From the IMG/VR virus record IMGVR_UViG_3300045988_166882: 64,000 nt of DNA. The stretch is one strand, 5' to 3'. Both the position numbers and the translations under genes were made by a program. Positions 1 through 64,000 of this stretch are shown here, piece by piece. A model generated the notes under the pieces. It made no database searches, had not been told where the DNA came from, and saw only the letters and a program-made list of their open reading frames with translations. The number at the start of each line of letters is the position of its first letter. Position 1 is the first letter of the stretch. This stretch comes from a virus.

Positions 1-76
1 GGAGCCCATCCAGCCCGACGCCATCAACGCCTGCCTCGCCAAGTAAAATAGTCAAAACCGCAAGACAAATAGCACG

Positions 77-904
77 ATGAAAACGTACCGTATTAACCAA
101 TTCAAGACCAAGGAGGCCGTCATGGACGCCATCATCGAGGTCTTCAAACGCCGCGAGGATTGGACCGAAGCCGAGGGCCGCCGTACCGGCATCAATCCCG
201 AACCCACGTTCAAGGCCCAAAAGGCGTACGACCTGGCGTTCCAGTCGATGGGGGGTAATTCGTTCCGGCCAGGTGAATACCAAAAGTCGAAGCGCGAAAT
301 GGTCGATTACTTGAACAATATGGAGTCGCTGTTTCACGACGCCCGCCTTAAATGGTTCCGTTTCTACACCCAGCACACCTACCTCTCCACCGACGCCGGC
401 AAGAGTGAACGTGAAGCCCTCTTGAAAAAGATTAACGTTTACAACGCCGCCATCGAGGAGTTGACGAACCGTTTTTCCGGGGACCTCGCTGAATTTTTGG
501 AAGAAAACCGTAACTGCCCTGACTGGCGTGTGGCGCGGTATAGCGAGAACTCCGTAACGTTCGGGTTGGTGGATGCGGCCGATAATATCGACCAGCAGTC
601 GCTGCTGACGTTTTACATCGATCGCGGCGTTACCGGCAGCGACGAGCCTACGTTGGTAACCTCCATCCAGAATCAGGGGCGCTGGTCGTGTGAAGAGGTC
701 GGACCGCAGTACGTCCGATATGCATGGATGGGCCTACTGCTGTTGGACGACCGCCTCAAATCGCTTAAAGAGGCGATGGTAAGGTACGGGTCCGGCGTAA
801 GGGAAAACGCGACTGCCATCAGCACCGCCAATGTTAGACTGAGTAAAGTGGGTCTCGACGACTTTCAGGCCCGTTTCACCGAGTACGAACTCCAAAACTG
901 GTAA
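77..904 (+). CDS. hypothetical protein (275 aa)
   Basis: Long ATG ORF with no competing ORF. No motif recognised. Confidence 0.6.
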   Translation: MKTYRINQFKTKEAVMDAIIEVFKRREDWTEAEGRRTGINPEPTFKAQKAYDLAFQSMGGNSFRPGEYQKSKREMVDYLNNMESLFHDARLKWFRFYTQHTYLSTDAGKSEREALLKKINVYNAAIEELTNRFSGDLAEFLEENRNCPDWRVARYSENSVTFGLVDAADNIDQQSLLTFYIDRGVTGSDEPTLVTSIQNQGRWSCEEVGPQYVRYAWMGLLLLDDRLKSLKEAMVRYGSGVRENATAISTANVRLSKVGLDDFQARFTEYELQNW

Positions 905-907
905 ATC

Positions 908-1204
908 ATGAACGCAGAAACTATCGTCAACCTCTATATCATCAACGCTACCTCGAAAAGCGACCTTCGCGATATGGGTGATAAGCAGCGTCGGATGATT
1001 GAAGAACGCCGCCTGATGGCCGTGCGTGAGATGTTAGGCGCCAAATTGGCCCACATAACGGCTAACGGCCAGTGGCGTGAAGCAATAGCGGTCCTCGGTA
1101 TCACCCACCGCGAATCGGCAGAAAAGTGGTACGATTTGACCACTACGTTTGGCGACTTCGACCCTAACCGGATGATGTTCGAGAAAGTAGAAATTGAAGT
1201 TTAA
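908..1204 (+). CDS. hypothetical protein (98 aa)
   Basis: ATG ORF starting 4 nt after the upstream stop. No motif recognised. Confidence 0.55.
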   Translation: MNAETIVNLYIINATSKSDLRDMGDKQRRMIEERRLMAVREMLGAKLAHITANGQWREAIAVLGITHRESAEKWYDLTTTFGDFDPNRMMFEKVEIEV

Positions 1205-1223
1205 TCCCCTAATACAACGAATT

Positions 1224-1451
1224 ATGGCACCTAATCGAGTAACCCGCGCCACGGCCATGGCTACGGCCCGTGACTACGCTAAAAACCATTCCAAGGAGGC
1301 TCTCCGCGTTCAGGTAGCGCTGTACCGTGAGCAGGTAAAGTCGCTTAATCGCGCCAAGGCCAACGCCACCGACGAAGAAGTGAAACGGCTGACCGAGCGT
1401 ATAGCCGACACCCGTGAACTTTTGAGGGCATTCGAGAACGAGGCCAAATAA
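1224..1451 (+). CDS. hypothetical helical protein (75 aa)
   Basis: In-frame ATG at 1224 is preferred over the track start at 1194, which overlaps the upstream gene. The sequence is charged and coiled-coil-like. Confidence 0.45.
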   Translation: MAPNRVTRATAMATARDYAKNHSKEALRVQVALYREQVKSLNRAKANATDEEVKRLTERIADTRELLRAFENEAK

Positions 1452-1489
1452 CAACGCAAACCTTTTAATCACCAAATAGCAAAACGAAA

Positions 1490-2479
1490 ATGGAAAATCA
1501 AACTATCACGAGCGTTTTCAACGCCACCGCCCCGTTGGCCATCAACGCCGAAGCCTCAATCACCAAGACGCAGGTTCTGTTCCTGTACGCCGTCGCTGCT
1601 GCCGCCGCTGACCGCCCCTTCATCCCTAACGTCGACGAAGGCCCGCTGCCGTTCACGGGCGTTGACGAAGTGGCTGTACCTTACAGCGAGGTTCGTGTCT
1701 GGCTCGGCCAGATGCTGGACGCCAACCTGCTGATGCGGCGCGTGATGCCTATTCCTGACGGCGCAGACTTCGTTCGTGAAATCAAGCGCGTGTCGTACGA
1801 GTGTAGCGACGCCGGGCTGTTGGAGTTGTGCGTTGACGACGACACGCTTCACTTCACCGCCCTTGGTGTTGAGGCCATCGAAAAGTACGGCCCGGTGTTG
1901 GACGCTGAGTGGCTGGTGATCGAGCGCTCGGTCCTGAAAATCGTCAACAACCGCTACGGCCACTGCGGTATCGGCGTTGAGGAATGTACGCGCCACGTCC
2001 CCACGCTGAATCCGCGCGAACTGAAGAACCAGTTCGTGATGGTCGACAACGACCTCATGGGTGCTGTATACCGCCGCACCGACGGCCTGCTGCTGGTGAA
2101 CGTGTTCGGCGTTGGTACGTTCATCGTCGAACGCCTTGTGGCTATCAACACCGAAGTGTTGGCCACGTTGGCCGACGAAGGCTATCTCCAGCGTGACACC
2201 GAAGAAACCGTCAACGAGTACCACACGCGCTTCTCGGCCCTGTCGAAGGTCTACCAGCGCGAGCACGGCATTCCCGACGACGAAGAACCCGCCGAAGTCC
2301 CCGAAGACAACCCGATGGCGGCCTTGGCAGCGATGCTGGGTAAGCAACTCGGGAAGAAGGTAGGGCTGGCACGTATCGACGTCCCCAGGGACGGCAGCGC
2401 GCCTACGGTGGCCAATCTGGACGATAAGGTAGAGGAAGCCGCCGTGGTGATGGACGCCGAGGACAAACCCGTTTCGTAA
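1490..2479 (+). CDS. hypothetical protein with acidic C-terminal tail (329 aa)
   Basis: Long ATG ORF. The antisense 263-aa ORF looks like a shadow ORF. Followed by a terminator hairpin. Confidence 0.6.
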   Translation: MENQTITSVFNATAPLAINAEASITKTQVLFLYAVAAAAADRPFIPNVDEGPLPFTGVDEVAVPYSEVRVWLGQMLDANLLMRRVMPIPDGADFVREIKRVSYECSDAGLLELCVDDDTLHFTALGVEAIEKYGPVLDAEWLVIERSVLKIVNNRYGHCGIGVEECTRHVPTLNPRELKNQFVMVDNDLMGAVYRRTDGLLLVNVFGVGTFIVERLVAINTEVLATLADEGYLQRDTEETVNEYHTRFSALSKVYQREHGIPDDEEPAEVPEDNPMAALAAMLGKQLGKKVGLARIDVPRDGSAPTVANLDDKVEEAAVVMDAEDKPVS

Positions 2480-2503
2480 CCGCGCGTTGGCGTTGACGCT
2501 TTT

Positions 2504-2537
2504 AGCCGCTGGGGATTTAGGTCCTTGGCGGCTTTTT
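2504..2537 (+). terminator. rho-independent terminator candidate
   Basis: An 11-bp stem (AGCCGCTGGGG / CCTTGGCGGCT, 3 G-U pairs) is followed by TTTTT at 2533-2537. It lies just after the stop at 2479. Confidence 0.6.
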
Positions 2538-2619
2538 CGTTGGCACCCCCTTTCTTCCCCCTAATGGTTTCCCTCCTGCAACCTTCCTTTCCTTAACCCC
2601 CTATAATCCCCCTTTTCCG

Positions 2620-2651
2620 GTGTAAAGAGAAAAAGACACTTCTCTTTACAC
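2620..2651 (+). other. perfect 10-bp stem-loop in a long untranslated region
   Basis: GTGTAAAGAG (2620-2629) pairs with CTCTTTACAC (2642-2651) around a 12-nt A-rich loop. It directly follows a ~75-nt polypyrimidine tract. Confidence 0.5.
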
Positions 2652-2879
2652 TCAACGGGAGACTTTCCTTCTCCAGATAAATCTGTCGAAGACGTCTCCC
2701 GACGCGCACATACGTGCGCACACGTGCTTACGCACGAGAGAACACACGCAAGAAGCAAACGCCAAACATCTCAAATCGCCAAAACGCCGTCTCTCCAGCA
2801 CACACGCGCGTGTACAACCGCCAACAGCACTACGCAAAGACGCCAACGTTATTGAGGCTGAAAAACTCACAAACACGAA

Positions 2880-3071
2880 ATGGAATCAAACCCCCAACAC
2901 CCTGAAATCGATCATATGATCCAAGGCATGCAGCGTTTGGCGCAGAAATACGGAAAGCGAATCACAAATCGTCAACTCGATGTACGCTCGCTGACGGTAT
3001 GTTCACTCAACGGTTGGCGCCTTACGTTGGAACGAGTAGAAACCACCAACGAAAACTCCTCACGCCAATGA
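2880..3071 (+). CDS. hypothetical small protein (63 aa)
   Basis: ATG ORF whose TGA overlaps the next ATG (ATGA at 3068-3071), suggesting translational coupling. Confidence 0.4.
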   Translation: MESNPQHPEIDHMIQGMQRLAQKYGKRITNRQLDVRSLTVCSLNGWRLTLERVETTNENSSRQ

Positions 3072-3637
3072 AACGCTTAATTCGTCGCTTTGTAGAATGG
3101 CTCTGGAGCGAAGGCGTGGCGACGTTTTGTTCAACGATCGTCGCCACTGAACTGCGTCGCCGCTTCCCTGAAGAGTTCCGCAGCAAAACTCCTTGTCGCC
3201 CAGAGGTAATTCCCCAAGACGTTTACACCGCCGTCTTTCAACATCTACCAACTCCCGCCGATGTAATTCACGCCGATTACGGTGACTCCAACATCCACCA
3301 CGTCCGTACGTTCACCATCCAGCGACCTGGTCGTGGTGATTTTAGGATGGTGATGATAGCTGCGCGAATGCGTTTGGCGCCTGAACTACGGAGTGACGAA
3401 ATCTGTTGCGGAAGGTACGCTCACCTGTTGAACGTCGAGATTCACGGTTGGGGAAACGCACCGCGCAACACCCCCAACTACACACTGCAGTTTTCGCTGA
3501 TGCAGTATCGACTTCAAGGACCCAACGTCGGCGGTACAGTTCCGTATTGGCGGTTGGAGGTTGAAAAGCCCGCTGTCCTTCACCGCCACACTGAAGCGGT
3601 GTTGGAAGGCGTGGCTCGTGGATTATCAAATTTATGA
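3068..3637 (+). CDS. hypothetical protein (189 aa)
   Basis: Internal ATG (MKRLIRRF...) of track ORF 2999..3637, chosen because it forms an ATGA overlap with the upstream ORF. Confidence 0.5.
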   Translation: MKRLIRRFVEWLWSEGVATFCSTIVATELRRRFPEEFRSKTPCRPEVIPQDVYTAVFQHLPTPADVIHADYGDSNIHHVRTFTIQRPGRGDFRMVMIAARMRLAPELRSDEICCGRYAHLLNVEIHGWGNAPRNTPNYTLQFSLMQYRLQGPNVGGTVPYWRLEVEKPAVLHRHTEAVLEGVARGLSNL

Positions 3638-3641
3638 GACT

Positions 3642-3794
3642 ATGGCAGAATTCTTTCGCGTTGGCCGTTATTTCGACACCCAAGACGCCGAACGCACACG
3701 CACCGAGCAATTAGAGCGCCAAAAAGCAAGAGCAGCGCTATCTGGGGTCTACAATCCTTCGTCCCGGGATGAGACTTTACCAGTTCAACTATAA
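3642..3794 (+). CDS. hypothetical small protein (50 aa)
   Basis: ATG 5 nt after the upstream stop (MAEFFRVGRY...). Short, and its 3' end overlaps the next ORF by 26 nt. Confidence 0.3.
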   Translation: MAEFFRVGRYFDTQDAERTRTEQLERQKARAALSGVYNPSSRDETLPVQL

Positions 3795-4011
3795 GACCGG
3801 AGAATGTCGGGAGATTGGTACTGAACGGCGGTTGGAATTCGACCCCGTCAGCGGCAACAAGGTTACTCGTTCTGTGAAGGTCCAATACGACCCCGATTGC
3901 GTATATCTCCAGGCCCTCAACGAGCGAAACGCCATTCGTAAGTTAGTGAAGGCTGGATACATCAAAATGGTGAAACACGATGGTAAAGATCCACACGTCG
4001 AAGATCGATGA
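3769..4011 (+). CDS. hypothetical protein (80 aa)
   Basis: ATG ORF. No motif recognised. Confidence 0.45.
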   Translation: MRLYQFNYKTGECREIGTERRLEFDPVSGNKVTRSVKVQYDPDCVYLQALNERNAIRKLVKAGYIKMVKHDGKDPHVEDR

Positions 4012-4459
4012 AGCCCAAGAGCCAGCGAAGGCTCACAAAATACAACGCGGTTCCAACGGGCTACCGCTGTTTGGCGGTAAGCACGTTGAGGTGAAAGCCA
4101 AGCCCTACTCCGCTGAACGCAACGCCGACGATGGTGTTGATTACGATATGTCGCTGGCTGACTTTCTGGGTCAAGCGGAAGAACTCACCAAGAAAAAGCG
4201 TTTGAACGCCGTTTTTATCGAGTTAGGCGGTACGTTGGTCCCGTGGTACGCCATACGGTCGTTGAGCCGCACAGAGCGCTACGACGACGAACGCCAACGA
4301 TACCAGTACGGTATCATCGCCAACATCGACACCTTGGCGGCCGACGGCGACAATTTCGACGAGTGGTGGCTGGCGGAAGAAGCCCGCGACGAAGCGTGGA
4401 ACGCCCTACGTGACCAGTTAACAGAACTCGGTATCACAATCGTACAAGCAAAGGTCTAA
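3980..4459 (+). CDS. hypothetical protein (159 aa)
   Basis: ATG ORF overlapping the upstream gene by 32 nt. No motif recognised. Confidence 0.5.
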   Translation: MVKIHTSKIDEAQEPAKAHKIQRGSNGLPLFGGKHVEVKAKPYSAERNADDGVDYDMSLADFLGQAEELTKKKRLNAVFIELGGTLVPWYAIRSLSRTERYDDERQRYQYGIIANIDTLAADGDNFDEWWLAEEARDEAWNALRDQLTELGITIVQAKV

Positions 4460-4498
4460 ACAACCCTCATAATTATCAACAATCAAAATTATCGTACA

Positions 4499-4795
4499 AT
4501 GAAAGTGCAAGATTTTTACGGTGCGCTGGCCAAGAAGGCTGGTACCACCAAGGCTCAGGCGATTGAGTTCGTCCGCGCCCTCGAAGAGGTCCTCACCGAA
4601 GAGGTCCGTGACAAGGGTGAAACTATTCCGCTGGGTAAGGTCGGCAAGTTTGTCCTGAAGGACGTTCCGGCTCGTACCATGCGTAACCCCTTCACCGGGC
4701 AGGACATCGAGACTCGTGCCTACCGGACCATCCAGTTCAAAACGGCGTATGCCATGAGGGCCGACGCTGAAACCGCCAAAAAAGGCAAAAAGTAA
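4499..4795 (+). CDS. HU/IHF-family histone-like DNA-binding protein
   Basis: 98 aa. N-terminal helical segment plus the beta-arm signature PARTMRNPFTGQDIETRAYRTIQFK (RNPxTG motif of HU/IHF). Confidence 0.85.
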   Translation: MKVQDFYGALAKKAGTTKAQAIEFVRALEEVLTEEVRDKGETIPLGKVGKFVLKDVPARTMRNPFTGQDIETRAYRTIQFKTAYAMRADAETAKKGKK

Positions 4796-4840
4796 CCTGT
4801 AAAATAATTCATTTACTGGTATATTAGTTAGCTTTCGCAG

Positions 4841-4875
4841 TCCGTCAGGGAAGTGGTTTGCCCTGACGGATTTTT
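4841..4875 (+). terminator. rho-independent terminator
   Basis: Perfect 10-bp stem TCCGTCAGGG / CCCTGACGGA with a 10-nt loop, followed by TTTTT. Confidence 0.8.
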
Positions 4876-5531
4876 CGTTACTTTCGCGTCAACGTTATAC
4901 TACCTGAAACGAGGGAATGCTGACTTTCCATGCCAGTTAGTTTCGAGTTGCTATAAGCGAGTTTCTTTTCCAAAACAGGATCGGCCAACGCCGTGAAGGT
5001 TTGGTTGATCCAACTCTTAGCGTTCCCTCTACTTTAGCCAGAAGAGCGCTGGGGAGTCAAAGAGTGGCCACAATTTACTCCATACAGTATCTCGTTCCGA
5101 CCTCCGGGTCGGCTGGCACCAATACGGCTGGCCCGAAGCCGATCTCGATGAAACCAGCGGTGCGCACGCTGAGGGGCTACGAAGGATAGTAGCTGGGGTG
5201 AAATTCCCCGGTGAAGCCGGACGAAGTCGACGCCGATAGACAATAAAGAGCCTACGCTCACTCGGCTAATCGTTCTACAGACCACGACCTTCGCGGTCCG
5301 GCGAGGCCCTCCGTGGGTTGTGCGAGTAGAACGAGGGTATATCTCCACGGCTGGGGGGATCGGAGTTAGGCCTCCGTAAGGTGTAAGCCCTGACGCCAGC
5401 CAACGGGCCGCAAGGTCAAACAAATTGTCTCCAAGGCAGCAACGCAGACTTCCTCCATAGCGAGCGCCGGAGCGGAGGAGACAGACTCTAACTGGGGGAA
5501 GAGTATAAGCGATTCGTCGCGCCCCCTACGC
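4876..5531 (+). ncRNA. candidate large structured non-coding RNA / tRNA leader, family unknown
   Basis: About 650 nt with no credible ORF in six frames. It contains a dense series of GC-rich hairpins, some capped by UNCG or GNRA loops, and a 9-bp long-range pairing. It is bracketed by terminators and continuous with the tRNA. See findings. Confidence 0.35.
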
Positions 5532-5602
5532 TGATTCGTGGTGTAACGGTAACACACCAGATTTTGGTTCTGGCGTTGGAGGTTCGAATCCTTCCGGGTC
5601 AA
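5532..5602 (+). tRNA. tRNA-Gln (anticodon UUG)
   Basis: 71-nt cloverleaf folded by hand.
- Acceptor stem TGATTCG/CGGGTCA (2 G-U pairs; U1-A72 as in bacterial tRNA-Gln).
- D stem GTGT/ACAC with loop AACGGTA.
- Anticodon stem CCAGA/TCTGG with loop TTTTGGT.
- 4-nt variable loop.
- T arm GGAGG-TTCGAAT-CCTTC.
- CCA is not encoded. Confidence 0.9.
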
Positions 5603-5883
5603 CTCTAAGGGCTTTTCGCGAAGAGCCTACCGAAGATCGCTAACGCCGCTGGCTGCGCTTCGGGTCGTGATAACCGGAATCACGATGACGCCGCGGCAAC
5701 CATAACCCCGAAGGTCAGGGGTTCAAAGAAATTTCGTTCGTCATCGTTGTGGCAGTTCGCCCGCCCGGCCGGCATGGGGAAGATCAATAGGAACGGCAAC
5801 CGACGAGCGCGGGGCGCGAAATATCGCCCCGACCCTAAAAGTCTTAACAGACTTCCATCAATCAAAGGTTTAATTCACCCCGG

Positions 5884-5924
5884 ACCGCCCCACAGTAGCG
5901 ATACAGCGAGGCGGTTTTCTTTTA
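5884..5924 (+). terminator. terminator-like hairpin closing the tRNA/ncRNA region
   Basis: ACCGCC (5884-5889) pairs with GGCGGT (5910-5915), followed by TTTTCTTTT. The 20-nt loop is long, so this is a weak call. Confidence 0.4.
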
Positions 5925-5953
5925 CAACTATAAGGATGGAAAAGACTAATTAA

Positions 5954-6832
5954 ATGAAGATAGGAATAATATACAAATTAACCATTTTAGCGAAGTACAA
6001 GTTCTACGGACAACGCCCCTTTTATGTCGGTCAACACTGGGGAATGGAAGACTTTAACTCGTATTTTGGCGGAGGTACAATTTGGAACGATTTTCTGAAT
6101 GTCGTCAAAAAGGATTATCCGCTTCACTGGAAAAAGTTTGTTCGGCGTGAAATTTTATATCAAGGCGCGTGTGATCAACGTGCTTTGGACTTTCTCGAAC
6201 AGTATTACATAAAGCGCGAAATGGCGCATTATACCGAAGAGAAAGGCGGTTGCAACGTTTTACGTGGTACGGCGAATGCGTTTGGCGCTGGGAGTCCGAT
6301 GAAGGACGAAAATTGCAAAAGAAAGCAGGCTGAATCGTTGAAAAAGTATTATGATGAATACGGACATCCGTGTTTAGGTAAAAGGGCAACTCCCGAACTG
6401 CGTAAACGGTTGAGTGAAGCGCATCGAGGCAAGAAACTATCGCCAGAAACGGTTGAAAAGATACGTAAAGCCAACGCTGGAAAGAAACGAACGCCTGAAT
6501 TTTGTGAGTTGATGCGTGAAATGTGGCGTAAACGGAAAGAAGCGGGTTACGTGCCAAAGAATAGAGGGCGAAAAGTCCCCAGGGAAATAGTTGAAAAACG
6601 AGCCGCAGGGGTACGTAAATATTATGCCGAACACGCTTCATCGTTTTTAGGTAAACACCACACCGAGGCTACAAGGTTAAAAATTAGTGAAGCGAATAAA
6701 GGCAAGAAATTACCGCCTTTTTCAGCTGAAACGAAATTAAAGATGAGCCAATCAGCCAAAAAGGCGTGGGCAATTAGAAAACAACAAAATAATTACAATG
6801 CGTCGTTCGAATTATCTTGTAATGGACACTGA
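5954..6832 (+). CDS. GIY-YIG homing endonuclease with NUMOD3-like DNA-binding repeats (free-standing)
   Basis: N-terminal GIIYKLT...FYVGQH matches the GIY/YIG motifs. The C-terminal half has repeated helices ELRKRLSEAHRGKKLSPE, TVEKIRKANAGKKRTPE, EATRLKISEANKGKKLPP and ETKLKMSQSAKK. Visibly AT-richer than the flanks. Confidence 0.85.
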   Translation: MKIGIIYKLTILAKYKFYGQRPFYVGQHWGMEDFNSYFGGGTIWNDFLNVVKKDYPLHWKKFVRREILYQGACDQRALDFLEQYYIKREMAHYTEEKGGCNVLRGTANAFGAGSPMKDENCKRKQAESLKKYYDEYGHPCLGKRATPELRKRLSEAHRGKKLSPETVEKIRKANAGKKRTPEFCELMREMWRKRKEAGYVPKNRGRKVPREIVEKRAAGVRKYYAEHASSFLGKHHTEATRLKISEANKGKKLPPFSAETKLKMSQSAKKAWAIRKQQNNYNASFELSCNGH

Positions 6833-7466
6833 AACCGGGGGCCTGGACCCCGCACAGAACCCCATAACGTCGTTTGCAGCCGTTGTGCTGGACTTTAACA
6901 CCCTTAAAGAGGTAGACCGCTGGGAAACCTACGTAAAGCCGTACAACGATCTCCAAATAACGAAAGAATCCATCCAAAAGACGATGGTCAATATGGCCGA
7001 GGTGAACCGCGGTATGGACCTCAACGCCTTCATCGAAGCGTTCGGGCGGTTCTGTACCCAGAATTTCCCCGACGTGAAGGGTAAGGACCAACGGCGGTTG
7101 ATAGGCGTTGGCCACAACGTGATGTTCGACGTGGGGATGCTGGAGGCAGCGTTCTACTACTCGGCCTACTCCAAAAAGCAGACTCTGTTCACCTACATCC
7201 AAGACCAGACGCTGGACACGATGTACCTCTCCAAAATGATGTACGGCCTCGCGGGCGACGAGAAGATGACGTTAGGCGCCACGTGTGAACGCGCCGGCAT
7301 CCGCCTCACCGACGCTCACGGCGCGATGAACGACGTTGAAGCCACGGCCGAGTACTTCCGCTACTGTATCCAGCGTCTTCGTGCTACGGGCGACGTCTCG
7401 TCTTCTGCCGAGAAGAAGACTCGCCGCCGCGGGAACGAATTCTTCGAGTTCAAGTGCGCCAAGTAA
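6798..7466 (+). CDS. DEDDh (DnaQ-like) 3'-5' exonuclease
   Basis: Exo I VMDTETGGLD, Exo II GHNVMFDVGML, Exo III TDAHGAMNDVEAT. Confidence 0.8.
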   Translation: MRRSNYLVMDTETGGLDPAQNPITSFAAVVLDFNTLKEVDRWETYVKPYNDLQITKESIQKTMVNMAEVNRGMDLNAFIEAFGRFCTQNFPDVKGKDQRRLIGVGHNVMFDVGMLEAAFYYSAYSKKQTLFTYIQDQTLDTMYLSKMMYGLAGDEKMTLGATCERAGIRLTDAHGAMNDVEATAEYFRYCIQRLRATGDVSSSAEKKTRRRGNEFFEFKCAK

Positions 7467-7515
7467 CGACCGCCAACGTTATACACCGTGTCTAACAACA
7501 AAACCGTATAACAAA

Positions 7516-8217
7516 ATGGACAAGCAATCATTCATCACTGGCGTTAAGGCGTCGATCGCCGAAATCTTGGAGCGTTCCACGAATAAGTGGGTAAGCGTGC
7601 TGGAACCCGGAGCGTCGTTTGGCGCTATACTGGCCAAAAACGGTATCAGCCCCAAAATCACGCCGCCGCTTTTCGACGTTCTTACCGCCAACGGGCTGGT
7701 AGAGCGTTTGGGTGATAAGTCGGCGATTCGCTACCGCTATCAACCCCAAAACTCCACGACGCCCGATCTGGATAAGTTGGCCGAAAAGGTATTCGACGCC
7801 AACCAAGCCTACAACCGCCAAAAGAGCGTTTCCGGAAAGCAAAAACGTGTAACCCCCCCGCGGGAAGTCAACCAGAACGGACGGGCAGCGCGTTTTAAGG
7901 GCGATCTTCTGCCTCAGATTGGTGATTCGCGTTACGTACTTATGGACTGTGACACGGACGAAGGTATCAAAATCTCGATCGTCGAAGTGAAGATCGTCGC
8001 CGCCCGGCGTGAGATGGCCACGGGCCACTACTGGTTTGAGGCCGTGTATCGCTCCAAGGAAGATGGTGAAACGGGCTGCCTCGACGGTTTGAGTATTTCT
8101 GACCTGTACGTTTCAGCCGAAGCGGTGGCGCAGCGCCTGATCGCTCGCCAGATCAAATTCCGCGGTCCGCTGTTTCCAACTATAAAACCGGAAACCGTAA
8201 AACAAAATGGCAGATAA
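7516..8217 (+). CDS. hypothetical protein (233 aa)
   Basis: ATG at 7516 (MDKQSFITG...) is preferred. The track start at 7336 would overlap the exonuclease gene by 130 nt. Confidence 0.55.
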   Translation: MDKQSFITGVKASIAEILERSTNKWVSVLEPGASFGAILAKNGISPKITPPLFDVLTANGLVERLGDKSAIRYRYQPQNSTTPDLDKLAEKVFDANQAYNRQKSVSGKQKRVTPPREVNQNGRAARFKGDLLPQIGDSRYVLMDCDTDEGIKISIVEVKIVAARREMATGHYWFEAVYRSKEDGETGCLDGLSISDLYVSAEAVAQRLIARQIKFRGPLFPTIKPETVKQNGR

Positions 8218-8683
8218 CACACGCGTCGCTCAAACGCCCGAGGAGGTAGCAGCGACAAAACAGTACACCGAGCAGGACGAAAACCGTAAACTGGCCTTTT
8301 CCAAGGCTCTCGAACTGCTTCGTATTTTGGGCCTCGATGATTTGGAACGGGAGATGATAGCCCAGCGAACCTTCACTCGTACTGAGGTAGTCAAGAAAAC
8401 TACGCTTTCCCACCGCAAGGCTCTCGACGTGTTGGAAACGCTTCAGACGTTCGGCTACGTCGCGCTGCTCGATACCAACAAGACAAAATTCCGCTTCACC
8501 TTTAACGCCGATGACCGCGCAGCGGTTTATAAGGCCAAGATCATACAGTTAACCACGATTCTGGGAACGGCCATTGAGGGGTACAACGCCCTGCTCCTGA
8601 AGGACTACCCCAAGGACGTTTACGAACGTGAGACGCTGGAGATGGAACGCTACCTGACTAAAGCGTTGGAGTTGAAGAGATGA
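8207..8683 (+). CDS. hypothetical protein, possibly small terminase subunit (positional guess)
   Basis: 158 aa, with a helix-turn-helix-like central segment. It lies immediately upstream of the large terminase. No diagnostic motif, so the function is positional only. Confidence 0.45.
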   Translation: MADNTRVAQTPEEVAATKQYTEQDENRKLAFSKALELLRILGLDDLEREMIAQRTFTRTEVVKKTTLSHRKALDVLETLQTFGYVALLDTNKTKFRFTFNADDRAAVYKAKIIQLTTILGTAIEGYNALLLKDYPKDVYERETLEMERYLTKALELKR

Positions 8684-8704
8684 GTTTTGTTGTGTGACCC
8701 GGTG

Positions 8705-8734
8705 ACACCCAGAGGGATTTGCCCCTTTGGGTGT
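8705..8734 (+). terminator. stem-loop (terminator-like, weak T tract)
   Basis: 12-bp stem ACACCCAGAGGG / CCCTTTGGGTGT (one G-U pair) with a 6-nt loop. Confidence 0.45.
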
Positions 8735-8756
8735 TGCTATTAAAATACTTTGACGT

Positions 8757-11474
8757 ATGATGCCTCAAATTGCGATCCCGTCGTTGACGCACCGTTTGGC
8801 TTGTTTAGACCTCGTTGACGAGATAATCGAGGGTATGGACGAACGCGGCCTTAACGAGATGATGAGTGGCGATACACACGACGTTGACACGATATTTGAT
8901 GCTTTGATGATGGACACGTACCGGATTATGTATACTGGCGACGTGTCGATTGATTTTAAGCCCCGCTATGAAGAGAACGTCTCGGCCGTGGTTGAAGACA
9001 CCCTGCGGTGTGCCAATTTGACGTATTTCATCACCTCCGTCATCCCGGACTTCCAGCTGTCGTGGCACCACTTGGAGTGGGGTGAGTTAGTCCACAACCA
9101 CAAGAAATTGTGTATCAACGCAGCACGTGACCACGGGAAGTGTGAAGCCGTCGGAACCCCTGTCCGGATGTACGACGGAACTATCAAAAAGGTCGAAGAC
9201 GTTGTGGTTGGCGACTTGTTGATGGGCGTCGACTCTAAGCCCCGCCGCGTGGTTGCTACGCGCCGTGGCCACGATTCGATGATGTACCGTATCGACCAGT
9301 CGCGCGGTGATAGCTACACCGTCAACTCACGCCACATTTGTACGCTGATCGAGAAGGACCGCAACGGTTCCATCGCTACAGCGTCGAAGCGGATAGTGGA
9401 TATTGATATTCCGACGCTTTTAAGCAAGACCCCGAACTGGGTGAAGGAACGTTACCGCGGTTTCAAGGTGGCAGTGCAGTACCCCACGCGGCCCGTGGGG
9501 TTGGAACCATATTTTCTTGGGTACTGGTTAGGCGACGGCAACTCCAACAACCAGAAGATCACCACCGCCGACCCTGAAGTGTGTGAGTACTTACACTCTT
9601 ACGCCGAGCGCTTGGGGCTTCACTATGGCCAAAATGGTATGGTAGTGACACTTGGAATTGACGTTCGTGGCCGCGGTAAGCGTAACCCGCTGGAAAGGAT
9701 GCTCAAGGGTTACAACCTGCTCTACAATAAGCACATTCCGGAGCAGTACCTCGTCAACAGCGAAGAAGTTCGTCTTCAGGTGTTGGCTGGGTTGATCGAT
9801 TCCGACGGTAACTATTGGCAGGGCGGCTATCACTTCGGTAATACGAACTACCAGTTGGTGTGTGACGTGAAGAACTTGGCCGACAGCCTTGGCTTCTGTA
9901 CCCGAATGGGTGGTGGAACGCGGTATTGTAAAGCGTTAGGCCGCGACTATTCGTCGTGGTGCGTGACTATTTCTGGTGAACTGGACCGCATCCCAGTAAA
10001 GATCGCTCGTAAAAAGGTCCAAACCGACTGGGCCGCCAAGACGTCACACAAGGACTGGGGCACTATCGACGGCGTACACCCTACGGTGGTATCGTCGTTG
10101 AAGATCACGCCCGCGGGTGAAGGTGACTACATATCTATCACCACCGACGGCGACCACCGCTTCGTGCTGGGTGACGGTACGGTTACGCACAACTCGTTCT
10201 ATTTCTCCAACGCCTACGCCGCGTGGCAATTATACCGCTATAAGAAGCCGTCAACGACCCGTTACTCGAAGCGTCCCACGGTAGCGTCGTCGAATCGCGG
10301 CTTCTTGTTTTCGTTCTCACTCCAGCAGAGCGTTGACCTCTTGGAGATTCTGAAAGGAACCATCGAGGAAAACGAGATTTTGAAGGAACGCCTGCTACCC
10401 CAGTCCACGGCCAACAACTGGTCGGCTACCAATATCGTGTGCCGTAACGGCGCGCGTTTGACGGGTAAGGGTTTTGGGTCTTCGGTGCGTGGTGCTCACC
10501 CCTACTGGATTATCGTCGATGACGGCCTGAAGGACAACGTCATCTATTCCAGCCTCCAGCGAAATAAGTCTACCGACTATTTCCATTCCGTAATTATGAA
10601 TATGCTCGTACCCGGCGGCCAGATCGTTGTCGTCGGTACGCCGTTCCACGCCGAGGACCTTTACGGCGACCTCAAGACCAAGAACGGTTGGTTCGTGATC
10701 GAGTACCCAGCCATCTTCCCCGACGGGCGAATCCTTTGGCCGCAGCGTTGGTCGTTTAAGGACCTGATGGACAAAAAGGAGACCCAAGGCTCGATCATCT
10801 TCTCGCGTGAGAACCTTTGCCGCCCGATCACCAACGAATCGTCGATCTTCCCGATGGAAATCCTCACTCGGTCGTTGCTGCGTATGGAGAACTACACGTT
10901 GGTGGATTCACGCGAAGAGTTCCCCGTTAAGTTCTCCAAGGTAGTCGTGGGCTGTGACTTCGCTATGTCGGCCAACGTCGGTGCTGACTACGCCGTATTC
11001 AGCGTGTGGGGTATTGACGAACTGACCGACGAGCGTTGGCTGCTTCACCTGTGGCGTGAAAAGGGTGCCAAGTTCTTCGAACAGATGAACGTCCTGCGCC
11101 GTATCAACTCGCGTTTCCGGCCCGACCTGATCGTGATGGAGAACAACACCTTCCAGCAGATATTCGTCGAAACGGCCGACACTGAGGGTATGCCCGTGAT
11201 TGGCCACACTACGGGAATTGATAAGTACGACCTGAAGACGGGGTGGCCTCACCTGTCGACGCTATTCGAGCGGGGCAAAATCCACATCCCGGTGGGTAAC
11301 GTCTACTCTCAGCAGGTGAAAGACCTCATCTTCCAAGACCTCGGTTCAGTGGCCTTCACCGAAAAAGGCTTGGAAAGCGTGGGCAGCCACGACGATATTT
11401 CGTCGTCGTTCTGGTTGGCTGACTTGGCCGCTTCGCGTATGACTACGGGCTTTAAGTTTGATATGTTAGGTTAG
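8757..11474 (+). CDS. terL: terminase large subunit, interrupted by an intein
   Basis: Extein motifs:
- Walker A AARDHGK|S, split after K128.
- Walker B YWIIVDDG.
- Coupling motif VVVGTPFH.
- RNase-H-like nuclease acidic residues VVGCDFAMS and GSHDDISSS.
The extein is about 554 aa. The gene ends with TAG. Confidence 0.9.
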   Translation: MMPQIAIPSLTHRLACLDLVDEIIEGMDERGLNEMMSGDTHDVDTIFDALMMDTYRIMYTGDVSIDFKPRYEENVSAVVEDTLRCANLTYFITSVIPDFQLSWHHLEWGELVHNHKKLCINAARDHGKCEAVGTPVRMYDGTIKKVEDVVVGDLLMGVDSKPRRVVATRRGHDSMMYRIDQSRGDSYTVNSRHICTLIEKDRNGSIATASKRIVDIDIPTLLSKTPNWVKERYRGFKVAVQYPTRPVGLEPYFLGYWLGDGNSNNQKITTADPEVCEYLHSYAERLGLHYGQNGMVVTLGIDVRGRGKRNPLERMLKGYNLLYNKHIPEQYLVNSEEVRLQVLAGLIDSDGNYWQGGYHFGNTNYQLVCDVKNLADSLGFCTRMGGGTRYCKALGRDYSSWCVTISGELDRIPVKIARKKVQTDWAAKTSHKDWGTIDGVHPTVVSSLKITPAGEGDYISITTDGDHRFVLGDGTVTHNSFYFSNAYAAWQLYRYKKPSTTRYSKRPTVASSNRGFLFSFSLQQSVDLLEILKGTIEENEILKERLLPQSTANNWSATNIVCRNGARLTGKGFGSSVRGAHPYWIIVDDGLKDNVIYSSLQRNKSTDYFHSVIMNMLVPGGQIVVVGTPFHAEDLYGDLKTKNGWFVIEYPAIFPDGRILWPQRWSFKDLMDKKETQGSIIFSRENLCRPITNESSIFPMEILTRSLLRMENYTLVDSREEFPVKFSKVVVGCDFAMSANVGADYAVFSVWGIDELTDERWLLHLWREKGAKFFEQMNVLRRINSRFRPDLIVMENNTFQQIFVETADTEGMPVIGHTTGIDKYDLKTGWPHLSTLFERGKIHIPVGNVYSQQVKDLIFQDLGSVAFTEKGLESVGSHDDISSSFWLADLAASRMTTGFKFDMLG
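9141..10193 (+). mobile_element. intein (351 aa) with LAGLIDADG homing-endonuclease domain
   Basis: Begins at Cys (TGT 9141, CEAVGTPV). Has TVNSRHICT (block B), the two dodecapeptide motifs YFLGYWLGDGNS and LAGLIDSDGNY, and ends GTVTHN (AAC 10191-10193) followed by Ser+1. Confidence 0.85.
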
Positions 11475-11493
11475 CGCCATCGTTTTAGGTGAT

Positions 11494-12309
11494 ATGAAAA
11501 CTCTGATAGCACTATTCACCCGCGGTCGTATCGATCGCCAAAAGACCCTCCAACGGCTCACGCCTCAGGCGCGCCGCCGCGTGACGGTATTCTGTCACCC
11601 CGGCGAGTTGGCTGCTCACCAGCGTAACTGGGGCGGTGAGGTTGCCGCCATCGAGGAATACAGCACTGCGTGTCGCGGCGTGGGGGACATACGGGACTAC
11701 ATCGTTGTAGAGGCCCAAAAGCGGGGATTTGGCGGAGTCTTTTTCTTAGACGATAACGTGTCTTTCTCGCTGCGTTTAGACGATGCCAAGACCCCCGTGG
11801 TGGTAAACAACGACAATTTCACCGTCGAGGCCCAAGAATACATCTATTCGATGATGTTCGACTGGGTGGCGGAGCACTTGGACACCTACGCCGTCGCCGC
11901 GCTTTCGTATCGGCCCTTTAACCGCGACAAGGAACACGACGTACAAATCAACGGGCGATTCTTCTCCATTTGGGGACTGAACATCGCCCAGTACCTCAGC
12001 CAGCCCGTGAGGTTTCGCGATTGGCCTATCAAGGAAGACTTCGCCGTGGCTTGCGGTTTACGCCGCGCCGGGCTGGATAACGTGGTGTCGTACCAGTATT
12101 CGTTCGACAAGATGACCGGAGCCAACGCCGCTGGCGGTTGTTCCGTGTACCGCACTATCGAGAACTCCAACGCCGAGTCACAACGTTTAAGGGAAGAGTT
12201 CCCCGAATATATCACCCTTCGTACCAAGAAATGTACCAATTGGGGGGGTGAAATGAAGGACCGTGAAATGATTGAAGTTAAAATACACTTAAAAGGTTAC
12301 AAGAAATGA
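11494..12309 (+). CDS. GT-A-like (DxD) glycosyltransferase candidate, paralogue of 29682..30485
   Basis: Shares block order with the 29682 ORF:
- N-terminal strand LIALFTRGR vs FFVVSKNRP.
- Acidic turn FFLDDN vs VVMDDD.
- EDFAVACGL vs CDIDYSLKC.
- ANAAGGCSVY vs ANQGGGLQDVY.
Family assignment is not verified. Confidence 0.45.
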   Translation: MKTLIALFTRGRIDRQKTLQRLTPQARRRVTVFCHPGELAAHQRNWGGEVAAIEEYSTACRGVGDIRDYIVVEAQKRGFGGVFFLDDNVSFSLRLDDAKTPVVVNNDNFTVEAQEYIYSMMFDWVAEHLDTYAVAALSYRPFNRDKEHDVQINGRFFSIWGLNIAQYLSQPVRFRDWPIKEDFAVACGLRRAGLDNVVSYQYSFDKMTGANAAGGCSVYRTIENSNAESQRLREEFPEYITLRTKKCTNWGGEMKDREMIEVKIHLKGYKK

Positions 12310-12869
12310 TCGTAAAATTCAAGAAAGTACACCCCGACGCCGTACTGCCGCACTACGCTCACCCCGACGGTGAGGACAACGGACTGGACTTGGTTGCCGC
12401 AGCCGTTTTCGAGTCCGACGACTACATCGAGTACGACACAGGTATCGCCGTTGAAATCCCCAAGGGGTACTGCGGCCTGTTGGTCCCGAATTCACGTTGT
12501 TCGAAAAAGGACCTCGTGATGTGTAACGCGCCGGGTATCATCGACCCCGGATATCGCGGTACGATGCGTGCCCGCTACAAGAAGGTTTGGCACCTTCCGA
12601 CGCTGCTCCATAAGTTCCTCCGCAGCGTGTGTACGTTGTTCTCGAACGCCTTCGGTGAAATAGCCGGGTTGCGTGCACAGGAAATCAATTTCGACGTCAA
12701 GCAGTTTGAGGTCGGTGAGGTAGTGGCCCAGTTGGTTATCATCCCCGCGCCGCAGATCGAGGTTGAGGAAACTGACACGCTGACGCCTTCGATGCGTGAC
12801 ACCGCGGGGTTCGGTTCGACGGTAAAAGCGGTTCCCGAGAGCGAACGTGTTCAAAATGCCGAAAAATAG
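12306..12869 (+). CDS. dut: dUTP diphosphatase (trimeric dUTPase) with an internal insertion
   Basis: Motif I NGLDL, II PNSRCS, III GIIDPGYRG, IV GEVVAQLVI, V RDTAGFGST. About 40 extra residues sit between motifs III and IV. Confidence 0.85.
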   Translation: MIVKFKKVHPDAVLPHYAHPDGEDNGLDLVAAAVFESDDYIEYDTGIAVEIPKGYCGLLVPNSRCSKKDLVMCNAPGIIDPGYRGTMRARYKKVWHLPTLLHKFLRSVCTLFSNAFGEIAGLRAQEINFDVKQFEVGEVVAQLVIIPAPQIEVEETDTLTPSMRDTAGFGSTVKAVPESERVQNAEK

Positions 12870-12875
12870 AACGCC

Positions 12876-13046
12876 ATGGATCAACAACAATTACTGGCTC
12901 TTTTACTCGGAATAGGGTTCTTCTTCGTGATGCCGATTGCTCTTTTCCTGATCGGGTTGTCGAACGCTTCCTCAGATCGCCGTTTACGGCGTTATCGCGA
13001 AGAGTACAAACGAAAGTACGGATTTTATCCACCCGACGAATATTAA
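12876..13046 (+). CDS. small membrane protein (56 aa, below the ORF-track cutoff)
   Basis: ATG ORF MDQQQLLALLLGIGFFFVMPIALFLIGLSNASSDRRLRRYREEYKRKYGFYPPDEY. One clear hydrophobic helix plus a basic tail. It fills the gap between dut and the next gene. Confidence 0.4.
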   Translation: MDQQQLLALLLGIGFFFVMPIALFLIGLSNASSDRRLRRYREEYKRKYGFYPPDEY

Positions 13047-13050
13047 CAAA

Positions 13051-13638
13051 ATGAAAACGATCCTCCAACACAACCCCGCCAAACAGGACAACGTCGAAGC
13101 CATGGCCGACGCGCTGGTAGAGTCGATGCGCTTCGCTGACCCTACGGTTGATTATCCTGATATCTCCAAGGCCAAAGCCGACGACGGCGTTCCGGCCGAG
13201 TGGTTCCACAAGGCATACGCCGGCATTACCGGTACGTCGGAACTCACGGCCATTCTTCAGTACACGCAGCAGCGGATGATTTTTGACCAGATTGGAGAAA
13301 CGTTCCTCGGTATCGCCCTCACCGAGATGAAGCACTACGACCGATTAGGCGACTTCATCGACCATATCGGGGGCAGCGTATCGCGGCCCGTATTTTCGGC
13401 AGCCAAAGTGGACATTACGACCGAAAGCGCGGCCGAAGCCGTCCAGATCAACATCCGCGCCGAGCAGGACACCATCGCCGAGTACGAGAAACTCATTCAG
13501 CGTATTCAGGCCAACAACCCTACGCCGACCGTTACATCCACGCTGGCGGTTCAACTTATCAACAAAATCATCGCCGACGAGCGCGTCCACGTGCGGTTGT
13601 TGAGTGAATTGGCGATTATGATCGATGAAACGTTATGA
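13051..13638 (+). CDS. ferritin-like di-iron/di-manganese four-helix-bundle protein
   Basis: Ligand pattern E...ExxH...E...ExxH: SELTAILQY, EMKH, AEQDTIAEYE, ERVH. Resembles the Mn-catalase/CotJC/rubrerythrin-type ferritin-like fold. Confidence 0.65.
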   Translation: MKTILQHNPAKQDNVEAMADALVESMRFADPTVDYPDISKAKADDGVPAEWFHKAYAGITGTSELTAILQYTQQRMIFDQIGETFLGIALTEMKHYDRLGDFIDHIGGSVSRPVFSAAKVDITTESAAEAVQINIRAEQDTIAEYEKLIQRIQANNPTPTVTSTLAVQLINKIIADERVHVRLLSELAIMIDETL

Positions 13639-13931
13639 TATCCGCCACCGCTTACCGAAGGTGCCGTGCGCTGTTGCTGGCCGCGGTGAAGAATATCGAA
13701 GCCGAACGCCCAGGAGTTATCGCCTGGGCGTCTCGTCAAGAACGGTGGTGGGAAGTGTGCGTGAGTGACTACGCGCTCTACCGCAGCGAACAATTTGCGC
13801 TGATACGGTCGGTGTACCGTAAGGCCATTTATGCCGCTGGCGGCGGTAAGGTGATATTCTGCTACGCCAAGCCCGACGCCGAACGGTTGTACGAGTTGGA
13901 GTTGAAAGGTAATTTGGTGATGGATTGTTGA
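13635..13931 (+). CDS. hypothetical protein (98 aa)
   Basis: ATGA overlap with the upstream gene. No motif recognised. Confidence 0.5.
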   Translation: MISATAYRRCRALLLAAVKNIEAERPGVIAWASRQERWWEVCVSDYALYRSEQFALIRSVYRKAIYAAGGGKVIFCYAKPDAERLYELELKGNLVMDC

Positions 13932-13949
13932 AAAATTTCTTCAAATTCT

Positions 13950-13981
13950 CTTGGAGAATTCAAATTTTCGCCGTACCTTCG
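13950..13981 (+). promoter_or_regulatory. Bacteroidota-type promoter candidate (-33 CTTG / -7 TACCTTCG)
   Basis: CTTG (13950-13953), a 20-nt spacer, then TACCTTCG (13974-13981). It shares ATTCTCTTGG...AGAATTCA with the site at 23744. It lies in the intergenic gap upstream of ATG 14014. Confidence 0.4.
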
Positions 13982-14013
13982 CTCTTGGAAAGAATCGTAA
14001 AACAAAATTGGTT

Positions 14014-14841
14014 ATGGAAAACACTCAAGACATCAACTCAATCCTCGCGAAACTGAAGAAACTGCAGCGTCTGTACGAAGGCGCCAAGGCCATCAATTCT
14101 GAAGCCGAAGCCCAAAATGCTGCTGTTAAGATTCAGAACCTCCTCACCCAGTACAACCTTTCGATGGCTGATTTGGAAGCCGTGCCCGACAACGAGCAGA
14201 AGACCAACGTAACCGAAGAGCGCTTGGGTAGCGATTGGTGGCGTAAGTGCGGCGGCGCGTGGGACCAAGTCCTTATCGCTGGAATCTGTAAGTACAACTA
14301 CTGCTACGCTATCACAAGTCAGAGCGTGCGCTACCGTATCAACCGCAACGGCAACGAGGTACGCGAAAAGACTCAAAAGTACATCATCATCGGCGAACCT
14401 CAGAACGTCGAGGTCGTAAAGTGGCTGTTCAACATTTTGGCGGACCAATTGTATAAACTGGCGCTGAAACGTTACCAAGAGTACCTCAACGACGACGGTC
14501 AGGCCGTGATGCGTGTGTTCATGGGCGAAAAGCGGATGCACCGCGGTACGTTCTTGCGGTCGTATTTGACCGGAGCCGCCATTGGCGTTAAGGCCAAACT
14601 GAAGGAAGAGCGTGAACGCGAACTCCAAGCCCAAGTTCAGGTAAGCGCGCTGGTGCTTCGTACGGACCAGAAATTGAACGACTACGTGGCTGAGAATTAC
14701 AAGGACTTACGCTCGTCGCGTCCGGGACATATCGGTAGTGGCCACGCTATGGCGATGGGGCGTGAAGATGGCCGCAAGGTTAATATAACCCGCGGCGGTA
14801 TCGCTGCTTCGAATACCAACTCTAACCAGATAGCGCAATGA
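14014..14841 (+). CDS. DUF2786-like phage protein
   Basis: N-terminus ILAKLKKLQRLYEGAKAINSEAEAQNAAVKIQNLLTQYNL resembles the DUF2786 helical hairpin. ATG 14014 is preferred to the TTG at 13951. Confidence 0.55.
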   Translation: MENTQDINSILAKLKKLQRLYEGAKAINSEAEAQNAAVKIQNLLTQYNLSMADLEAVPDNEQKTNVTEERLGSDWWRKCGGAWDQVLIAGICKYNYCYAITSQSVRYRINRNGNEVREKTQKYIIIGEPQNVEVVKWLFNILADQLYKLALKRYQEYLNDDGQAVMRVFMGEKRMHRGTFLRSYLTGAAIGVKAKLKEERERELQAQVQVSALVLRTDQKLNDYVAENYKDLRSSRPGHIGSGHAMAMGREDGRKVNITRGGIAASNTNSNQIAQ

Positions 14842-15830
14842 AAATAAACCTCGTATTTGACGGGAATTTCCTGTACCACCTTTCGTTCTCGATCTTCTCG
14901 ACGTACTACCGCGGTCAAGATATGTGCGCTGTACTCGAAGACCGTGAAAAGCGTCAGGTGCTGATCCGCAAGTGCGTGATGAACCTTTGCGCCGCGGTAC
15001 GGCGTTTTGGTGATGACGTTGGTCGCGTGATAGTGGTCATCGACTCCCACTCGTGGCGCCGCGGCGTATACGACGACTACAAGTACGCCCTGACGCGGGT
15101 GAAAGAACCGTGGAGCGACGCATTCGTCGAAGTGTTGGGTGAGTTTGAAGCGTTGCTGCGTAAACGCGGGCTGATCGTTTCGCGTGTACCGGGCGCAGAG
15201 GGTGATGACCTGATTATGTTGTGGGCCTACGCGCTGGACGAACTCCCCGGCGAAGAAACCGTCATCCTCACGGCCGACAGCGACATCCGCCAGTTGATCA
15301 CGCCAACGGTTTCGGTATTCAACTACAACTCCAAGTTCATGAAATTCTACACCTTCCCCGGTAAGGAAGAGTTCTGGAACGAACGGCTGGATGCCGACAT
15401 TCAGGTCCTCGCCACCGAAGCGTTGGAGGTGTTGTTGTTTAAGGTGCTGATGGGCGATACGTCAGACAACATCCCCAAGGTTCGCCGCGGTTTTGGCGAA
15501 AAGGCGTTTGGCCGTTTCATCGAATCGCTGAAGCCGGAACTCAACGGCCGACTGGTATCGCCGTCGGCCTTCGAGGGGTACAGCAGTACCAAGTTGGCAC
15601 TTTGGATTCAGTCCAAGTTTGAGCGTTTCTTGGGCAGCCCGCTGACGACGGAAGAGGTAGGGCGCATCCTTTTCAACGTCCAGTTGACTTGGCTGTCGCC
15701 GTCGGTTTACGGCCCCAAGCAGGAAGACCTGCTGATGGCGATGACCGAAGAGGTAGCCAACACGAAGGACTCCTACAACTATAAAAAGGCGTATACGCTG
15801 GAAGACTTCTACGGAATGTTGATAAAGTGA
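14838..15830 (+). CDS. 5'-3' exonuclease / flap endonuclease (PIN-FEN family)
   Basis: DGNFLYH, VVIDSHSWRR, PGAEGDDLI, LTADSDIRQL and the H3TH segment LMGDTSDNIPKVRRGFG. Confidence 0.8.
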   Translation: MKINLVFDGNFLYHLSFSIFSTYYRGQDMCAVLEDREKRQVLIRKCVMNLCAAVRRFGDDVGRVIVVIDSHSWRRGVYDDYKYALTRVKEPWSDAFVEVLGEFEALLRKRGLIVSRVPGAEGDDLIMLWAYALDELPGEETVILTADSDIRQLITPTVSVFNYNSKFMKFYTFPGKEEFWNERLDADIQVLATEALEVLLFKVLMGDTSDNIPKVRRGFGEKAFGRFIESLKPELNGRLVSPSAFEGYSSTKLALWIQSKFERFLGSPLTTEEVGRILFNVQLTWLSPSVYGPKQEDLLMAMTEEVANTKDSYNYKKAYTLEDFYGMLIK

Positions 15831-15848
15831 TTAAAATCAAGATACGCT

Positions 15849-16049
15849 ATGAAGAAATGGATGTGGATTCTTATCACCGCGGTGGTCCTTGTGATTGCCG
15901 CGGTGGTGTACGCTCATGAGGCGAAGATTATCCACACGCTGGTAGCCATCTTCTCGTTTGTAGCGGGAGTAGTGGCTCACTGGGCGTGGGTAAAGTATTT
16001 GGCCGCGAAGGCCGTTAAACAGGACAACAACGATGGAAAACATTCGTGA
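15849..16049 (+). CDS. small two-helix membrane protein (66 aa)
   Basis: Two hydrophobic segments, WILITAVVLVIAAVVYA and LVAIFSFVAGVVAHWAWV. A holin-like or other membrane role cannot be told from sequence. Confidence 0.5.
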   Translation: MKKWMWILITAVVLVIAAVVYAHEAKIIHTLVAIFSFVAGVVAHWAWVKYLAAKAVKQDNNDGKHS

Positions 16050-16710
16050 CATCATCCTCGGCGCTCGTGCTCAGCGTCAGGATCACATGCTGAAAGGCTT
16101 CGCCCCGGTCCCTGAAGACATTGAGGAGGGTGAAAAGGTCGAGAAGGCCGACAACGTCTTTGAGAAGATGGCCGACGCCATCGAAAAGGCTGAGTCGGAC
16201 GACGCCGAGGAAGCCCTCCAAGGCGAGATTCAGAAATCGGACATCATGCAGGCCATCAGCGGTTACGGCTCGGAAATCAAGTTCAGCCGCTTGGGGAAGG
16301 AAATCAAGGCTAAACTGAAGGCTGATATTCTTCCGCCGTTGAACGCCAAACTGCAGGTCCTTACCGCCGAACTGGAAAGCCTTTTGGGTAACTGCGGCGG
16401 TGCGCCTACCGAAACCGTTCCGCCGTGGTATACGGCCGAGATCAAGATGGACGTTCCGTTCCGGCTGTTCAGCTGGGAAGAAACCAGTGACCGTGAAGCC
16501 CCTGCGCTGGCTGGTACGCTGGTCGACAACCAAACCGAAAACGCCGTAACGCCCGAAATGTACAAGTGCCGGCGTGACTACAACGAAAAGGTTCGTGACT
16601 ACGCCAACGTGGCTACCGATATCAAGGCGTGCGAGATTCTCGACACCAACCTCTCCGACAACGAACGTTACCAGCTGTCGCCTCGGCAGTTGACGATGTT
16701 CGGATTCTAA
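16033..16710 (+). CDS. hypothetical acidic protein (225 aa)
   Basis: ATG ORF. The long antisense ORF 16015..16878 is judged a shadow ORF. Confidence 0.55.
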   Translation: MENIRDIILGARAQRQDHMLKGFAPVPEDIEEGEKVEKADNVFEKMADAIEKAESDDAEEALQGEIQKSDIMQAISGYGSEIKFSRLGKEIKAKLKADILPPLNAKLQVLTAELESLLGNCGGAPTETVPPWYTAEIKMDVPFRLFSWEETSDREAPALAGTLVDNQTENAVTPEMYKCRRDYNEKVRDYANVATDIKACEILDTNLSDNERYQLSPRQLTMFGF

Positions 16711-16752
16711 ACCTCTTTTCTGTTTCCATTTTGTCAGGTTTGTTAGGACAGC

Positions 16753-16789
16753 GGCCCCGATTCGTAAGCGTTTCGGGGCCAACGTTTTT
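16753..16789 (+). terminator. rho-independent terminator
   Basis: Perfect 8-bp GC stem GGCCCCGA / TCGGGGCC with a 12-nt loop, then AACGTTTTT. Confidence 0.65.
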
Positions 16790-16795
16790 GAGCGT

Positions 16796-17110
16796 ATGGA
16801 CCGATGGAGATATTTCAAAATAGGTGATATCGTCACCGACCCCGAAGTGTGGGGAAAGACGATGTTCGTAATACGCACGCTGCACGGTAACGACTACTGC
16901 CCGCTGATCAGTGGCGAGTCCCTAAAACCGATCCGCGGTCGCCGTATAAGGGTAAACCTCGGCGTGGGGGAGACGCGTCTTGTAAACGCTCCTAAACGTC
17001 CGTTGATGAAGATTCCCGACGGTACGTTGGTGCGGTTAGCTGGAAAGAGCGTTGAAGCGCGGCGCGAATTGTTAATTAGAAGCTATCGTAAACAATATGG
17101 CAACGTTTGA
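16796..17110 (+). CDS. hypothetical protein (104 aa)
   Basis: ATG ORF after the terminator. No motif recognised. Confidence 0.5.
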   Translation: MDRWRYFKIGDIVTDPEVWGKTMFVIRTLHGNDYCPLISGESLKPIRGRRIRVNLGVGETRLVNAPKRPLMKIPDGTLVRLAGKSVEARRELLIRSYRKQYGNV

Positions 17111-18107
17111 CCATTATGCTTGGGCTGATAAACTACCCGACGCGTCGCTCGACGTGAGCGCAGAACACCACACGGAGTTCTTCCGGACGATGTTCGAGCG
17201 TCAGATGATATGGAAACGGCGGTTCTTAGATCAGGCTCCGCGCCCGTGGACTGAAGACCCCATACTACGCGACTACAAGTTTACCAACGTCTACCGCGAA
17301 CTGGACCGAAACTCCCAGTGGCAAATACGTAATATCCTACTCGATGACGGGTTGACGCTGGCGAATCTGGTGTGGAAGATGATGGTGTTCCGCTATTTCA
17401 ACAATCCCGCCACGTTCGAATACGCTCGCGAAAAGTACGGTTGGGGAGCCGGCATCCCGGATCACGACCAATACGACGAAGACCTCTTTGCCGAGATGAT
17501 AACGTCGTACCGCGCTACGGGTAACAATCCCTATACTACGGCGTATCTGATCAATTCGATGGCCACGCCCGGTAAGCCGCGCGACTACTGCTACACGCAC
17601 TTGGTCGTCCCGACGCTTCACCGTCGGTTAGGCGAACTGATGCGGACGGTGTTGACGGCTGACACTCCGGAGCAGATCATCAAGTTCCTTCAGAGCCTTC
17701 CTTCATCGGCGACGTTTATCGCTCACGAATTCTACCAAGACTTCACCTACATACCGCGTTACACCTATCGCCGTTTTATGCGTTTCACCCAAGACGACTA
17801 CACCAACGTCGGTCCCGGCGCGTCCATAGGGCTGCGGCTGGTGTTTCCGTCGTTGAAGTGCCAAATTGACGGTATCTACCGTTTGCGTGACGAAGCCCGC
17901 GAGGCTCTTCAGCAGTGTGGAGACTTTCCATACCTACATTGGGATCGCGCAGGGCGTTGCTACCGGGTGTCGCGCTGCGGCGACGTGACGCTTCATCAAG
18001 TTGAGATGTGGCTGTGTGAGTACCAGAAGTACTGGAAGATGAAGATCGGCGAAGGGAAGCAACGCTCAATCTTCGAACCGCGAACTCGTAAAATTGTAGG
18101 CCAATGA
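17097..18107 (+). CDS. candidate DNA thymidine-hypermodification enzyme (aGPT-Pplase / 5-hmdU-DNA-kinase helical-domain-like)
   Basis: N-terminal block RPWTEDPILRDYKFTNVYRELDRNSQW matches my recollection of the signature of the predicted alpha-glutamyl/putrescinyl-thymine pyrophosphorylase and 5-HMUDK helical-domain families. There is no P-loop. Not verified by search. Confidence 0.45.
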   Translation: MATFDHYAWADKLPDASLDVSAEHHTEFFRTMFERQMIWKRRFLDQAPRPWTEDPILRDYKFTNVYRELDRNSQWQIRNILLDDGLTLANLVWKMMVFRYFNNPATFEYAREKYGWGAGIPDHDQYDEDLFAEMITSYRATGNNPYTTAYLINSMATPGKPRDYCYTHLVVPTLHRRLGELMRTVLTADTPEQIIKFLQSLPSSATFIAHEFYQDFTYIPRYTYRRFMRFTQDDYTNVGPGASIGLRLVFPSLKCQIDGIYRLRDEAREALQQCGDFPYLHWDRAGRCYRVSRCGDVTLHQVEMWLCEYQKYWKMKIGEGKQRSIFEPRTRKIVGQ

Positions 18108-18427
18108 TCACGTTCCACACCCCGTTGGAAACGGGCGAGTTTATGGGCATCGACTTTCAGGTGATGGCCGATGACCTTTCAACCAGTGCCGCACGATTAG
18201 TAGTCGTCGGCACTTTCATATCACCCCTTACCGTTGAAGAGAAATCACACCTCCAAGACCTCGTTCACTTAATCCGCCGCGACGGTGAGTGGAACGGTTC
18301 GTATGACGACCAGACGGACTACTACTCATGGAACGGTCATCAGGTAGCAGTTTGGGGCGATATCATCCATCAGGCTATCATCATACGCAAGACGGCCCGC
18401 AACGACTTTTTGAATCTGTTGAGTTGA
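18104..18427 (+). CDS. hypothetical protein (107 aa)
   Basis: ATGA overlap with the upstream gene. Confidence 0.5.
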   Translation: MITFHTPLETGEFMGIDFQVMADDLSTSAARLVVVGTFISPLTVEEKSHLQDLVHLIRRDGEWNGSYDDQTDYYSWNGHQVAVWGDIIHQAIIIRKTARNDFLNLLS

Positions 18428-18464
18428 CAGCCAATTATAGCTTAACAAATCGCATAAAAACATT

Positions 18465-20225
18465 ATGTCCGGTGTAAAAGAAAGATTGGAATCGGTAGAA
18501 CGCGCCATGCAGGCTCTCACGATACGTAAATCGTTGTTGATGGAGCGAGCGTTGCGCAGCGACAACCCGTCCGACATACTCAAAGCCGCTGAGATATTCA
18601 ATCAGCAATCCAAGCCCGCTAACGTTGCTCCGAAGGCGTACCTGATCGACCCTTTGGAGTTCAATTCGTTTTTGGGCTATAAGGATAAGCCGTTTTCGCT
18701 TTCGTACGAAACGCTCCGCCGGATGAGCCGCACCCCCATCATCAACTCAATCCTCAAGACCCGTAAGAACCAGATAGCCGACTTCGCTGAACCGCAGGCC
18801 GACCGCTATTCGACGGGCTTCGTGATTCGCCGTAAGCCCAAGCACGGCCAAGAGCAGAAGATGGATTCACAGGACCGCAAGATCGCGTCTTCCATCACCG
18901 ACTTCATCCTCAACTGCGGCGATACCGCTACGTGGGACGGCGACGAGTTTGATGAGTTTATTCGTAAAATCGTTGACGACTCGTTGACGTTCGACCAGAT
19001 GACGTTCGAGTGTATCCGGAACCGCCGCGGCAAACTGGTACGCTTTCAGGCCGTGGACGCCGCTACGTTCCGTCTTGCGGAATCGTACTTCGACGGCGAG
19101 TACAACAACCCGTACTTCGACGGCGCCATGACCGACGATCGCCAAAATTGGGGTCCCAAGGTCGACGGCTATTATCCGGCCTACGTTCAGGTGTACCAAA
19201 CAGCCAAGGTGGCGCAGTTCTATCCGTGGGAGTTGTGCTTCGGTATTCGCAATCCGACCACGTCGATCTACGCCAACGGCTACGGCAACTCAGAGTTGGA
19301 AGAGTTGATCAACGTGGTCACGTCGATGCTTTGGGGTGATGAATACAACCGCCGTTTCTTCTCACAAGGTTCTGCGCCGAAGGGTCTGCTCCGCATCAAG
19401 GGTAACGTCAACGAGGCGTCACTCCAGCAGTTCAAGCAGCAGTGGCAGGCCATGATATCCGGCGTTATGCAGTCGTGGAAGACGCCCGTCGTTGAGGGCG
19501 ATATCGACTGGGTTGACCTCCAGAAGAACAACCGCGACATGGAGTACAACTCTTGGATGGAGTACCTGATCAAGATCGCGTGCGCCGTATTCTGTATTGA
19601 CCCCACGGAAATCGGCTGGGATATTTCACGCTCCAACGGCAGCGGCCTTACCTTCGGCGACGGCCAAAAGCAGCGCATGGAGCAATCGAAAGACAAGGGT
19701 CTCTACCCGATGCTGAAATTCATCCAGCGTAAGATCAACAAATTCATCGTCGAGCAGATCAACCCCGACTTCGAGTTTGTGTTCATGGGCCTCAACGGTA
19801 TGACCATCTCCGAGGAATTGGAGATGGACATCAAACGCCTCCAAGCCTTCCAGACCGTGGACGAGATTCGCGAGAAGTGGGACCTCCCGGCTATCGGCGA
19901 AGAAAAGGGTGGCGATACCATCGAGAACGCCGTCATCCAGCAAGCACTCAGCGCCAAGCAACAGCAGCAACAGGCGATGGGTGGTATGGGCGGCGGCAAC
20001 CCGTTCGAAGAGGCTGCGGGTATGGGTATGGAAGTCGCGGGTGGCCCGGCTGATGAACCTGTGGCTGGCGGCGAAGGTGAGGAAGACGATGAAGCGCAGG
20101 CCGGCAACCCGTTCGATCTCTACGCCCAAGGCGACGAAGAAGAAACTATGAAGGCCCGTGAGGCAAATCCGCTCGTGGCCGCATTCGATGAATACTTACA
20201 AAAAGCAATAAACCATGACGAGTAA
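18465..20225 (+). CDS. portal protein (probable)
   Basis: 586 aa. The central region (NGYGNSELEELINVVTSMLWGDEYNRRFFSQGSAPKGLLRIKG...WKTPVVEGDIDWVDL...KIACAVFCIDPTEIGW) resembles Phage_portal-type proteins. The C-terminal tail is acidic and Gln/Gly-rich. Confidence 0.65.
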   Translation: MSGVKERLESVERAMQALTIRKSLLMERALRSDNPSDILKAAEIFNQQSKPANVAPKAYLIDPLEFNSFLGYKDKPFSLSYETLRRMSRTPIINSILKTRKNQIADFAEPQADRYSTGFVIRRKPKHGQEQKMDSQDRKIASSITDFILNCGDTATWDGDEFDEFIRKIVDDSLTFDQMTFECIRNRRGKLVRFQAVDAATFRLAESYFDGEYNNPYFDGAMTDDRQNWGPKVDGYYPAYVQVYQTAKVAQFYPWELCFGIRNPTTSIYANGYGNSELEELINVVTSMLWGDEYNRRFFSQGSAPKGLLRIKGNVNEASLQQFKQQWQAMISGVMQSWKTPVVEGDIDWVDLQKNNRDMEYNSWMEYLIKIACAVFCIDPTEIGWDISRSNGSGLTFGDGQKQRMEQSKDKGLYPMLKFIQRKINKFIVEQINPDFEFVFMGLNGMTISEELEMDIKRLQAFQTVDEIREKWDLPAIGEEKGGDTIENAVIQQALSAKQQQQQAMGGMGGGNPFEEAAGMGMEVAGGPADEPVAGGEGEEDDEAQAGNPFDLYAQGDEEETMKAREANPLVAAFDEYLQKAINHDE

Positions 20226-20472
20226 CGAGAAGAACACCGCGCCCATCGTACAGCTGTTGGCTGACGCTATGCCCAAGCCTATCATCGACGCTTCTGGCGG
20301 CAGCGTGATCTACCGCGGCTATGCCCCCATTGGTACGGGTCAAGGTGAGGCCGGGTGGCGCATCGAGCGTGAGACCACCGCCAACGGCATCACCATCACC
20401 GAATACCCCATCGGCGACATGAGTTACAATTTCGTGTGGGCCGACCGCGCTACCTACGTATATTCACGCTAA
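20215..20472 (+). CDS. hypothetical protein (85 aa)
   Basis: ATG ORF overlapping the portal 3' end by 11 nt. Confidence 0.5.
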   Translation: MTSNEKNTAPIVQLLADAMPKPIIDASGGSVIYRGYAPIGTGQGEAGWRIERETTANGITITEYPIGDMSYNFVWADRATYVYSR

Positions 20473-20485
20473 ACCGAAACGCACA

Positions 20486-22108
20486 ATGGCAACTATTGAC
20501 GTCGGAACTGTAGCAGGTATATCCATCGGAACGACACCTCCGTCGAATCCGGCGATTATCTGGTACGACACCACCGACAAACTCCACAAGAACTACGACG
20601 CCTCACTCGGGCAGTGGATTCCGATGTCGCAGGCGATTGTGTCCGAAATAGGCGATTTTAACGACCTTATCAATAAAGCGAACCTTCCGGGCGGCTTACC
20701 TATCGCTGCGTTCTACAATGTCCTGAAACGCGACGCTGACGCCCAGTGGAACACCATGGTCTGGGTGGTGGGGCAAACGCGCATCCAGTACGTCGATAAA
20801 CTCAACAACATCATCGTTGAAGACTTGGCTGGTCAAGGTACTACGACGCAGTATGTGGCATCGACCAACTACTTCTTCGACAACATCGTCGCTACGTTCG
20901 ACCAAAAGACCTCGAAACTCAACTACACGTTCCAGCAACTGACCGACAATCCGGCCCTTGCAGACGTGTTGTACGGCATGCGGGTCATCAACAACATTCC
21001 TACGTTGGTGAAGCGGACGGTGAAGTCGCTGTTGTCTAATTCGAGTAAGAACTCGTTAGGGTTCGTCAATGGCTTGTACTTCGACTTCAGCGCAGCGATG
21101 AACGGCGTTATCGTCTCTGAACAGGCGGGCGATACCCAAGTCCCCGGCTACAAGCAATACAAGGCCGATTATGCAGCCATCGAAAAGGCTTTTGAGGACG
21201 TCAGCAAGATCATCAACGACTGGCAGAACGGGTCTCAACAGATGATCTTTGGCGCCAAGTTGATCGAGGTTAATCCCGTAACGGCTACGGTGGCCACGCC
21301 TCAGGACCTGACTACGCAGGACGATTTGAAGACGGCCCTCAACAAGATACAAGGCTGGTACAACCGTCTGAAATTGGCTACCGGCATGACCCTTTCGTCG
21401 GATTATGTCAAGGCACCATCTAAGACCCGTTATCCGCAAGGAGGCGATACCGTCCAGCAGGCAATAGCTATCCTTCATAAATTCGTTGAGGATTTTGACG
21501 GTAAGGCTACAAATGTCGTCGTTGGTGGTAGCGAAGGCGACTTCCCTGCCAGCCCTAACCCTTCGTATCAGATCAAGCCAACCGACAGCCTGTATCAGGC
21601 CGTTGCTAAGATCGTCAACAACTTGGCGTCGCTGTTTGGCGGTGGAGTGAGTGATGCAGCCTATTTGGCTGATAATTTCGTACGTACCCAGAGTATTCGC
21701 CCCAAAGCAGTCAACTCCCTGAAGATATCGGACGAACTCCACGACGCAATATTCTGTCACACGTACAATCCTGTTGATTGGAGCGGTGATGACACTACCA
21801 ACTTCATGCTGGAGCCGGGGTGTATGTTCGACGCTATCAATTCCCCGCTGACGCTCATCGACCCGGTTCTTTCTGAAGCGGACGTTTTCCCGCCTAAAAT
21901 GTGGGATACCTACGTGCGCATGAAATCGAACCAGACTTTCAAGGCCCCGACGGGTTCGGCTCTGGGCATCACCGTCAGCGCCGTTTATACGAATCAGTTA
22001 GGATCGGGCGACCGTAAACTTGTCCACGTTAGGTTCATTCCCGCGGCTCGCACTCCAACGACTGGTTTCTTCTTTGTTACGACGTATTTGTTTTCAAGTC
22101 AAGCCTAA
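20486..22108 (+). CDS. hypothetical structural (fibre-like) protein (540 aa)
   Basis: The N-terminus TPPSNPAIIWYDTTDKLHKNYDASLGQW resembles N-termini common in phage fibre and decoration proteins. The function call is weak. Confidence 0.5.
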   Translation: MATIDVGTVAGISIGTTPPSNPAIIWYDTTDKLHKNYDASLGQWIPMSQAIVSEIGDFNDLINKANLPGGLPIAAFYNVLKRDADAQWNTMVWVVGQTRIQYVDKLNNIIVEDLAGQGTTTQYVASTNYFFDNIVATFDQKTSKLNYTFQQLTDNPALADVLYGMRVINNIPTLVKRTVKSLLSNSSKNSLGFVNGLYFDFSAAMNGVIVSEQAGDTQVPGYKQYKADYAAIEKAFEDVSKIINDWQNGSQQMIFGAKLIEVNPVTATVATPQDLTTQDDLKTALNKIQGWYNRLKLATGMTLSSDYVKAPSKTRYPQGGDTVQQAIAILHKFVEDFDGKATNVVVGGSEGDFPASPNPSYQIKPTDSLYQAVAKIVNNLASLFGGGVSDAAYLADNFVRTQSIRPKAVNSLKISDELHDAIFCHTYNPVDWSGDDTTNFMLEPGCMFDAINSPLTLIDPVLSEADVFPPKMWDTYVRMKSNQTFKAPTGSALGITVSAVYTNQLGSGDRKLVHVRFIPAARTPTTGFFFVTTYLFSSQA

Positions 22109-22119
22109 AATGGTATCGT

Positions 22120-22689
22120 ATGTGCAAGGTGGTCTATTTAACATCCAAGCGTTTTAACGCCGAGGCCCGACGCTTCATCCAAGCGCTGGCTGCTGAGTTG
22201 CGTCGGCGGCGTATTGAAGTGGTCGTCGGCAACGCTTACGATGTTTGGAATTATTTCCGGCCACATCGCACCTACGGTATAGCCATGGCGGTGGACTTCT
22301 TCGCCGACCAGAAGGACGGGTGCAGTCTGACGCTGAACCGGGTTTGCCCGGCTTTAACGCGGGACTTTGCCTACAACCTTTCGAACCACTACGATATTTT
22401 GACGCCTCAAATTCGTTGGCGGTCGTTTCTGTTCGTTGATTCGTATGACCGTCAGTGGTATCGTTTCTTCAATCGCGTTAGTGCGGAGGTGAAACTCATA
22501 ATCTACCCCGCTACGCTTACCAGCGAGGGGGACATGGACGCCTACCTCAGTGCGCGTGACGGGATTATACGGGTATTTGCTGACGAAATTGTGAGGTGTC
22601 TTCGCTCTAATTACGATTACAACGCATATGCTCGCGCCGCCAAGGCCGCTCGTATACGTATTAACGAAAGAATGAAACACAATGGCTGA
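22120..22689 (+). CDS. hypothetical protein (189 aa)
   Basis: ATG ORF. Only a vague resemblance to the Amidase_3 topology, without the zinc ligands, so no function is assigned. Confidence 0.5.
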   Translation: MCKVVYLTSKRFNAEARRFIQALAAELRRRRIEVVVGNAYDVWNYFRPHRTYGIAMAVDFFADQKDGCSLTLNRVCPALTRDFAYNLSNHYDILTPQIRWRSFLFVDSYDRQWYRFFNRVSAEVKLIIYPATLTSEGDMDAYLSARDGIIRVFADEIVRCLRSNYDYNAYARAAKAARIRINERMKHNG

Positions 22690-23182
22690 CGGACTTTTCA
22701 TGACCACCATCTTCCCTGTAATTTCGCTTCTGTTCGGGGCGGGCGGTATTGGCTACGCCATTGTGGCGCGTATGCTGGATCGTAAGAAATACGATCAGGA
22801 AGTACGTTGTAGCCAAGCCGACGCTGACCTCAAAGGCGAAGAGTTCTGGAAAGGCCGTTATGATACGCTGATGGCCGAGTTGGACAAAAAGGAGTCGTGG
22901 TGGAAGGAACGCTACAACAACCTCTATCAAGAGGTTCAGAACGAACGTAAGTTATCCAACGAAATGATGACGAACTTTCGTAACGAACTCAACAAAATAC
23001 GTGACGAGTATGAGGCCCAGCGTCAGGCCGACCGCGATAAGTACAACCGCCTGATGGAAGAATTCCGCACTCAGGAGCGTGAAGCCAACAAGGCGGCGGA
23101 AGACTACAAGCGACGCATCAACGAACTCGAAGCCTCCATAACGGCCTACGAGGAGATGATCAAAAGCGGAAAACGGCCATGA
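22682..23182 (+). CDS. N-terminally anchored membrane protein with long coiled coil (166 aa)
   Basis: One TM helix (IFPVISLLFGAGGIGYAIVA) followed by about 120 aa of heptad-like charged sequence. Confidence 0.6.
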   Translation: MADGLFMTTIFPVISLLFGAGGIGYAIVARMLDRKKYDQEVRCSQADADLKGEEFWKGRYDTLMAELDKKESWWKERYNNLYQEVQNERKLSNEMMTNFRNELNKIRDEYEAQRQADRDKYNRLMEEFRTQEREANKAAEDYKRRINELEASITAYEEMIKSGKRP

Positions 23183-23736
23183 AAACAGCAGTGCAAATAA
23201 TTCTCGTTTTGGTGGCCCTAATTCTCGCGTTTTTATTCGGGCGAAGTACTTATACCCCTGAACCCCCTAAAGTCGTTGAAAGGTGGCGTACAAAGCACGA
23301 CACGGTCGAATACCGCGATACAGTAAAGGTTCCGGTCCCGAAAATCATCATCCGCGACACCACCATCTACCTACCGGGTGAAATCGACACCGCCGCGCTA
23401 CTGGCCGACTATCTGGCACGCAAGGAGTATCACCTCGACTTCTCCAACGACAGTATCGGCGAGTTCCGTGTCGACGCCACTGTCCAGTGTAACGCCATTA
23501 CGGAGGCCGTGTCTCACGTCAAGCCGCTGATCCGCATCCACGAGATAGAACACACCATTATCGACAAGCGAATACCCTTCATCCAAGGCTACGCCCAGAT
23601 AGGAACGTCCGTGGACTTTGGTACACAAAAGTTCTCCGCCGGAGCCGACTTTCGTCAACGCTTCATGGTTGGCGCTTCAGCTATAAGGGTTGAAGACCAG
23701 TGGGGGTATACGTTAGATTTTGGCATAAAATTTTGA
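23179..23736 (+). CDS. N-terminally anchored membrane protein (185 aa)
   Basis: ATGA overlap with the upstream gene. TM helix AVQIILVLVALILAFLF, with a beta-rich C-terminus. There is no lipobox Cys. Confidence 0.6.
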   Translation: MKTAVQIILVLVALILAFLFGRSTYTPEPPKVVERWRTKHDTVEYRDTVKVPVPKIIIRDTTIYLPGEIDTAALLADYLARKEYHLDFSNDSIGEFRVDATVQCNAITEAVSHVKPLIRIHEIEHTIIDKRIPFIQGYAQIGTSVDFGTQKFSAGADFRQRFMVGASAIRVEDQWGYTLDFGIKF

Positions 23737-23743
23737 CGATTCT

Positions 23744-23775
23744 CTTGGCAGTTTGGAGAAAATTCAGTACTTTTG
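23744..23775 (+). promoter_or_regulatory. Bacteroidota-type promoter candidate (-33 CTTG / -7 TACTTTTG)
   Basis: CTTG (23744-23747), a 20-nt spacer, then TACTTTTG (23768-23775), which is an exact TAnnTTTG. It shares ATTCTCTTGG...AGAAAATTCA with the site at 13950. Confidence 0.45.
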
Positions 23776-23808
23776 TAGTGGAAATGAAACTTATAAACCT
23801 ATAACACC

Positions 23809-25884
23809 ATGAAAGAAGTTATCAACTACGGCGAAGCACGTCGCCAGCAAATTCTTAAAGGGTTCACCAACGTCGAGGAGGTCGCGGACGAGCCGATCGA
23901 AAAAGCGCGTCACGGTGTCTACGCCGACAACGCTCAAAACCGTCGTCTGCAGCGCGTGGGACAGGAGTACGGTCAAGCCGCCAAGGAAGACCCCGAAGGT
24001 GAAGGCCAGGAGGGCGGTATGCCTGAGGGCAACGTCAGCCTCCAGAACCACGCTCGTCAGGCTTCAGAAGAGGCGCTGACGAAGGTCGCCAACGACCCGC
24101 AGGCTGACCCCGAAATGCGCAAGGTGGCTACCGCTGAATTGGAACGCCGCGGTGTAAGCGTTCGCGCCAAGAACAAGAACGGCGACACTTCGCTGCGTAA
24201 CGGGTTGGCTGACGGTGACGCCAAATCGGCTTCGACGTTCGAGGGCATGGGCTTCCGCCAGATGGACGATCAGGACCTCCAACAGTACGCCGGAGTTGAG
24301 GACGCTTCGCACGCCTTCATCAAGCAGATCGGCAGTGACGAAGACGGCTTCGACCTTGTGGTCACCAAGACCAGCGAGGGCTACCGCGTGGACAAATACC
24401 CTTACGCCGACGTGGACAATTTCGAGTCGGTGACGGTGAAGGAGATTGGCGACGTTGAGGGAGCCGCGTCTAAGTTTGGTGATCCCGATGCCAAGGGTAA
24501 GGGCGGCAAAGCCGACGCCGCATCGCTCGTTGACAGTTTCAACGCTATGGCTGAGGGCGATGCAGACTTCGACGCCAAGTCGTTCAAATCGTTCGTGAAG
24601 GAAAAAGGCGGTAAGGCCGTGAAGGAAATCGCCGACGCCATTCGTAAGATGCCCAGCGAGGCCGGGCAAAGCGATCTGGCTGACGACGAGATCGCCGACA
24701 TGATCGAGAATATGTTCGAGGAAGCCGGAACGCGCGTTCCGCGTGAGGCCAAGAAGGAACTCGACAACCTTCGCGGGTCGGGTGAAAGCGTTCTGGCCAA
24801 GTGGGACGCCTACACTTCGGAGTCGGGTGAAGACGATGACTTCAGCGCAGCGCTCGAAAGCCTCATCGACAACAAGGGCGAGGCTAAGGCCATCAAGGAA
24901 CTCGCTGCCGCTATCAAAACCTCCGGTCAAGGTGAGGCCGCTCAGAGCGATATCCTCGACGACGAAATCGCTGACGAAATCGCCAATATCTTCGAAGAGG
25001 CCGGAATCGACCTGTCGAAGAAAGGTCAAGCCGCGCTCGACAAGATGCGTGCTGACTCGGACGGCGACGGTAACGTGAGCAGCGCCGAAGGTCTGGTCCA
25101 GAGTTTCGACGACATGGCCGAAAACGACACCGACTTCGACACCGCAGGCTTCAAGTCCTTCGTGAAGCAGAAGGGTGACGCCGCGGCTATCAAGGAACTG
25201 GCCGCAGCCATGAAAGCAAACCCGGCTGATACCGGCGGTGCTCAGTCCGACGCTACGGACGACGAAATTGCCGACACCATCGCCAATATGTTTGAGATGG
25301 CTGGTGTGAAGGTATCGAAGGACGGCCAGAAGGAACTCGACGCGCTGATCGGCGGCGAGGAGGAAAGCGCCACCAAGCAGGGCGAAAAGGCCGACGCCGC
25401 AGCCAAGGCTGAAGTGAAGAGCGCTGAAAAGGGTGCTAAAGCCAAGGCCGACAAAGCCGCGAAGTCTTCGCCTGAGAAGGACAACGCCGCCGCCGACAAA
25501 TTCATCAAGAAAAGCGAAAACGGAGCCAACCCCTCTGAGTACGCCAAGATGATCTCCAAGAACCCCGAAGGTATCGCCCGCGTGCTGAAGGAAAGGATCG
25601 CTTCCGGCGACAAGGCCGCTAAACGCGCTGCTCTGAGTCTCACTTCGCTCATCGACCCGGAGTCCCGTGAGAAGGGTGTCGGCCAAGAACTCCTCAGCCA
25701 CCCCGAACTCAAGAAGATTGCCGACGAACGTGCCGCAGCGCACAAACTGCTGACGGGCGTGTCTTACGACGATATGGACACGTACAAGAAGAAGTCAGAC
25801 GAGCAAATTGAGATATTCAAACGTACCAACAAGGAGTTCGTCGACAAGTTCCTGGAGATTTACGGCGGTAACACCGAAGAGTAA
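23809..25884 (+). CDS. acidic Ala/Lys/Asp/Glu-rich protein with three tandem ~95-aa repeats (scaffold or internal/cargo protein candidate)
   Basis: 691 aa. The N-terminus carries the motif GVYADNAQNRRLQRVGQEY. Three repeats contain F[KD]SFVK[EQ]KG..A[VI]KE[IL]A.A[IM]K....QSD..DDEIAD.I.N[MI]FE.AG. The antisense 559-aa ORF is judged a shadow ORF. Confidence 0.7.
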   Translation: MKEVINYGEARRQQILKGFTNVEEVADEPIEKARHGVYADNAQNRRLQRVGQEYGQAAKEDPEGEGQEGGMPEGNVSLQNHARQASEEALTKVANDPQADPEMRKVATAELERRGVSVRAKNKNGDTSLRNGLADGDAKSASTFEGMGFRQMDDQDLQQYAGVEDASHAFIKQIGSDEDGFDLVVTKTSEGYRVDKYPYADVDNFESVTVKEIGDVEGAASKFGDPDAKGKGGKADAASLVDSFNAMAEGDADFDAKSFKSFVKEKGGKAVKEIADAIRKMPSEAGQSDLADDEIADMIENMFEEAGTRVPREAKKELDNLRGSGESVLAKWDAYTSESGEDDDFSAALESLIDNKGEAKAIKELAAAIKTSGQGEAAQSDILDDEIADEIANIFEEAGIDLSKKGQAALDKMRADSDGDGNVSSAEGLVQSFDDMAENDTDFDTAGFKSFVKQKGDAAAIKELAAAMKANPADTGGAQSDATDDEIADTIANMFEMAGVKVSKDGQKELDALIGGEEESATKQGEKADAAAKAEVKSAEKGAKAKADKAAKSSPEKDNAAADKFIKKSENGANPSEYAKMISKNPEGIARVLKERIASGDKAAKRAALSLTSLIDPESREKGVGQELLSHPELKKIADERAAAHKLLTGVSYDDMDTYKKKSDEQIEIFKRTNKEFVDKFLEIYGGNTEE
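24520..25365 (+). repeat. three in-frame tandem coding repeats (~280 bp each)
   Basis: Units start near 24520, 24790 and 25075 at the protein level. Units 1 and 3 align end to end. Unit 2 has a diverged N-terminal part. Confidence 0.7.
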
Positions 25885-26075
25885 TGCCCTACAACGCCAA
25901 ACATACCCACTTTCTGCCGTCGCCGTTCCCCACCGTTACTCAGTACGAAGATCGGTTCATCCGGGAATGGAACGCCAATAATGCCGCAGCGTTAGGTGAT
26001 GTACTGAAATACATCGCCGACGCTACGGCTACGGCGGTAAAAGAATTAAAAGAAGATGGCAAAAAGCAAGACTAA
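25884..26075 (+). CDS. hypothetical protein (63 aa)
   Basis: Start overlaps the upstream stop (TAATG). Confidence 0.4.
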   Translation: MPYNAKHTHFLPSPFPTVTQYEDRFIREWNANNAAALGDVLKYIADATATAVKELKEDGKKQD

Positions 26076-26304
26076 AACATTTGTATGGTGCGTTTTCTCT
26101 GAACAGTATGCGGAGTACAAAGACGGCTTTGGCACTCACGTCAACAAGGATGTAAAGGTACGTCGTCTGTTGGAGATTTTCTCTAACGAAGATGCTGCTC
26201 ATGAATACATTGCTGCTCAACCGTATCGTTTCTTTAATTATCGCCTTCCGAATCCGGAAAGCGCCATTATTGAAAAGCGCGAAGTCCTCACAAGCTACGA
26301 TTAA
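26056..26304 (+). CDS. hypothetical protein (82 aa)
   Basis: ATG ORF. No motif recognised. Confidence 0.45.
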   Translation: MAKSKTKTFVWCVFSEQYAEYKDGFGTHVNKDVKVRRLLEIFSNEDAAHEYIAAQPYRFFNYRLPNPESAIIEKREVLTSYD

Positions 26305-26313
26305 CAACGCGAA

Positions 26314-26592
26314 ATGGAACATTGTTTAACATCCACCGGAACCCCTACGCGGGCCGAAAAAGTGTTGGAGAATACGTTCAATGAAAGCGAGCCTATTGAG
26401 TACTTCTGCGAACTGAAATCCGGCGACTGGGTTATAATCCAGCTGGGGAGCCTCAAACTGGGGTATCATTACCGGAGCGGAGTTGTCAGCGAACGGAAAG
26501 ACGGTAGTATTGAAGTGAGGTCAGGAGGGCATCGTATTTTATTCAAACCGGGTAGCGAACACAGAATACGAAGATGCAAGTTGATGAAGTAA
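26314..26592 (+). CDS. hypothetical protein (92 aa)
   Basis: ATG ORF. No motif recognised. Confidence 0.45.
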   Translation: MEHCLTSTGTPTRAEKVLENTFNESEPIEYFCELKSGDWVIIQLGSLKLGYHYRSGVVSERKDGSIEVRSGGHRILFKPGSEHRIRRCKLMK

Positions 26593-27122
26593 CAAAGGCT
26601 TTTCACGAGGCCAGCCGATATCGCGCCGATCACTTACGTAAGGCCCTTGGTGGTTTTACGGAGAACGGCCTGATCGAAAAGGGCCGTTCAAAGAGCGGTC
26701 GCTACGCCAACACGGCTGAGAATCGAAGAAAGGGACGTGTTGGCATGCCTTATGAAAAGAAAGGCCGTGGACCAGCGCCACACCAGCGTCGAGATTCTGA
26801 ACATCGCCGAAACGGTACGTATATTCGTACGCTTACTGCAGGTGACGGGAACGAGGCTCTCGAAATAGGCGAAGACGGCGTTGCTCGTAATGATTTTTAC
26901 GACAACCAAGAAGTCGGCAAATACACCAAGAAATACGAAAAAGTCAACAACGGAGACAAGGTTCGTTATGGTAGTAGAATCTATACCGTTTACGCCACAA
27001 AGAACTTAACCGAAGGCGGGGTAACAACGCAATTCGTTCAATTCACTGGTAAGCCTTCTTACAGTGGTGCTCCGCGTGGAACGGGCAAGTGGGTTCCCCG
27101 AAAAGACGTCGAGAAACTATGA
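26574..27122 (+). CDS. hypothetical basic protein carrying the YANTAENRRKGRVG motif (182 aa)
   Basis: IEKGRSKSGRYANTAENRRKGRVGMPY aligns with IEKARHGVYADNAQNRRLQRVGQEY of the 23809 ORF. Confidence 0.5.
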   Translation: MQVDEVTKAFHEASRYRADHLRKALGGFTENGLIEKGRSKSGRYANTAENRRKGRVGMPYEKKGRGPAPHQRRDSEHRRNGTYIRTLTAGDGNEALEIGEDGVARNDFYDNQEVGKYTKKYEKVNNGDKVRYGSRIYTVYATKNLTEGGVTTQFVQFTGKPSYSGAPRGTGKWVPRKDVEKL

Positions 27123-28051
27123 TTTTCAACAATCGCCAAATAGACGACATGGTCGGCATTCTCCGGCGTTGGCAGTACCTGTTTATTGCCAAGCACGTCG
27201 GATTAGACTTTCTGACCCAGTCGGAGATCGACATCTTGGTGGCGTCAGGGGTCAACGTCGATAAGTACAAGAACACGAAAGGTATCATCGAACACGCTTT
27301 TCTGTTCGGTATCTTGGCTGAGGCACTCGGCGATCAACGCGCCAAGAAGATGAATTACAAGCAGTTTCTCCAGTACCTCAAATCAGGAAACTTCGTTCCG
27401 CTCACCGAGCAGGAGGAGAACGCGCTGAATTATCTCAAGAACCGCGCCTACACCGACATCACGTCGCTCGGAAACCGTATCGTTACCGGTACGCGCAACG
27501 CCATCCTCAAATCTAACTTTCGTCAGCAAGCCGCCATACGCCAGCAGATCAAAGATAAGGCCATGCAAGCCGTCCAACTGCGTAAGGGGGCGCGGTATAT
27601 AGCCAGCGAATTGGGGAACCTTACCCAAGACTGGGGACGCGATTGGCTGCGTATTGCGTACTACCTTCTGCACGAAGCCTACAACGTGGGCCGCTCGGAA
27701 AGTATCTACAAGCAGTATGGCCCCGACGCTATGGTGTATTTCGACGTATACCCCGGCGCGTGTGCCAAATGCCGCGAGTTGTACTTGGAGGACCCCGAAG
27801 ACCCTAATTCGAAGCCAAAACTGTTCCGCCTCGGAGACCTTATCGCCAACGGTAACAATATCGGCCGTAAGGTGGCTGAGTGGCTTCCTACGATCGACCC
27901 GACGCACCCCTACTGCCGCTGTACTATCAACCACGTACCGCCGGGGTACGAGTGGGACCCTGAAACACGCGCTTTCACCAAGCCTGTCAAGCGTCAGTTC
28001 AAGAACCCAAAGTTAAGGAACGTGAAACTCAACATTAAAGTAACAAAATAA
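27119..28051 (+). CDS. head morphogenesis protein, SPP1 gp7 / Mu F-like
   Basis: C-terminal LPTIDPTHPYCRCTINHVP carries the HPxCRC signature of the family. The start is taken at the ATGA overlap (27119) rather than track start 27089. Confidence 0.7.
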   Translation: MIFNNRQIDDMVGILRRWQYLFIAKHVGLDFLTQSEIDILVASGVNVDKYKNTKGIIEHAFLFGILAEALGDQRAKKMNYKQFLQYLKSGNFVPLTEQEENALNYLKNRAYTDITSLGNRIVTGTRNAILKSNFRQQAAIRQQIKDKAMQAVQLRKGARYIASELGNLTQDWGRDWLRIAYYLLHEAYNVGRSESIYKQYGPDAMVYFDVYPGACAKCRELYLEDPEDPNSKPKLFRLGDLIANGNNIGRKVAEWLPTIDPTHPYCRCTINHVPPGYEWDPETRAFTKPVKRQFKNPKLRNVKLNIKVTK

Positions 28052-29010
28052 TGAAAAACAAAATCGTACAAGACCCCCCGTTCACCATGCAGATCGAGCC
28101 GACCGAGGGTTGTAACTTGGGGTGTTCGTTCTGCGGCCTTCACGGCATGCGTGAAAAGGGTACCAAACCGTGGAATTTCATGACCGTCGAAACCGCCGAG
28201 CGTATCGCTTCTGAGGTAGCGCGTGTGGGCTGGAATTGCAAGTTCGTGTTCGCTATGCACGGCGAACCCACGCTCAACCCGGCGTTCATCGACATCGTGG
28301 CCACGTTCCGCAAGCACTTGCCGAAGGCCGTGTTCCATATGTACAGCAACGGCTACGCCATGAACCACGCCGACGACACCGAGGCTTACCTCGACCGCCT
28401 GTTCGGCGCTGGCATGAACGACATCTTGGTGGACTGCTACACCGCCAACGGCGACTGGAATTTCGTCGAGAAGATCGATGTCGATAAGTACAACGTCGTC
28501 ACGCTGGAACCGGGCGTTCCGTACTACTACCCCAAGCAGGGCCGTCGTATCTGCTTGCTGCCGCCCATCGCCCAGGACGATACCAACAAGATGACGCGGC
28601 GTCTGGCCAACCACTGCGGCGCGGCGTTCCCGCTCGACGATTCGTTCAACAACAAGCGTTGTACTTTCCCGTTCCGGGAACTGGACGTGCGCTGGAACGG
28701 TCAGGTCTGCTTGTGTTGTGACGACTTCCGCGGTGAGTACCCCATCGCCAACATCCACGACATGCCCATCGAAGACCTTTGGAACCACCCGCGCTTCCAC
28801 GCCGCTCGCGTGATGCTGTACAATAACGACCGCCGCTTCCGCCCGTGTCAGGGGTGTACGCACGTCAGCGTTCGCGTTGGCTTCCTGCCTGACAAGAAGG
28901 GTAAGCAGACGCTGCCGGCTATCACGCCCGAAATCCGCCGTATGGCTGAAGAGGTATCGAAGGACGGCCCCTGCGCCGAGAAGATTTACCGACGGCCATG
29001 GGAAAAATAA
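28051..29010 (+). CDS. radical SAM enzyme with C-terminal Cys-rich (SPASM/twitch-like) extension
   Basis: EPTEGCNLGCSFCG contains CxxxCxxC, and HGEPTLNP resembles the SAM-binding motif. C-terminal cysteines: CTFPF...CLCCDDF...CQGC. The start overlaps the MuF stop (TAATG). Confidence 0.85.
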   Translation: MKNKIVQDPPFTMQIEPTEGCNLGCSFCGLHGMREKGTKPWNFMTVETAERIASEVARVGWNCKFVFAMHGEPTLNPAFIDIVATFRKHLPKAVFHMYSNGYAMNHADDTEAYLDRLFGAGMNDILVDCYTANGDWNFVEKIDVDKYNVVTLEPGVPYYYPKQGRRICLLPPIAQDDTNKMTRRLANHCGAAFPLDDSFNNKRCTFPFRELDVRWNGQVCLCCDDFRGEYPIANIHDMPIEDLWNHPRFHAARVMLYNNDRRFRPCQGCTHVSVRVGFLPDKKGKQTLPAITPEIRRMAEEVSKDGPCAEKIYRRPWEK

Positions 29011-29678
29011 AGTACCTTTGTGTCGAGTCTCAAGCGGGTGATCTCCTGATGAGTGCTTGTCACGTTTTAGTAGCACCTGAATATGACGTTCGGGTGCTTA
29101 CTGTAGATAACGCCCCAAAGCCTTTGGCTGAGCAGCAGCGGTTGTACGATTTTCTGGGTATCGGGATGGACCGCTTGGACTTAGAGTTAGAAGATGTCCG
29201 TTGTGGCGATTTTAAGGCCCATTCTGCGGACTGCAACTACGAAGGCGTCTATACGTACCTTCGCGCGAAATACGGGAACGACGGACTTAATTTCGCCGAA
29301 CAAACGCTTCGCGATTACCTGCGTAAGTTTATGCGCCGCAACCCCGGTTACGTGATACTGGCGCCGCTGGGGTCGGGACACCCCTTCAACCAGTTCGTTC
29401 ACGATGTGGTGTTTGATACGGCGTCGGCGGCAGAATACTATCGCGACTTTCCATATTCGTACGTACCACGGGGTCGTGAACAGGTCAGGGTCCAGTGCTA
29501 CGGCGGCGAAACTTTACTGATGAAACGCCGAGTTCCGTGCGACGATATGTTCGACGTGAAGTGGGAACTGGCTATGCGCTTCTACCCGTCGTTATCGCCG
29601 ACGATACGCAAGTATCAGCGTTTTATAGAACAAAACCCGCCCGAAGAAATCTGGTACGAGGGCGATTTACCATTTTAA
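28998..29678 (+). CDS. hypothetical protein (226 aa)
   Basis: Overlaps the radical SAM gene by 13 nt. Only a faint LmbE/PIG-L-like topology (VILAPLGSGHPFNQFVHD), and the N-terminal metal motif is not conserved. No function is assigned. Confidence 0.5.
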   Translation: MGKIKYLCVESQAGDLLMSACHVLVAPEYDVRVLTVDNAPKPLAEQQRLYDFLGIGMDRLDLELEDVRCGDFKAHSADCNYEGVYTYLRAKYGNDGLNFAEQTLRDYLRKFMRRNPGYVILAPLGSGHPFNQFVHDVVFDTASAAEYYRDFPYSYVPRGREQVRVQCYGGETLLMKRRVPCDDMFDVKWELAMRFYPSLSPTIRKYQRFIEQNPPEEIWYEGDLPF

Positions 29679-29681
29679 GCT

Positions 29682-30485
29682 ATGGATTGTCAATTCTTCG
29701 TCGTGTCCAAGAACCGCCCCAAGTGCGTCACGACCAAATTGTTGGAAAAGGGCGGCGTCGACTACCACATCGTGGTCGAAAAGGAAGACGTTGAAAAGTA
29801 CGTCGAAGCAGGTCACGACCGTAAGCGGTTGATCGTACTACCAGCGTCGAACCGCGGCTACAGCTACGTGGTCAATTTCTGCAAGAACACCTACCTCCGC
29901 GCCGGGCGGCCTGTGGTGGTGATGGATGACGATATCGCCAACTTCTTCTACTCGATCGACGGCGAAGCCAAATGCGGCCTTTCGCTGAAGACCCCAGAAG
30001 AACTGTCAGAGTTCTTTGAAGAGTTCAACCGCGAAGTCATGGAGACCGACTTCGAGTACGGCACCATGGGCAAGAGCGCCTTCGACTGGAGTTGTACCGA
30101 CGTCAGCCCGCGTTTCAAGTACGGCGGTATCCCTCACCTCATCGTGTTCAAAGGGCTGCGGACGCTGGAGTTGGACTTTGACGAAAAGTTGGAGTTGAAG
30201 TGCGACATCGACTATTCGTTGAAGTGTATGTATCTGGGCATCGTCTACGCACGCTTCGTACGCTTCCTTCTCCAGAGTAAGATGAACAAGGAGGCAAATC
30301 AGGGCGGCGGCCTTCAAGACGTGTACGAGCGTCAGGAACGTGTTCAGCGTGCTCACAACATCATATTGAAGCGGTGGCCGCTGAACGCCCGTGTCGATGA
30401 CAAGAAGAAGCCCATCAACGGCGTACCGGAGTTACGTATTGTGTACAAGAAATTTGATATTGACTTTGATGCGGTGGAGGTGTAG
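29682..30485 (+). CDS. GT-A-like (DxD) glycosyltransferase candidate, paralogue of 11494..12309
   Basis: FFVVSKNRP...HIVVEKEDV...VVVMDDDIANF...ANQGGGLQDVY. See the entry at 11494. Family not verified. Confidence 0.45.
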   Translation: MDCQFFVVSKNRPKCVTTKLLEKGGVDYHIVVEKEDVEKYVEAGHDRKRLIVLPASNRGYSYVVNFCKNTYLRAGRPVVVMDDDIANFFYSIDGEAKCGLSLKTPEELSEFFEEFNREVMETDFEYGTMGKSAFDWSCTDVSPRFKYGGIPHLIVFKGLRTLELDFDEKLELKCDIDYSLKCMYLGIVYARFVRFLLQSKMNKEANQGGGLQDVYERQERVQRAHNIILKRWPLNARVDDKKKPINGVPELRIVYKKFDIDFDAVEV

Positions 30486-30520
30486 GATTCCAAGTATTTA
30501 TTTGGAAAACTGCACAACGT

Positions 30521-32269
30521 ATGTCAGACAATATCCAAAAAGCAAAGCACAACGTCGGCGATCATCATCCTACGCAACCGTGGGTGTGGACGGAGTACAA
30601 GCCCGGAAAGTTCAACTGGCGTGTCGACAAGAACGCCAAACCCAAGGACAACGCCGATACCGGTAAACAATCGACAGGCGGCGGCGCCACGAGCCTCGAA
30701 GAGTGGGCTAAGCGTACCACCGACGACAACCTGCTCAAAGTAGTAAACAACCCCAAAGGTAACGCGCAGTTGCGGCAGATTGCCTACAACGAACTGAAGT
30801 CACGTAACGCCGATCTTTTGCAGGTCGATACAAGCGGTACGTTGGCCACGCTGTTGAAGATGACCACCCAGCAGGACCCCGTGGCACCCACCAACGCCGC
30901 GGCTAAAGTAGACATCAACGACGGCGAGGGCGGAAACGACGACGGTGAAATCGTTGAAGACTGGTTCCTCAACCCTGACGACCCGCGCATTCAGAAGAAG
31001 TTCAACAAACTCCAAAGCCGTCAGGACCGTATTGCGTACGACCGCTTCGTCTACGCGATGAAGAAGAAGGACCCTGACTACCAGCCGCCTGTTGAGGTGA
31101 TGTACGACCTGAACCGCCAGTATCTGGAGTTCTTGGACAACAAGGAGCAGCGGTTCATGATCTCGGCTGGTGGTGCCGGTATCGGTAAATCGTACGGTTT
31201 CAAGAAAATCGCCGAACTGCTCAACAAGCGTCCGTTTGACGCCGAAACCGACGCGCCGGGCGATGGCGACTATGACTACGTTGAACTCGGTGACATCAAC
31301 TCCAAGAAGCAGCTGCTGGGCGTACTCAAAGCCCACAACGGCAAGATTCTTCTGTTCGACGATACCGACTCCGTTATCACCCGCGCCGACTTGGCTTCCA
31401 TCATGAAGAAGGCCACTTCCGCTTCAGGTAAGCGCGTGGTCGGAGACCCGGACGACGTCAAGTCGAATTTCGTATTCACGGGCCGTATCATCATCATGAC
31501 CAACAAGGACCTCGTGAACCTCGCCAAGAACGAGGATGCCAAGGCTATCATTTCGCGCGCTACGCTGACGTCGGAAGTCTACCTGACCGTTGACGAGACG
31601 ATCGAGGTTCTGAAGGACCGCTACGAAGACATGGACGTTCCCCAGCAGCCGCACCTCGATGACCCCGAAGAGGACAAGCAGGAACGTAAAGAACTGTTTG
31701 ACCTTATTGTCAAGAACAAGAATAAGATCGACCCTGCCAAGTTTACCACCCGTACCTTTGGCACCATCTTGTCGGAGAAGCGTTCTGCCGACCGCGCTAA
31801 CAAGCGCGCCAAGCAGGGCGGTCAGTGGACAAACCTGATCGGCAGCCAGCAAAAGGAGTGGGAACGCGCCGCCGTTCGTGCACTGACGAAGGGACTCGCG
31901 TACGAGGCCATTCAACCCGTCGAAACGTCGGATGATATCAGTAAGGCCGAAGCCCTGCTCAGCGACGCAGAATCGCTCGAAAAGGCCGATTTTACCGAAG
32001 AGCAGCGTGAGAAACTTGCCAAGAAGAAGGAGGCCCTCCCTGACGGCTCGTTCCCGATTCGTAACAAGTCCGACCTGAAGAACGCCATCCGTCTTGCTGG
32101 TAACGCCAAAAACCCCGAACGCGCTCGGCGCTGGATCAAACGCCGCGCCAAGTCGCTCGGTGCTGAGGATATGATCCCCGACACGTGGAAGGCTCAGACT
32201 ACTGACCTCGGTTCGCTGCCGGCTGACGACATGTCGATCGAAAAGGCTGAAACCCTCTTGTTCGGATAA
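30521..32269 (+). CDS. P-loop NTPase (AAA-like) with phage-type C-terminal DGSFPIRN...AIRLAGNAKNP motif
   Basis: Walker A ISAGGAGIGKSYG, Walker B KILLFDDTD, then GRIIIMTNK. The C-terminal LPDGSFPIRNKSDLKNAIRLAGNAKNPERARRWIKRRAKSLG resembles a short module I recall from actinophage capsid/protease-associated proteins. Confidence 0.65.
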   Translation: MSDNIQKAKHNVGDHHPTQPWVWTEYKPGKFNWRVDKNAKPKDNADTGKQSTGGGATSLEEWAKRTTDDNLLKVVNNPKGNAQLRQIAYNELKSRNADLLQVDTSGTLATLLKMTTQQDPVAPTNAAAKVDINDGEGGNDDGEIVEDWFLNPDDPRIQKKFNKLQSRQDRIAYDRFVYAMKKKDPDYQPPVEVMYDLNRQYLEFLDNKEQRFMISAGGAGIGKSYGFKKIAELLNKRPFDAETDAPGDGDYDYVELGDINSKKQLLGVLKAHNGKILLFDDTDSVITRADLASIMKKATSASGKRVVGDPDDVKSNFVFTGRIIIMTNKDLVNLAKNEDAKAIISRATLTSEVYLTVDETIEVLKDRYEDMDVPQQPHLDDPEEDKQERKELFDLIVKNKNKIDPAKFTTRTFGTILSEKRSADRANKRAKQGGQWTNLIGSQQKEWERAAVRALTKGLAYEAIQPVETSDDISKAEALLSDAESLEKADFTEEQREKLAKKKEALPDGSFPIRNKSDLKNAIRLAGNAKNPERARRWIKRRAKSLGAEDMIPDTWKAQTTDLGSLPADDMSIEKAETLLFG

Positions 32270-32272
32270 CCC

Positions 32273-34657
32273 ATGGACGAACTGAGAAAAGCGCTGGAAA
32301 CTTTCGCCCTCCGTAACGCCGAGGGCGAAGTTTCTGACGCCATGCTGGAGAAGGCGTGTGAGGCGTACAAGGTTCGTTCTTCAGAGTTCGTCGACGACTA
32401 CCAGTATAACCTGTACGTGGCGAAGTCCGTCTACGATCACCTCCATGGCGTCGATCAAGACCCTGAAATTTCAAAGGCTATCATGCCCGGCCAGACTAAG
32501 GTTGTCGATGGCGTGGTGTATATTTGGACGCTTACCCCTAACGCCAAAACGAAGTACGACTGGCGAGTTTACAAGAATCCTCAAGGTACACCCGTTGGAA
32601 AGGGTCCTTTTCGCTCTAAAGCCATATTAGAACGGCAGCAGAAGGAAGTGAACGAAATGTTCCCCGCCGACCCCTCTGAATTGACCTTCGTTCAGAAACT
32701 GGGCGGTTCTACGGGGGCTGAGTTGATGAAAGACGCCAAGGGCCGTGAGTTCGTCGTAAAGAGTTCTAAGAACACCACCCGCGGTCACATCGCAGCGGAG
32801 TACTACGCCGCGCAGGTATACAGCCTTTTGGGGTTGGACACGCCTGACTATGAAATGTACGACGACGGAACGGACCTCGTGTTGATATCGAATTACATGC
32901 GCGGCATGTCCGAACCTCAAGTTAAGGACTACGACACCATGGCTAAAGGCTTTGTCGTTGACGCCTTTTTGGCCAACTGGGATATTTACAAAAACGACAA
33001 CTGCTTGGTTGACGCCGCTGGTAAAGTCTACCGCGTCGACAACGGTAGTACGTTTGATTACCGTGCCCAAGGAGCCAAGAAGCCTTTTGGCAACCAAATC
33101 GACTGGGATAACATGGTGCGGTACAATTCCAGCGTGGTTGCCAACCTCAAGCCGCAGGACTTCATCGATCAGATTGACGCCCTGAAAGCCCGTAAAGACG
33201 AAGTATTGGCGTATTTTGACGCCGGAAGGCTCGGTTCCAAGCCGAAGATGCGCGCCATCATTGAGGCTCGTTTCAAAGACCTCGACCGCATCCGCGGTAT
33301 TTATGAGATAGAAGTACGTCGTACCAGCAGACAAGTTGCGCCCCGAACGCTCAAGTCTCCGGCAGATATGTACCGCGACTTCACCGAAGATGAGATCAAT
33401 GATTTTTGGAATAATCAGCCCGGAGCCGATTATTACCAAAAGTTACAACGTCACAGCGGCCATACGGGGTGGGAACTGCTCTCTACCATTTGTAGCGCTC
33501 GTGGCTTTGATGCGCGGCCTGATGTAGTCGACGACGCTACGTTCTTCGCCAAGGCTGCTCAGAATAAGTATCATATGTTCCGGGGAGTGGAACGTAACGG
33601 AACGGATAAAAACTACTACGCCGACGACTTCAAGTACAACGACGCTTGTTACTACGGAACTGTTGGTGTGTATGCTGAAGGAATCTATTTCCATGTGAAC
33701 GATTCGTCTAACGCCGACCGCACTCCATCCGGCTATCAGAAGACTTCGGCTTATCACAACGCTCGCGGTTACGCGGGTAGTGGTGCCATTATCGAGGCAG
33801 TTCTCGACGACAGCGCCAAGGTCATAACCGTTAATGACGCTCGTGAAGAGGTCAAGCAACTGTCTGCCGGTAATTCACCTGCTTTCCAAAAGGCAAAAAA
33901 AGAACTCGACGACGCCAAGGCCGAATACCAGCGCGTAACCGACGAACTCAACAACCTTACCGACACTACCGAAAAGAAGGTAAAGTCCGATATGCACTGG
34001 GACGACGCTTCGTACGTCGATATCCCGTTACAAATCGACCAGATTATCGACTGGGGTGCCATCGACGATGACGGCAACCCGGCATACATGAAGTTTGACG
34101 ACTTCATGGATAATCACCTAAAAGGCTGGATCAAGGCTAACGGCGGTACTATTACGGCCAAGGGTGGAGGCACCGACGACTACGTCATCAAGATGCCTAA
34201 CACCAACGAACGGTTCGTCTTTTCGCGCTTTCGGTACGAGAACGACGCTATCAAACGTAAGAACGCATTTGCGCGTCCGTACAACTATCCCGTTCGCCAG
34301 CTGAAGGAATGGATCATGCGCGAGCACTTCGGTAAAATTGAAGATGCCGTAAAGAGTGCCATCAACAACTTGGATGACGAAGTGAAACGTTTGCAGGGCG
34401 AACAGCGCAAGGCGTATGTCGATTACAAAGACAAGGACAACGCCATGAGCAAGTTGAGCGTAAACGCCGTTGGTGATCCTGATAAGGACATCTATGCTGC
34501 CATCTACAAGAACGTTCATAAGGACGGCGAAAAAGAAGCACTGGGCGTATACGCTGCTTTGAAGGGATATGACGCCCTTATTCAGCCTAACGGAAACGGT
34601 TCCGGTAACTCGTTCATGATCGTGTTGAATCGCTCTAAAATCATTACTCGTAAATAG
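32273..34657 (+). CDS. large multidomain protein: protein-kinase-like fold plus ADP-ribosyltransferase-like domain
   Basis: Kinase-like region: GGSTGAELMKDAKGREFVVKSS, AAEYYAAQVY, DAFLANWDIYKNDNCLVDAAGKVYRVDNGSTF (catalytic loop plus DxG-like). ART/PARP-like region: YHMFRGV, YYGTVGVYAEGIYFHV, GSGAIIEAVL. All by-eye calls. Confidence 0.55.
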   Translation: MDELRKALETFALRNAEGEVSDAMLEKACEAYKVRSSEFVDDYQYNLYVAKSVYDHLHGVDQDPEISKAIMPGQTKVVDGVVYIWTLTPNAKTKYDWRVYKNPQGTPVGKGPFRSKAILERQQKEVNEMFPADPSELTFVQKLGGSTGAELMKDAKGREFVVKSSKNTTRGHIAAEYYAAQVYSLLGLDTPDYEMYDDGTDLVLISNYMRGMSEPQVKDYDTMAKGFVVDAFLANWDIYKNDNCLVDAAGKVYRVDNGSTFDYRAQGAKKPFGNQIDWDNMVRYNSSVVANLKPQDFIDQIDALKARKDEVLAYFDAGRLGSKPKMRAIIEARFKDLDRIRGIYEIEVRRTSRQVAPRTLKSPADMYRDFTEDEINDFWNNQPGADYYQKLQRHSGHTGWELLSTICSARGFDARPDVVDDATFFAKAAQNKYHMFRGVERNGTDKNYYADDFKYNDACYYGTVGVYAEGIYFHVNDSSNADRTPSGYQKTSAYHNARGYAGSGAIIEAVLDDSAKVITVNDAREEVKQLSAGNSPAFQKAKKELDDAKAEYQRVTDELNNLTDTTEKKVKSDMHWDDASYVDIPLQIDQIIDWGAIDDDGNPAYMKFDDFMDNHLKGWIKANGGTITAKGGGTDDYVIKMPNTNERFVFSRFRYENDAIKRKNAFARPYNYPVRQLKEWIMREHFGKIEDAVKSAINNLDDEVKRLQGEQRKAYVDYKDKDNAMSKLSVNAVGDPDKDIYAAIYKNVHKDGEKEALGVYAALKGYDALIQPNGNGSGNSFMIVLNRSKIITRK

Positions 34658-34658
34658 T

Positions 34659-35075
34659 ATGAAAAAGGAACCCCAGTACGGAATAGCGCGCCTGCGAACG
34701 ACTTCGGTCGTTGGCGGTATGGCTTCACCGTACATCAATCGTAAACAACCTTCGGCGTTGATCCCCTTCAAGGGTGATCTCCCGATGCTGAACGACATCG
34801 ACACTCTCACGTTCCGTGAAGCTATCCGTGAGACGCTGTCGCTCGACGAACTTTCGTCAGAGTTTCAGCGTGTAGCCACCGAGGGTTATCGTATTGCCGT
34901 CATGGAAGAAGGATTCACCGCGTATCTTCGCGAGCGAGCCATAACGCCTGACGACTTTGTAAAATTAAGCAATCCCGAGAAATCGGACTATTTGCTGGAT
35001 TGGATGAATTTGAACTCATTAGGTTTGGAATCGCTTAAAATCACAATCCGCAATGGCAAAAATTACGTACAATAA
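34659..35075 (+). CDS. hypothetical protein (138 aa)
   Basis: ATG ORF starting 2 nt after the upstream stop. Confidence 0.5.
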   Translation: MKKEPQYGIARLRTTSVVGGMASPYINRKQPSALIPFKGDLPMLNDIDTLTFREAIRETLSLDELSSEFQRVATEGYRIAVMEEGFTAYLRERAITPDDFVKLSNPEKSDYLLDWMNLNSLGLESLKITIRNGKNYVQ

Positions 35076-35577
35076 TCCCGCGGCGTTCGCTATCAACGAC
35101 ACCGTGCGCGACCTCATCAGTAAGGTGGCCGATGATACCGCCAACCCCGAAATCGTCATCACCTCGACGCTCCGTACCCCTGAAGCGCAGGCCAAGGCTA
35201 TGGCCGACAACCTGTATGCCGGTAAACGTATCCGCTACCGTGCGCCGGGTGCAGCCGTTACCAAGGTCTTTGACGACAACTGCAAAAAGCAGGCCCGCTC
35301 CGAGGTCGAGAAACTGATGGTGGCTGAAATCGAACGCCAAGCCGCCATGGGGCAGCGTGTATCGCTTCACTGTACGACGGAGGCGTTGTACCGCCAGTGT
35401 AACATCATCGACCTTTCGATCTCGCAGATGAAGAACCCGCGTGACTTCACCAACGCTTTGGCTAAAGAGGAGAAGTGCCGTAAGATCATCACGCCGCTTG
35501 GCGACGTTAAGTATGAAAGCCCCAAGGTGTCTATCGACGGCAATGAAGCCGCGCTCCACGTCGAGATTTTGGCGTAA
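35053..35577 (+). CDS. M15/LAS-type zinc peptidase, endolysin candidate
   Basis: ITSTLRTPEAQ, SLH...IIDLS and ALHVEI parallel the xGxRTxxxQ / SxH...D / HVE ligand pattern of T5-type L-alanyl-D-glutamate peptidases. The H-to-D spacing is longer than usual. Confidence 0.5.
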   Translation: MAKITYNNPAAFAINDTVRDLISKVADDTANPEIVITSTLRTPEAQAKAMADNLYAGKRIRYRAPGAAVTKVFDDNCKKQARSEVEKLMVAEIERQAAMGQRVSLHCTTEALYRQCNIIDLSISQMKNPRDFTNALAKEEKCRKIITPLGDVKYESPKVSIDGNEAALHVEILA

Positions 35578-35613
35578 CAAGTATAATGTTAGAAACTTAT
35601 AAAATTTAAGAAT
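35574..35613 (+). promoter_or_regulatory. conserved intergenic element GTAACAAGTATAAT...AAATTTAAGA (late-promoter candidate)
   Basis: 14/14 identity with 54927-54940, and AAATTTAAGA is shared just before the ATG. A related ACAAGTATAA occurs at 38645. Confidence 0.4.
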
Positions 35614-37359
35614 ATGCCGAGTTTTGTAAATATGGCGTCGCTTACCAAGTTGACGTCGATTACGGGAAACGAAGAGTTTCAAGTCTCAGCTACCAACAAG
35701 ATTAGTTCAAGAGACATAGCTTCATTGGCGCTTACACAGCAATTACATGGTTTATCGGAGGTCACTATTGGATCACCAAAAATATCAAGTACCTCGTTGT
35801 TGCTGTCTGCCATAGCAGCACTTTACAGGCTTAGTAGCGACAATGGTAAAATACTTCCAATTTCCAACGGTATTGATAAGTTCGGAAATGTCGTTTTTTC
35901 CGGTACTAATGCAGTCGGGATATTATTCGATGTGAAGGCATCCAAATACTTTACCCGATCAGGAGTGACTGCCACTGCAATCTTCAACAGCGCGCAATGG
36001 ATTTCTTGGTTGCAAGACGGAGAGGCTCATGAGATGGACGGTGGTTCCGGTGTTGCCGATCCGATTCAGATTCACGACTTCGCCGAGGTCAGTGCTATCG
36101 ACAACTGGCCGACGCCTAAAGACGGTCTGATTATTCCGTTTGTTACGGATTCAGGCGTTCTGAATAAACCGGGGAACGAATCCGAGTACGTGGGCATCAT
36201 CATCTGCGAAGTAGATACCCAAAATACGGGCCGCGCCGAAGTAATTGCTTACGGATGTGGAACTGGTGCGTGCTATGTAGGATTACTGGATTATGCTTCG
36301 GTCAGTATCGAATGGATGGTAAACAAAATGTCGGTCGCTGGCAAAAAACTTAGCGCGTTTACCGGTACTGCAATCGGAAACTATATTCAGAGCATGGGAA
36401 ATGCTGGTGACTTATTTCCGTTCGTCACTGTAAACGCCAACAAGACTACCGCTAACCAGTTTCCGGCCAACGGTGCATGGAGTGGATTCGTCACCATTGG
36501 TGACGGGGGTGGTGTAAACATTATTGCTTTCAAAAGCACCACTGATCCGAATGCCGAGGTTTATGTCGGTCGTTGTAGTGGCGGCACTACCCAATGGACC
36601 CTCGTCGGTGGTGGTAGTGGTGGTGGTGGTGGACTGGACGTGATTAATGTTCCTATGGGCGGTGATATAGGCTCCATCATTGCTGGTGCAAACTGGAAAC
36701 AAACGGGAATGGAGGGAGAGATGAAAGCCGTTTTTGTCTTGGACCCTGCAAGTGTTGTTGGAGACTATTTTCCGAATCTTAAAAACGCTCAGACACTCGC
36801 AGGATTTGCTCAATGTGTCTATGACGGTTCAGACTATCAGTATTTCATAACCACCCTATTCCCGTATACAGACACATTACGCAATCTCTCAAAAGAGTAT
36901 GGGCGAATTCTTTCAGAAACTAACGGGGATGTTATCGACTATGAAGAATATCCGTATTGTGGAGAGGCCCCTATTCCCGGTTATTCTACTTTAGTGAACG
37001 TATGGCGTGGTCCTTTAGTGACAGATAGTACCGGGGTTATAAATTTTAACGCTGAGATACCTACATCTTCAAAGATATTGGTTGTCGCAAAACTGCGTAG
37101 CTCAACTGCTACAACAGCCAATGTCGTAGCGAATATCCCTATAACTTTTGTTGATGTAAATTCGACAGGCCAAGGAATTATACTCGACTACACAAACCTA
37201 CTCATAGGTAAAAACGGTGTTCCCGGTTCCATAAGGCTCATTTGTTCGTCTGTTATTACTGGAGCTACGGGTGTACAAGGTATGAATTTCGTGTTACAAG
37301 TGAGCAACGTATCAGATGTGTCTAATATTCTCGAAATAGCGATGTATAGCAATAGATAG
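35614..37359 (+). CDS. tail fibre / receptor-binding protein (expressed orientation)
   Basis: 581 aa, Ser/Thr/Gly/Asn-rich, with a Gly linker GGGSGGGGG. The C-terminal 252 aa are homologous to the inverted cassette 37844..38605. The locus is AT-richer than its neighbours. Ends with TAG. Confidence 0.6.
   Translation: MPSFVNMASLTKLTSITGNEEFQVSATNKISSRDIASLALTQQLHGLSEVTIGSPKISSTSLLLSAIAALYRLSSDNGKILPISNGIDKFGNVVFSGTNAVGILFDVKASKYFTRSGVTATAIFNSAQWISWLQDGEAHEMDGGSGVADPIQIHDFAEVSAIDNWPTPKDGLIIPFVTDSGVLNKPGNESEYVGIIICEVDTQNTGRAEVIAYGCGTGACYVGLLDYASVSIEWMVNKMSVAGKKLSAFTGTAIGNYIQSMGNAGDLFPFVTVNANKTTANQFPANGAWSGFVTIGDGGGVNIIAFKSTTDPNAEVYVGRCSGGTTQWTLVGGGSGGGGGLDVINVPMGGDIGSIIAGANWKQTGMEGEMKAVFVLDPASVVGDYFPNLKNAQTLAGFAQCVYDGSDYQYFITTLFPYTDTLRNLSKEYGRILSETNGDVIDYEEYPYCGEAPIPGYSTLVNVWRGPLVTDSTGVINFNAEIPTSSKILVVAKLRSSTATTANVVANIPITFVDVNSTGQGIILDYTNLLIGKNGVPGSIRLICSSVITGATGVQGMNFVLQVSNVSDVSNILEIAMYSNR
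36589..36600 (+). repeat. left arm of 12-nt imperfect inverted repeat (ACCCAATGGACC) at the constant/variable junction
   Basis: Encodes T-Q-W-T. Its partner at 38594..38605 reads ACCCAGTGGACC on the minus strand (11/12 identical), in the same codon phase. Confidence 0.55.
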
Positions 37360-37401
37360 ATTAACAGTGGTGCATCTTCGGGTGGAATAGCTCCCGGTAC
37401 A

Positions 37402-37809
37402 GTGATATTCAACGACGAATTTTCGTTTGATGGCTACACCAGCGCAAATCCCGGTCAGTTGTCTCTCTTACAACCTATTCCGTTAGGGTCCATAGTGACT
37501 TTCATAGGATCGTATTATTTTGGACTTCCCGCCGAAGAAATTTTACTTTCACCCGAAAGCCATACATGGTCATTTACAGTAGCTTTACCCACTGGAGCTT
37601 CCAGTGTCGCACACTATCTGAAAGACATGTTAGTCGTGCAAAATCCCGATACAAATTTGGTAGTAGACAGACAATCCGCGATGTACAAAATAGATGCCAA
37701 AAATCTCGTTAATGGCAAAATCAGTACAATAGATATGTACGCTACTGGAGTTCTGTTGTCTGATATGTATTTAACGATTGAGCAAATTATCTATGTTGCG
37801 CAGGTATAG
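37402..37809 (+). CDS. hypothetical protein (135 aa), possibly fibre chaperone or read-through extension
   Basis: No ATG start (GTG at 37402). It is in the same frame as the fibre gene and separated from it only by TAG (37357-37359) plus 14 sense codons. Confidence 0.4.
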   Translation: MIFNDEFSFDGYTSANPGQLSLLQPIPLGSIVTFIGSYYFGLPAEEILLSPESHTWSFTVALPTGASSVAHYLKDMLVVQNPDTNLVVDRQSAMYKIDAKNLVNGKISTIDMYATGVLLSDMYLTIEQIIYVAQV

Positions 37810-37813
37810 AATA

Positions 37814-37845
37814 AATCCCCCTCCTATTAAGAGGGGGATTTTCTT
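37814..37845. terminator. bidirectional rho-independent terminator between convergent genes
   Basis: Perfect 10-bp stem AATCCCCCTC / GAGGGGGATT with a 7-nt loop. T-rich on the + side (TTTCTT) and A-rich upstream (T-rich on the minus strand). Confidence 0.8.
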
Positions 37846-38533
37846 AGATATTGGCATACACACCTTTAATCCGCAAAATATCAGATGGATTACCTAAATT
37901 GTTTGATGTTACAACTACTTGTAATCCCTGAATCCCTTTCGCTCCTGTCACAACAGAAGCAACATTCAAACGGATTTGCCCGATATTAGTTCCGGACGCA
38001 ATACTTCGGGTGTTCAAATCCATAAGTGTTGCTGCTTGTACGGGATTAAAGAACGTTACAGGAATAGCCACTGATCGAATGTCAGCATTGGGACCAGCCG
38101 ATGATCTGAGTTCGGCGTCAATGAACATTGCCGTACTGTTGATGACCTCATAGTTAAAATTCACAATCATCAAACTCCCTGCTGATAATGCCAAGTCATA
38201 TTGATTGGCTATTTTGGTAAATCCGGGGATAGGGGATGCAAAGGTACCAATGGGGGTCAACATGGTCTCCATTACGTCACCGCTATTGTTCATCAGCACT
38301 TCTCCCCGGTAAGCGATCCGGCCTGATGTTTCCCATATTGTGAAGGTTAGTCCAATGTGTTGATAATCTCCGCCATCATACACACGCTGGGCATATCCAA
38401 CAATAGTAGATTCAGCCTGCGGAAAAGAAGCGTTTTTGATCTGAGGTAATTGATCGTATATATCGGATGACGGCTCTATGAATACAGGCACTATTTCGCC
38501 ATCCTTATCCCACGAGTGATTTTCAACAATCAT
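37844..38533 (-). CDS. alternative tail-fibre C-terminal cassette (only minus-strand gene), likely silent/5'-truncated in this orientation
   Basis: The 229-aa ORF aligns block by block with the C-terminus of 35614..37359. The homology continues 24 codons upstream of its ATG, up to position 38605, in an open frame with no start codon. Confidence 0.6.
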   Translation of the reverse strand: MIVENHSWDKDGEIVPVFIEPSSDIYDQLPQIKNASFPQAESTIVGYAQRVYDGGDYQHIGLTFTIWETSGRIAYRGEVLMNNSGDVMETMLTPIGTFASPIPGFTKIANQYDLALSAGSLMIVNFNYEVINSTAMFIDAELRSSAGPNADIRSVAIPVTFFNPVQAATLMDLNTRSIASGTNIGQIRLNVASVVTGAKGIQGLQVVVTSNNLGNPSDILRIKGVYANI

Positions 38534-38593
38534 CGTGATGGATTCATCCGACCCGATGTATATAGGGTCAACTGCCCCACCTCCGCCAACAGC

Positions 38594-38605
38594 GGTCCAC
38601 TGGGT
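38594..38605 (-). repeat. right arm of the inverted repeat (ACCCAGTGGACC on the minus strand)
   Basis: See 36589..36600. Homology between the two fibre copies starts exactly here. Confidence 0.55.
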
Positions 38606-38644
38606 GGGGACGTGTTTTGCCCCACGTCAACACGATTCGCCATT

Positions 38645-38654
38645 ACAAGTATAA
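38645..38654 (+). promoter_or_regulatory. ACAAGTATAA element upstream of the prohead protease gene
   Basis: Matches the core of the 35574 and 54927 elements. It lies 29 nt upstream of ATG 38683. Confidence 0.3.
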
Positions 38655-38682
38655 CGCTGATAACAGTACACTATCGTAAAAC

Positions 38683-40227
38683 ATGTTTAAGGACGATAAA
38701 TTCAATTTCTGGTGCCCTATCGGGCGCATCGAGAAGGCCACCGACGAAGCGGGTGAACCCGTTATGCGTATCGGCGGTATTGCCTCTACCATGGATAAGG
38801 ACGCCGATGGCGAATACCTCGATCCCACGGGGTTTGACATCGAGCCGCTGAAGAACTCCGGAATGGTTAACTGGCACCACCAAGCCAAGAACTCCCCAGC
38901 CGCTATTATCGGTGAGCCGTCGAAGGTCGAGTTGCGTCCTGAAGGTCTTTGGATCGAGAGCGACCTGTACGCTTCGTCGCCTATGGCTAATGAGGTCTAC
39001 GAACTGGCCAAAACTCTCGAAGAAGACAGCAAGACGCGCCGCTTGGGGTATTCCATCGAAGGAAAGGTTGTAAAGCGTGCTTCTAACGACAAGAAGTCGC
39101 CCCTCTACAACAAGATCGTTAAGGCCGTTATCACTGGCGTGGCCGTAACCCACATGCCCAAGAATCCTCATACGTTCGTCAACATCATAAAAGGCCAAAT
39201 CGACGCCGACGGCATTGAGGTCGATTTGGAGGAAGAGGACGACAACGCCGAACAGCGCGGTGGTGATACCGAGAAGAAGGCTCTTACTACGTCCAGTGGC
39301 GCAGCGTTGATGCCTGAGTCGGTCGACGGCCAACCGAAGAAAACGTTCTCGAAATCTTCCGTCATGGAATGTATCTTCCGCGACATTCCAAATATTACAA
39401 TACCGAACGCCCAAGAAGTGTACACTTTAATCAAAAACATATCGGTTATGAACAAACGCAAATCCATCACTTCCGAGGACATCGAGAAGGCATACGACGC
39501 TCTGGGGCTGAATCCCGAGGGTAAGGTTGCCGCCGATGCCGAAGACGTGCAAAAGGGTGACGACGCCGACGGCCAGATGGGTAAGGAAGACGAAACCCAC
39601 GACGACGAGCCGCGTCATAACGCCGCCAACATGAAAAATGCTAAGGCCGGCAAGAAGGAGGAATCCGAAGAGGAGACCGAAGACGACGACGAGGGCTTCG
39701 AGCAGTGCGACAAGAACGGAGCCAAGATGAAGAAGGCCGCCGACAACGACCTCATGAAGGCTATTCAGGGCATTGGTAACGACTTCAAGTCGTACATCAA
39801 AGCTACTGCCGTACTGGTGAACGATCTCCGTCAGAAACGCGCTGAGGACGCTAAACGTATCGCCGAACTCGAAGACGTCATCAAAGGCCAGACCGAGGTC
39901 ATCGAAGGCTTCTCTACCAAACTGGAACGCTACGGCAGCGAGGTTCCGCGCCCCAAGTCGCTGCGTTCGGCTACGGTGGTTGACCGCGCTTTCGCCAAGG
40001 GTGACACCAAAGGCGACATCGAGAAGGCCGACGGCATTACCCGTATCTCCATGACGGAGCATCCCAAGGCCGTTGCTTCGCTGCTCGATCAGGCGTCGTT
40101 CGCCAAGGGCTACGACAAGGAGTACGGTGACGCGCTTTTGGCGTTTGAGGCCAGGCCGGAAGACGGCGTTCCTTCGAACATCATCGCTCGTCTGAAGGCG
40201 GAAACCGGATACGAGATCGTGAAGTAG
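38683..40227 (+). CDS. prohead protease (HK97/U35-like) fused to an acidic scaffold-like C-terminal region
   Basis: The N-terminal ~170 aa (DKDADGEYLD..., VNWHHQ..., AAIIGEP, RLGYSIEGKV) look like a prohead serine protease. The C-terminal ~300 aa are acidic and coiled-coil-like. It lies directly upstream of the capsid gene. Confidence 0.7.
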   Translation: MFKDDKFNFWCPIGRIEKATDEAGEPVMRIGGIASTMDKDADGEYLDPTGFDIEPLKNSGMVNWHHQAKNSPAAIIGEPSKVELRPEGLWIESDLYASSPMANEVYELAKTLEEDSKTRRLGYSIEGKVVKRASNDKKSPLYNKIVKAVITGVAVTHMPKNPHTFVNIIKGQIDADGIEVDLEEEDDNAEQRGGDTEKKALTTSSGAALMPESVDGQPKKTFSKSSVMECIFRDIPNITIPNAQEVYTLIKNISVMNKRKSITSEDIEKAYDALGLNPEGKVAADAEDVQKGDDADGQMGKEDETHDDEPRHNAANMKNAKAGKKEESEEETEDDDEGFEQCDKNGAKMKKAADNDLMKAIQGIGNDFKSYIKATAVLVNDLRQKRAEDAKRIAELEDVIKGQTEVIEGFSTKLERYGSEVPRPKSLRSATVVDRAFAKGDTKGDIEKADGITRISMTEHPKAVASLLDQASFAKGYDKEYGDALLAFEARPEDGVPSNIIARLKAETGYEIVK

Positions 40228-40267
40228 AAACACCCAAACTATTCCATAACATAATCAATTCCAAATC

Positions 40268-41755
40268 ATGGACAGACTTTCTATCAATCTCGCCGACTAT
40301 GGCATCCAAGCGCGTGGTGCCCAGTACGGCTCGTCCAGTCAGGAAGAGGTCGCTGCGCTGAACAAAGCCCTCGAAGCCACCGACATCACGGGTCGTCAGA
40401 CGACGAACCTTACCGATGCCTCCGGTGCGCCGCTGAAGGTGGAGTCGCTGGAGCGTACTCTGAAGCACCTGACGTTCCGTGAGAGCGACATCGTTCTCTG
40501 GAAGAACCTGCCGAAAAAGGCCGCCTACAACACCGTTGAGGAGTACAACCAGTTGGCATCGTACGGTGCTGACCGCGGTGGCTTCACCAACGAAGGCGAA
40601 CTCCCCGACGAGGAAGACTCGATCTACATCCGTCGGGCTCAGCTGGTGAAATACCTCGGCGTCACCAAGTCGGTTACGCACCAGATGACCCTCGTCAACA
40701 CGATGGTGGGCAACATCATGGAGCGCACCATCAAAGACGGTACGCTGTGGATTCTCCGCAAGCTGAACAAGTCGCTGTACTACGGCAACTCGGACATCAT
40801 CCCGCAGGAGTTCAACGGTCTGCTGGCTCAGCAGCTGCAGTCGGACGCATGGAGCGGTCTGGACGCTTACCTCAACTCTGAGAACGTGATCGACCTTCGC
40901 GGTCGTGGCCTGACCGAGGACCCCATCGAGACGGCTGCCAACTCGATCGTCGAGAACTACGGCCTCGGAACCGAGCTGTATGCTCCCCCCGCCGTTCTTT
41001 CGGACTTCGTCAAGACGTTCTACGGCAACAAGTTCATCCAGCCCAACACCGCCCAGACCAGCGCCGGTATCATGGGTCAGCGCGTTCAGGCGTTCGACTC
41101 GCAGTTCGGCCGCATCGGCCTCAACTACGACGTCTTCTTCAAGAAGGCTCCGTTCAAGGTTGCTGGTGCTCAGTCGACGCATCCCAAGTCGCCCGCCGCT
41201 CCCGTATGGGACACCGCCGCTCCGGCTACGGTTGTTGCTGACGTGACGACCTCGAAGTTCAACTCGGAGGACGCTGGCAACTACATCTACGCTATCGCAG
41301 CCATCAACCGCCACGGCGAGTCGTCGCTGGTGGTGAACGAGACTCCGGTGGCCGTGACTGCGGGGTCGGTCGTTGACCTCAAGTTCTCGATCGTGGACAA
41401 CGCTCACCCGGCTACGGGTTATCGCGTGTACCGTTCGAAGAAGGGTGGCGACAAGAACAGCAAACTGTACCCGATCTTCGACATCTCGGTGGCTCAGCTG
41501 AAACTGGGTTACGCAGGGGCTGCCGGCGATCTGTGCCGCGATAACAACTACTTCCTGCCCGACTGCGATCAGGCCTTCCTGGTTCAGTTCGACAACGAAG
41601 TGATCGAGTTCGCTCAGCTGGCTCCGCTGATGAAGATGGACCTCGCGATTCTGTCGCCTGCGTACCGCTTCATGGTGCTGCTGTACGGTACGCCGTTCCT
41701 GTACGCGCCGAAGAAGTTGGTCCGCCTGATCAACATCGGACGCGCCTCCAACTAA
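40268..41755 (+). CDS. major capsid protein (HK97-fold, probable)
   Basis: 495 aa, directly after the protease/scaffold and followed by a strong hairpin. The N-terminal region resembles MCP families that carry a delta-like segment. The antisense 408-aa ORF is judged a shadow ORF. Confidence 0.7.
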   Translation: MDRLSINLADYGIQARGAQYGSSSQEEVAALNKALEATDITGRQTTNLTDASGAPLKVESLERTLKHLTFRESDIVLWKNLPKKAAYNTVEEYNQLASYGADRGGFTNEGELPDEEDSIYIRRAQLVKYLGVTKSVTHQMTLVNTMVGNIMERTIKDGTLWILRKLNKSLYYGNSDIIPQEFNGLLAQQLQSDAWSGLDAYLNSENVIDLRGRGLTEDPIETAANSIVENYGLGTELYAPPAVLSDFVKTFYGNKFIQPNTAQTSAGIMGQRVQAFDSQFGRIGLNYDVFFKKAPFKVAGAQSTHPKSPAAPVWDTAAPATVVADVTTSKFNSEDAGNYIYAIAAINRHGESSLVVNETPVAVTAGSVVDLKFSIVDNAHPATGYRVYRSKKGGDKNSKLYPIFDISVAQLKLGYAGAAGDLCRDNNYFLPDCDQAFLVQFDNEVIEFAQLAPLMKMDLAILSPAYRFMVLLYGTPFLYAPKKLVRLINIGRASN

Positions 41756-41773
41756 CGAAACAATCGTTCAACC

Positions 41774-41812
41774 GAGAAGCGGGGGTGGGGGTAGCCCCAT
41801 CTCCGCTTTCTC
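41774..41812 (+). terminator. strong stem-loop after the capsid gene (terminator/attenuator candidate)
   Basis: GAGAAGCGG...TGGGG-GTAG-CCCCA...CCGCTTTCTC, an imperfect ~16-bp stem. The T tract is weak. Confidence 0.5.
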
Positions 41813-41827
41813 ATTAAATCGTTTACA

Positions 41828-42211
41828 ATGAAACTGAAAACCACCAATGCGTCCCTGTACGGTTCGCGCCTCGCTGTCCCCGTTGACGGCACCATTCAAA
41901 TCGACCGCAACGGCGAGATCAACGTATCTGAAGCCTGCGCCAAACATCTGCTGACGCTGCCCGAATGGCAGGCCGTTGCAGGAAAGAAGGCTGAAAAGGC
42001 CGCCGAGGAGACCGCCGCCGAAGCCACGGCCGAGGATCAGGACAAGGTCGTCATTGACCAGATTCGCGCCATGTCGCTCGACGAGATGCTCGAGACCGCC
42101 GCCGAAGCAGGTTATCCTGAGGACGAGTTCAAGAAGTTCAAGAAGAACCCCAAATTGATGGCAGCCTATCTGGTGAAGAAATACAAGGCCGCTGTCACCT
42201 CTGAGGAGTAG
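41828..42211 (+). CDS. hypothetical virion-module protein (127 aa)
   Basis: ATG ORF between the capsid and neck genes, with an acidic, Ala-rich centre. Confidence 0.55.
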   Translation: MKLKTTNASLYGSRLAVPVDGTIQIDRNGEINVSEACAKHLLTLPEWQAVAGKKAEKAAEETAAEATAEDQDKVVIDQIRAMSLDEMLETAAEAGYPEDEFKKFKKNPKLMAAYLVKKYKAAVTSEE

Positions 42212-42251
42212 TTTCCTCGTCTCACCGTTACGACTCGCAAAACAGACCAAA

Positions 42252-43046
42252 ATGACTCTTCAATTAGACATCCTCTATAACAAGAACGAAGGCCTCGTGT
42301 TAAGCCCTTCGGAACTGGCTGAAAACTACCTTTTCGGCATTCCGATGTGTGCACCCGATGGCCAGCGCGTTTCGGAGTCTTCGATCAAGACCCAGATCAA
42401 GGTAGCGCAGGCGCAGGTAGAACACCTGTTGTCGGTGAAACTCAAAAAGCAGGTCATCGAAGAGAGCCGCGACTACATTCGCGAAGAGTGGAACAACTGG
42501 GGTTTCGTCCGCGCGATGTACCCCGTGGTCTGTATTCGTTCGTTGTGCGGTTTCATCAACTCTGTAATGCAGACCCGCTACCCCTCCGAGTGGCTTTCCA
42601 TCAAGAAGATCGCTTCTGTGGCCGTGTACCGTAATATCTCGCTGATCCCCAATTCGGGTTCCGGAAAGGGCGCCATCATGACGCAGAACTCGTACGTGTA
42701 CAACGGTATTGCCCCTAACTTGGGGTGGTTTGGTCAAAAGTACATCCCTAACTACTGGCGGTTGAAATACGTCACCGGGTGGGACGAAATACCCGCCGAC
42801 CTGTTGAACTTTATTGCCAAGGCAGCAGCGTTGAACGTGCTGGCAGTAATAGGCGATGTACTTTACGGCGTGGGCATGTCGTCGGTGAGTATCTCACTCG
42901 ATGGTGTGTCACAAAACACGCCGTTGACACGTTCGGCCCAAGGCGGCCTATTCGGCGGCCGCATCAAGTTATATCTGGACGAACTGAATCAACAACTGCC
43001 GAATCTGAAGAACCAATACCGCGGTATCGCGTTTGATGTACTGTAA
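42252..43046 (+). CDS. hypothetical head-tail connector-module protein (264 aa)
   Basis: Position only. Confidence 0.55.
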   Translation: MTLQLDILYNKNEGLVLSPSELAENYLFGIPMCAPDGQRVSESSIKTQIKVAQAQVEHLLSVKLKKQVIEESRDYIREEWNNWGFVRAMYPVVCIRSLCGFINSVMQTRYPSEWLSIKKIASVAVYRNISLIPNSGSGKGAIMTQNSYVYNGIAPNLGWFGQKYIPNYWRLKYVTGWDEIPADLLNFIAKAAALNVLAVIGDVLYGVGMSSVSISLDGVSQNTPLTRSAQGGLFGGRIKLYLDELNQQLPNLKNQYRGIAFDVL

Positions 43047-43879
43047 TGGCCAAAAAGCAATCCATACTGAGCGCGTCGCTCGTTGACACCCCACCCGTGA
43101 GCCTGACCCCCGCGCAACCGGGGCGTCCGGCCGTGGGCTGGGACGTCGGCCGTTTTGAACGCCTTATCTACGATCAGGGGTACGACGCCTACATCGACCG
43201 CGCCATGCGCTGCCCGTGCGTGGACAAGACCAGCGGTCAAGCCTCATCGACGTGCCAAAACTGCTACGGCCGAGGATGGTTCTTCGTCAATCGCCGTGAA
43301 ACGCGCCTCATAGCCCAGACCATGGGCAACCGCCGCAAGTACGAAGAGTGGAGCGAACTCAACATCGGCACCGCCGCTATCACGGCCCGTGCCGTTGATC
43401 GTATGGGGTTCATGGACCGCGTCGTGCTGTTGGACTTGGAGGGGTATTTCTCTGAGATACTCCGGCCGACTATCTACCGTAACGAACTGTTCGCTTACCC
43501 AGTGTACGAACCCTTGGAAGTGACCGACATCTTCCTTCATGTAGCCGACGGCGAACCGTTGCGGCCGCTTACTACGGCAGAGTTCCGCGTGGACAAGAAC
43601 AGGGTCGTTTTCAGCAAGGATTTGATCGGCATGGTAGAAAGTAACGACCCTAACGCTAAAGCCGGCAATTTGACCGTTTCTATTCGCTACAAGCACTACC
43701 CCGTCTATCACATAATCGACGTTGACCGCGAACTCATGCAAGTGCGCGAAGGTAAGCCCTGCGCCGTGGATCGCGGAGCGTTGACCGCTATGCCAGTGAA
43801 GGTCGTTGGCCGCAAGGCGGAGTACGTATTCCCGCCCATGCGCTACGGCGACGTCCCCTACGATAACACCGTGAAGTAA
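43046..43879 (+). CDS. hypothetical virion protein with CxC...CxxC zinc-ribbon-like motif (277 aa)
   Basis: MRCPCVDKTSGQASSTCQNCYGRGW. The start overlaps the upstream stop. Confidence 0.55.
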   Translation: MAKKQSILSASLVDTPPVSLTPAQPGRPAVGWDVGRFERLIYDQGYDAYIDRAMRCPCVDKTSGQASSTCQNCYGRGWFFVNRRETRLIAQTMGNRRKYEEWSELNIGTAAITARAVDRMGFMDRVVLLDLEGYFSEILRPTIYRNELFAYPVYEPLEVTDIFLHVADGEPLRPLTTAEFRVDKNRVVFSKDLIGMVESNDPNAKAGNLTVSIRYKHYPVYHIIDVDRELMQVREGKPCAVDRGALTAMPVKVVGRKAEYVFPPMRYGDVPYDNTVK

Positions 43880-44682
43880 TGGCACGGCCCATCAACATAG
43901 ACGTCACGGGTTTAGGAGCCCAGTTTGGACTCACCCAAGCCCAGATCGACGACCTGACCGAGTTGTGTGTTCAGGCCGTCACGGCAGCCGTCTATGCGAA
44001 TTGGCAGGCCCAAGCCAAGCAGGGACTCAATTCAACACGCCCCGAATACCTCCAAAATCTCAACATCATCGACCGTGGCCGCTTTGCCAAGTCGATCGTC
44101 CTCACGGGGGAACTACCAGTGATGCTGGAGGCCGGGGCAACCCCTTTCGACCAGAAGGAGTATTTCCAGCGGTCATCGCGTGTCCGCCACACCGTTCCCG
44201 TACTACGCAAAGACGGTACGGTACTGAAGCCCGGCGGCGATTGGTATCTGACTGTTCCGTTCCGCCATGGTACGCCCGGCACGGTTGGTCAGGCAGGATT
44301 CTCTGACGAAATGCCTCAAGAGGTTTACAACGTGGTACGCACGTTCGTTACCGGGCAGCGGTTACGCGCTTCGCAGATTCCTTCGCCGTACAACATACCG
44401 ACTACACGCCGTGCCGTGGCAGCTACTGACCGCTCGCCGGCATACGGGGCTTACCTGCGTAAGCACTCCATCTACGAGGGCATCACCAAGATGACTGGCG
44501 TGTACGCGCGTACCACCCAGAACATGTACGTTTCGTTCCGCCGGGCGTCAAAGAACAGCGATCCGCTGAGTTGGATATTCCCCGGTTTGGCCGCAAGACG
44601 GTTTGCCGACAAGGCCCTCGACCAGACGGACGTTGAAACCATAGTACATAACGAATCGGTTAATTTCTTGGAAAACTTATGA
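43879..44682 (+). CDS. hypothetical neck/tail-completion-module protein (267 aa)
   Basis: Position only. The start overlaps the upstream stop. Confidence 0.55.
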   Translation: MARPINIDVTGLGAQFGLTQAQIDDLTELCVQAVTAAVYANWQAQAKQGLNSTRPEYLQNLNIIDRGRFAKSIVLTGELPVMLEAGATPFDQKEYFQRSSRVRHTVPVLRKDGTVLKPGGDWYLTVPFRHGTPGTVGQAGFSDEMPQEVYNVVRTFVTGQRLRASQIPSPYNIPTTRRAVAATDRSPAYGAYLRKHSIYEGITKMTGVYARTTQNMYVSFRRASKNSDPLSWIFPGLAARRFADKALDQTDVETIVHNESVNFLENL

Positions 44683-45383
44683 AAGTAGACGCCATTATCT
44701 TGCCTGAAGTGATAATCGCCCGCGTGCTGAACGCCATCGTGAAGATGATACGCGACGATATCGCCATGACGCTACCCGCTGACGTCAAGAACACCATCCT
44801 GTATCAGCTGCTTGGCGCCAACGAAGACGACCAGCCTATCCACATGAACGCTTATAACTACTTCAAGCAGGCGGTCAAGATATTCTCTAACCCGGCGAAT
44901 TTGGAGGTCCATTTGGGATACAACGCTCAGGTAACTACAGCCCTCGCCGTTCATATCATTTTGCCCGGTGAACAAGCCTCTAATGCCCCGCTGGGTGAGG
45001 GGCAGGAGTGGGACGCTGACGCCGAGCAATTCATGTACACGCAGTGGATGGATGCGCAGTACCAGATTCTCATCACGTCGGATAATTCATCCGAGGCCAT
45101 GATTGCCTACAACGTGTTGAAATCCATGCTGCTGATGTACGCACCAAACCTCGACTTGGTAGGGTTACGCATCCCGCGGGTATCGGGCGGCGATATCATC
45201 CTCCAGCAGGACATCATCCCGCCAACCGTATTCCACAAAGCCCTCACGCTGGCGTTCAAATACGAGGTTACGGTTCCAACAAGATTGCGTGCCCAAGTCG
45301 TAAAGGCCATCAGCTACAATTATAACATTTGCGACCCGTTTGGCGGTGAAGTGATAATCCCCGGCGGCGATGAAACCGAATAA
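44679..45383 (+). CDS. hypothetical neck/tail-completion-module protein (234 aa)
   Basis: ATGA overlap with the upstream gene. Position only. Confidence 0.55.
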   Translation: MKVDAIILPEVIIARVLNAIVKMIRDDIAMTLPADVKNTILYQLLGANEDDQPIHMNAYNYFKQAVKIFSNPANLEVHLGYNAQVTTALAVHIILPGEQASNAPLGEGQEWDADAEQFMYTQWMDAQYQILITSDNSSEAMIAYNVLKSMLLMYAPNLDLVGLRIPRVSGGDIILQQDIIPPTVFHKALTLAFKYEVTVPTRLRAQVVKAISYNYNICDPFGGEVIIPGGDETE

Positions 45384-45412
45384 ATACCAAACTTTTCTAA
45401 ACATACAACATT

Positions 45413-47098
45413 ATGAGTACTGTGGTAACGATGAATGGCAAAACCTACGTTGAGCCGGGTTCGTACGCAATCACTGTCTACCAGCCTACTTCGGTAGTCA
45501 ACGTGGCCTCGTTTGGCCGCGTCATGATTATCGACACGGGCCTCTCTCAGGAGAAGGCAGGCGACGCGACGTACGAGTTCGCTGGCGGCGCGGGTATTGC
45601 CGGCGTTGACGCTTCCGGGCGCAAGGCCATTTACGCTTTCGAGAATTTCGAGGACTTCTCGGACTTTATGGGTGGCGGTATGATCACCGACATCGCTCAA
45701 AAGCTATTCACGCCGATCGACGGTGCGCTGGGTACGCCGCGTCTGTACTATACCCGTGCAGCCAAGACCACGCCTGCAACGTTGAGTATCGGCGCTGACA
45801 CCAATTCTATCGTCCTGACGTGTTTGAACGAAGGCGCGGTTGGTAACGGTGTAGCTGAAGGCGATATGAGCGAACTGTCGAACGGCACGCTGGAGAACCT
45901 CAAGGTGGGCTACGCCCTCGCGATTAAGGCAGGCGTTGATGACACGTCGAAATTCATCGTCACCATCTACCGAGGTAACTACCGCGGTACGGACGCTGCG
46001 GGTGAACCTTACGGCACCTATTCGCTGGCTGACGCTTACGGTGAGATGGTTGCCCAGTCGGGTGAGATTGGAACGTACGACGAACTTTACAACTGGTTGC
46101 TGACGTCGTCGATGGCCATGGCCAACTTCCGCCCGTCGAAGGGTGCAGGCTATGTAGGCACGACCGCGCTGAAAGTAACCGCTCCGGCACTGTTCGCTGG
46201 TGGCACCACGTCGTATAAGGGTTCGAAGGGCGAGAACGAATACTACCCCGACGTGCTGGAGGCTATCCGCGAGTTGGAGGTTACGTTCTTCCTGTGTACG
46301 GACTACGGTGTAGTCAACGGCGCCAAGGCTTCGTCCAACGGCAAACTGTTCACCTTCCTGAAGAACGACGCCAAGTTTGACGAGTTTATGTTTGTACCCG
46401 GCGGCGAAGGAAAGGCTGATCTGCTGACGACCAACACCATTACCCAGACTTCGCAGGCGCTGGCTGTACACTACAACGACGAGAAGGTCATCGTCACCCA
46501 CGGTTCGCCTACCGTACCGCGTAAGGACGGCAACGGCACCAAGAACCTGCCGTCGATCTATCTCGCTGCGGCTATCATGGGCCTGAACGCTGGTCTGGCT
46601 GCCCAGACTCCCGTTACGTTCAAGCGCGTGGGATACGACGCCTACGCCTACGATCTCACGTTCAGCGAGCGCGTGAAGGCCCTTCAGGCTGGTATTATGC
46701 ACGTTCGCGAGGTTTCGGGTTACTACCGCGTCAATCAGGGCATCACGTCGCTTCAGAACAACAAGCAGACCATCTCCGAGGACGGCCAGACCTTCGAATT
46801 GTCGATCGCTCTGATCAAGGCTCAGCTGAACAAGGAACTGATCCTCGAAGGCCAAACGCGCTTCACGGGTAACACGGCGGCTCAGGCTTCGCCCAACACC
46901 GTGAAGGACTTCACCGAAACCAAACTCACGTCGCTCGTGGCCAAGGTAGGTGATGACAACCTGATTATCTCGTGGAAGAACGTGAAGGTTTCGGCCCGCA
47001 ACGGCGACTACAAGGTAACGTACGACTTCGTCCCGAACGTTCCGGTCAACAAGACGTTCTTCGTCGGGAACATGCTCGACTATGTTTTCAACTCGTAA
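45413..47098 (+). CDS. tail sheath protein (probable)
   Basis: 561 aa. The N-terminus TYVEPGSYAITVYQP resembles the sheath PGVY-type start. It is immediately followed by a tube-sized gene, chaperones and a tape measure. Confidence 0.65.
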   Translation: MSTVVTMNGKTYVEPGSYAITVYQPTSVVNVASFGRVMIIDTGLSQEKAGDATYEFAGGAGIAGVDASGRKAIYAFENFEDFSDFMGGGMITDIAQKLFTPIDGALGTPRLYYTRAAKTTPATLSIGADTNSIVLTCLNEGAVGNGVAEGDMSELSNGTLENLKVGYALAIKAGVDDTSKFIVTIYRGNYRGTDAAGEPYGTYSLADAYGEMVAQSGEIGTYDELYNWLLTSSMAMANFRPSKGAGYVGTTALKVTAPALFAGGTTSYKGSKGENEYYPDVLEAIRELEVTFFLCTDYGVVNGAKASSNGKLFTFLKNDAKFDEFMFVPGGEGKADLLTTNTITQTSQALAVHYNDEKVIVTHGSPTVPRKDGNGTKNLPSIYLAAAIMGLNAGLAAQTPVTFKRVGYDAYAYDLTFSERVKALQAGIMHVREVSGYYRVNQGITSLQNNKQTISEDGQTFELSIALIKAQLNKELILEGQTRFTGNTAAQASPNTVKDFTETKLTSLVAKVGDDNLIISWKNVKVSARNGDYKVTYDFVPNVPVNKTFFVGNMLDYVFNS

Positions 47099-47117
47099 TT
47101 AAAGAAAGGAGCGCTAT

Positions 47118-47618
47118 ATGTCGAATAAGAAAGTAATGACTGCACCGCTGGCGATTATCCGCATCAACAGCGTTGCTGTCGGTAAGATGAAGAACGTCCG
47201 CATCACGGAGAACATCCGCCGCGGGCGGGTCGTCGGCCTCGGCAGCCTCACGCCCAGTGAGGTTCCGGCGGTGGAATGGAGCGGATCGCTGAGTTGCAGT
47301 TCGTACTCCATCAATTTCAACCGTCTGGCCAACGTGTCCAAGAAGGGAACCTTCCGCCAGACTACCAGCGTCGAAGAGTGGGCCAACGCCATCCTGCTTC
47401 AGGAAGAGGGCTTGGAGTTCGCTGTTCAGCGTAAGGTCAAAGACGGCGAAATCGACCCCGAAACCGGAATGGTTAAGGCCACCTACGAAACGTTCGCGCT
47501 GGTGAAAGGGGCGTTCGTTACCCGCGAGGGCTTTGACATCCAAGAGGGGCAGATCTCGGGACGTGATACCGAGTTTGAGTACACCAGCCCGATCCTCTTT
47601 GACGGTATCAGCGAGTAA
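47118..47618 (+). CDS. tail tube protein (probable)
   Basis: 166 aa, directly after the sheath. It is preceded by one of the few clear AGGAG ribosome-binding sites and followed by a terminator. Confidence 0.6.
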   Translation: MSNKKVMTAPLAIIRINSVAVGKMKNVRITENIRRGRVVGLGSLTPSEVPAVEWSGSLSCSSYSINFNRLANVSKKGTFRQTTSVEEWANAILLQEEGLEFAVQRKVKDGEIDPETGMVKATYETFALVKGAFVTREGFDIQEGQISGRDTEFEYTSPILFDGISE

Positions 47619-47648
47619 CGCCGCGTTATCTACCAACACCAAGTATAA

Positions 47649-47689
47649 AGAGAGTGCTACGGAAAGCCCGTGGTGCTCTCTTTATTGTT
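47649..47689 (+). terminator. rho-independent terminator
   Basis: 14-bp stem AGAGAGTGCTACGG / CCGTGGTGCTCTCT (3 G-U pairs) with a 5-nt loop, then TTTATTGTT. Confidence 0.65.
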
Positions 47690-47707
47690 AAACAAAAATA
47701 GTCTAAA

Positions 47708-48124
47708 ATGGAAGATTACAAACAACAACTTTCCGAGGTGAAAGCAGTCGAGTTCCGTGGTGCGAAACTCAACGTCAAGTTCCCTAACGTCGGCGAGATG
47801 ATCGACATCGAGAACCTCAAAACCGCATACTCTGGCGGACGCTACGGCGTTATGCTGGCCAGCGGTGTGAAGAGCATGATCTACGCCGTTGACGTGATCG
47901 ACGCCATGGCCTTCATCGAGATCAAACTCAAAGCCGTACGCAACATGCTGAACCTTCCTGAAGGGCAGTCGCTGATGAGCGTCGATTCGGGGCTGGCGTC
48001 GGAACTCACGGCTTGGTACAAGCAGCAAATCGCCCCGTGGTATAACTCGATGATGTCGAAACTGTATGAGGCAGGAAATGCCCAGCCGTCTCTCAACGCA
48101 AAGGGCGGAGCCGACGCTGAATGA
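47708..48124 (+). CDS. tail assembly chaperone candidate (138 aa)
   Basis: Position between the tube and tape measure genes. Confidence 0.5.
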   Translation: MEDYKQQLSEVKAVEFRGAKLNVKFPNVGEMIDIENLKTAYSGGRYGVMLASGVKSMIYAVDVIDAMAFIEIKLKAVRNMLNLPEGQSLMSVDSGLASELTAWYKQQIAPWYNSMMSKLYEAGNAQPSLNAKGGADAE

Positions 48125-48401
48125 CGTCATTGACCGTGGCGTCGAACGCTGGCTGAGTCAGTTCCCGATCGACCTTTGGTGGCGGAGGAAATACCGTATA
48201 GCCTACGGGTCTCCGCGTCACCGGGCGATGAGTTTCTTTGATCAGTTACGCGAGTACCGTGAAGAGGTGTTGCTGAAGCGTATCGCACAAGAGCAGTCAG
48301 AGCGTGAAATGATGGGCGACGACTACGATTCACGGGTTGTTAAACTGAGTCAAGAGGAGATCGACGAAGACTACGAGAATATCAACTTGGATGACTTTTA
48401 A
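48066..48401 (+). CDS. second chaperone-position ORF (111 aa), overlapping upstream ORF by 59 nt in the +1 frame
   Basis: Has its own ATG. Its frame is open only from 48054. Confidence 0.45.
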   Translation: MRQEMPSRLSTQRAEPTLNDVIDRGVERWLSQFPIDLWWRRKYRIAYGSPRHRAMSFFDQLREYREEVLLKRIAQEQSEREMMGDDYDSRVVKLSQEEIDEDYENINLDDF

Positions 48402-48412
48402 CGCAAATAACA

Positions 48413-50485
48413 ATGGCCGAAAGGGACATAACAGTTAACATCAACGGAAACGGCTCCGGCGGCACCAGCACTCCCCCGACGCCTCCCGAACCGCCTGCGA
48501 GTGGCGGCGATACGCGGTTGAGCGCGTCGGTGTCGGACTTGGTAAGCGAACTTCGCAGCGTGTTGTCCCAAGGCGGCGGCCCGGCGTTCGGCCAGAGTGG
48601 ATTCAAGGGTTATTTGGACGATGTCGGCCGGAGTATCGTCACCCAGCGTCAGGCAGAAATACGCAACCGATTCGACTTGGCTCGTGAGGAGAATTCGAGC
48701 CGTTACATGGAAGAGGTTAACCGCTTGGACGCTGAGCGTGAAGCGCGTGTTAACCAATATTCGTTCGCCCCTAACGGCACGCTGTTCAACCCCGAAGGTA
48801 AGCCGCTTCCGTCAGGCAAGACCATCGCTCAGGACCTCGATTCGTGGTACAACCCCCGGTTCCGGGCCATTGAAGAGCAATTTGCGCCGATTGACGAGCG
48901 TTTAGCCTCTGAAGAGGAAAGTGAGCGTGCCGCGGTAGAACGCGAAATGACGGACGCCCTGAAGGCCGTTGCGGAGGCGTTACGAACCGAGTCGCGTGAG
49001 AAGTCTTCAGGTAACGACGATTCCTACATGGGCCGCTTGCGTTTGCAGCGCAAGGAACTCACCGACGAAATGGAGCGGGCCGTGTCGCAAGACGACTACG
49101 TTGCCGCCCGCCGAAGGTTGCAGGAATTCGATCAACGCCAAAGCGCAGCCGGCAACGGCGATATCTTCGAAAACATCACCAACGCCCGCTTGGCCACTTC
49201 CGGCGCAGGCATGATAACCTCAGCCGCCAGCGGTAACATCACTGGCATGGGCATGGGGGCCGCTGGATTAGGAGCCGCCGCACTTGGCATTCCTATCGCA
49301 GGTATCATCGCCGGAGCGATCGTTGCTGCAATAGGGCAAACCGTCATAGCCACCACCAACCGCATTGAGTCCATGGGCGACATGGCCGCGATACGGGGAA
49401 TTTGGGGTGGTAATACCGGTAATGCCGCGCTCCGTAACGCTACCGCTACCGTCATCAACGCCCGTACTCAAGGAGCCTACGGCGAAGAAATCACCCGTAA
49501 ACAGCTGGGGCTGGAGGATGCCGAGTTTATGCAACGTGCGCTTGCCCTCATGACTACGTCTGGCGTGTTGGCTAACTGGGAGAACCGGACGTTCTACAGC
49601 TACGCCAACGAAAGCCAGTTCAATCTTCGCGAAGGCAGCGTTGCTCAGGCGTCCCGCTACGACCGCTATGGCTTGGAGGCCAACACGGCAATTTCGCGCT
49701 TGGCATACGAACTCGAACGCCTCAACGATGAAGGCGTGAATACCGGCATCGGCGGCGAGTTAGGATACATCCGGATGCAGGAGCGGTACGACATCCAGCA
49801 ACAGCTGATGGGGCGGTACTACGCGGCGTACAATCGACCGAACTACGAAGTGGCTAACGCTACTCAGGCCGCTTACTCTGCAGCTATGGACCCGCGGTTC
49901 ATTCAGGATAGCCGTTTGGGTGACGTTATCGCCAAGTTAGACTCCGCGCTGGGCAACCCGCAAAGCGAGAATATGCAGGCTATCTCGTTCGACGCCTTAC
50001 GGGAGTACGGCGCAGGGTTCGGACTGGATAAAATGAACAATTTCCAACTGCAGTACGTACTGAGCAATCCACAGAGTTTTGGCCTCAATGAGACCCAAAT
50101 AAACTCGATGGTGATTCAGCGTATCGCTGATATGGCCAATATCCCCAAAGACCAGCGTGGCGACATGAGCGCTCTGTTCGCTTCACCTGCGTTTATGAAT
50201 ATCATCCGCGGCGTTTTACCGAATTTGACCTACGACGAACTGGCTCAAACGTTGCCCGGTTTGGCTACGGGCGAAACGGCGCGTCAATACTCGCGGTCCA
50301 GTCAGGCTATGAAACAAGGGGCTACTGAATCGCATTATAGCATGCTTCAAAACATGAGCGACTACTCCGGATTTCGCACGGCCATTGGTAAACTGCTGAC
50401 AGCTACGGAGGAGTTCGCTACACAGTTAGGTAGCACGCTGGCAAATTACAACATAGAAGAAAACGAGGTTCACCCCGGTTCGTGA
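48413..50485 (+). CDS. tape measure protein
   Basis: 690 aa, helical, with a Gly/Ala-rich hydrophobic segment (GMGMGAAGLGAAALGIPIAGIIAGAIVAAIG). It sits in the canonical position. Confidence 0.7.
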   Translation: MAERDITVNINGNGSGGTSTPPTPPEPPASGGDTRLSASVSDLVSELRSVLSQGGGPAFGQSGFKGYLDDVGRSIVTQRQAEIRNRFDLAREENSSRYMEEVNRLDAEREARVNQYSFAPNGTLFNPEGKPLPSGKTIAQDLDSWYNPRFRAIEEQFAPIDERLASEEESERAAVEREMTDALKAVAEALRTESREKSSGNDDSYMGRLRLQRKELTDEMERAVSQDDYVAARRRLQEFDQRQSAAGNGDIFENITNARLATSGAGMITSAASGNITGMGMGAAGLGAAALGIPIAGIIAGAIVAAIGQTVIATTNRIESMGDMAAIRGIWGGNTGNAALRNATATVINARTQGAYGEEITRKQLGLEDAEFMQRALALMTTSGVLANWENRTFYSYANESQFNLREGSVAQASRYDRYGLEANTAISRLAYELERLNDEGVNTGIGGELGYIRMQERYDIQQQLMGRYYAAYNRPNYEVANATQAAYSAAMDPRFIQDSRLGDVIAKLDSALGNPQSENMQAISFDALREYGAGFGLDKMNNFQLQYVLSNPQSFGLNETQINSMVIQRIADMANIPKDQRGDMSALFASPAFMNIIRGVLPNLTYDELAQTLPGLATGETARQYSRSSQAMKQGATESHYSMLQNMSDYSGFRTAIGKLLTATEEFATQLGSTLANYNIEENEVHPGS

Positions 50486-51780
50486 TGATAGAAGTTAAGG
50501 GATATGTCGATATAATCCACGACCAGAAGAGCGTGGTAACCATGAAGGATTTCATAGCCTTCTACCACATTGACGAGATAACGCCAGAGAAGTTGTTCGA
50601 CGACAACCGTGACAACATCTTGGCGGCGATGTCGTTAGTCGATAAGTACACCTACATGTTCGAGCACGGCCTGACCGGGGTCTTGGACACTTTAACGGCC
50701 GATAAGTTGGACCCTGAAATGGCGTTGCCGCGGTTCGCTAAGATACGGGTGTACTACACCAACATTCGTCAAGAAGACGTTCTATACGTCAGTAACGTCA
50801 AAGCCAAGATCACTGACTACGCAAAATGGGCCGACGAGCAATTGCTCGAAATAACGGACTCAAACGGTTTCCGGAGCGAAGGTAACGTCGTAACGAAGGA
50901 ATATCGCAAAATGGCCCCTAACATTCGCGTGTGCGGGTGGTTTCGGGCCTTAGAGTTCCTGAACAGTGAACGGTCGGATGACATGAAGGCTTCAGCGCTG
51001 CGTGACATATCCCGTTACGTTGGCGCCATGACAGTAAACGTCGCTAAAAATGGCGGTAATTTCACGTTGAGTCTGCCGCACATCGCCATTGAGGAAACTA
51101 TTCGCGGTGAATCCGGTGTGTATGAAAATACCATCATAGCAGCCTCAATCGAAGAAAAGCCGTACTATAAAACGACTTTCGCTGATGACGTATCGCGGAA
51201 CGAAAACGACTATTTCAACTGGCTCATATCGCCAAACGATTTGATATTCCTCCGGTTTGAAAAAACCGTCGAGGAAATCAACTCCGACCTCACAAACCGT
51301 ACAGGCGAACCTCAGTTACGGGGCGACGTCTGGGATATGATCGGTTTGGTGGATTCGGTGTCTATTTCCACTGATTCGCAAGGCGCAGTTTCCAACGTCA
51401 GCGTCCGCGGTCGAGACCTGATGAAGCTACTGATCGATGACGGCTCGTTCTTCTTCCCGGTGGCTATGGATTTAGGCGCACGCGAACTCTTCGCTAACGC
51501 TTCAGGTATTTCGACTACCAACGCTGGCGACGGATTAGGCGTCCAGTTAAACTGTAAGACTGCCGTCAATCGCCTTTTAGGACGAAACGTCAACGGCGTT
51601 ATATTGCCTTTCATGGGTAATATGTACACCTTGGAATTTGTACTCAAAGAAGTTATAAACTGGCTTTCGAATATCGCCATCGCCCCAGACTACTTGTTCA
51701 CTCCGTGGGGTGATGACCGCACTACGATGGCCGATATTGAACCAGCAACGCCCGAAGACCCTAAAAAGAACGTGAAATGA
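50482..51780 (+). CDS. hypothetical distal tail/baseplate hub-module protein (432 aa)
   Basis: ATGA overlap with the tape measure gene. Position only. Confidence 0.55.
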   Translation: MMIEVKGYVDIIHDQKSVVTMKDFIAFYHIDEITPEKLFDDNRDNILAAMSLVDKYTYMFEHGLTGVLDTLTADKLDPEMALPRFAKIRVYYTNIRQEDVLYVSNVKAKITDYAKWADEQLLEITDSNGFRSEGNVVTKEYRKMAPNIRVCGWFRALEFLNSERSDDMKASALRDISRYVGAMTVNVAKNGGNFTLSLPHIAIEETIRGESGVYENTIIAASIEEKPYYKTTFADDVSRNENDYFNWLISPNDLIFLRFEKTVEEINSDLTNRTGEPQLRGDVWDMIGLVDSVSISTDSQGAVSNVSVRGRDLMKLLIDDGSFFFPVAMDLGARELFANASGISTTNAGDGLGVQLNCKTAVNRLLGRNVNGVILPFMGNMYTLEFVLKEVINWLSNIAIAPDYLFTPWGDDRTTMADIEPATPEDPKKNVK

Positions 51781-53612
51781 GTATCGGAACCGGACTTGTA
51801 CGTAAACTGGACCAAAAGGAAAACGAATACTGGGCCTTCAAAACGTGGGACCCTGAGTGGTGTGTGTACGGTCAATCACCCTCCGCGCCTCTTGTTATAA
51901 CCTCCATAGTCGGCAACCGAACGCTGTCCATGGACGGCAAGAACAAGAAGGAATTCCACCAAGGGTTGGATATTTCAATGCCCGTGGGCACGGCTATCTA
52001 CGCTCCGGGGTATTGCAAGTGCGTTCGCGTCAGCCGTACACCCAACAAACCCTCGGGAAACTACGTTTCGATAATCATGCCTGCATGGTGGTTTGGAAAC
52101 GTCGGCCCGTTCGGTCAGTTTGAAACAGCCAACTTGGCGAATAACGCCATATCGCGTAAGAAGTGGGCCGAAGACGCGGTGGCGTGCTATGCATACGCCA
52201 CGGTACGCTTTATGCATTTGAGTGAAATAGCCAACATCAGCGAAGGTGAATGGCTCGACCCCGGTACACTGTTAGGCAGATCAGGTAACACCGGGCGATC
52301 CACAGGTCCTCACCTCCATCTGGATTGTGCAGCCAACGGCGACTGGCTCAATCCGGCTCAAATGATGAGTAAGTGCTATTTCTCTATTTCAAAGAAGGAA
52401 TTCGCCCCTTACATCAATCCCTACGACCGCCGCCGATTCACCACCGACGTGGGATCAAAGCCCGTGCCCGACTACCAGTGGATGATGGACTTCACGCGCT
52501 ACAACCAAGTAGAAGTCCCGTTCGATTCCAAAGACACCGAGCCTATCATTCCCGAGGTTAAACTCGAAAGCCTTCAAGTCAAGCAGCGTTTGGCGCCCGG
52601 TATATGGCAAATCGTCAAACTAATCATTGACGAAAACGTGGCTCATCGACAGGTGTTCGATGGTACTATTACCAACCAAACAGGCTCGCTTCTCAACTGG
52701 TTCAACAAGGTTTGCCAAGAGCCGTTCGTTGAGTTTATGGGAGAAACTTGGGGTGATCAATACTACTTCATTGCCCGCCGCCCGCCTTTTGACCACGCCA
52801 GCGTGCTGAGGGCTTACAACTACGCGATGAGCGGTAGTGGCTTGTATCACGTGGTTCAGAAGGAGCAGGTCGTTGAAACGAATTTCACTCAAAGCGTTTC
52901 CAACGCTTACTCGTGGTACTACCTCCGGCCGCGCGTTTCGTTCGGCGGTAACGACGGTACGGTGTACTACATTCCAGCGGTATTCTTCCCGGAGATGGCG
53001 GCGTTATTCGGCGCTCGCGCTTGCCACGTTCAAAGTAACTACTACAACACCGTCAACGACGGAAAGGCTGACGTTGATAACGCCAGCGAAGAGATCAGCA
53101 AACAGGCGCGTGATAACTTCGCGAAGTCGTATCTTCAGATGATGCTCGATTTGAAGTACCTGATCGAAACGACGATCTATTTGCCTTTCACCCGTCAGGG
53201 GACCATCACCTTGTACGGCAACCGCCAGATCAAGCGCGGTACGTGGATGTATTTCGTCCCTACGCAGGAAATGTACTACGTTGACGCTGTGACGAATACT
53301 TTCCAAAGCGTCGGAAACCGCGTTTTCCGCTCGACCACATTACAGGTATCGCGCGGCATGAAGACAAGCCTGATAGACGGTACACGTCAAGATTTAGCTA
53401 TTATTGATAAGGCTGATGGTTACAATAAATTGAGTGGATATTTCGGCTTGGTTGACTTCGGTAAAACAAAAAGCGGGGCTGCGTACCCTGAAAAGTGGGA
53501 CGGCCTTATTGACGGGAAAACTACCTTCAATGAATGTATTGCTGACATCCACATCAATCAACATATTTTGAACATCCTGTGTAAAAAAGCCGGCTTTTTG
53601 CCCGGAAAATAG
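51777..53612 (+). CDS. tail/baseplate protein with M23 (LytM-type) peptidase domain
   Basis: HQGLDISMPVGTAIYAP and GNTGRSTGPHLHLD match the HxxxD and HxH motifs of M23 peptidases. Confidence 0.75.
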   Translation: MSIGTGLVRKLDQKENEYWAFKTWDPEWCVYGQSPSAPLVITSIVGNRTLSMDGKNKKEFHQGLDISMPVGTAIYAPGYCKCVRVSRTPNKPSGNYVSIIMPAWWFGNVGPFGQFETANLANNAISRKKWAEDAVACYAYATVRFMHLSEIANISEGEWLDPGTLLGRSGNTGRSTGPHLHLDCAANGDWLNPAQMMSKCYFSISKKEFAPYINPYDRRRFTTDVGSKPVPDYQWMMDFTRYNQVEVPFDSKDTEPIIPEVKLESLQVKQRLAPGIWQIVKLIIDENVAHRQVFDGTITNQTGSLLNWFNKVCQEPFVEFMGETWGDQYYFIARRPPFDHASVLRAYNYAMSGSGLYHVVQKEQVVETNFTQSVSNAYSWYYLRPRVSFGGNDGTVYYIPAVFFPEMAALFGARACHVQSNYYNTVNDGKADVDNASEEISKQARDNFAKSYLQMMLDLKYLIETTIYLPFTRQGTITLYGNRQIKRGTWMYFVPTQEMYYVDAVTNTFQSVGNRVFRSTTLQVSRGMKTSLIDGTRQDLAIIDKADGYNKLSGYFGLVDFGKTKSGAAYPEKWDGLIDGKTTFNECIADIHINQHILNILCKKAGFLPGK

Positions 53613-53615
53613 CCT

Positions 53616-54479
53616 ATGGAAACAAAAGACTACAAACGCACCCCTGCGCCATTCGGCGTACAGATGAATCACCTTCATATGGGATGCGGCGGTATAGGTT
53701 ATATCGTTATCCCTGAGGGAGGCGAGAACCGCGAACTATACATCCAGAACTGCATGAGGACCAACACCGTGTCTATTCAGGGCGGCGCAGGTAGGTCTAT
53801 TTACAACAACGTACCTATCCCCCCGTCGGTTCTCGAAGCGGTGGAGTTTCCCGTATCAATCGACGAGTTCGGGACCCCTGTGGTTTGGGTGCTGGACGAA
53901 TACAATCAGTGGCCTATCGTTGTAAATTCTTTGGACTTACGCAAGTTCAACCAGCAACAACCGGGTCAGCGTACTATGCGCAAGGAATCTAACGGAGTGG
54001 TTGCCGAGGTGAAGACCGACGCCTCTCAAGGTATCATCGACATCTACGTCGGCGGTACGGAGGACACCCCTGCCGAAATCAATATCCGAGTTCAGTCAGC
54101 CAACGTCGATTCCAAAGTGAACATCATTTCCGACGCCGATATCAGCGTATCGGGTGATAAGCACGTCGAGATCACTTCCGCAACCCGCGTAACGGCACAC
54201 ATAGTGAACGGCGTCGATACGGAGGCGGGAATTGAAGTAGTCCTTCAAGACGACGAATTGCAGTATACTACCAAGGGTGGCAAGTCGACGTTCATTGTGA
54301 AGGGTGAAAAGGCTTCGTTCAACGGCGGCTCAAACCGCGGCGTGGTAAATATCGCGCAAATCGAATCGCTGGTGCAGGCTCTCCAAAAAGACCTCCTGAT
54401 AGCCTCATCGGGTTCGAACCTTTCGAGTTGGATGGCCAGCGAAATGCCAAAGATGGAGGACAAGAAATTATCGCATTAA
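53616..54479 (+). CDS. hypothetical baseplate protein (287 aa; spike/hub position)
   Basis: Position only. The C-terminus is beta-rich and repetitive. Confidence 0.5.
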   Translation: METKDYKRTPAPFGVQMNHLHMGCGGIGYIVIPEGGENRELYIQNCMRTNTVSIQGGAGRSIYNNVPIPPSVLEAVEFPVSIDEFGTPVVWVLDEYNQWPIVVNSLDLRKFNQQQPGQRTMRKESNGVVAEVKTDASQGIIDIYVGGTEDTPAEINIRVQSANVDSKVNIISDADISVSGDKHVEITSATRVTAHIVNGVDTEAGIEVVLQDDELQYTTKGGKSTFIVKGEKASFNGGSNRGVVNIAQIESLVQALQKDLLIASSGSNLSSWMASEMPKMEDKKLSH

Positions 54480-54483
54480 CGCC

Positions 54484-54930
54484 ATGGGAAAGTTAGGAAT
54501 AGACCCCAAAATGGTTATCCGCGCTACGTGCAAGGACTACCTCGCCACGCTGCCTGAAGAAGAGGCTAACAGCTACGTTGACGACATGGAGCAGTCGGTT
54601 GGTGATTCTATCCAGCAAAAGATCGATGAAGCCGAAACGTGGCTCGAAGCCGCTGAAACATCAGGCACCAACGCCATCGAGGCGTCCACTTCGTTAGGCG
54701 TTCAGGCCGTATGCGCTGACCCTATGGCAGGTGTAGCGTCCACAGGCGTCATAGCGTCAGCCAAGTCCGGCGCAGCTACCGCCAAAGCGCAGGTGGCTAC
54801 CGGTAATGCCGCCATCCAGCAGGTTATACGTATCGTTGGTGGTTTCATGCTACCGCTTCCGGCCCCTGTAACCGCCGCGGCTCAAACTCTGGCGGCAGCC
54901 GACGCTGCGTTGTCGGCCATACCCGTGTAA
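54484..54930 (+). CDS. hypothetical Ala-rich protein (148 aa)
   Basis: ATG ORF. Its stop TAA is part of the conserved GTAACAAGTATAAT element. Confidence 0.5.
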   Translation: MGKLGIDPKMVIRATCKDYLATLPEEEANSYVDDMEQSVGDSIQQKIDEAETWLEAAETSGTNAIEASTSLGVQAVCADPMAGVASTGVIASAKSGAATAKAQVATGNAAIQQVIRIVGGFMLPLPAPVTAAAQTLAAADAALSAIPV

Positions 54931-54958
54931 CAAGTATAATTGATGTAAATTTAAGACG
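54927..54958 (+). promoter_or_regulatory. conserved intergenic element GTAACAAGTATAAT...AAATTTAAGA (second copy)
   Basis: Identical 14-mer and 10-mer to the 35574 element. It ends at ATG 54959. Confidence 0.4.
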
Positions 54959-55747
54959 ATGCCGACCATAGCAGGAACAGTTCTCAATAAAGCCAAAGGC
55001 GACTTTGCCAGCGCAACGAGCGACGCGCTTGTTACGATGGGGCGCGGGTTGGTACACGCTGTTGCGCCGGACGACTACGAGTACTACATGTGTACGTTGG
55101 AGTTGATAAGGTCAAGCGGTGAAACCGCGGCTTTCATGAACCTGCCTGTCATGCCCAGTAACATCACTGAAAGCCGGACATCGCTCACTACTATCACCAA
55201 GACCAACAACGTGGTGGTGTCGATGATTAACCCGTCGTTCAACCCCGTCGATATTTCGCTGCGTGGTACGTTCGGCCGCAAGTTGCGCGTCTCGTTCGGC
55301 CAGCAGCAGTTCAAGGATCAGGCTGAAGAAGGAGCCTCCATCCCGTTCTTCAATATCGGCATGTTTACGGGAGCCGCCGGAGTAGGCGATAACCGTACGA
55401 TGATTGCCAAAACGGGGTACGGCCTTACCAAGATGATGCAGAAAATCCTCACCGCGGCTACGAAGTTGGACCCTAACGGAAAGCCCTATCGGCTGGTGTT
55501 CACCAACCACGCCTTCAACACGGCGTACTACGTTGAGGTCGTTCAGGATAACTACTCGATGGACGAGAACAGCAACATGATCTGGAATTACTCGATCGAG
55601 TTGCGCGCCGTGGCCGCTTATACCACCATCAAGTCTCTCAACGACTTCTTGGGGCAGGTCATGAACCAATCGTTGAGTAGAAGTGTAACGCGGGTACTGG
55701 GACAGGTCAGTGATCTGCTCACGTGCGGTATCATGAATATGTTTTAG
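54959..55747 (+). CDS. hypothetical baseplate-module protein (262 aa)
   Basis: ATG ORF. Position only. Confidence 0.55.
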   Translation: MPTIAGTVLNKAKGDFASATSDALVTMGRGLVHAVAPDDYEYYMCTLELIRSSGETAAFMNLPVMPSNITESRTSLTTITKTNNVVVSMINPSFNPVDISLRGTFGRKLRVSFGQQQFKDQAEEGASIPFFNIGMFTGAAGVGDNRTMIAKTGYGLTKMMQKILTAATKLDPNGKPYRLVFTNHAFNTAYYVEVVQDNYSMDENSNMIWNYSIELRAVAAYTTIKSLNDFLGQVMNQSLSRSVTRVLGQVSDLLTCGIMNMF

Positions 55748-55749
55748 CC

Positions 55750-56751
55750 ATGCTGATTCCTGAATACATAATCCGATTTTCCAACGTGACGAAATATCGT
55801 TTGACGGACTTCTTGGAGCGATACCAAGACTTCTTCGACAACGATTACACGTCCATCGACCAGTATTTTTCGGGCCTCAGTGAAAGCGTCGATCATGACC
55901 GCCTGCGTCGTCTCCAGAAATTGCTCGCCGACTGCCGTGAGTTACAAGCCCAGTTCAAGAACTACGACAACCGCTTTGATAACTGCGGCTATTGGCTGCT
56001 GATGGAGTGGATCGACAACCTCGTTATGCAGGTCGAAAAGGTTACGAAGCTACCCAAGTTCCGGCGCACCACGCTGACGGCCCGAAACTACAAGCCCGTT
56101 ATTCAGGTCGAGTCGTCGATTGGCGCTCAGCGTACCATGGAGGACCTGTCCATAGCCATCCAATCGAACGGCATGGACCGCGTTTCGTGGGAGCAACTCA
56201 TGCTGGACAACGACCTCGAAGAAGACCAGTGGGAAATCGACGAGTTGAAGCCTGTAACGGCTATGGTGAATAACATCACGCCCGCCGCCGTGACTACTAT
56301 CTTGGAACCGCCTATCGGTGAACAGGTCTATGGCAAGGACATCGCCCGTAAGATCACCATCGAGGTTGAAGAGGAAGTGGCAACAAAGGCCGTTTTTCGG
56401 CGATCTGGCGACTCAACGACCGTCACCTCGGCCCGGCGTATAGGCGACCTTAAAATCGTTAAATACAAGGACAACATCGACCAAAAGGTGATGATCCTCA
56501 TGGGACTCAACCGCGGGACCGTACCCGACAACCCGTTGCTGGGTGTCGATCCTAACCTCACGGCCGGAGTCACCGCCGCTCAGTTGTCGCTACCTACGGT
56601 TCGCCGCCAGATGGTAGACACGTTCCTCCAGGACGATTTATTCGAGGCTGTTGATATGGTTTCCATCGAACAGAATCAGGACTCGCTGGTTTGTACGCTG
56701 GAGATTAAGACCAAGTACAATGACAAAGTGACCAAAAAAGTGAAGCTATGA
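55750..56751 (+). CDS. hypothetical baseplate-module protein (333 aa)
   Basis: ATG at 55750 (MLIPEYIIRF) is preferred to track start 55723, which overlaps the upstream gene. Confidence 0.55.
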   Translation: MLIPEYIIRFSNVTKYRLTDFLERYQDFFDNDYTSIDQYFSGLSESVDHDRLRRLQKLLADCRELQAQFKNYDNRFDNCGYWLLMEWIDNLVMQVEKVTKLPKFRRTTLTARNYKPVIQVESSIGAQRTMEDLSIAIQSNGMDRVSWEQLMLDNDLEEDQWEIDELKPVTAMVNNITPAAVTTILEPPIGEQVYGKDIARKITIEVEEEVATKAVFRRSGDSTTVTSARRIGDLKIVKYKDNIDQKVMILMGLNRGTVPDNPLLGVDPNLTAGVTAAQLSLPTVRRQMVDTFLQDDLFEAVDMVSIEQNQDSLVCTLEIKTKYNDKVTKKVKL

Positions 56752-58010
56752 TAACGCAGATAACGCCAATCGAGGAACTCAAGCAGATGTGGCTCGAAAT
56801 ATTTCTGAACAAGACCGACAAGGTTTCCGACGTGTCAGCCGAGTCGGTTTTGAACGCCATGGCCTACGCCGATTCCAAGATCGGCCAGAAGATCATGGTC
56901 AATCAGGCGGTGATCGAAGGTCACATATTCCCCGATACGGCAGCGGGCGAATACCTCGACGCCTTGGCTGCGCTACGTGGCGTGGCACCGCGCTTCGGAG
57001 CCGCTCCGGCAACGACCTACGTCCGTGTTATAGGCGACCCTGGTACGTTCTATCAGGCTGGTACGATGTTCACCTCAACGACCGGGTTGACGTTCGTTTC
57101 TACGGAAGACGTTACGATCGGTGGCGTCGATGAAAACACAGGCCGCGTGGTTGTAAACTCCCGGCTGGCGTATATCCCCGTTCGGTGTACGAAATCGGGT
57201 GCTGTTACCAACATCCCGCCGCTGTCGCTGAACCGCGTGAACCCTACGCCTCCCGGACACCAGAGTTGCACCAACGAGTACCAAGCCACCGGGGGTCGCG
57301 ATCAGGAAGACGACGAAACGTTCCGCATCCGCATCAAGGAAAGCGTGAACCAGTTGGCGATGAATACGCTGGCGCAGTTGGAGCAGGTACTGATGAAGAT
57401 CAACCCGCGTGTTCTGCGAGTACTCAAAGGCGGATACGGTGAATCGCAAACTACGGGTTCAGCCGCTGAAAGCCGCATCAACCTGACGGTGGTATCAGTT
57501 AACGGTCAAGACTTCACGCAAGAGGAATTTGATGAGATGTATTCACGCGCCGAGGAGTATTTGTGCCTCACCGACCTGTTGCGCGTTTCTATCGCCGGAG
57601 CGCGTTACCCCGCCATCAATCTGCGTAACGTCAACTGGCTGTTCGTTAACGTGGACTTCCGCGTTGATATCGACCCGGCGTACAATACCGACGACGTCCG
57701 CACCCAGATTCAACTCCAGATGAACAAACTGTTCGACTACCGTTTCTGGGAACCGGGCGACAAGGTAGAGTGGGAAGACATGCTGTACGTCGTCAAGAAC
57801 GTCGAAGGCGTGCGATACGTCCCCGATACGCACTTCAACCCCGGCTATGACATCAACGTCCCCGAATATACGCTGCCGCGGGTACGCAGTTTCGTGATGC
57901 GTGACTTGGACGGCAACGTGATACTCGACAACGGCGGAGTACTTTCCGAAGTGTTCTACCCGAACGTCGAAGACGCAAACTACCAAGCAACCGTGTTAAT
58001 GTCTATCTGA
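56748..58010 (+). CDS. baseplate J-like wedge protein (probable)
   Basis: 420 aa. The segment GEYLDALAALRGVAPRFGAAPATTYVRVIGDPGTFYQAGTMFTSTTGLTFVSTEDV resembles P2 gpJ/T4 gp6-type baseplate proteins. ATGA overlap with the upstream gene. Confidence 0.55.
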   Translation: MITQITPIEELKQMWLEIFLNKTDKVSDVSAESVLNAMAYADSKIGQKIMVNQAVIEGHIFPDTAAGEYLDALAALRGVAPRFGAAPATTYVRVIGDPGTFYQAGTMFTSTTGLTFVSTEDVTIGGVDENTGRVVVNSRLAYIPVRCTKSGAVTNIPPLSLNRVNPTPPGHQSCTNEYQATGGRDQEDDETFRIRIKESVNQLAMNTLAQLEQVLMKINPRVLRVLKGGYGESQTTGSAAESRINLTVVSVNGQDFTQEEFDEMYSRAEEYLCLTDLLRVSIAGARYPAINLRNVNWLFVNVDFRVDIDPAYNTDDVRTQIQLQMNKLFDYRFWEPGDKVEWEDMLYVVKNVEGVRYVPDTHFNPGYDINVPEYTLPRVRSFVMRDLDGNVILDNGGVLSEVFYPNVEDANYQATVLMSI

Positions 58011-58011
58011 T

Positions 58012-60138
58012 ATGAATCTCACTACCTCCATACGCAGCAAGGTCGTTGTTTCGCCATCGAACGAAGTGACGATCACCGCCGCGGCCAGTGGCAACTTGCC
58101 TGAAATCTACGAGGCAGAGATTCTCCAAGAGCCCAAGACCGTCAACAATACGCCGGGTGTCCAAGGCGACCTGATGATCAGTTTGGATAAGCCCCCCGCT
58201 GACGCTGCCCTTACCAGTGATGGCAGGCTCGTTTTAACGGTCAGCGACGGTGAAGAAGGTAAGTACCATCGCGACGACTCCGATTTGATGTACGACCGCG
58301 CTGAGGACCCTCAACTGAATAACGTCATGGCCGCAGTCGGCGACATGCTGCTGGTGGCTATCACGTGCGACATATCAGGGCGCGTTTCACTGGCTTCTTT
58401 CACTGAGGACCTCACGGGCGTGAGCGCTCCGGCGGATGTAGCGCGACTGTTCCGCGTGTCGGCCGACGGGCTGTTTTGGAGCGAATGGACCGAACTGACC
58501 AACGCCGCTCTTCAGGCCGCTGAACCCGTAACGGCCGACGGCATGATGTCGATCGAGGTACAATACATCCGCCAAGGAGGTTCCGCGCCTATCACCTTCA
58601 ATTCGATCACCTTCCAAGGTACGGTTGAACCGATTCAATTCGTTGCCCCTACGATTGACGAATCGATCTTTTCCGGCGTCGTTGGTTCGGAGCAAACCAA
58701 GCGTATCGAACGCAACCTGTTCAAGAAGTTGTATTACCGCGGCGTGATGGCCCAGTATGTAACACGCGGCGCTGATCGTAACTACGACGAAGACCGCGAC
58801 TACGTTTCGCTGTTTTCGACCGTGGGGCGTTTCTTCGCTATGATGGTATCGTTCGCCAAACGGTTCGAAAACATCTACAACGACTTCGACATGCTGCGCG
58901 AGTACGTTCGCCAGATCGGGTTGTATTTCGACGAAAAGAGCGTCACGCTGGAAGAACTCCAGTATCTTGCGTCGCACTACTATGACGAAATACGCAAGCG
59001 CGGTACGGCTATGGTATTTGCGCGGCGCGGCGACGGTCGGCCCTATAACGGCGAGTTTGTACGGCTGTTCGGTATCGAAGATAGCGACGAGTTGCTGACT
59101 GATAATCTCCCGGCGTCGAAGATGGGTTGGTGCTTGGGACAGGCGTCGCCATTGTACCGCGGCGTTGGAGGTTCTAACCAACTGAACAAAACACGTGAAA
59201 CGTCCCCCGACTTTGAGTCGTTGGATGACTTCGTGACCACGGGTAACGTTTCCATCGAAGAGATACCGGACCAGTATATCGTCGGTTACGACCGCGAAAA
59301 GAAGACTCCGGTCTACAAGAACAAGGTCTGCCTGAAGATCACGGGTGAAGGCGGCTTGGGCCGCGGCGATACCGCTACGCCTGTCGATGACCGCGTGTAC
59401 ACGGCCGACTGCAACCTTTCGTACGAAGTATCGTTTTGGATGAAGAGCGACGGTAAGGGAACGCTGAATTTTGGCGTTGAAGGTTTCAACATCTTCAAGA
59501 CCGCCCTGTCTACAGGTTTCATCCGCTTGGATTCGACGCAGGTAACGGACTACTTCGCCAACGAACTGCCACTTTCCGCCATACAAGCCAACACGTGGTA
59601 TCACGTCCGCGGTATCATCCACGCTTACAGCACGCAGCCCGTGACCGTAAACGCGCCAGGCCTGAATATCGCACCTCACTTGGGAACGCAGTTGTGCTAC
59701 AACAACTACTCTGTCGAGTACATTCTCCCGAAGATTCAACTCGGTGGCGGCGACTCAACGGCTACGCTTTACATCTGGGATTACAAGATACGCCCCCTCG
59801 TCTATGGCCGCAATATCCTCCCGCTGAAGGAAACGGGCCGCGTCGATGCTCGGTCCAACGGCTTCATCCAGTCACAGCGGTTGTTCTACATCTTCCTGAA
59901 GAATAACAACAACACGATGTCACAGGCCCAGCTGGAACGAATCGTGAATAAGTACCTAATTCCGTACGGATTCCAGCCTGTATTCGTGTACGGTACTACG
60001 CCTGTTAACACCTCATCAACGCCGTCGGAGTTTGTGCCGTATCTGGTATTGACGCCAAATTCAATTATCATAAACTCGAACGGTGAAAAGGGCCTTGTGG
60101 ACCTGAAGACCAACACCAACGCCATTAAAGTCGAATAG
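58012..60138 (+). CDS. hypothetical baseplate/tail-fibre-module protein (708 aa)
   Basis: Position only. The antisense 450-aa ORF is judged a shadow ORF. Confidence 0.55.
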   Translation: MNLTTSIRSKVVVSPSNEVTITAAASGNLPEIYEAEILQEPKTVNNTPGVQGDLMISLDKPPADAALTSDGRLVLTVSDGEEGKYHRDDSDLMYDRAEDPQLNNVMAAVGDMLLVAITCDISGRVSLASFTEDLTGVSAPADVARLFRVSADGLFWSEWTELTNAALQAAEPVTADGMMSIEVQYIRQGGSAPITFNSITFQGTVEPIQFVAPTIDESIFSGVVGSEQTKRIERNLFKKLYYRGVMAQYVTRGADRNYDEDRDYVSLFSTVGRFFAMMVSFAKRFENIYNDFDMLREYVRQIGLYFDEKSVTLEELQYLASHYYDEIRKRGTAMVFARRGDGRPYNGEFVRLFGIEDSDELLTDNLPASKMGWCLGQASPLYRGVGGSNQLNKTRETSPDFESLDDFVTTGNVSIEEIPDQYIVGYDREKKTPVYKNKVCLKITGEGGLGRGDTATPVDDRVYTADCNLSYEVSFWMKSDGKGTLNFGVEGFNIFKTALSTGFIRLDSTQVTDYFANELPLSAIQANTWYHVRGIIHAYSTQPVTVNAPGLNIAPHLGTQLCYNNYSVEYILPKIQLGGGDSTATLYIWDYKIRPLVYGRNILPLKETGRVDARSNGFIQSQRLFYIFLKNNNNTMSQAQLERIVNKYLIPYGFQPVFVYGTTPVNTSSTPSEFVPYLVLTPNSIIINSNGEKGLVDLKTNTNAIKVE

Positions 60139-60140
60139 AT

Positions 60141-61499
60141 ATGTCGAAATTGAAACTCTCACCGAACCTCTTCTTGGAGGTGGCCGAACTGGAGAACTTT
60201 CGTCGCCTGATGGTAGACGAAGGCTATAAGGCCGCGTTGCAGTCGCTGGTGAAAAACTTCGGAATTGCTCGCAATTCCGACTCTAATGCTTTTGAAGTCA
60301 CCGCCACTGGCGAGGAAAACACAATTTCTATCGCCCCCGGCACGGCATGGAACAAGGACTTTGATCGTATCATCAGCCGCGAAGCCGTTACGGCTCAGGC
60401 TATCCAATCGGACACCAAGACGTGGGTCATTCTTTCACGCGCCGTAACCAACTACGAGGCCGGAACGGTTTCGGTGACTACCGACGGCACGCTCACGGGC
60501 GTTGGCACTGAGTTTACGAAAGTGCTGCGCGGCGGCGACAACTTCCCGAATGCCGTCAAGTTCATCGACTCTACCAAGAACATCCTCAACTACGAGGTCA
60601 TCAACGTGGTTTCTGACACGTCGGCCGTCATCGCCGTTCCAGCCGTGGCTGAAAGCAACATGCGCTACGGCGTTATCGGGGCTTTCACGCCGGGCTTTGT
60701 CCCGTCGAACGCCAACGAACTCATCTACGAGTACGACTCTTTCCAGATTCGCATGGTCCAGTCGGACAACGCGCCCGACATTCAGGAGGGGTACGAGTTT
60801 ATCCTTGCGCAGTTGAACTGGGAAAGCGGTGATATGTCGATCGTCGATATGCGGAATTCGTACACGTTCAACACCGACCCCACGGAAGAAATTATCGCCG
60901 CTTCGACCAACATCGTCAGCGTCCTCAATATCGACCGTTACGGCGATATGCTGCGCATTGCGGTCGAAAACGGCTACACCGTCACGGGCTTCGAGATACG
61001 GGCGTCGGCTTTGCAGTTCCGCATCTTGGAGGGTAAGAACAACGTGCTGGGGCCGGTATCGGGTAACTCCGGCAGTATTCCCTCGTCGGCGTTTGCCGGT
61101 TGGACGCTGTTCAACCGCGCTACGGGTAAGGGCGTCCGCATCGTCGATAACGCCAATACGCTGTTGACGCTGGCGTCGTGGAGTGGAGACCTGTCGCTGG
61201 GCGAGGGGGACGATTTTGTGATCGTACCTGCGGTGGCCGACATCGAGTACCAACTGACCGCCGCCGGGGCTACTACATGGGAAGGCGTCCGCAGCACGGC
61301 CCGGTTCCCGGTTACGGACGTTCAGACTAATATCTTCGTACCGCTGAAAAGCGGTCAAACAACTCTCACGCTGCGCTACCGCGACATCGACGGACGCGCC
61401 GCAAGTGCCTTTAAGGCGTTCCCGCAGTCGGGGTATAAGGACCTCACCGACGGAATGTCAAAATTCTTAACCAACTCGGTATTGACTGTGAACCTATGA
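60141..61499 (+). CDS. hypothetical tail-fibre-module protein (452 aa)
   Basis: Position only. Confidence 0.55.
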   Translation: MSKLKLSPNLFLEVAELENFRRLMVDEGYKAALQSLVKNFGIARNSDSNAFEVTATGEENTISIAPGTAWNKDFDRIISREAVTAQAIQSDTKTWVILSRAVTNYEAGTVSVTTDGTLTGVGTEFTKVLRGGDNFPNAVKFIDSTKNILNYEVINVVSDTSAVIAVPAVAESNMRYGVIGAFTPGFVPSNANELIYEYDSFQIRMVQSDNAPDIQEGYEFILAQLNWESGDMSIVDMRNSYTFNTDPTEEIIAASTNIVSVLNIDRYGDMLRIAVENGYTVTGFEIRASALQFRILEGKNNVLGPVSGNSGSIPSSAFAGWTLFNRATGKGVRIVDNANTLLTLASWSGDLSLGEGDDFVIVPAVADIEYQLTAAGATTWEGVRSTARFPVTDVQTNIFVPLKSGQTTLTLRYRDIDGRAASAFKAFPQSGYKDLTDGMSKFLTNSVLTVNL

Positions 61500-62389
61500 T
61501 GTTGTATCTTACTGGCGCACCTAACTCGTTGATGGTATCTCCGGATGCGCCTCAAAATGACCCCCGCATGAGTTTGGGCGGCTACGTGAGTTCAACTCCC
61601 GTACCGAACGCCGCGTTGAACGTGCTGTTCGACCAGGTGTCGCTGCTCACGCTTCAGAACCGCCCGACCGAATGCATGGCGTTCGCCCTCATCAACAAGG
61701 CCGGGCAGCAGGTTTCGGACGTCGAAATCAAGATCGTTGGTGCTGACGATGACCTCTGTCAGTTTGAGGTAGCCGCCGTGGCAGTGAAAGACCTCCAGAT
61801 GGAATCGCTCCGCAATCGGTACTCGCTGCCCATTAACGCCAAATTCTACAACGCCGACTTTCGCCGCGCAGGCGTTCAGGTGACCATAGCTTCGCCCGCA
61901 GCCGTGGGTGAGGAGTTTGTATTAGAGCCGTTCAATATCGTCGTCAAATCGCCTAAAACTGCCGATTACGAGGGAACGTTCAATGCCGTTAAGGCGGCGT
62001 TCGAAGGTAGTTCGGTATGGCAGGTGGTTTACGTGAGTGAAAAGGTCTTCCGCATCGAGCGTAAGGACTACGAAGCTATCGACCCGTTCCCCGTAAGCGT
62101 CATGGCTGAAGAAGACGGCCGCATCCGCTTAGAATTCGACGGCGACTTCCGCAACGCCATCAACAACACGTTGTTGCTGGCCGAAACCATGGACACCGAC
62201 CAGTGCGTCGGGCTGTGGATCAAGCGTACAATCAAGGAAACGGCTCACAAAACCTGTGACCAACTGTTCGAAGAGTACGACGCAAAGGTCAAAGAAGAAA
62301 CTCTGGAACGTATTTCTCTTGTCGTCAATTATAACCTTGTTGACACTCGCGAATACAGCGACGAGTATAACGAACAAGAATATTCATAG
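61496..62389 (+). CDS. hypothetical tail-fibre-module protein (297 aa)
   Basis: ATGA overlap with the upstream gene. Position only. Confidence 0.55.
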   Translation: MMLYLTGAPNSLMVSPDAPQNDPRMSLGGYVSSTPVPNAALNVLFDQVSLLTLQNRPTECMAFALINKAGQQVSDVEIKIVGADDDLCQFEVAAVAVKDLQMESLRNRYSLPINAKFYNADFRRAGVQVTIASPAAVGEEFVLEPFNIVVKSPKTADYEGTFNAVKAAFEGSSVWQVVYVSEKVFRIERKDYEAIDPFPVSVMAEEDGRIRLEFDGDFRNAINNTLLLAETMDTDQCVGLWIKRTIKETAHKTCDQLFEEYDAKVKEETLERISLVVNYNLVDTREYSDEYNEQEYS

Positions 62390-62393
62390 TCCT

Positions 62394-63479
62394 ATGCCAC
62401 TTTCTTATAACGACGTCCGGAAACTCATCCTTTCTACCCTCGAAGAACGGCCTGAGGGGACCAAAGTACAGGTTCCCAACCAGCAAAACTACGAGTTGGC
62501 GCTGCTGGACTACGTTCAGGAACTGGAGACGTCGATGAGTACGTCTATCGTCGGTATCGCTGACGCTGATACGGACCCTATCGAACCGCCTTCGGCCCGC
62601 GTGGCATACTTGTCTCAGGTGGGAGTCAATTCAGCCATCGTGTACAAGAAGTTCGTCGATGCCCAGCTGAACCCTATAACGGTGACGACTGACACCGCGC
62701 ATGTGGCGTTCGTCACGCTGTTCTGGAATACCAACTACTGGCAGGTGCAGGCGGTGATGATTCCGGTGTTTGAGGGCGGCGGCGGTGAGGCCGCGGGAGC
62801 CGTACGATTCGACATCGCCCAAACGCTCAGTGCGCTTCAACAAGAGCAGGCCCGCGCCAACATCGACGCCGCGTCGAAGGAAAGCGTTGACGAACTCGCT
62901 TCGGTGGTCTACACCCAGTACACCGACCTGACGTTCCAAGTAGTTCCCGACCTCTTCGAAAACGACGTTGAAACCGAGGTAACGCTGAGTTGGGAGGCTA
63001 AGTTCAACGACCAGCCCGTAACGCCCGATTCACTCGAAGTGCGCAAAGGCGAAGCCGTTCTCACTACCGATCCTGCGCTCACGAGTATCACCGACCATAT
63101 CAGCGCTACGCAGGAGTATGAAATCACGGCTGTCGTAAAGGGTATCACCAAGACAGCTACCGCGACGGCCAGTGCTTACGACCGTATGTACTTCGGTTCT
63201 TCGCCGAAGAGCAGTATCGAGTCGGAAGATGTTCTGGCGATGTATCAGCAGCCGATCAAGCCTTCGCCGGCAGGAGACGTTACGGTGGACGTCGGCGCTA
63301 ACGAGTACATGTGGCTGTGTGTTCCTGCCAATATGACCATCAACAACGTGACCTCCGGCGGCTTCGACGTACCGATGGCCATGCCGGTATCGGTGATGGT
63401 CGAGGGTAAAGGCTATTACAACTGCTACCGCAGTGCAGGTCCGTTTGCTGCGGGTCGTTTTAACGGTGTAATTTCATAG
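62394..63479 (+). CDS. hypothetical tail-fibre-module protein (361 aa)
   Basis: ATG at 62394 (MPLSYNDVRK) is preferred to track start 62256, which overlaps the upstream gene by 134 nt. GAGTATAAC lies about 25 nt upstream. Confidence 0.5.
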   Translation: MPLSYNDVRKLILSTLEERPEGTKVQVPNQQNYELALLDYVQELETSMSTSIVGIADADTDPIEPPSARVAYLSQVGVNSAIVYKKFVDAQLNPITVTTDTAHVAFVTLFWNTNYWQVQAVMIPVFEGGGGEAAGAVRFDIAQTLSALQQEQARANIDAASKESVDELASVVYTQYTDLTFQVVPDLFENDVETEVTLSWEAKFNDQPVTPDSLEVRKGEAVLTTDPALTSITDHISATQEYEITAVVKGITKTATATASAYDRMYFGSSPKSSIESEDVLAMYQQPIKPSPAGDVTVDVGANEYMWLCVPANMTINNVTSGGFDVPMAMPVSVMVEGKGYYNCYRSAGPFAAGRFNGVIS

Positions 63480-63483
63480 CAAC

Positions 63484-63711
63484 ATGGCTGAGATCAATAT
63501 CTACGGACTTCTAACCTCCAAAACGTCTGACGGTAAGTTGGCGCGTTCGGAGCAAATTTTTGACGAAACCGAACAAAAGTTTCAAAGCGATATTAACGCC
63601 GCGAGCGTTCGTTCGGATTCGGTGCGCGGCGTTGAGGTGGTGGAGGAAGCCCCCATGAAAAATGACAACATTTTGTACATCGAGGTAAAACCTGATGCTG
63701 ATGGCCAGTAG
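63484..63711 (+). CDS. hypothetical protein (75 aa)
   Basis: ATG ORF. Confidence 0.45.
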   Translation: MAEINIYGLLTSKTSDGKLARSEQIFDETEQKFQSDINAASVRSDSVRGVEVVEEAPMKNDNILYIEVKPDADGQ

Positions 63712-63979
63712 GAAAATAACGGATTTGGTTTTGAACGGTCGCCAACTGTTGACGTCCGCCAAGATCAACCGTGTTATCTTCAATGGCAAAGTAATTTGGC
63801 CCCCTCAACCGGGCGAACCTACCATACAGCGAGTCGTGTTGAACGGCGAAGTGCTGTATTCACACTCTGCCGAAAAGCCTTATTTGGAGGTTGAAAAGTT
63901 GGTCGTCTGGCTTACACAGGACAACAACTGGTTCGGTCAAAATAACGTACACACAAACACTTCGTTTAACGTGGAATAA
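63695..63979 (+). CDS. hypothetical protein (94 aa)
   Basis: ATG ORF overlapping the upstream gene by 17 nt. Confidence 0.45.
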   Translation: MLMASRKITDLVLNGRQLLTSAKINRVIFNGKVIWPPQPGEPTIQRVVLNGEVLYSHSAEKPYLEVEKLVVWLTQDNNWFGQNNVHTNTSFNVE

Positions 63980-64000
63980 TCCACATACAAAAAAAAAAAT

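What the first reader, a model, noticed from the sequence alone, without database searches (positions are those of the whole stretch)
32273..34657. 794-aa fusion of a kinase-like domain and an ADP-ribosyltransferase-like domain, possibly an injected host-takeover effector
The N-terminal third shows a protein-kinase/PI3-4K-like pattern:
- Gly-rich GGSTGAE.
- Lys in FVVKSS.
- Glu in AAEYY.
- Catalytic-loop-like DAFLANWDIYKNDN.
- Mg-binding-like RVDNGS.

The middle shows an ART/PARP-like pattern: HMFRGV, GVYAEGIYF and a catalytic-Glu strand AIIEAVL.

The gene sits in a run of large non-structural-looking genes next to the MuF-like gene. In other phages MuF is often fused to, or adjacent to, toxin or ART cargo that is packaged and ejected.

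T4 Alt (a packaged ART) and T7 gp0.7 (a kinase) are separate precedents. A single polypeptide combining both activities would be unusual.
Basis: partly seen in the sequence, partly recalled or inferred. Interest (0 to 1): 0.7.

Follow-up and report, generated by a model that had tools for sequence, protein, structure and literature searches.

The report
Phage kinase plus PARP-like effector protein
A gut Bacteroides-type phage encodes, inside its head-assembly gene block, a conserved 794-residue protein with a real HipA/CtkA-like kinase domain and a probable, very divergent PARP-like ADP-ribosyltransferase domain; it is most likely a protein delivered with the DNA, a kind of effector already described for other phages.

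Summary
The ORF 32273-34657 (+) is real and has over 160 full-length homologue clusters on ~100-kb gut-metagenome contigs.

**Kinase domain (residues ~125-350): confirmed.**
- The AlphaFold model is confident (pLDDT 87). Foldseek matches many kinases, with the best target-normalised TM-score (0.49) to H. pylori CtkA.
- All ATP-binding and catalytic motifs are 92-96% conserved in 97 remote relatives.
- This module occurs in thousands of large phage proteins. It is often fused to portal or MuF proteins and to bona fide ARTs.

**ART domain: only moderately supported.**
- It is a split domain (397-521 + 752-794) with a ~230-residue insert.
- It is homologous to unsplit units in other phage proteins.
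- These relatives give only sub-threshold hits, but almost all of those hits are to ARTs: ART-PolyVal, PARP, tankyrase, PARP4 and a diphtheria-like toxin.
- R437, Y472 and D767 are invariant.
The PARP-type Glu position holds Phe781.

**Already in the literature.**
- Benler et al. 2021 described this kinase, with its upstream AAA ATPase and glycosyltransferase, in "Gratiaviridae".
- Iyer et al. 2017 described kinase and ART domains in polyvalent proteins.

Packaging and ejection are inferred, not shown. Verdict: partly supported; a new member of a known kind.

The parts
32273..34657 (+). 794-aa gene for the kinase / ART-like multidomain protein
   Evidence: ORF list and translation. 164 homologue clusters. 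AF2 model with mean pLDDT 87.4.
32273..32632 (+). N-terminal region (res 1-120): three helices plus a conserved beta-hairpin, 'PGQTKVVDGV.YI.T......YDWRV'. Function unknown; a possible capsid-targeting or anchoring part (inference).
   Evidence: Conservation in A1. Secondary structure of the model. Replaced by a different ~285-aa N-terminus in relatives P0159 and P0161-P0162.
32645..33322 (+). Protein-kinase-like domain (res ~125-350), HipA/CtkA-like
   Evidence: Foldseek against PDB finds kinases at E 1e-5 to 1e-3 with probability 1.0. The best target TM-score is 0.49, to CtkA 3akk_B. HipA_C hits in 9 of 33 members and HipA_2 hits in 4, all sub-threshold. 5,886 clusters match the full-length profile; those listed beyond the full-length family and its fragments match the kinase part, with one exception, P0176.
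32702..32719 (+). Gly-rich ATP loop GGSTGA (res 144-149)
   Evidence: Invariant or nearly invariant in A1. G145 is present in 94 of 98 aligned remote domains.
32759..32800 (+). Predicted ATP-anchoring Lys163 and helix-C Glu176
   Evidence: K163 in 93 of 98 and E176 in 94 of 98 remote domains.
32960..33046 (+). Catalytic segment D230..N235-W-D237..D242-N243 and Mg-binding-type R254-V-D256-N-G258
   Evidence: D230 92, N235 93, D237 92, D242 90, N243 93, R254 92, D256 93 and G258 93, each out of 98 remote domains. The assignment of roles is by analogy with the HipA/APH/PI3K 'D....N' and 'D(F)G' motifs (inference).
33323..33460 (+). Linker between the two enzymatic modules (res 351-396): largely coil with short helices, following the long helix 324-351
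   Evidence: DSSP of the model.
33461..33835 (+). ART-like domain, N-terminal half (res 397-521). It holds 'RGFDARP', strand 1 'MFR437G', strand 2 'G.G.YaeGIY472fH', helix 'A..YA', and strands 'AIIEAVL' and 'KVIT'.
   Evidence: Homologous to four unsplit units of P0176 (domain E 6e-14 to 1e-9) and to standalone proteins P0283-P0303. R437, G470 and Y472 are invariant over 33 diverse sequences. Sub-threshold hits go to a DT-like toxin, tankyrase and PARP4.
33791..33793 (+).
   Evidence: The alignment column varies among E, N, K, L and I. The strand aligns with the non-catalytic PARP4 strand 'LLLICDVALG'.
33836..34525 (+). ~230-residue insert within the ART-like domain (res 522-751): two long coiled-coil hairpins flanking a small alpha/beta module (res ~595-660). 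Function unknown; possibly target recognition (inference).
   Evidence: Model secondary structure. The two halves lie only ~70-95 residues apart in P0176 units and ~85 apart in P0163. Foldseek finds only coiled-coil look-alikes.
34526..34654 (+). ART-like domain, C-terminal part (res 752-794): 'LG.YAALKGYD767ALIQP..GN..NSF781MIVLN786R787SK'
   Evidence: G765, D767, N786 and R787 are invariant in 33 diverse sequences. 'GYD' aligns with PARP4 'PPGYDSV'. The PARP-type Glu position, just before the next hydrophobic strand, is Phe in this family and E, Q or Y in relatives.
30521..32269 (+). Upstream partner gene: 582-aa P-loop ATPase (Walker A 'GAGIGKS', Walker B-like 'LLFDD')
   Evidence: Translation. 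Weak AAA_30 and phrog_1250 hits. A 624-aa gene sits in the same position in distant relative L003. PMC8008677 describes the same AAA ATPase - kinase pairing.
29682..30485 (+). Upstream glycosyltransferase, of the TET-associated (DNA-base) glycosyltransferase family
   Evidence: Pfam TAGT, E 1.3e-13, above the cut-off. A second copy lies at 11494-12309.
27089..28051 (+). Probable MuF-like minor head protein ('DPTHPYCRC' signature)
   Evidence: Motif search and translation. Homologues occur in SP-10-like Bacillus phages; one is annotated as a minor capsid protein. There is no Pfam hit.
18465..20225 (+). Portal protein, the upstream boundary of the head module
   Evidence: phrog_12, E 3.5e-45.
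38683..41755 (+). Head maturation protease (38683-40227) and major capsid protein (40268-41755), the downstream boundary of the head module
   Evidence: phrog_1028, E 1.4e-34. phrog_752, E 4e-86. MCP is 49% identical to that of Bacteroides phages DAC19 and relatives.

Best explanation
The gene encodes a late-expressed, multidomain effector of the 'polyvalent protein' type in a Gratiaviridae-like myovirus of gut Bacteroidota.

**Domains**
- Residues ~125-350 form an active-looking HipA/CtkA-like kinase. The putative roles are ATP loop GGSTGA, K163, E176, catalytic D237, N243 and D256.
- Residues 397-521 plus 752-794 fold together into a very divergent PARP/diphtheria-toxin-like ADP-ribosyltransferase-superfamily domain. 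It has Arg437 where those enzymes have His, Tyr472, and an invariant GYD767 motif.
- This second domain is interrupted by a ~230-residue coiled-coil/alpha-beta insert that probably recognises a target.

**Proposed mechanism**
1. The protein is made with the head proteins.
2. It is incorporated into the procapsid.
3. It is ejected with the DNA.
4. It then modifies host proteins by phosphorylation, and binds or uses NAD+, at the very start of infection. This would combine T4 Alt-like delivery with T7 gp0.7-like chemistry.

**Shown versus inferred**
- Shown: the gene, the kinase fold, residue conservation, the split-domain homology, and the fusion partners of both modules in other phages.
- Inferred: kinase activity, ART-fold membership, any NAD+ chemistry, packaging and ejection, and the targets.
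For: **Kinase**
- Confident model.
- Foldseek hits to many kinases with probability 1.0, including CtkA, PI3K-delta, RioK1 and the kinase of lanthipeptide synthetase ThurKC.
- HipA_C and HipA_2 are the only enzyme families recurring in the Pfam scan of members.
- Catalytic residues are 92-96% conserved over 97 clusters that are below 50% identity to each other.
- HHpred gave 99% to HipA for what appears, from the identical gene layout, to be the same protein of this phage family (PMC8008677).

**Effector and packaging context**
- The gene lies between portal and protease/MCP here.
- In the 39%-identical relative L003 it sits two genes before a 506/497-aa pair matching the window's protease and MCP in size and order.
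- The same kinase module is covalently fused to portal proteins: P0178, P0213, P0226 and BFVD A0A6J5S481.
- It is fused to MuF plus a PF03496 ART in P0194, and to ART-PolyVal in P0172.
- It occurs in 3-5 copies in 3,100-3,400-aa proteins.
- Phage Jeremy and ECML-606-1 proteins pair it with a classical R-S-E ART.

**ART-like domain**
- Both halves match, in order, four unsplit units of P0176, which ends in a PF03496 ART.
- Standalone relatives exist, one directly after a MuF 'HPKCRC' motif (P0301).
- R437, G470, Y472, G765, D767, N786 and R787 are invariant in 33 sequences.
- P0176 units hit Pfam ART-PolyVal (E 0.036 and 0.047; 2.3e-5 for the whole protein) and PARP (0.16).
- In the PDB profile searches, 26 of 27, 30 of 31 and 6 of 6 listed hits are ARTs: Peptono toxin 7rb4 at E 0.085, tankyrases at 0.085-0.26 and PARP4 at 0.27.
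- Peptono toxin has Arg in place of DT His21 and is an active ART (PMC9018708).
Against: **ART assignment**
- No ART family reaches significance with the protein, its family profile or the spliced core.
- Foldseek of the confident C-terminal model gives no significant hit. The only ART-fold hit is MbcT, at E 1.8 and probability 0.13.
- hhalign against a narrow ART-PolyVal alignment is negative, with probability at or below 3%.
- The PARP-type catalytic Glu position is an invariant Phe781. The domain may therefore be a weak mono-ART, an NAD+/ADP-ribose binder, or inactive.

**Packaging**
- The protein has no portal, MuF or other recognisable virion-anchor domain.
- No proteomic data exist.
- The only published interpretation of this gene argues for a late, intracellular role (PMC8008677).
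- The flanking genes (radical SAM, TAGT glycosyltransferase) look like DNA-modification genes rather than head genes.
Confidence: 0.5

Rival explanations
1. This is the published reading (Benler et al. 2021). The kinase acts late inside the infected cell, together with the upstream AAA ATPase and glycosyltransferase. It modifies the host envelope or capsule, or otherwise gives temporary superinfection immunity. It is not packaged.
For: - The glycosyltransferase - AAA ATPase - kinase trio is conserved in five Gratiaviridae genomes (PMC8008677) and is present here.
- Its late-gene position fits late action.
- No virion-anchor domain is present in the protein.
Against: - The glycosyltransferase belongs to the TET-associated DNA-base glycosyltransferase family.
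- A second copy of it, a 5-hmdU DNA kinase, a dUTPase-like gene and a radical-SAM gene are also in the window. It more likely modifies phage DNA than capsule.
- The same kinase module is physically fused to portal and MuF proteins in many phages. That places the module inside virions.
- Late synthesis is exactly what packaged effectors such as T4 Alt show (PMC5512222).
Confidence: 0.2
2. The protein is a kinase-only effector. The C-terminal half (397-794) is not an ART-superfamily enzyme but a non-catalytic coiled-coil/alpha-beta module for oligomerisation, capsid anchoring or target binding. The ART-like motifs are then convergent or vestigial.
For: - There is no significant ART hit by sequence or fold.
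- Phe781 occupies the PARP-type Glu position.
- A large coiled coil dominates the Foldseek hits.
Against: - Seven residues spread over both halves are invariant across sequences of only 25-35% identity. That is typical of a ligand or active site.
- Sub-threshold hits are almost exclusively to ART families in two independent libraries.
- The unit is repeated in P0176 next to a bona fide ART, as described for ART domains of polyvalent proteins (PMC5512222).
Confidence: 0.22
3. The protein belongs to the phage's DNA-hypermodification machinery. The kinase-like domain would phosphorylate a modified base or a precursor. The ART-like domain would transfer a group to DNA, as DarT or pierisin do.
For: - The gene lies just downstream of radical SAM/SPASM, TAGT glycosyltransferase and ATPase genes.
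- The window also encodes a 5-hmdU DNA kinase and a second TAGT.
- Some ARTs modify DNA (general knowledge).
Against: - A dedicated 5-hmdU DNA kinase already exists at 17097-18107.
- For the distant relative L003, no Pfam family is on record for any called gene, so the radical-SAM and TAGT neighbours could not be confirmed there. The gene still sits two genes upstream of the putative protease and MCP.
- The kinase module's partners elsewhere are portal, MuF and toxin-type ARTs, not DNA-modification enzymes.
Confidence: 0.06

Closest known systems
HipA-family kinase domain protein of 'Gratiaviridae' gut phages (Benler et al. 2021, PMC8008677)
   Same: - Apparently the same protein family, judged from the published description.
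- Same position between portal and MCP.
- Same AAA ATPase and glycosyltransferase immediately upstream.
- Bacteroides/Parabacteroides-type phage with a contractile tail and ferritin-like genes.
   Different: - The paper annotated only the kinase domain and proposed late superinfection immunity.
- It did not describe the C-terminal ART-like split domain.
- It did not note the relation of the kinase module to portal/MuF/ART fusion proteins.
- I could not compare sequences directly with their genomes.
Polyvalent proteins of phages and conjugative elements (Iyer et al. 2017, PMC5512222)
   Same: - Several unrelated effector domains in one polypeptide, including kinase and ART domains.
- Encoded with head-morphogenesis genes.
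- Predicted to be packaged and injected.
- Relatives of both modules sit in portal or MuF fusions and in multi-copy arrays.
   Different: - This protein has no portal, MuF or peptidase domain, and only two enzymatic modules.
- The kinase described in that paper lacks the C-lobe and has a conserved His. I could not establish whether it is the same family.
- The ART here has Arg, not His, in strand 1, and does not reach the ART-PolyVal model.
Large kinase-module + R-S-E ART proteins of isolated phages: Pseudomonas phage Jeremy XTK87773.1 (1213 aa) and E. coli phage ECML-606-1 WCD43998.1 (2253 aa)
   Same: The same kinase-like module, 36% identical over ~135 residues (E 5e-18), sits in a polypeptide that also carries an ART.
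   Different: - Their ART is a classical C-terminal ADPrib_exo_Tox domain with R / STS / ExE motifs (PF03496).
- Here the second domain is PARP/DT-like, split and Glu-less.
- The rest of the proteins is unrelated.
T4 Alt (packaged ART) and T7 gp0.7 (early kinase)
   Same: These are functional analogies for the proposed mechanism: a capsid-delivered ART, and host-takeover phosphorylation.
   Different: - No detectable homology: Alt is an R-S-E ART and gp0.7 is a different kinase family.
- Neither combines both activities.
- Packaging is proven for Alt and only inferred here.
HipA (toxin kinase) and Helicobacter pylori CtkA
   Same: - The same kinase-like fold class. CtkA gives the highest target TM-score (0.49).
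- Weak HipA_C and HipA_2 profile hits.
   Different: - Scores are below Pfam gathering cut-offs.
- There is no HipB-like antitoxin context.
- The catalytic loop is 'NWD..(K)NDN' rather than, as I recall HipA's motif, 'D.H.KN'.
- The module is embedded in a phage multidomain protein.
PARP-family / diphtheria-toxin-like ARTs (tankyrase, PARP4, Peptono toxin 7RB4) and Pfam ART-PolyVal PF18760
   Same: - The motif order matches: strand 1 [H/R]-G, 'G.G(I)YF', helix 'A..YA', two strands, 'GYD(S/A)(V/I)', then a hydrophobic strand.
- Arg replaces His in active Peptono toxin.
   Different: - All matches are sub-threshold (E 0.04-1).
- There is a ~230-residue insert between the halves.
- Phe781 sits where PARPs have Glu or Ile/Leu/Tyr.
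- An extra invariant 'LNR' motif is present.

Membership tests
Protein-kinase-like superfamily (HipA/CtkA/PI3-4K-like branch) | Bilobal kinase fold | tested here: met
   The AF2 model (pLDDT 87) matches ThurKC kinase, CK1, PAK1, RNase L, CDC7, PI3K-delta, RioK1 and CtkA at E 1e-5 to 2e-3 with probability ~1.0.
Protein-kinase-like superfamily (HipA/CtkA/PI3-4K-like branch) | Gly-rich loop, ATP-anchoring Lys, helix-C Glu, catalytic Asp/Asn loop, and metal-binding Asp | tested here: met
   GGSTGA, K163, E176, D237, D242-N243 and D256 are invariant or nearly so in the family. They are 92-96% conserved in 97 remote relatives. Assignment of each residue to its role is by motif analogy, not by inspected superposition.
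Pfam HipA_C (PF07804) / HipA_2 (PF20613) | Score at or above the curated gathering cut-off | tested here: not met
   The window protein has no hit. 9 of 33 members hit HipA_C (best E 0.004) and 4 hit HipA_2 (best E 0.008); both E-values are marginal. P0163 scores 22.8 bits on HipA_2 against a cut-off of 27. A literature HHpred run reports 99% to HipA (PMC8008677).
Protein-kinase-like superfamily | Phosphotransfer activity and substrate | not testable with these tools
   Needs biochemistry.
ADP-ribosyltransferase superfamily (PARP/DT-like clade, ART-PolyVal PF18760) | ART split beta-sheet fold recognised by structure comparison | tested here: inconclusive
   Foldseek of the C-terminal model (pLDDT 90.5) against PDB has a best E of 0.6, to coiled coils. 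The only ART-fold entry is MbcT 6fkg_B, at E 1.8 and probability 0.13. The split by a 230-residue insert handicaps a local aligner.
ADP-ribosyltransferase superfamily (PARP/DT-like clade, ART-PolyVal PF18760) | Significant sequence or profile match to an ART family | tested here: not met
   Pfam and PDB searches with the protein, family profile and spliced core gave nothing. hhalign against an ART-PolyVal alignment gave probability at or below 3%. Sub-threshold hits are nevertheless nearly all ARTs: ART-PolyVal at 0.036/0.047, PARP at 0.16; Peptono toxin at 0.085, tankyrase at 0.085, PARP4 at 0.27.
ADP-ribosyltransferase superfamily (PARP/DT-like clade, ART-PolyVal PF18760) | Strand-1 His/Arg and strand-2 Tyr lining the NAD+ pocket | tested here: met
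   R437 (in 'FRG') and Y472 (in 'G.GIY') are invariant in 33 sequences of 25-58% identity. They align to Arg and Tyr of Peptono toxin and to 'G.GIYF' of tankyrase and PARP4.
ADP-ribosyltransferase superfamily (PARP/DT-like clade, ART-PolyVal PF18760) | Catalytic Glu (or Asp in the H-Y-D clade) on strand 5 | tested here: inconclusive
At the PARP-type position this family has an invariant Phe781, while relatives have E (7), Q (5) or Y (7). An invariant Asp767 in 'GYD' could be the H-Y-D-type acid (PMC5512222). However, it aligns with the 'GYDS' motif of PARP4, which precedes that enzyme's catalytic strand.
Polyvalent / capsid-packaged ejected effector proteins | Two or more disparate effector domains in one polypeptide, encoded with virion-morphogenesis genes | tested here: met
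   The protein has a kinase-like plus an ART-like module. The gene lies between portal (18465) and protease/MCP (38683/40268). The distant relative L003 shows a matching gene order just upstream of a protease/MCP-sized pair.
Polyvalent / capsid-packaged ejected effector proteins | Covalent or demonstrated link to a virion component (portal, MuF), or detection in virions | tested here: not met
   No portal or MuF domain is present in this protein. The link exists only in relatives: P0178, P0213 and P0226 (portal), P0194 (MuF) and P0301 (MuF motif). Presence in virions is not testable here.
MuF / SPP1 gp7 minor head protein (neighbouring gene 27089-28051) | Pfam Phage_Mu_F match, and the C-terminal 'P.HP.CRC' signature | tested here: inconclusive
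   There is no Pfam hit at E <= 0.01. The 'DPTHPYCRC' signature is present. One homologue is annotated as a minor capsid protein.

The most novel reading that the evidence does not exclude
The C-terminal half would define an unmodelled PARP-like ART clade. Its signature is R-Y with 'GYD...LNR', it is Glu-less in this phage, and it carries a 230-residue target-recognition insert. The whole protein would be a capsid-delivered effector with two chemistries: phosphorylation plus NAD+-dependent modification or NAD+/ADP-ribose sensing. Abundant human-gut Bacteroides phages would inject it at the first moment of infection. This would overturn the published late superinfection-immunity reading.
Probability: 0.3. 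Interest if true: 0.6.

Novelty: new member of a known kind. Interest (0 to 1): 0.4.

Why it matters
- **A testable reinterpretation.** If the protein is packaged and ejected, this common gut-phage gene would shift from late immunity to early host takeover. That can be tested directly.
- **An unmodelled kinase family.** The HipA/CtkA-like kinase module matches thousands of sequence clusters, is often welded to portal or MuF proteins, and none of the members scanned here reaches any Pfam gathering cut-off. It would be flagged as a major class of phage-delivered enzymes.
- **A possible new ART clade.** The 'RGFDA.P / FRG / G.GIY / GYDA / LNR' domain is likewise unmodelled. It may be a new PARP-like clade useful for annotating phage and prophage effectors.
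- **Limits.** None of this is conceptually new. Kinase and ART domains in injected polyvalent proteins, and this very kinase, are already in the literature.

Tried and rejected
1. **Direct searches of the protein.** Pfam, PHROGs and PDB-sequence searches gave only coiled-coil noise.
2. **crAss-like phage.** I first suspected this from the ~97-100-kb contigs. I rejected it because the MCP, portal and protease are SPO1/SP-10-like and nearest to Bacteroides phages DAC19 and relatives.
3. **Foldseek of the C-terminal half.** It gave no usable hit.
4. **Spliced ART core (A3).** It found nothing against PDB or Pfam.
5. **Comparison with an ART-PolyVal alignment.** hhalign and hmmsearch against an alignment built from P0172 relatives were negative. 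That alignment is narrow (Neff 2.8), so the negative result is weak.
6. **Cys-His-Asp peptidase reading of the middle domain.** I rejected it because C407 and C459 are not invariant.
7. **Shared N-terminal motif.** The ATPase 'WVWTEYKPGKFNWRVDKN' and this protein's 'YIWTLTPNAKTKYDWRVYKN' are not significantly similar (BLAST E 0.56).
8. **Phycobilisome linker CpcN.** It tops two PDB profile searches by summed score (E 0.003 and 4e-6). Each repeat is individually insignificant (E >= 49), and the matched stretch covers only 'QGYDAE...FRGF'. I treated it as a repeat-inflated chance match.
9. **D767 as the catalytic acid.** I could not settle this. The PARP4 alignment suggests D767 corresponds to the conserved 'GYDS' motif instead.

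Full report
**Observation**

The ORF 32273-34657 (+) exists as described: ATG start, 794 codons. It is clearly a gene.
- A search of 5.8 billion proteins returned 164 clusters at E <= 0.001.
- Most of the 120 listed are full length, from 99% down to 38% identity, mostly on gut-metagenome contigs of 95-100 kb.
- Some clusters are common, with several hundred member sequences each.

In a 33-sequence alignment (A1) the kinase motifs are invariant or nearly so. These are GGSTGA 144-149, K163, E176, D230, N235, D237, N241-D242-N243 and R254-V-D256-N-G258. So are R437-G438 and G470/Y472/H474. Glu507 of 'AIIEAVL', proposed as the catalytic Glu, is not conserved.

**Context**

The window is a tailed phage with an SPO1/SP-10-like head module:

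| Coordinates | Gene |
|---|---|
| 8757-11474 | Large terminase |
| 18465-20225 | Portal |
| 38683-40227 | Maturation protease |
| 40268-41755 | Major capsid protein, 49% identical to Bacteroides phages DAC19 and relatives |

The target gene lies between portal and protease. Upstream of it, in order, are:
- a probable MuF-like minor head protein (27089-28051). It has a 'DPTHPYCRC' signature, a homologue annotated as minor capsid protein, and no Pfam hit;
- a radical-SAM/SPASM protein;
- an unknown gene;
- a TET-associated glycosyltransferase (29682-30485);
- a 582-aa P-loop ATPase (30521-32269).

So the 'MuF-like gene' is 4.2 kb away, not adjacent. In a 39%-identical relative from a Hadza gut metagenome (L003), the layout is a 624-aa gene, the 800-aa homologue, a 118-aa gene, then genes of 506 aa and 497 aa. 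The last two match the window's protease (514 aa) and MCP (495 aa) in size and order; I did not compare their sequences.

**The gene is already in the literature**

Benler et al. 2021 (PMC8008677) defined 'Gratiaviridae', gut phages of Bacteroides and Parabacteroides with contractile tails and ferritin-like genes.
- They reported that five of these phages encode a HipA-family kinase domain protein (HHpred 99%).
- It lies between portal and MCP, with an AAA ATPase and a glycosyltransferase immediately upstream.
- That is the layout seen here. The window also has a ferritin-like gene at 13051-13638.
- They proposed a late role in superinfection immunity through envelope modification.
- They did not comment on the C-terminal half.

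**Kinase domain**

An AlphaFold2 model built on A1 is confident (mean pLDDT 87.4). Foldseek against the PDB gives 19 hits at E <= 1e-3, all kinases or kinase-fold proteins:
- lanthipeptide synthetase ThurKC kinase (1e-5);
- CK1, RNase L pseudokinase, CDC7, PAK1, PI3K-delta and AmiN;
- RioK1 and CtkA just above 1e-3.

The highest target-normalised TM-score (0.49 over 297 columns) is to the HipA-like H. pylori kinase CtkA. In a Pfam scan of all 33 members, the only recurrent enzyme families are HipA_C (9 members) and HipA_2 (4 members), and their best E-values (0.004 and 0.008) are marginal.

An exhaustive HMMER search of 1.84 billion cluster representatives with the A1 profile found 5,886 clusters at E <= 1e-3 and 3,257 at E <= 1e-10. 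Beyond the full-length family and its fragments, the listed hits (one exception, P0176, is treated below) match profile positions ~128-340. Most of them are proteins of roughly 500-3,400 residues, alongside some shorter and probably partial sequences.

In 97 such remote domains the key residues are present as follows:

| Residue | Present in (of 98 aligned) |
|---|---|
| G145 | 94 |
| K163 | 93 |
| E176 | 94 |
| D230 | 92 |
| N235 | 93 |
| D237 | 92 |
| D242 | 90 |
| N243 | 93 |
| R254 | 92 |
| D256 | 93 |
| G258 | 93 |
| K270 | 96 |

That is the signature of an active enzyme family. Assigning D237 as base, N243 and D256 as metal ligands, and K163/E176 as the ATP anchor is by analogy with the 'D....N' and 'D(F)G' motifs of HipA, aminoglycoside kinases and PI3K. 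It is an inference.

**What the kinase module is attached to elsewhere**

Pfam scans of representatives show these architectures:

| Protein | Architecture |
|---|---|
| P0178 | Phage_portal + kinase module |
| P0213 | Phage_portal_3 + kinase module |
| P0226 | Portal_Mu + kinase module |
| P0194 | Phage_Mu_F + kinase module + ADPrib_exo_Tox |
| P0172 | Kinase module + ART-PolyVal |

- P0140 carries five copies of the module and P0149 carries three.
- The BFVD fold search gives the same picture. It finds a portal fusion, Gordonia phage GodonK and Sixama proteins, two proteins named ADP-ribosyltransferase, and a 2'-5' RNA ligase fusion.
- In isolated phages, the 1213-aa protein of Pseudomonas phage Jeremy has the module at 645-780. 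It also has a textbook C-terminal R / STS / ExE ART.
- The 2253-aa protein of E. coli phage ECML-606-1 also combines the module with a C-terminal PF03496 ART.

Kinase plus ART in one phage polypeptide is therefore not unusual. It is the 'polyvalent protein' theme of Iyer et al. 2017, who list kinases and ARTs among the commonest domains (PMC5512222). They predict packaging into the head and injection with the DNA.

**ART-like half: direct tests fail**

- There is no Pfam, PHROG or PDB-sequence hit.
- A separate, confident model of residues 395-794 (pLDDT 90.5) finds only coiled-coil look-alikes in the PDB. The single ART-fold entry is MbcT, at E 1.8.
- The model's secondary structure and the conservation pattern show why. 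The conserved core is split.
- Residues 397-521 run helix, strand 'HMFRGV', helix, strand 'IYFHV', helix, and strands 'AIIEAVL' and 'VIT'.
- Residues 752-794 run helix, then strands 'ALIQ', 'FMIV' and 'IITR'.
- About 230 residues of coiled coil and a small alpha/beta module separate the two parts.

**ART-like half: homology to unsplit units**

Protein P0176 (1423 aa) resolves this. The A1 profile matches it seven times, as four ordered pairs of N-half and C-tail lying only 70-95 residues apart. HMMER reported the tail of the third pair only by eye, not as a hit (domain E 6e-14 to 4e-3). Its C-terminus is a PF03496 ART.

A profile of those four units found 21 further, mostly standalone proteins of 183-390 aa with no Pfam annotation. 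One of them (P0301) follows a MuF 'HPKCRC' motif.

Over 33 diverse sequences the invariant residues are R437, G470, Y472, G765, D767, N786 and R787. So this is one domain with an insertion hot spot, and it is under strong constraint.

**Is it an ART?**

The evidence is consistent but sub-threshold.
- *Pfam.* P0176 units hit ART-PolyVal (E 0.036 and 0.047; 2.3e-5 summed over the protein, below the cut-off). They also hit the PARP catalytic domain (E 0.16).
- *PDB, broadened profile A6.* 26 of 27 listed sequences are ARTs.
- *PDB, trimmed profile A7.* 30 of 31 are ARTs. These are the diphtheria-like Peptono toxin 7RB4 (E 0.085, 85 columns covering 'YRGVS', 'GLYAAE', 'AASYA' and the next strand), tankyrase-1/-2 (0.085-0.26) and PARP4 (0.27).
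- *PDB, profile A8.* All 6 listed sequences are ARTs.
- *The exception.* The phycobilisome linker CpcN owes its summed score to five individually insignificant repeats.
- *Arg for His.* Peptono toxin has Arg where DT has His21 and is a potent eEF-2 ADP-ribosyltransferase (PMC9018708). Arg437 in place of the PARP/DT His is therefore compatible with activity.
- *Negative results.* hhalign against an alignment of ART-PolyVal proteins related to P0172 is negative. That alignment is shallow.

I put the ART-superfamily assignment at about 0.65.

**Catalytic residues of the ART-like domain**

- The PARP4 alignment places 'KGYD767AL' on PARP4's 'PPGYDSV', which precedes the catalytic strand in PARPs.
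- By my own reading of PARP motifs, the PARP-type Glu position is then the residue just before the next hydrophobic strand.
- In this family that residue is an invariant Phe781. In the relatives it is Glu (7), Gln (5), Tyr (7) or other.
- This recalls the H-Y-E versus H-Y-I/L/Y split among PARPs (general knowledge).
- Alternatively, Asp767 is the 'strand-5 Asp' of the H-Y-D ARTs that Iyer et al. describe for polyvalent proteins.

The domain may therefore be a mono-ART, an NAD+/ADP-ribose-binding module, or catalytically dead. This cannot be decided here.

**Mechanism**

The best-supported reading is that the protein is a head-module-encoded effector. It would be made late, packaged, and ejected with the DNA. 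It would then phosphorylate host targets, and its ART-like domain would bind or use NAD+. The insert would act as a target-recognition element.
- Steps shown: fold, conservation, domain homology and fusion partners.
- Steps inferred: enzymatic activities, packaging, ejection and targets.

The published late-immunity hypothesis remains possible. It is weakened because the glycosyltransferase is of the DNA-base (TAGT) family. The window also holds a second TAGT, a 5-hmdU DNA kinase, a dUTPase-like gene and a radical-SAM enzyme, which together look like a DNA-hypermodification set. It is weakened further because the kinase module is physically part of portal and MuF proteins elsewhere. A role of the protein itself in DNA modification is unlikely but not excluded.

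**Novelty and score**

- The kinase is already published for this phage family.
- The combination of kinase and ART in injected phage proteins is a known theme.
- New here are four points: the probable PARP-like split domain, the link of the Gratiaviridae kinase to the very large portal/MuF-associated kinase module family, the fact that none of the members scanned here reaches a Pfam gathering cut-off, and a testable alternative to the published function.

I rate it a new member of a known kind, with interest 0.4.

Noticed in passing
window 17097-18107 (+), 11494-12309 (+), 29682-30485 (+), 28051-29010 (+), 12306-12869 (+): A likely DNA-hypermodification gene set. It comprises a 5-hmdU DNA kinase (HMUDK_hel, E 7e-50), two TET-associated glycosyltransferases, a radical-SAM/SPASM enzyme and a dUTPase/dCTP-deaminase-like protein. 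The glycosyltransferase that the literature tied to capsule modification is of the DNA-base family.
   Followed up: partly
window 30521-32269 (+): The 582-aa ATPase upstream has a Walker A 'GAGIGKS'. It has a C-terminal 'GSFPIRNKSDLKNAIRLAG' motif. Its N-terminal hairpin 'WVWTEYKPGKFNWRVDKN' resembles 'YIWTLTPNAKTKYDWRVYKN' of the target protein. The resemblance is not significant by BLAST (E 0.56). It could still be a shared targeting element.
   Followed up: partly
window 27089-28051 (+): A 320-aa protein with a MuF-type 'DPTHPYCRC' signature and no Pfam hit. It is conserved in SP-10-like Bacillus phages, Bacteroides phages DAC/SJC and Chryseobacterium phage MA9V-3.
   Followed up: partly
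window 13051-13638 (+): A ferritin-like/rubrerythrin-like protein (Pfam Ferritin, E 3e-8). It fits the DPS-like genes reported as a hallmark of 'Gratiaviridae'.
   Followed up: no
window 8757-11474 (+) and 5954-6832 (+): The large terminase is unusually long at 905 aa. Its N-terminal ~390 residues hit other terminase, primase and helicase PHROGs separately from the C-terminal terminase part. A NUMOD3 homing-endonuclease-type gene lies nearby. This may be a fusion or a split/intein-type arrangement.
   Followed up: no
P0176 (1423 aa, metagenomic protein found): A polyprotein-like array: four copies of the unsplit R-Y-GYD-LNR domain, then a C-terminal PF03496 ART. The units are separated by Pro/Gly/Cys-rich stretches such as 'PGEVHPGPCPG' and 'PGDVHPGPCKG', which could be linkers or processing sites.
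   Followed up: partly
relatives P0284-P0300: Many standalone relatives of the ART-like domain begin with a conserved 'HPRD..GRF' or 'YKRD.RGRFGSG' N-terminal motif. Its meaning is unknown; it could be a packaging or cleavage signal.
   Followed up: no
window 35614-37359 (+) and 20486-22108 (+): Two large head-module ORFs of 581 and 540 aa have no Pfam or PHROG match. The first has a Gly-rich run and a beta-rich composition. They could be decoration, fibre or further cargo proteins.
   Followed up: no
PDB entry 8imn chain 5 (CpcN): The phycobilisome linker repeats ('QGYDAEIDSY..EEY...FGED.VPFFRGF') resemble the first ~45 residues of the ART-like domain ('QGFDA.P.VV..EE......G..ELFRG'). The summed E is 4e-6, but each repeat is individually insignificant. 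I judged it a chance match inflated by repeats.
   Followed up: partly

Follow-up and report, generated by a model that had tools for sequence, protein, structure and literature searches.

A likely homology-driven flip-flop switch between distal domains in a virion fiber or adhesin of a human gut phage

We analyzed a 64,000-nucleotide stretch of viral DNA (IMG/VR record IMGVR_UViG_3300045988_166882), called the window here, from a human gut phage with a genome of ~100 kb. The locus of interest begins with a plus-strand open reading frame (ORF) at positions 35614 to 37359 that encodes a 581-residue fiber protein. Residues 1 to 329 (35614 to 36600) are the constant part, which ends with T-Q-W-T. 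The following 252 residues and a TAG stop codon (36601 to 37359) make up the currently expressed tip, tip A. Across about 100 database proteins the constant part is 77 to 99% identical, and TQWT and the next residues, V-G-G, are invariant; the C termini are of at least five unrelated tip types. One tip type is found on constant parts that are only 27 to 99% identical.

A promoter-like motif, TAACAAGTATAA, is present on the plus strand at 35575 to 35586, 39 nt upstream of the fiber gene ATG. The motif TnACAAGTATAA occurs eight times in the window, always on the plus strand (2.6 copies expected by chance), and five of the eight copies (5922, 8174, 35575, 38643, and 54928) are 31 to 40 nt before an ATG. 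This promoter-like motif is also listed among the repeats of the window as direct repeat D6. A further copy found by the motif search, TTACAAGTATAA (38643 to 38654, plus strand), belongs to the next gene and forms the outer boundary of the module. That gene is annotated as a prohead protease (38683 to 40227, plus strand).

A reading of the locus made from the sequence alone had called the gene product a tail fiber. The gene is located between portal-side genes and the prohead protease and major capsid genes, far from the baseplate genes and a weak tail-fiber match at 55.7 to 61.5 kb, and in the crAss-like phage cr108_1 a homolog of the constant part is encoded directly after the portal gene. 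Searches of Pfam and PHROG with the fiber protein returned no match, and a PDB sequence search returned no chain of any solved structure. The AlphaFold2 model of tip A was all-beta, with a pLDDT of 79. Its best PDB fold matches (concanavalin A, R1 pyocin fiber, and adenovirus fiber knob) had E values of at least 2e-3 and TM scores of at most 0.24, and its BFVD matches were uncharacterized phage proteins. We retain the reading as a virion fiber or adhesin. The “tail” assignment is unproven, given the location of the gene in the head module, and it has no backing from a family or solved-structure match.

An alternative C terminus, tip B, lies inverted downstream of the fiber gene. This silent cassette occupies 37844 to 38593 on the minus strand, comprises 249 residues after TQWT, and ends with a stop codon at 37844 to 37846. 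When the 581-residue protein was compared by BLASTP with the minus-strand reading of 37847 to 38626, the two were 34% identical over 264 columns (E = 8e-36), and the match began exactly at T326-Q-W-T of the gene, which is residue 8 of the cassette reading. Within this frame, the ORF from the first ATG, at 38533, encodes only 229 residues (37844 to 38533). The homology extends 24 codons farther upstream, where the frame reads C*RGAKHVP-TQWTAVGGGGAVDPIYIGSDESIT-MIVENH, contains no ATG, GTG, or TTG between the TGA and the ATG at 38533, and is closed by that TGA (38627 to 38629, minus strand) 7 codons above TQWT. A search of the window revealed no copy of TnACAAGTATAA upstream of the cassette on the minus strand. 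The start-less, inverted arrangement proposed in the sequence-only reading was thereby borne out, and the tip alignment that it had suggested, and the suggested structure prediction in the case of tip A, are those given above.

The cassette is widely distributed and well preserved. The public collection contains the exact 229-residue ORF in 82 blocks or more, and all of the silent cassette copies that we compared retain 253 intact codons. Pairwise comparison of silent copies gave a pN/pS of 0.15 at a pS of 0.13 to 0.16. By these codon comparisons, the silent cassette is under purifying selection, whereas an armless relic in the same locus, described below, decays.

The segment is bounded by two short arms. 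The left arm, ACCCAATGGACC (36589 to 36600, plus strand), comprises codons 326 to 329 and is the breakpoint of the reversed blocks in the related genomes L006, L007, and L099. The right arm, ACCCAGTGGACC (38594 to 38605, minus strand), was located by an arm search and is in the same codon phase. The 12-nt inverted repeat had been noticed previously, and we confirmed it with the qualification that the arms match at 11 of 12 positions. Only these two matches to the arm sequence exist in the window at up to 1 mismatch. Because two or more matches were also obtained in 7 of 100 shuffled sequences, the repeat alone is weak evidence. At arm position 6, the G has remained with the flank in L006 and L007, whereas in L099 it has traveled with the cassette.

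Between the two tips lies a relic of a third tip, type C (37360 to 37809, plus strand), which was recognized by homology. It is start-less and armless, follows the tip A stop directly and in frame, and is 90% identical to the C-terminal 150 residues of N-C type fibers; L002 and L069 have this sequence as an in-frame fusion to the constant part. The relic has an internal deletion in L087, and L006 and L066 have a different relic (E-distal) at the same place. The ORF at 37402 to 37809 had been proposed to occupy the position of a chaperone gene. It is not a candidate chaperone gene, and that proposal is replaced by the start-less relic. It is probably what remains of an earlier tip, displaced by the recombination of tip A and its own stop into the locus.

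The relic is followed by a hairpin (37813 to 37841; inverted repeat I7, 14-nt arms, 93% complementary) between the convergent cassettes. As anticipated from the sequence, this repeat (37813 to 37826 and 37828 to 37841) scores as terminator-like on both strands, and the terminator is kept between the cassettes in both isomers. A second, G+C-rich hairpin, GTGGGG-N10-CCCCAC (38604 to 38625), overlaps the outer end of the right arm. It has compensatory changes in L003 (GTGGGGAC..GTCCCCAC) and L048 (GGTGcGACGG..CCGTCACC), is absent from L053-type and L066-type loci, and is probably not part of the switch. The impression that the locus is AT-richer than its surroundings also held, with a G+C content of 41 to 49% over 35 to 39 kb versus 50 to 59% in the flanks.

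The sequence-only reading had predicted that recombination between the arms would invert about 2 kb and fuse the 329-residue N terminus to the alternative 249-residue tip. Sibling genomes contain this arrangement. In five relatives with about 99% identity (L006, L007, L099, L103, and L104), the segment is flipped, and its breakpoints fall within the 12-nt arms or immediately next to them. In L006, L007, and L099, the flanks are direct and unchanged and the A and B blocks are reversed, at 97 to 99.8% identity, with breakpoints at the arms. In L103 and L104, positions 36618 to 38059 of the window appear as a single colinear reversed block at 98.4% identity, the exact isomer of the whole segment. 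The predicted fusion product also exists: the expressed protein P0022 (578 residues) combines an N terminus that is 98.8% identical with a tip that is 100% identical to tip B. Tip A, in turn, lies reversed and silent in L006, L007, and L098 to L106. Both isomers occur naturally, and their breakpoints lie at the arms. They were seen among related genomes from different samples rather than inside one population, and they are probably not misassemblies because the 12-nt arms are shorter than assembler k-mers.

Inversion is not restricted to tips A and B. L002 and L069 express tip C and have tip B silent, L068 and L008 express B and have C silent, and a clean three-block inversion distinguishes L002 from L068. 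In its flank, L002 matches L008, which has the opposite orientation, at 99.1% identity but L068 at only 94.9%, so orientation does not track flank relatedness. Across the population we found tip types A, B, C, D, E, G, and K. The same architecture occurs with a constant part that is only about 30% identical (L048 and L052, 30-nt arms) and in a different phage backbone (L047 and L066, 36- to 53-nt arms). Single-tip genomes, such as L056, exist as well.

Comparison with relatives, which had been suggested as a test of whether the 12-nt arms are conserved, showed arms and breakpoints in the siblings but no constancy of arm length, position, or core. Arm lengths are 12, 27, 29, 30, 36, 53, and 96 to 104 nt, at two different junctions, and the arms have no common core; in L053, L054, L055, L058, and L061, they are inside the tip and lack the TQWT core. 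For the single tip pair A/B there are at least three crossover classes, at TGGACC (L006 and L007), at ACCCA (L099), and in the Gly linker (L098 and L101 to L105), and some crossovers are 17 to 29 nt outside the 12-nt arm. L093 has a microhomology footprint, and L008, P0037, and P0113 have chimeric linkers. The 104-nt arms are 100% identical within each of L053, L054, and L061 and 93 to 94% identical between these genomes (6 to 7 sites), a pattern that indicates concerted evolution of the long arms. No isomer pair of this 104-nt mid-tip type was present among the few loci available.

We searched for a recombinase with Pfam scans of the 72 ORFs of the window and the 23 ORFs of the remaining ~19 kb, together with precomputed Pfam results for the flanks. 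No Resolvase, Recombinase, Phage_integrase, or transposase domain was detected in the ~100-kb genome. This result agrees with the earlier failure to recognize a Gin/Cin/Hin-type or tyrosine recombinase in the window and extends it, as had been proposed, to the rest of the phage genome. More than half of the phage ORFs are without a family assignment, and for this reason an unrecognized recombinase is conceivable. The phage does encode RecA-like, SbcC/Metallophos, UvrD, and FEN domains. It has no integrase and was not found in bacterial genomes, and on these grounds it is probably virulent. Sites of the gix type are about 26 bp long, with dyad half-sites around a 2-bp core, and have the core consensus AAACC-NN-GGTTT. 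In the 64-kb window, this consensus had two matches with 1 mismatch (53315 and 55122), which is the chance level, and none near the locus. The arms themselves, ACCCARTGGACC, are not gix-like.

We think it fairly likely that a genuine flip-flop switch operates at this locus, one that exchanges the distal domain of a virion fiber or adhesin and is driven by homology at a conserved domain linker. One promoter would drive the constant part and tip A. The convergent tip B has neither promoter nor start codon, begins at the same T-Q-W-T/Gly-linker codons, and is separated from tip A by the shared bidirectional terminator. Recombination between the in-frame inverted linker copies would invert 36589 to 38605, placing B behind the constant part to give the 578-residue product and silencing A. 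The exchange would require no dedicated invertase or fixed site, only homology- or microhomology-dependent recombination with the conserved TQWT codons and the GGN-repeat linker as its substrate. Possible agents are the phage RecA-like, SbcCD-like, UvrD, and FEN proteins, the host recombination machinery, or template switching during replication. Three features fit such a switch: inverted repeats bound a segment that exists as both isomers among related genomes, there is no fixed core (arm sequence, length, and crossover vary), and the 104-nt arms of L053, L054, and L061 evolve in concert. Since 12 nt is at the low end of the observed arm lengths, flipping here is probably infrequent. Arms that match at 11 of 12 nucleotides are very short for RecA-type recombination, which speaks against a homology-driven process. 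Some orientation variants could also have spread between coinfecting phages via flanking homology, which speaks against repeated flipping.

Three other explanations could account for parts of these data. It is very improbable that the minus-strand ORF is an independent gene whose 229-residue product, for example a second receptor-binding subunit, starts at ATG 38533 and to which inversion is irrelevant. Gene callers annotate this ORF, and a 234- to 239-residue ORF for silent tip A, in many contigs, but in every silent cassette the homology and open frame run 24 codons above the ATG to the arm. In addition, the promoter-like motif is absent on the minus side, the C-type silent cassette lacks an ATG at the corresponding site, and the identical tip occurs fused to the constant part. 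We also consider it unlikely that there is no working switch and that the cassette is a leftover of modular tip exchange, the isomers being products of rare illegitimate recombination that were spread by homologous recombination during coinfection and kept by selection. Tip swapping between genomes at the TQWT linker is rampant: a single constant part carries no fewer than five tip types, and one tip occurs on constant parts that are as divergent as noted above. The type C fossil in the same locus and its decay in L087, the 12-nt arms, and single-tip genomes such as L056 also fit this explanation. Under it, however, one would not expect silent cassettes that are always intact, start exactly at the junction, and have a pN/pS of 0.15 between copies, nor a convergent layout with arms that recurs with unrelated tips, ~30% identical constant parts, and another phage backbone. 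Long arms that are perfectly identical within genomes, orientation that conflicts with flank relatedness, and at least three independent crossover classes for one tip pair argue against it as well.

Bacteroidales carry many invertases, and a host invertase or an unrecognized phage recombinase might act on a core within ACCCARTGGACC, in the manner of Gin/gix or Rci/sfx. The 12-nt arms are the only identical stretch in the genome, yet inversion has occurred there at least twice (L006/L007 and L099; L002 versus L068). The A/G at arm position 6 ends on either side, as a heteroduplex in a 6- to 8-bp overlap would give, a hairpin with compensatory changes adjoins the right arm, and many ORFs are unannotated. 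Nevertheless, such site-specific inversion seems distinctly unlikely to us given the lack of recombinase and transposase domains in the ~100-kb genome and of a gix-like core near the locus. Same-backbone relatives use arms inside the tip that share no core, crossovers also occur 17 to 29 nt outside the arm, and the hairpin is missing from other locus types.

Homology-driven inversion at the linker may have a broader role. As a tentative joint reading, abundant and probably virulent gut phages may use a recombinase-free, homology-driven flip-flop as a programmed change of fiber specificity. Short in-frame inverted repeats at domain linkers, kept identical by concerted evolution, would allow general recombination to switch between a silent, promoterless tip and the expressed tip. 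The arm could be placed at different linkers, so that either the whole tip or only its distal half would be swapped. The whole module, gene plus reversed cassette, would move between unrelated phage backbones, and the fiber gene itself also occurs in a phage of the crAss-like group.

Gut Bacteroidales escape phages by flipping the promoters of their own surface structures. So far, a flip switch on the phage side has been known mainly in invertase-carrying temperate phages of enterobacteria. The locus described here would provide two alternative binding tips from one gene in a very prevalent lineage of ~100-kb gut phages without a recognizable invertase, with related modules in other backbones and the fiber gene family also in a crAss-like phage. 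If switching is frequent, it would help to explain how virulent gut phages and phase-variable hosts coexist over the long term. Inverton pipelines that need a nearby recombinase or long inverted repeats would then miss such loci, and an in-frame inverted linker repeat plus a shared terminator would be a design rule for two-specificity phages.

The sequence-only reading had likened the locus to the Mu G and P1 C segments. As in Mu (G/Gin), P1 (C/Cin), and e14 (P/Pin), inversion joins a constant N terminus to one of two C-terminal receptor-binding parts, as seen in P0022, L006, L007, L099, L103, and L104; the silent alternative is start-less and in opposite orientation, and the crossover is in frame inside the coding sequence. 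The likeness holds for this functional outcome but not for the features that define Gin and Cin systems. Pfam detected no serine invertase beside the locus or elsewhere in the genome, and thus no gene that could be inspected for a Fis-dependent recombinational enhancer; 26-bp sites of the gix/cix type are absent, and a tip-specific assembly gene pair (U/U′) is lacking, with nothing after tip B before the terminator. The arms are instead plain domain-linker coding sequence of 12 to 104 nt, with variable position and crossovers among relatives, and the carrier is a ~100-kb, probably virulent phage without an integrase. In shufflons (R64 Rci/sfx) and multiple-inversion systems (p15B Min), a constant N terminus meets several alternative C-terminal cassettes, and the population studied here likewise holds many cassette types. 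Unlike in shufflons, each genome has one active arm pair and any further cassettes are armless fossils, no Phage_integrase domain that would indicate a tyrosine recombinase is encoded, and there is no conserved 19-bp repeat, the arm being present in only two copies in the window and the third cassette being armless. The locus is not a member of the Mu G, P1 C, or shufflon systems.

Diversity-generating retroelements of Bacteroides and gut phages also alter the distal domain of a phage adhesin, and with it the binding specificity. Here, in contrast, the tip is swapped wholesale, and the identity between the two tips is only 34% across their full length. Pfam found no reverse transcriptase family among the 72 window ORFs and 23 other ORFs, and there is no template/variable repeat pair or long DNA repeat. 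The head and tail fibers of crAss001 (gp21, gp29, and gp22) have a short N-terminal anchor, residues 1 to 26 or 1 to 38, before variable distal domains (PMC10172136). The present protein differs in that its sequence matches no chain among the solved structures; it resembles these fibers in that an N-terminal part precedes variable distal domains. Finally, genome isomerism bounded by inverted repeats has been described in the lytic cyanophages A-1(L), N-1, and Elbi and their relatives, where repeats of 400 to 700 nt enclose a ~30-kb block made up of whole genes, coding sequences are not rebuilt, and homologous recombination is weighed as an alternative to a recombinase (bioRxiv 10.64898/2026.02.14.705889). 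In both cases, the two orientations occur among close relatives without tracking relatedness, and no obligatory recombinase has been identified. In the gut phage, however, the arms are 12 to 104 nt long and lie inside a gene, and inversion alters the protein that is made.

The fibre gene that the sequence-only reading had placed on the + strand was borne out as an ORF of 581 aa (35614..37359), and its proposed counterpart (37844..38533) was the sole sizeable non-shadow ORF on the minus strand. When the 581-aa protein was compared by BLASTP with the minus-strand reading 37847..38626, identity was 34% over 264 columns (E = 8e-36), and the homology began exactly at T326-Q-W-T. We refer to residues 1-329 as the constant part, to the expressed C terminus as tip A, and to the silent minus-strand cassette as tip B. 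The cassette is start-less, as had been claimed: its frame (C*RGAKHVP-TQWTAVGGGGAVDPIYIGSDESIT-M) is closed by a TGA 7 codons above TQWT and has no start codon ahead of the ATG at 38533. The left arm, ACCCAATGGACC (36589-36600), and the right arm, ACCCAGTGGACC (38594-38605, minus strand), lie in the same codon phase and are the only matches to the arm in the window; the repeat taken alone lacks significance, because 7 of 100 shuffles also gave at least two matches. Two further points of the earlier reading held: a bidirectional terminator is present (37813-37841), and G+C content is lower in the locus than around it. A G+C-rich hairpin (38604-38625) overlaps the outer end of the right arm and shows compensatory changes in two related loci, L003 and L048; a role for it as a recombination signal was not supported, as it is missing from L053-type and L066-type loci. 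The motif TnACAAGTATAA, which may be a phage promoter element, occurs on the + strand only, at 5922, 8174, 15773, 32398, 35575, 38643, 45314, and 54928, and the copies at 5922, 8174, 35575, 38643, and 54928 lie 31-40 nt ahead of a start codon.

A search of 5.8 billion proteins recovered about 200 relatives of the fibre protein. Residues 1-329 are conserved at 77-99% among them, and the part after TQWT falls into the unrelated tip types A, B, C, D, E, and G. This set includes the product that inversion was predicted to give: P0022 (578 aa) joins a constant part 98.8% identical to that of the window to a 100% identical cassette B. P0022 is encoded on L006 and L007, contigs from two ENA samples that align to the window at 98.5-99.8% identity as left flank direct, tip A reversed, tip B reversed, and right flank direct, the alignment blocks overlapping by exactly the 12-nt arms. 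Both junctions are covered by a single 3-kb contig, L099. In L103 and L104, window positions 36618-38059 (tip A, the ORF that follows it, the terminator, and part of B) form one colinear block at 98.4% identity that is reversed relative to the protease flank, making it an exact isomer of the window segment. Assembler k-mers are all longer than a 12-nt repeat, from which we infer that these isomers are real DNA arrangements. The contigs on record with a silent tip A (L098-L106) are all short (1-9.3 kb), and those with a silent tip B are often full length; the shortness of the former may stem from assembly graphs broken by minor subpopulations.

The layout extends to other tip pairs. Tip C is expressed and B silent in L002 and L069, the converse holds in L068 and L008, and L002 and L068 differ by a clean three-block inversion. 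The flanks of L002 are 99.1% identical to those of the oppositely oriented L008 and only 94.9% identical to those of L068; orientation therefore does not track flank relatedness. Tip D is joined to the constant part, with B silent, in L080, L083, and L086. The same layout recurs in L048 and L052, with 30-nt perfect arms and a constant part only ~30% identical, and in L047 and L066, with 36- to 53-nt arms, in a different phage backbone that has no neighbouring genes in common. The exact 229-aa silent B ORF recurs across the collection (at least 82 blocks), partnered by expressed fibres of 473-597 aa. The gene family as a whole occurs in at least three unrelated backbones (L001 7989-9749, which is cr108_1; L057; and L047/L066), one of them that of a crAss-like phage (Steigviridae); these keep the TQWT junction and the conserved ~40 aa at the N terminus, and no neighbouring gene recurs across them. 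As a family it is small: 1.84 billion proteins yielded 55 representatives, and a profile made from the tip alignment retrieved just 14 proteins, most of which were silent-cassette ORFs. None of the 185,579 species genomes of bacteria and archaea searched gave a relative. The window's 581-aa protein is itself unrecorded. When JGI metagenomes were scanned for the exact pattern of flank and arm, 5 of the 18 matches carried the locus, and the others are apparently due to chance. One record, IMGVR_UViG_3300029572_000001 (199 kb; L004, L017, L031, L043, L053), consists of two different related ~100-kb phage genomes joined together; these differ in their fibre locus (L053-type versus L004-type), and the L004 constant part is apparently truncated after aa 145.

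The silent B cassettes are intact, with 253 codons in all six compared, and a pN/pS of 0.15 between silent copies (pS 0.13-0.16). The ORF at 37402..37809, previously read as a gene in the chaperone position, turned out instead to be a start-less tip C: it matches the C-terminal 150 aa of tip C at 90% identity, lies in frame directly after the tip A stop, and has no arms. It is a fossil tip, with no chaperone role. Armless fossils sharing the junction ...AGATAGATTAACAGTGGTGCA follow the tip A stop in frame in the window (37360-37809), L087 (8442-8711), and L006 (5254-5682); the type is C in the window and in L087, where an internal stretch is deleted, and in L006, as also in L066, it is E, represented by its distal half. 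This suggests that tip A came in whole, stop codon included, and displaced an older two-domain tip. Read-through of the tip A TAG into the in-frame relic was considered and is unlikely: the genetic code of the phage is the standard one, with all three stops in use (27 TAA, 22 TGA, and 12 TAG), and it has no suppressor tRNA, its sole tRNA being a normal tRNA-Gln(UUG).

How the segment inverts was approached through Pfam scans of all 72 + strand ORFs of the window and 23 ORFs of the remaining ~19 kb of the genome (via L017 and L043), together with precomputed Pfam calls for the flanks. Neither a recombinase of the serine or tyrosine type, nor a transposase, nor a reverse transcriptase turned up in the window ORFs, the remaining ~19 kb, or the flanks; for the window, the lack of a recombinase agrees with the sequence-only reading. 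No gix-like core was found near the locus. RecA, SbcC/Metallophos, UvrD, and 5'-3' exonuclease domains are present in the phage.

The main rival explanation is a site-specific enzyme that either comes from the host or escaped recognition in the phage. Four observations argue against the single fixed site on which it would act. Arm length varies among relatives (12, 27, 29, 30, 36, 53, and 96-104 nt). In L053, L054, L055, L058, and L061, which have the same backbone, the arms lie inside the tip around NGDV...PIPGY and have no core in common with TQWT; these perfect arms of 96-104 nt (L053, L054, L055, and L061, 5481-5584/6369-6472; L058, 5485-5580/6381-6476) accompany a start-less half-tip reversed downstream, and their inversion would swap only the distal half of the tip, ~125 aa. 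The A/B exchange itself shows at least three crossover classes: within TGGACC in L006 and L007, where an A/G difference stays with the flanks; within ACCCA in L099, where that difference travels with the cassettes; and in the Gly linker in L098 and L101-L105, where the silent A bears a B-type TQWT-AV-GGGG linker. Finally, the 104-nt arms are identical within a genome and differ at 6-7 positions between genomes (93-94% identity), a pattern of concerted evolution that implies continuing exchange between arms. Chimeric linkers also occur in L008, P0037, and P0113. In L093 (2890-2940), a second arm stands ahead of the silent B together with 27 nt that duplicate the 3' end of the constant part (TQWT-LVGRCSGGT-TQWT), joined at CGTCGGT, a 7-nt microhomology; we regard this duplication as a putative footprint of aberrant recombination there. 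Given the four observations against one fixed site, we favour homology- or microhomology-dependent recombination, for which the conserved TQWT codons and GGN-repeat linker would serve as substrate, with arms down to 12 nt.

The phage has a genome of ~100-102 kb with all genes on one strand and comes from human gut metagenomes. Its major capsid protein shares 49% identity with its counterparts in the Bacteroides thetaiotaomicron phages DAC16-23 and SJC03 and ~38% with those of SPO1-like phages. The sole phage-database match of the fibre protein was cr108_1, but these capsid affinities and the presence of a Baseplate_J gene rule out a crAss-like origin; the fibre gene alone is common to the two. 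No integrase was found by Pfam in the window, the remaining ~19 kb, or the flanks, and the phage is therefore probably virulent. The window also encodes a 905-aa ORF with an intein-type insertion (8757-11474; Hom_end_hint, Hom_end, LAGLIDADG_3) and a NUMOD3-motif ORF (5954-6832). DNA hypermodification genes lie at 16.8-35.6 kb, namely a 5-hmdU DNA kinase helical domain, a radical SAM/SPASM protein, and two TET-associated glycosyltransferases (TAGT at 29682-30485); a thymidylate-synthase-like gene lies outside the window (L017/L043).

The fibre protein has no sequence match in Pfam, PHROG, or PDB. An AlphaFold2 model of tip A (pLDDT 79) is all-beta, and that of the constant part was unusable (pLDDT 55). 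Fold searches with the tip gave no significant match among solved structures; lectin-like sandwiches, a pyocin fibre, and the adenovirus fibre knob resemble it only weakly (E >= 2e-3, TM <= 0.24), and its BFVD matches are uncharacterised phage proteins, two of them from crAss-like phages. Portal-side genes flank the gene on one side, and those for the prohead protease and major capsid protein on the other; baseplate genes and a weak tail-fibre match are found at 55.7-61.5 kb. The cr108_1 homologue likewise directly follows a portal gene, and the two proteins share the ~40-aa N-terminal stretch (TGNEEFQVSATxKVTAxQIA). In crAss001, head and tail fibres dock via N-terminal stretches of about this length (PMC10172136). 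That the distal domains are mosaic and exchangeable speaks for a role in binding.

Full-text literature searches found no description of the present fibre switch system. A Gin-like system and a shufflon were rejected because the defining features tested for each were absent, and a diversity-generating retroelement was rejected likewise, with no reverse transcriptase found by Pfam. The nearest mechanistic analogue that we found is the isomerism bounded by inverted repeats in lytic cyanophages, although no gene is rebuilt there. On the features tested the locus does not belong to the Mu G family, with no recombinase by Pfam and no gix-like core near it. The earlier comparison with the Mu G segment holds for the working of the switch: here, as in Mu G and P1 C, a constant part is provided with alternative C termini exchanged by in-frame inversion.
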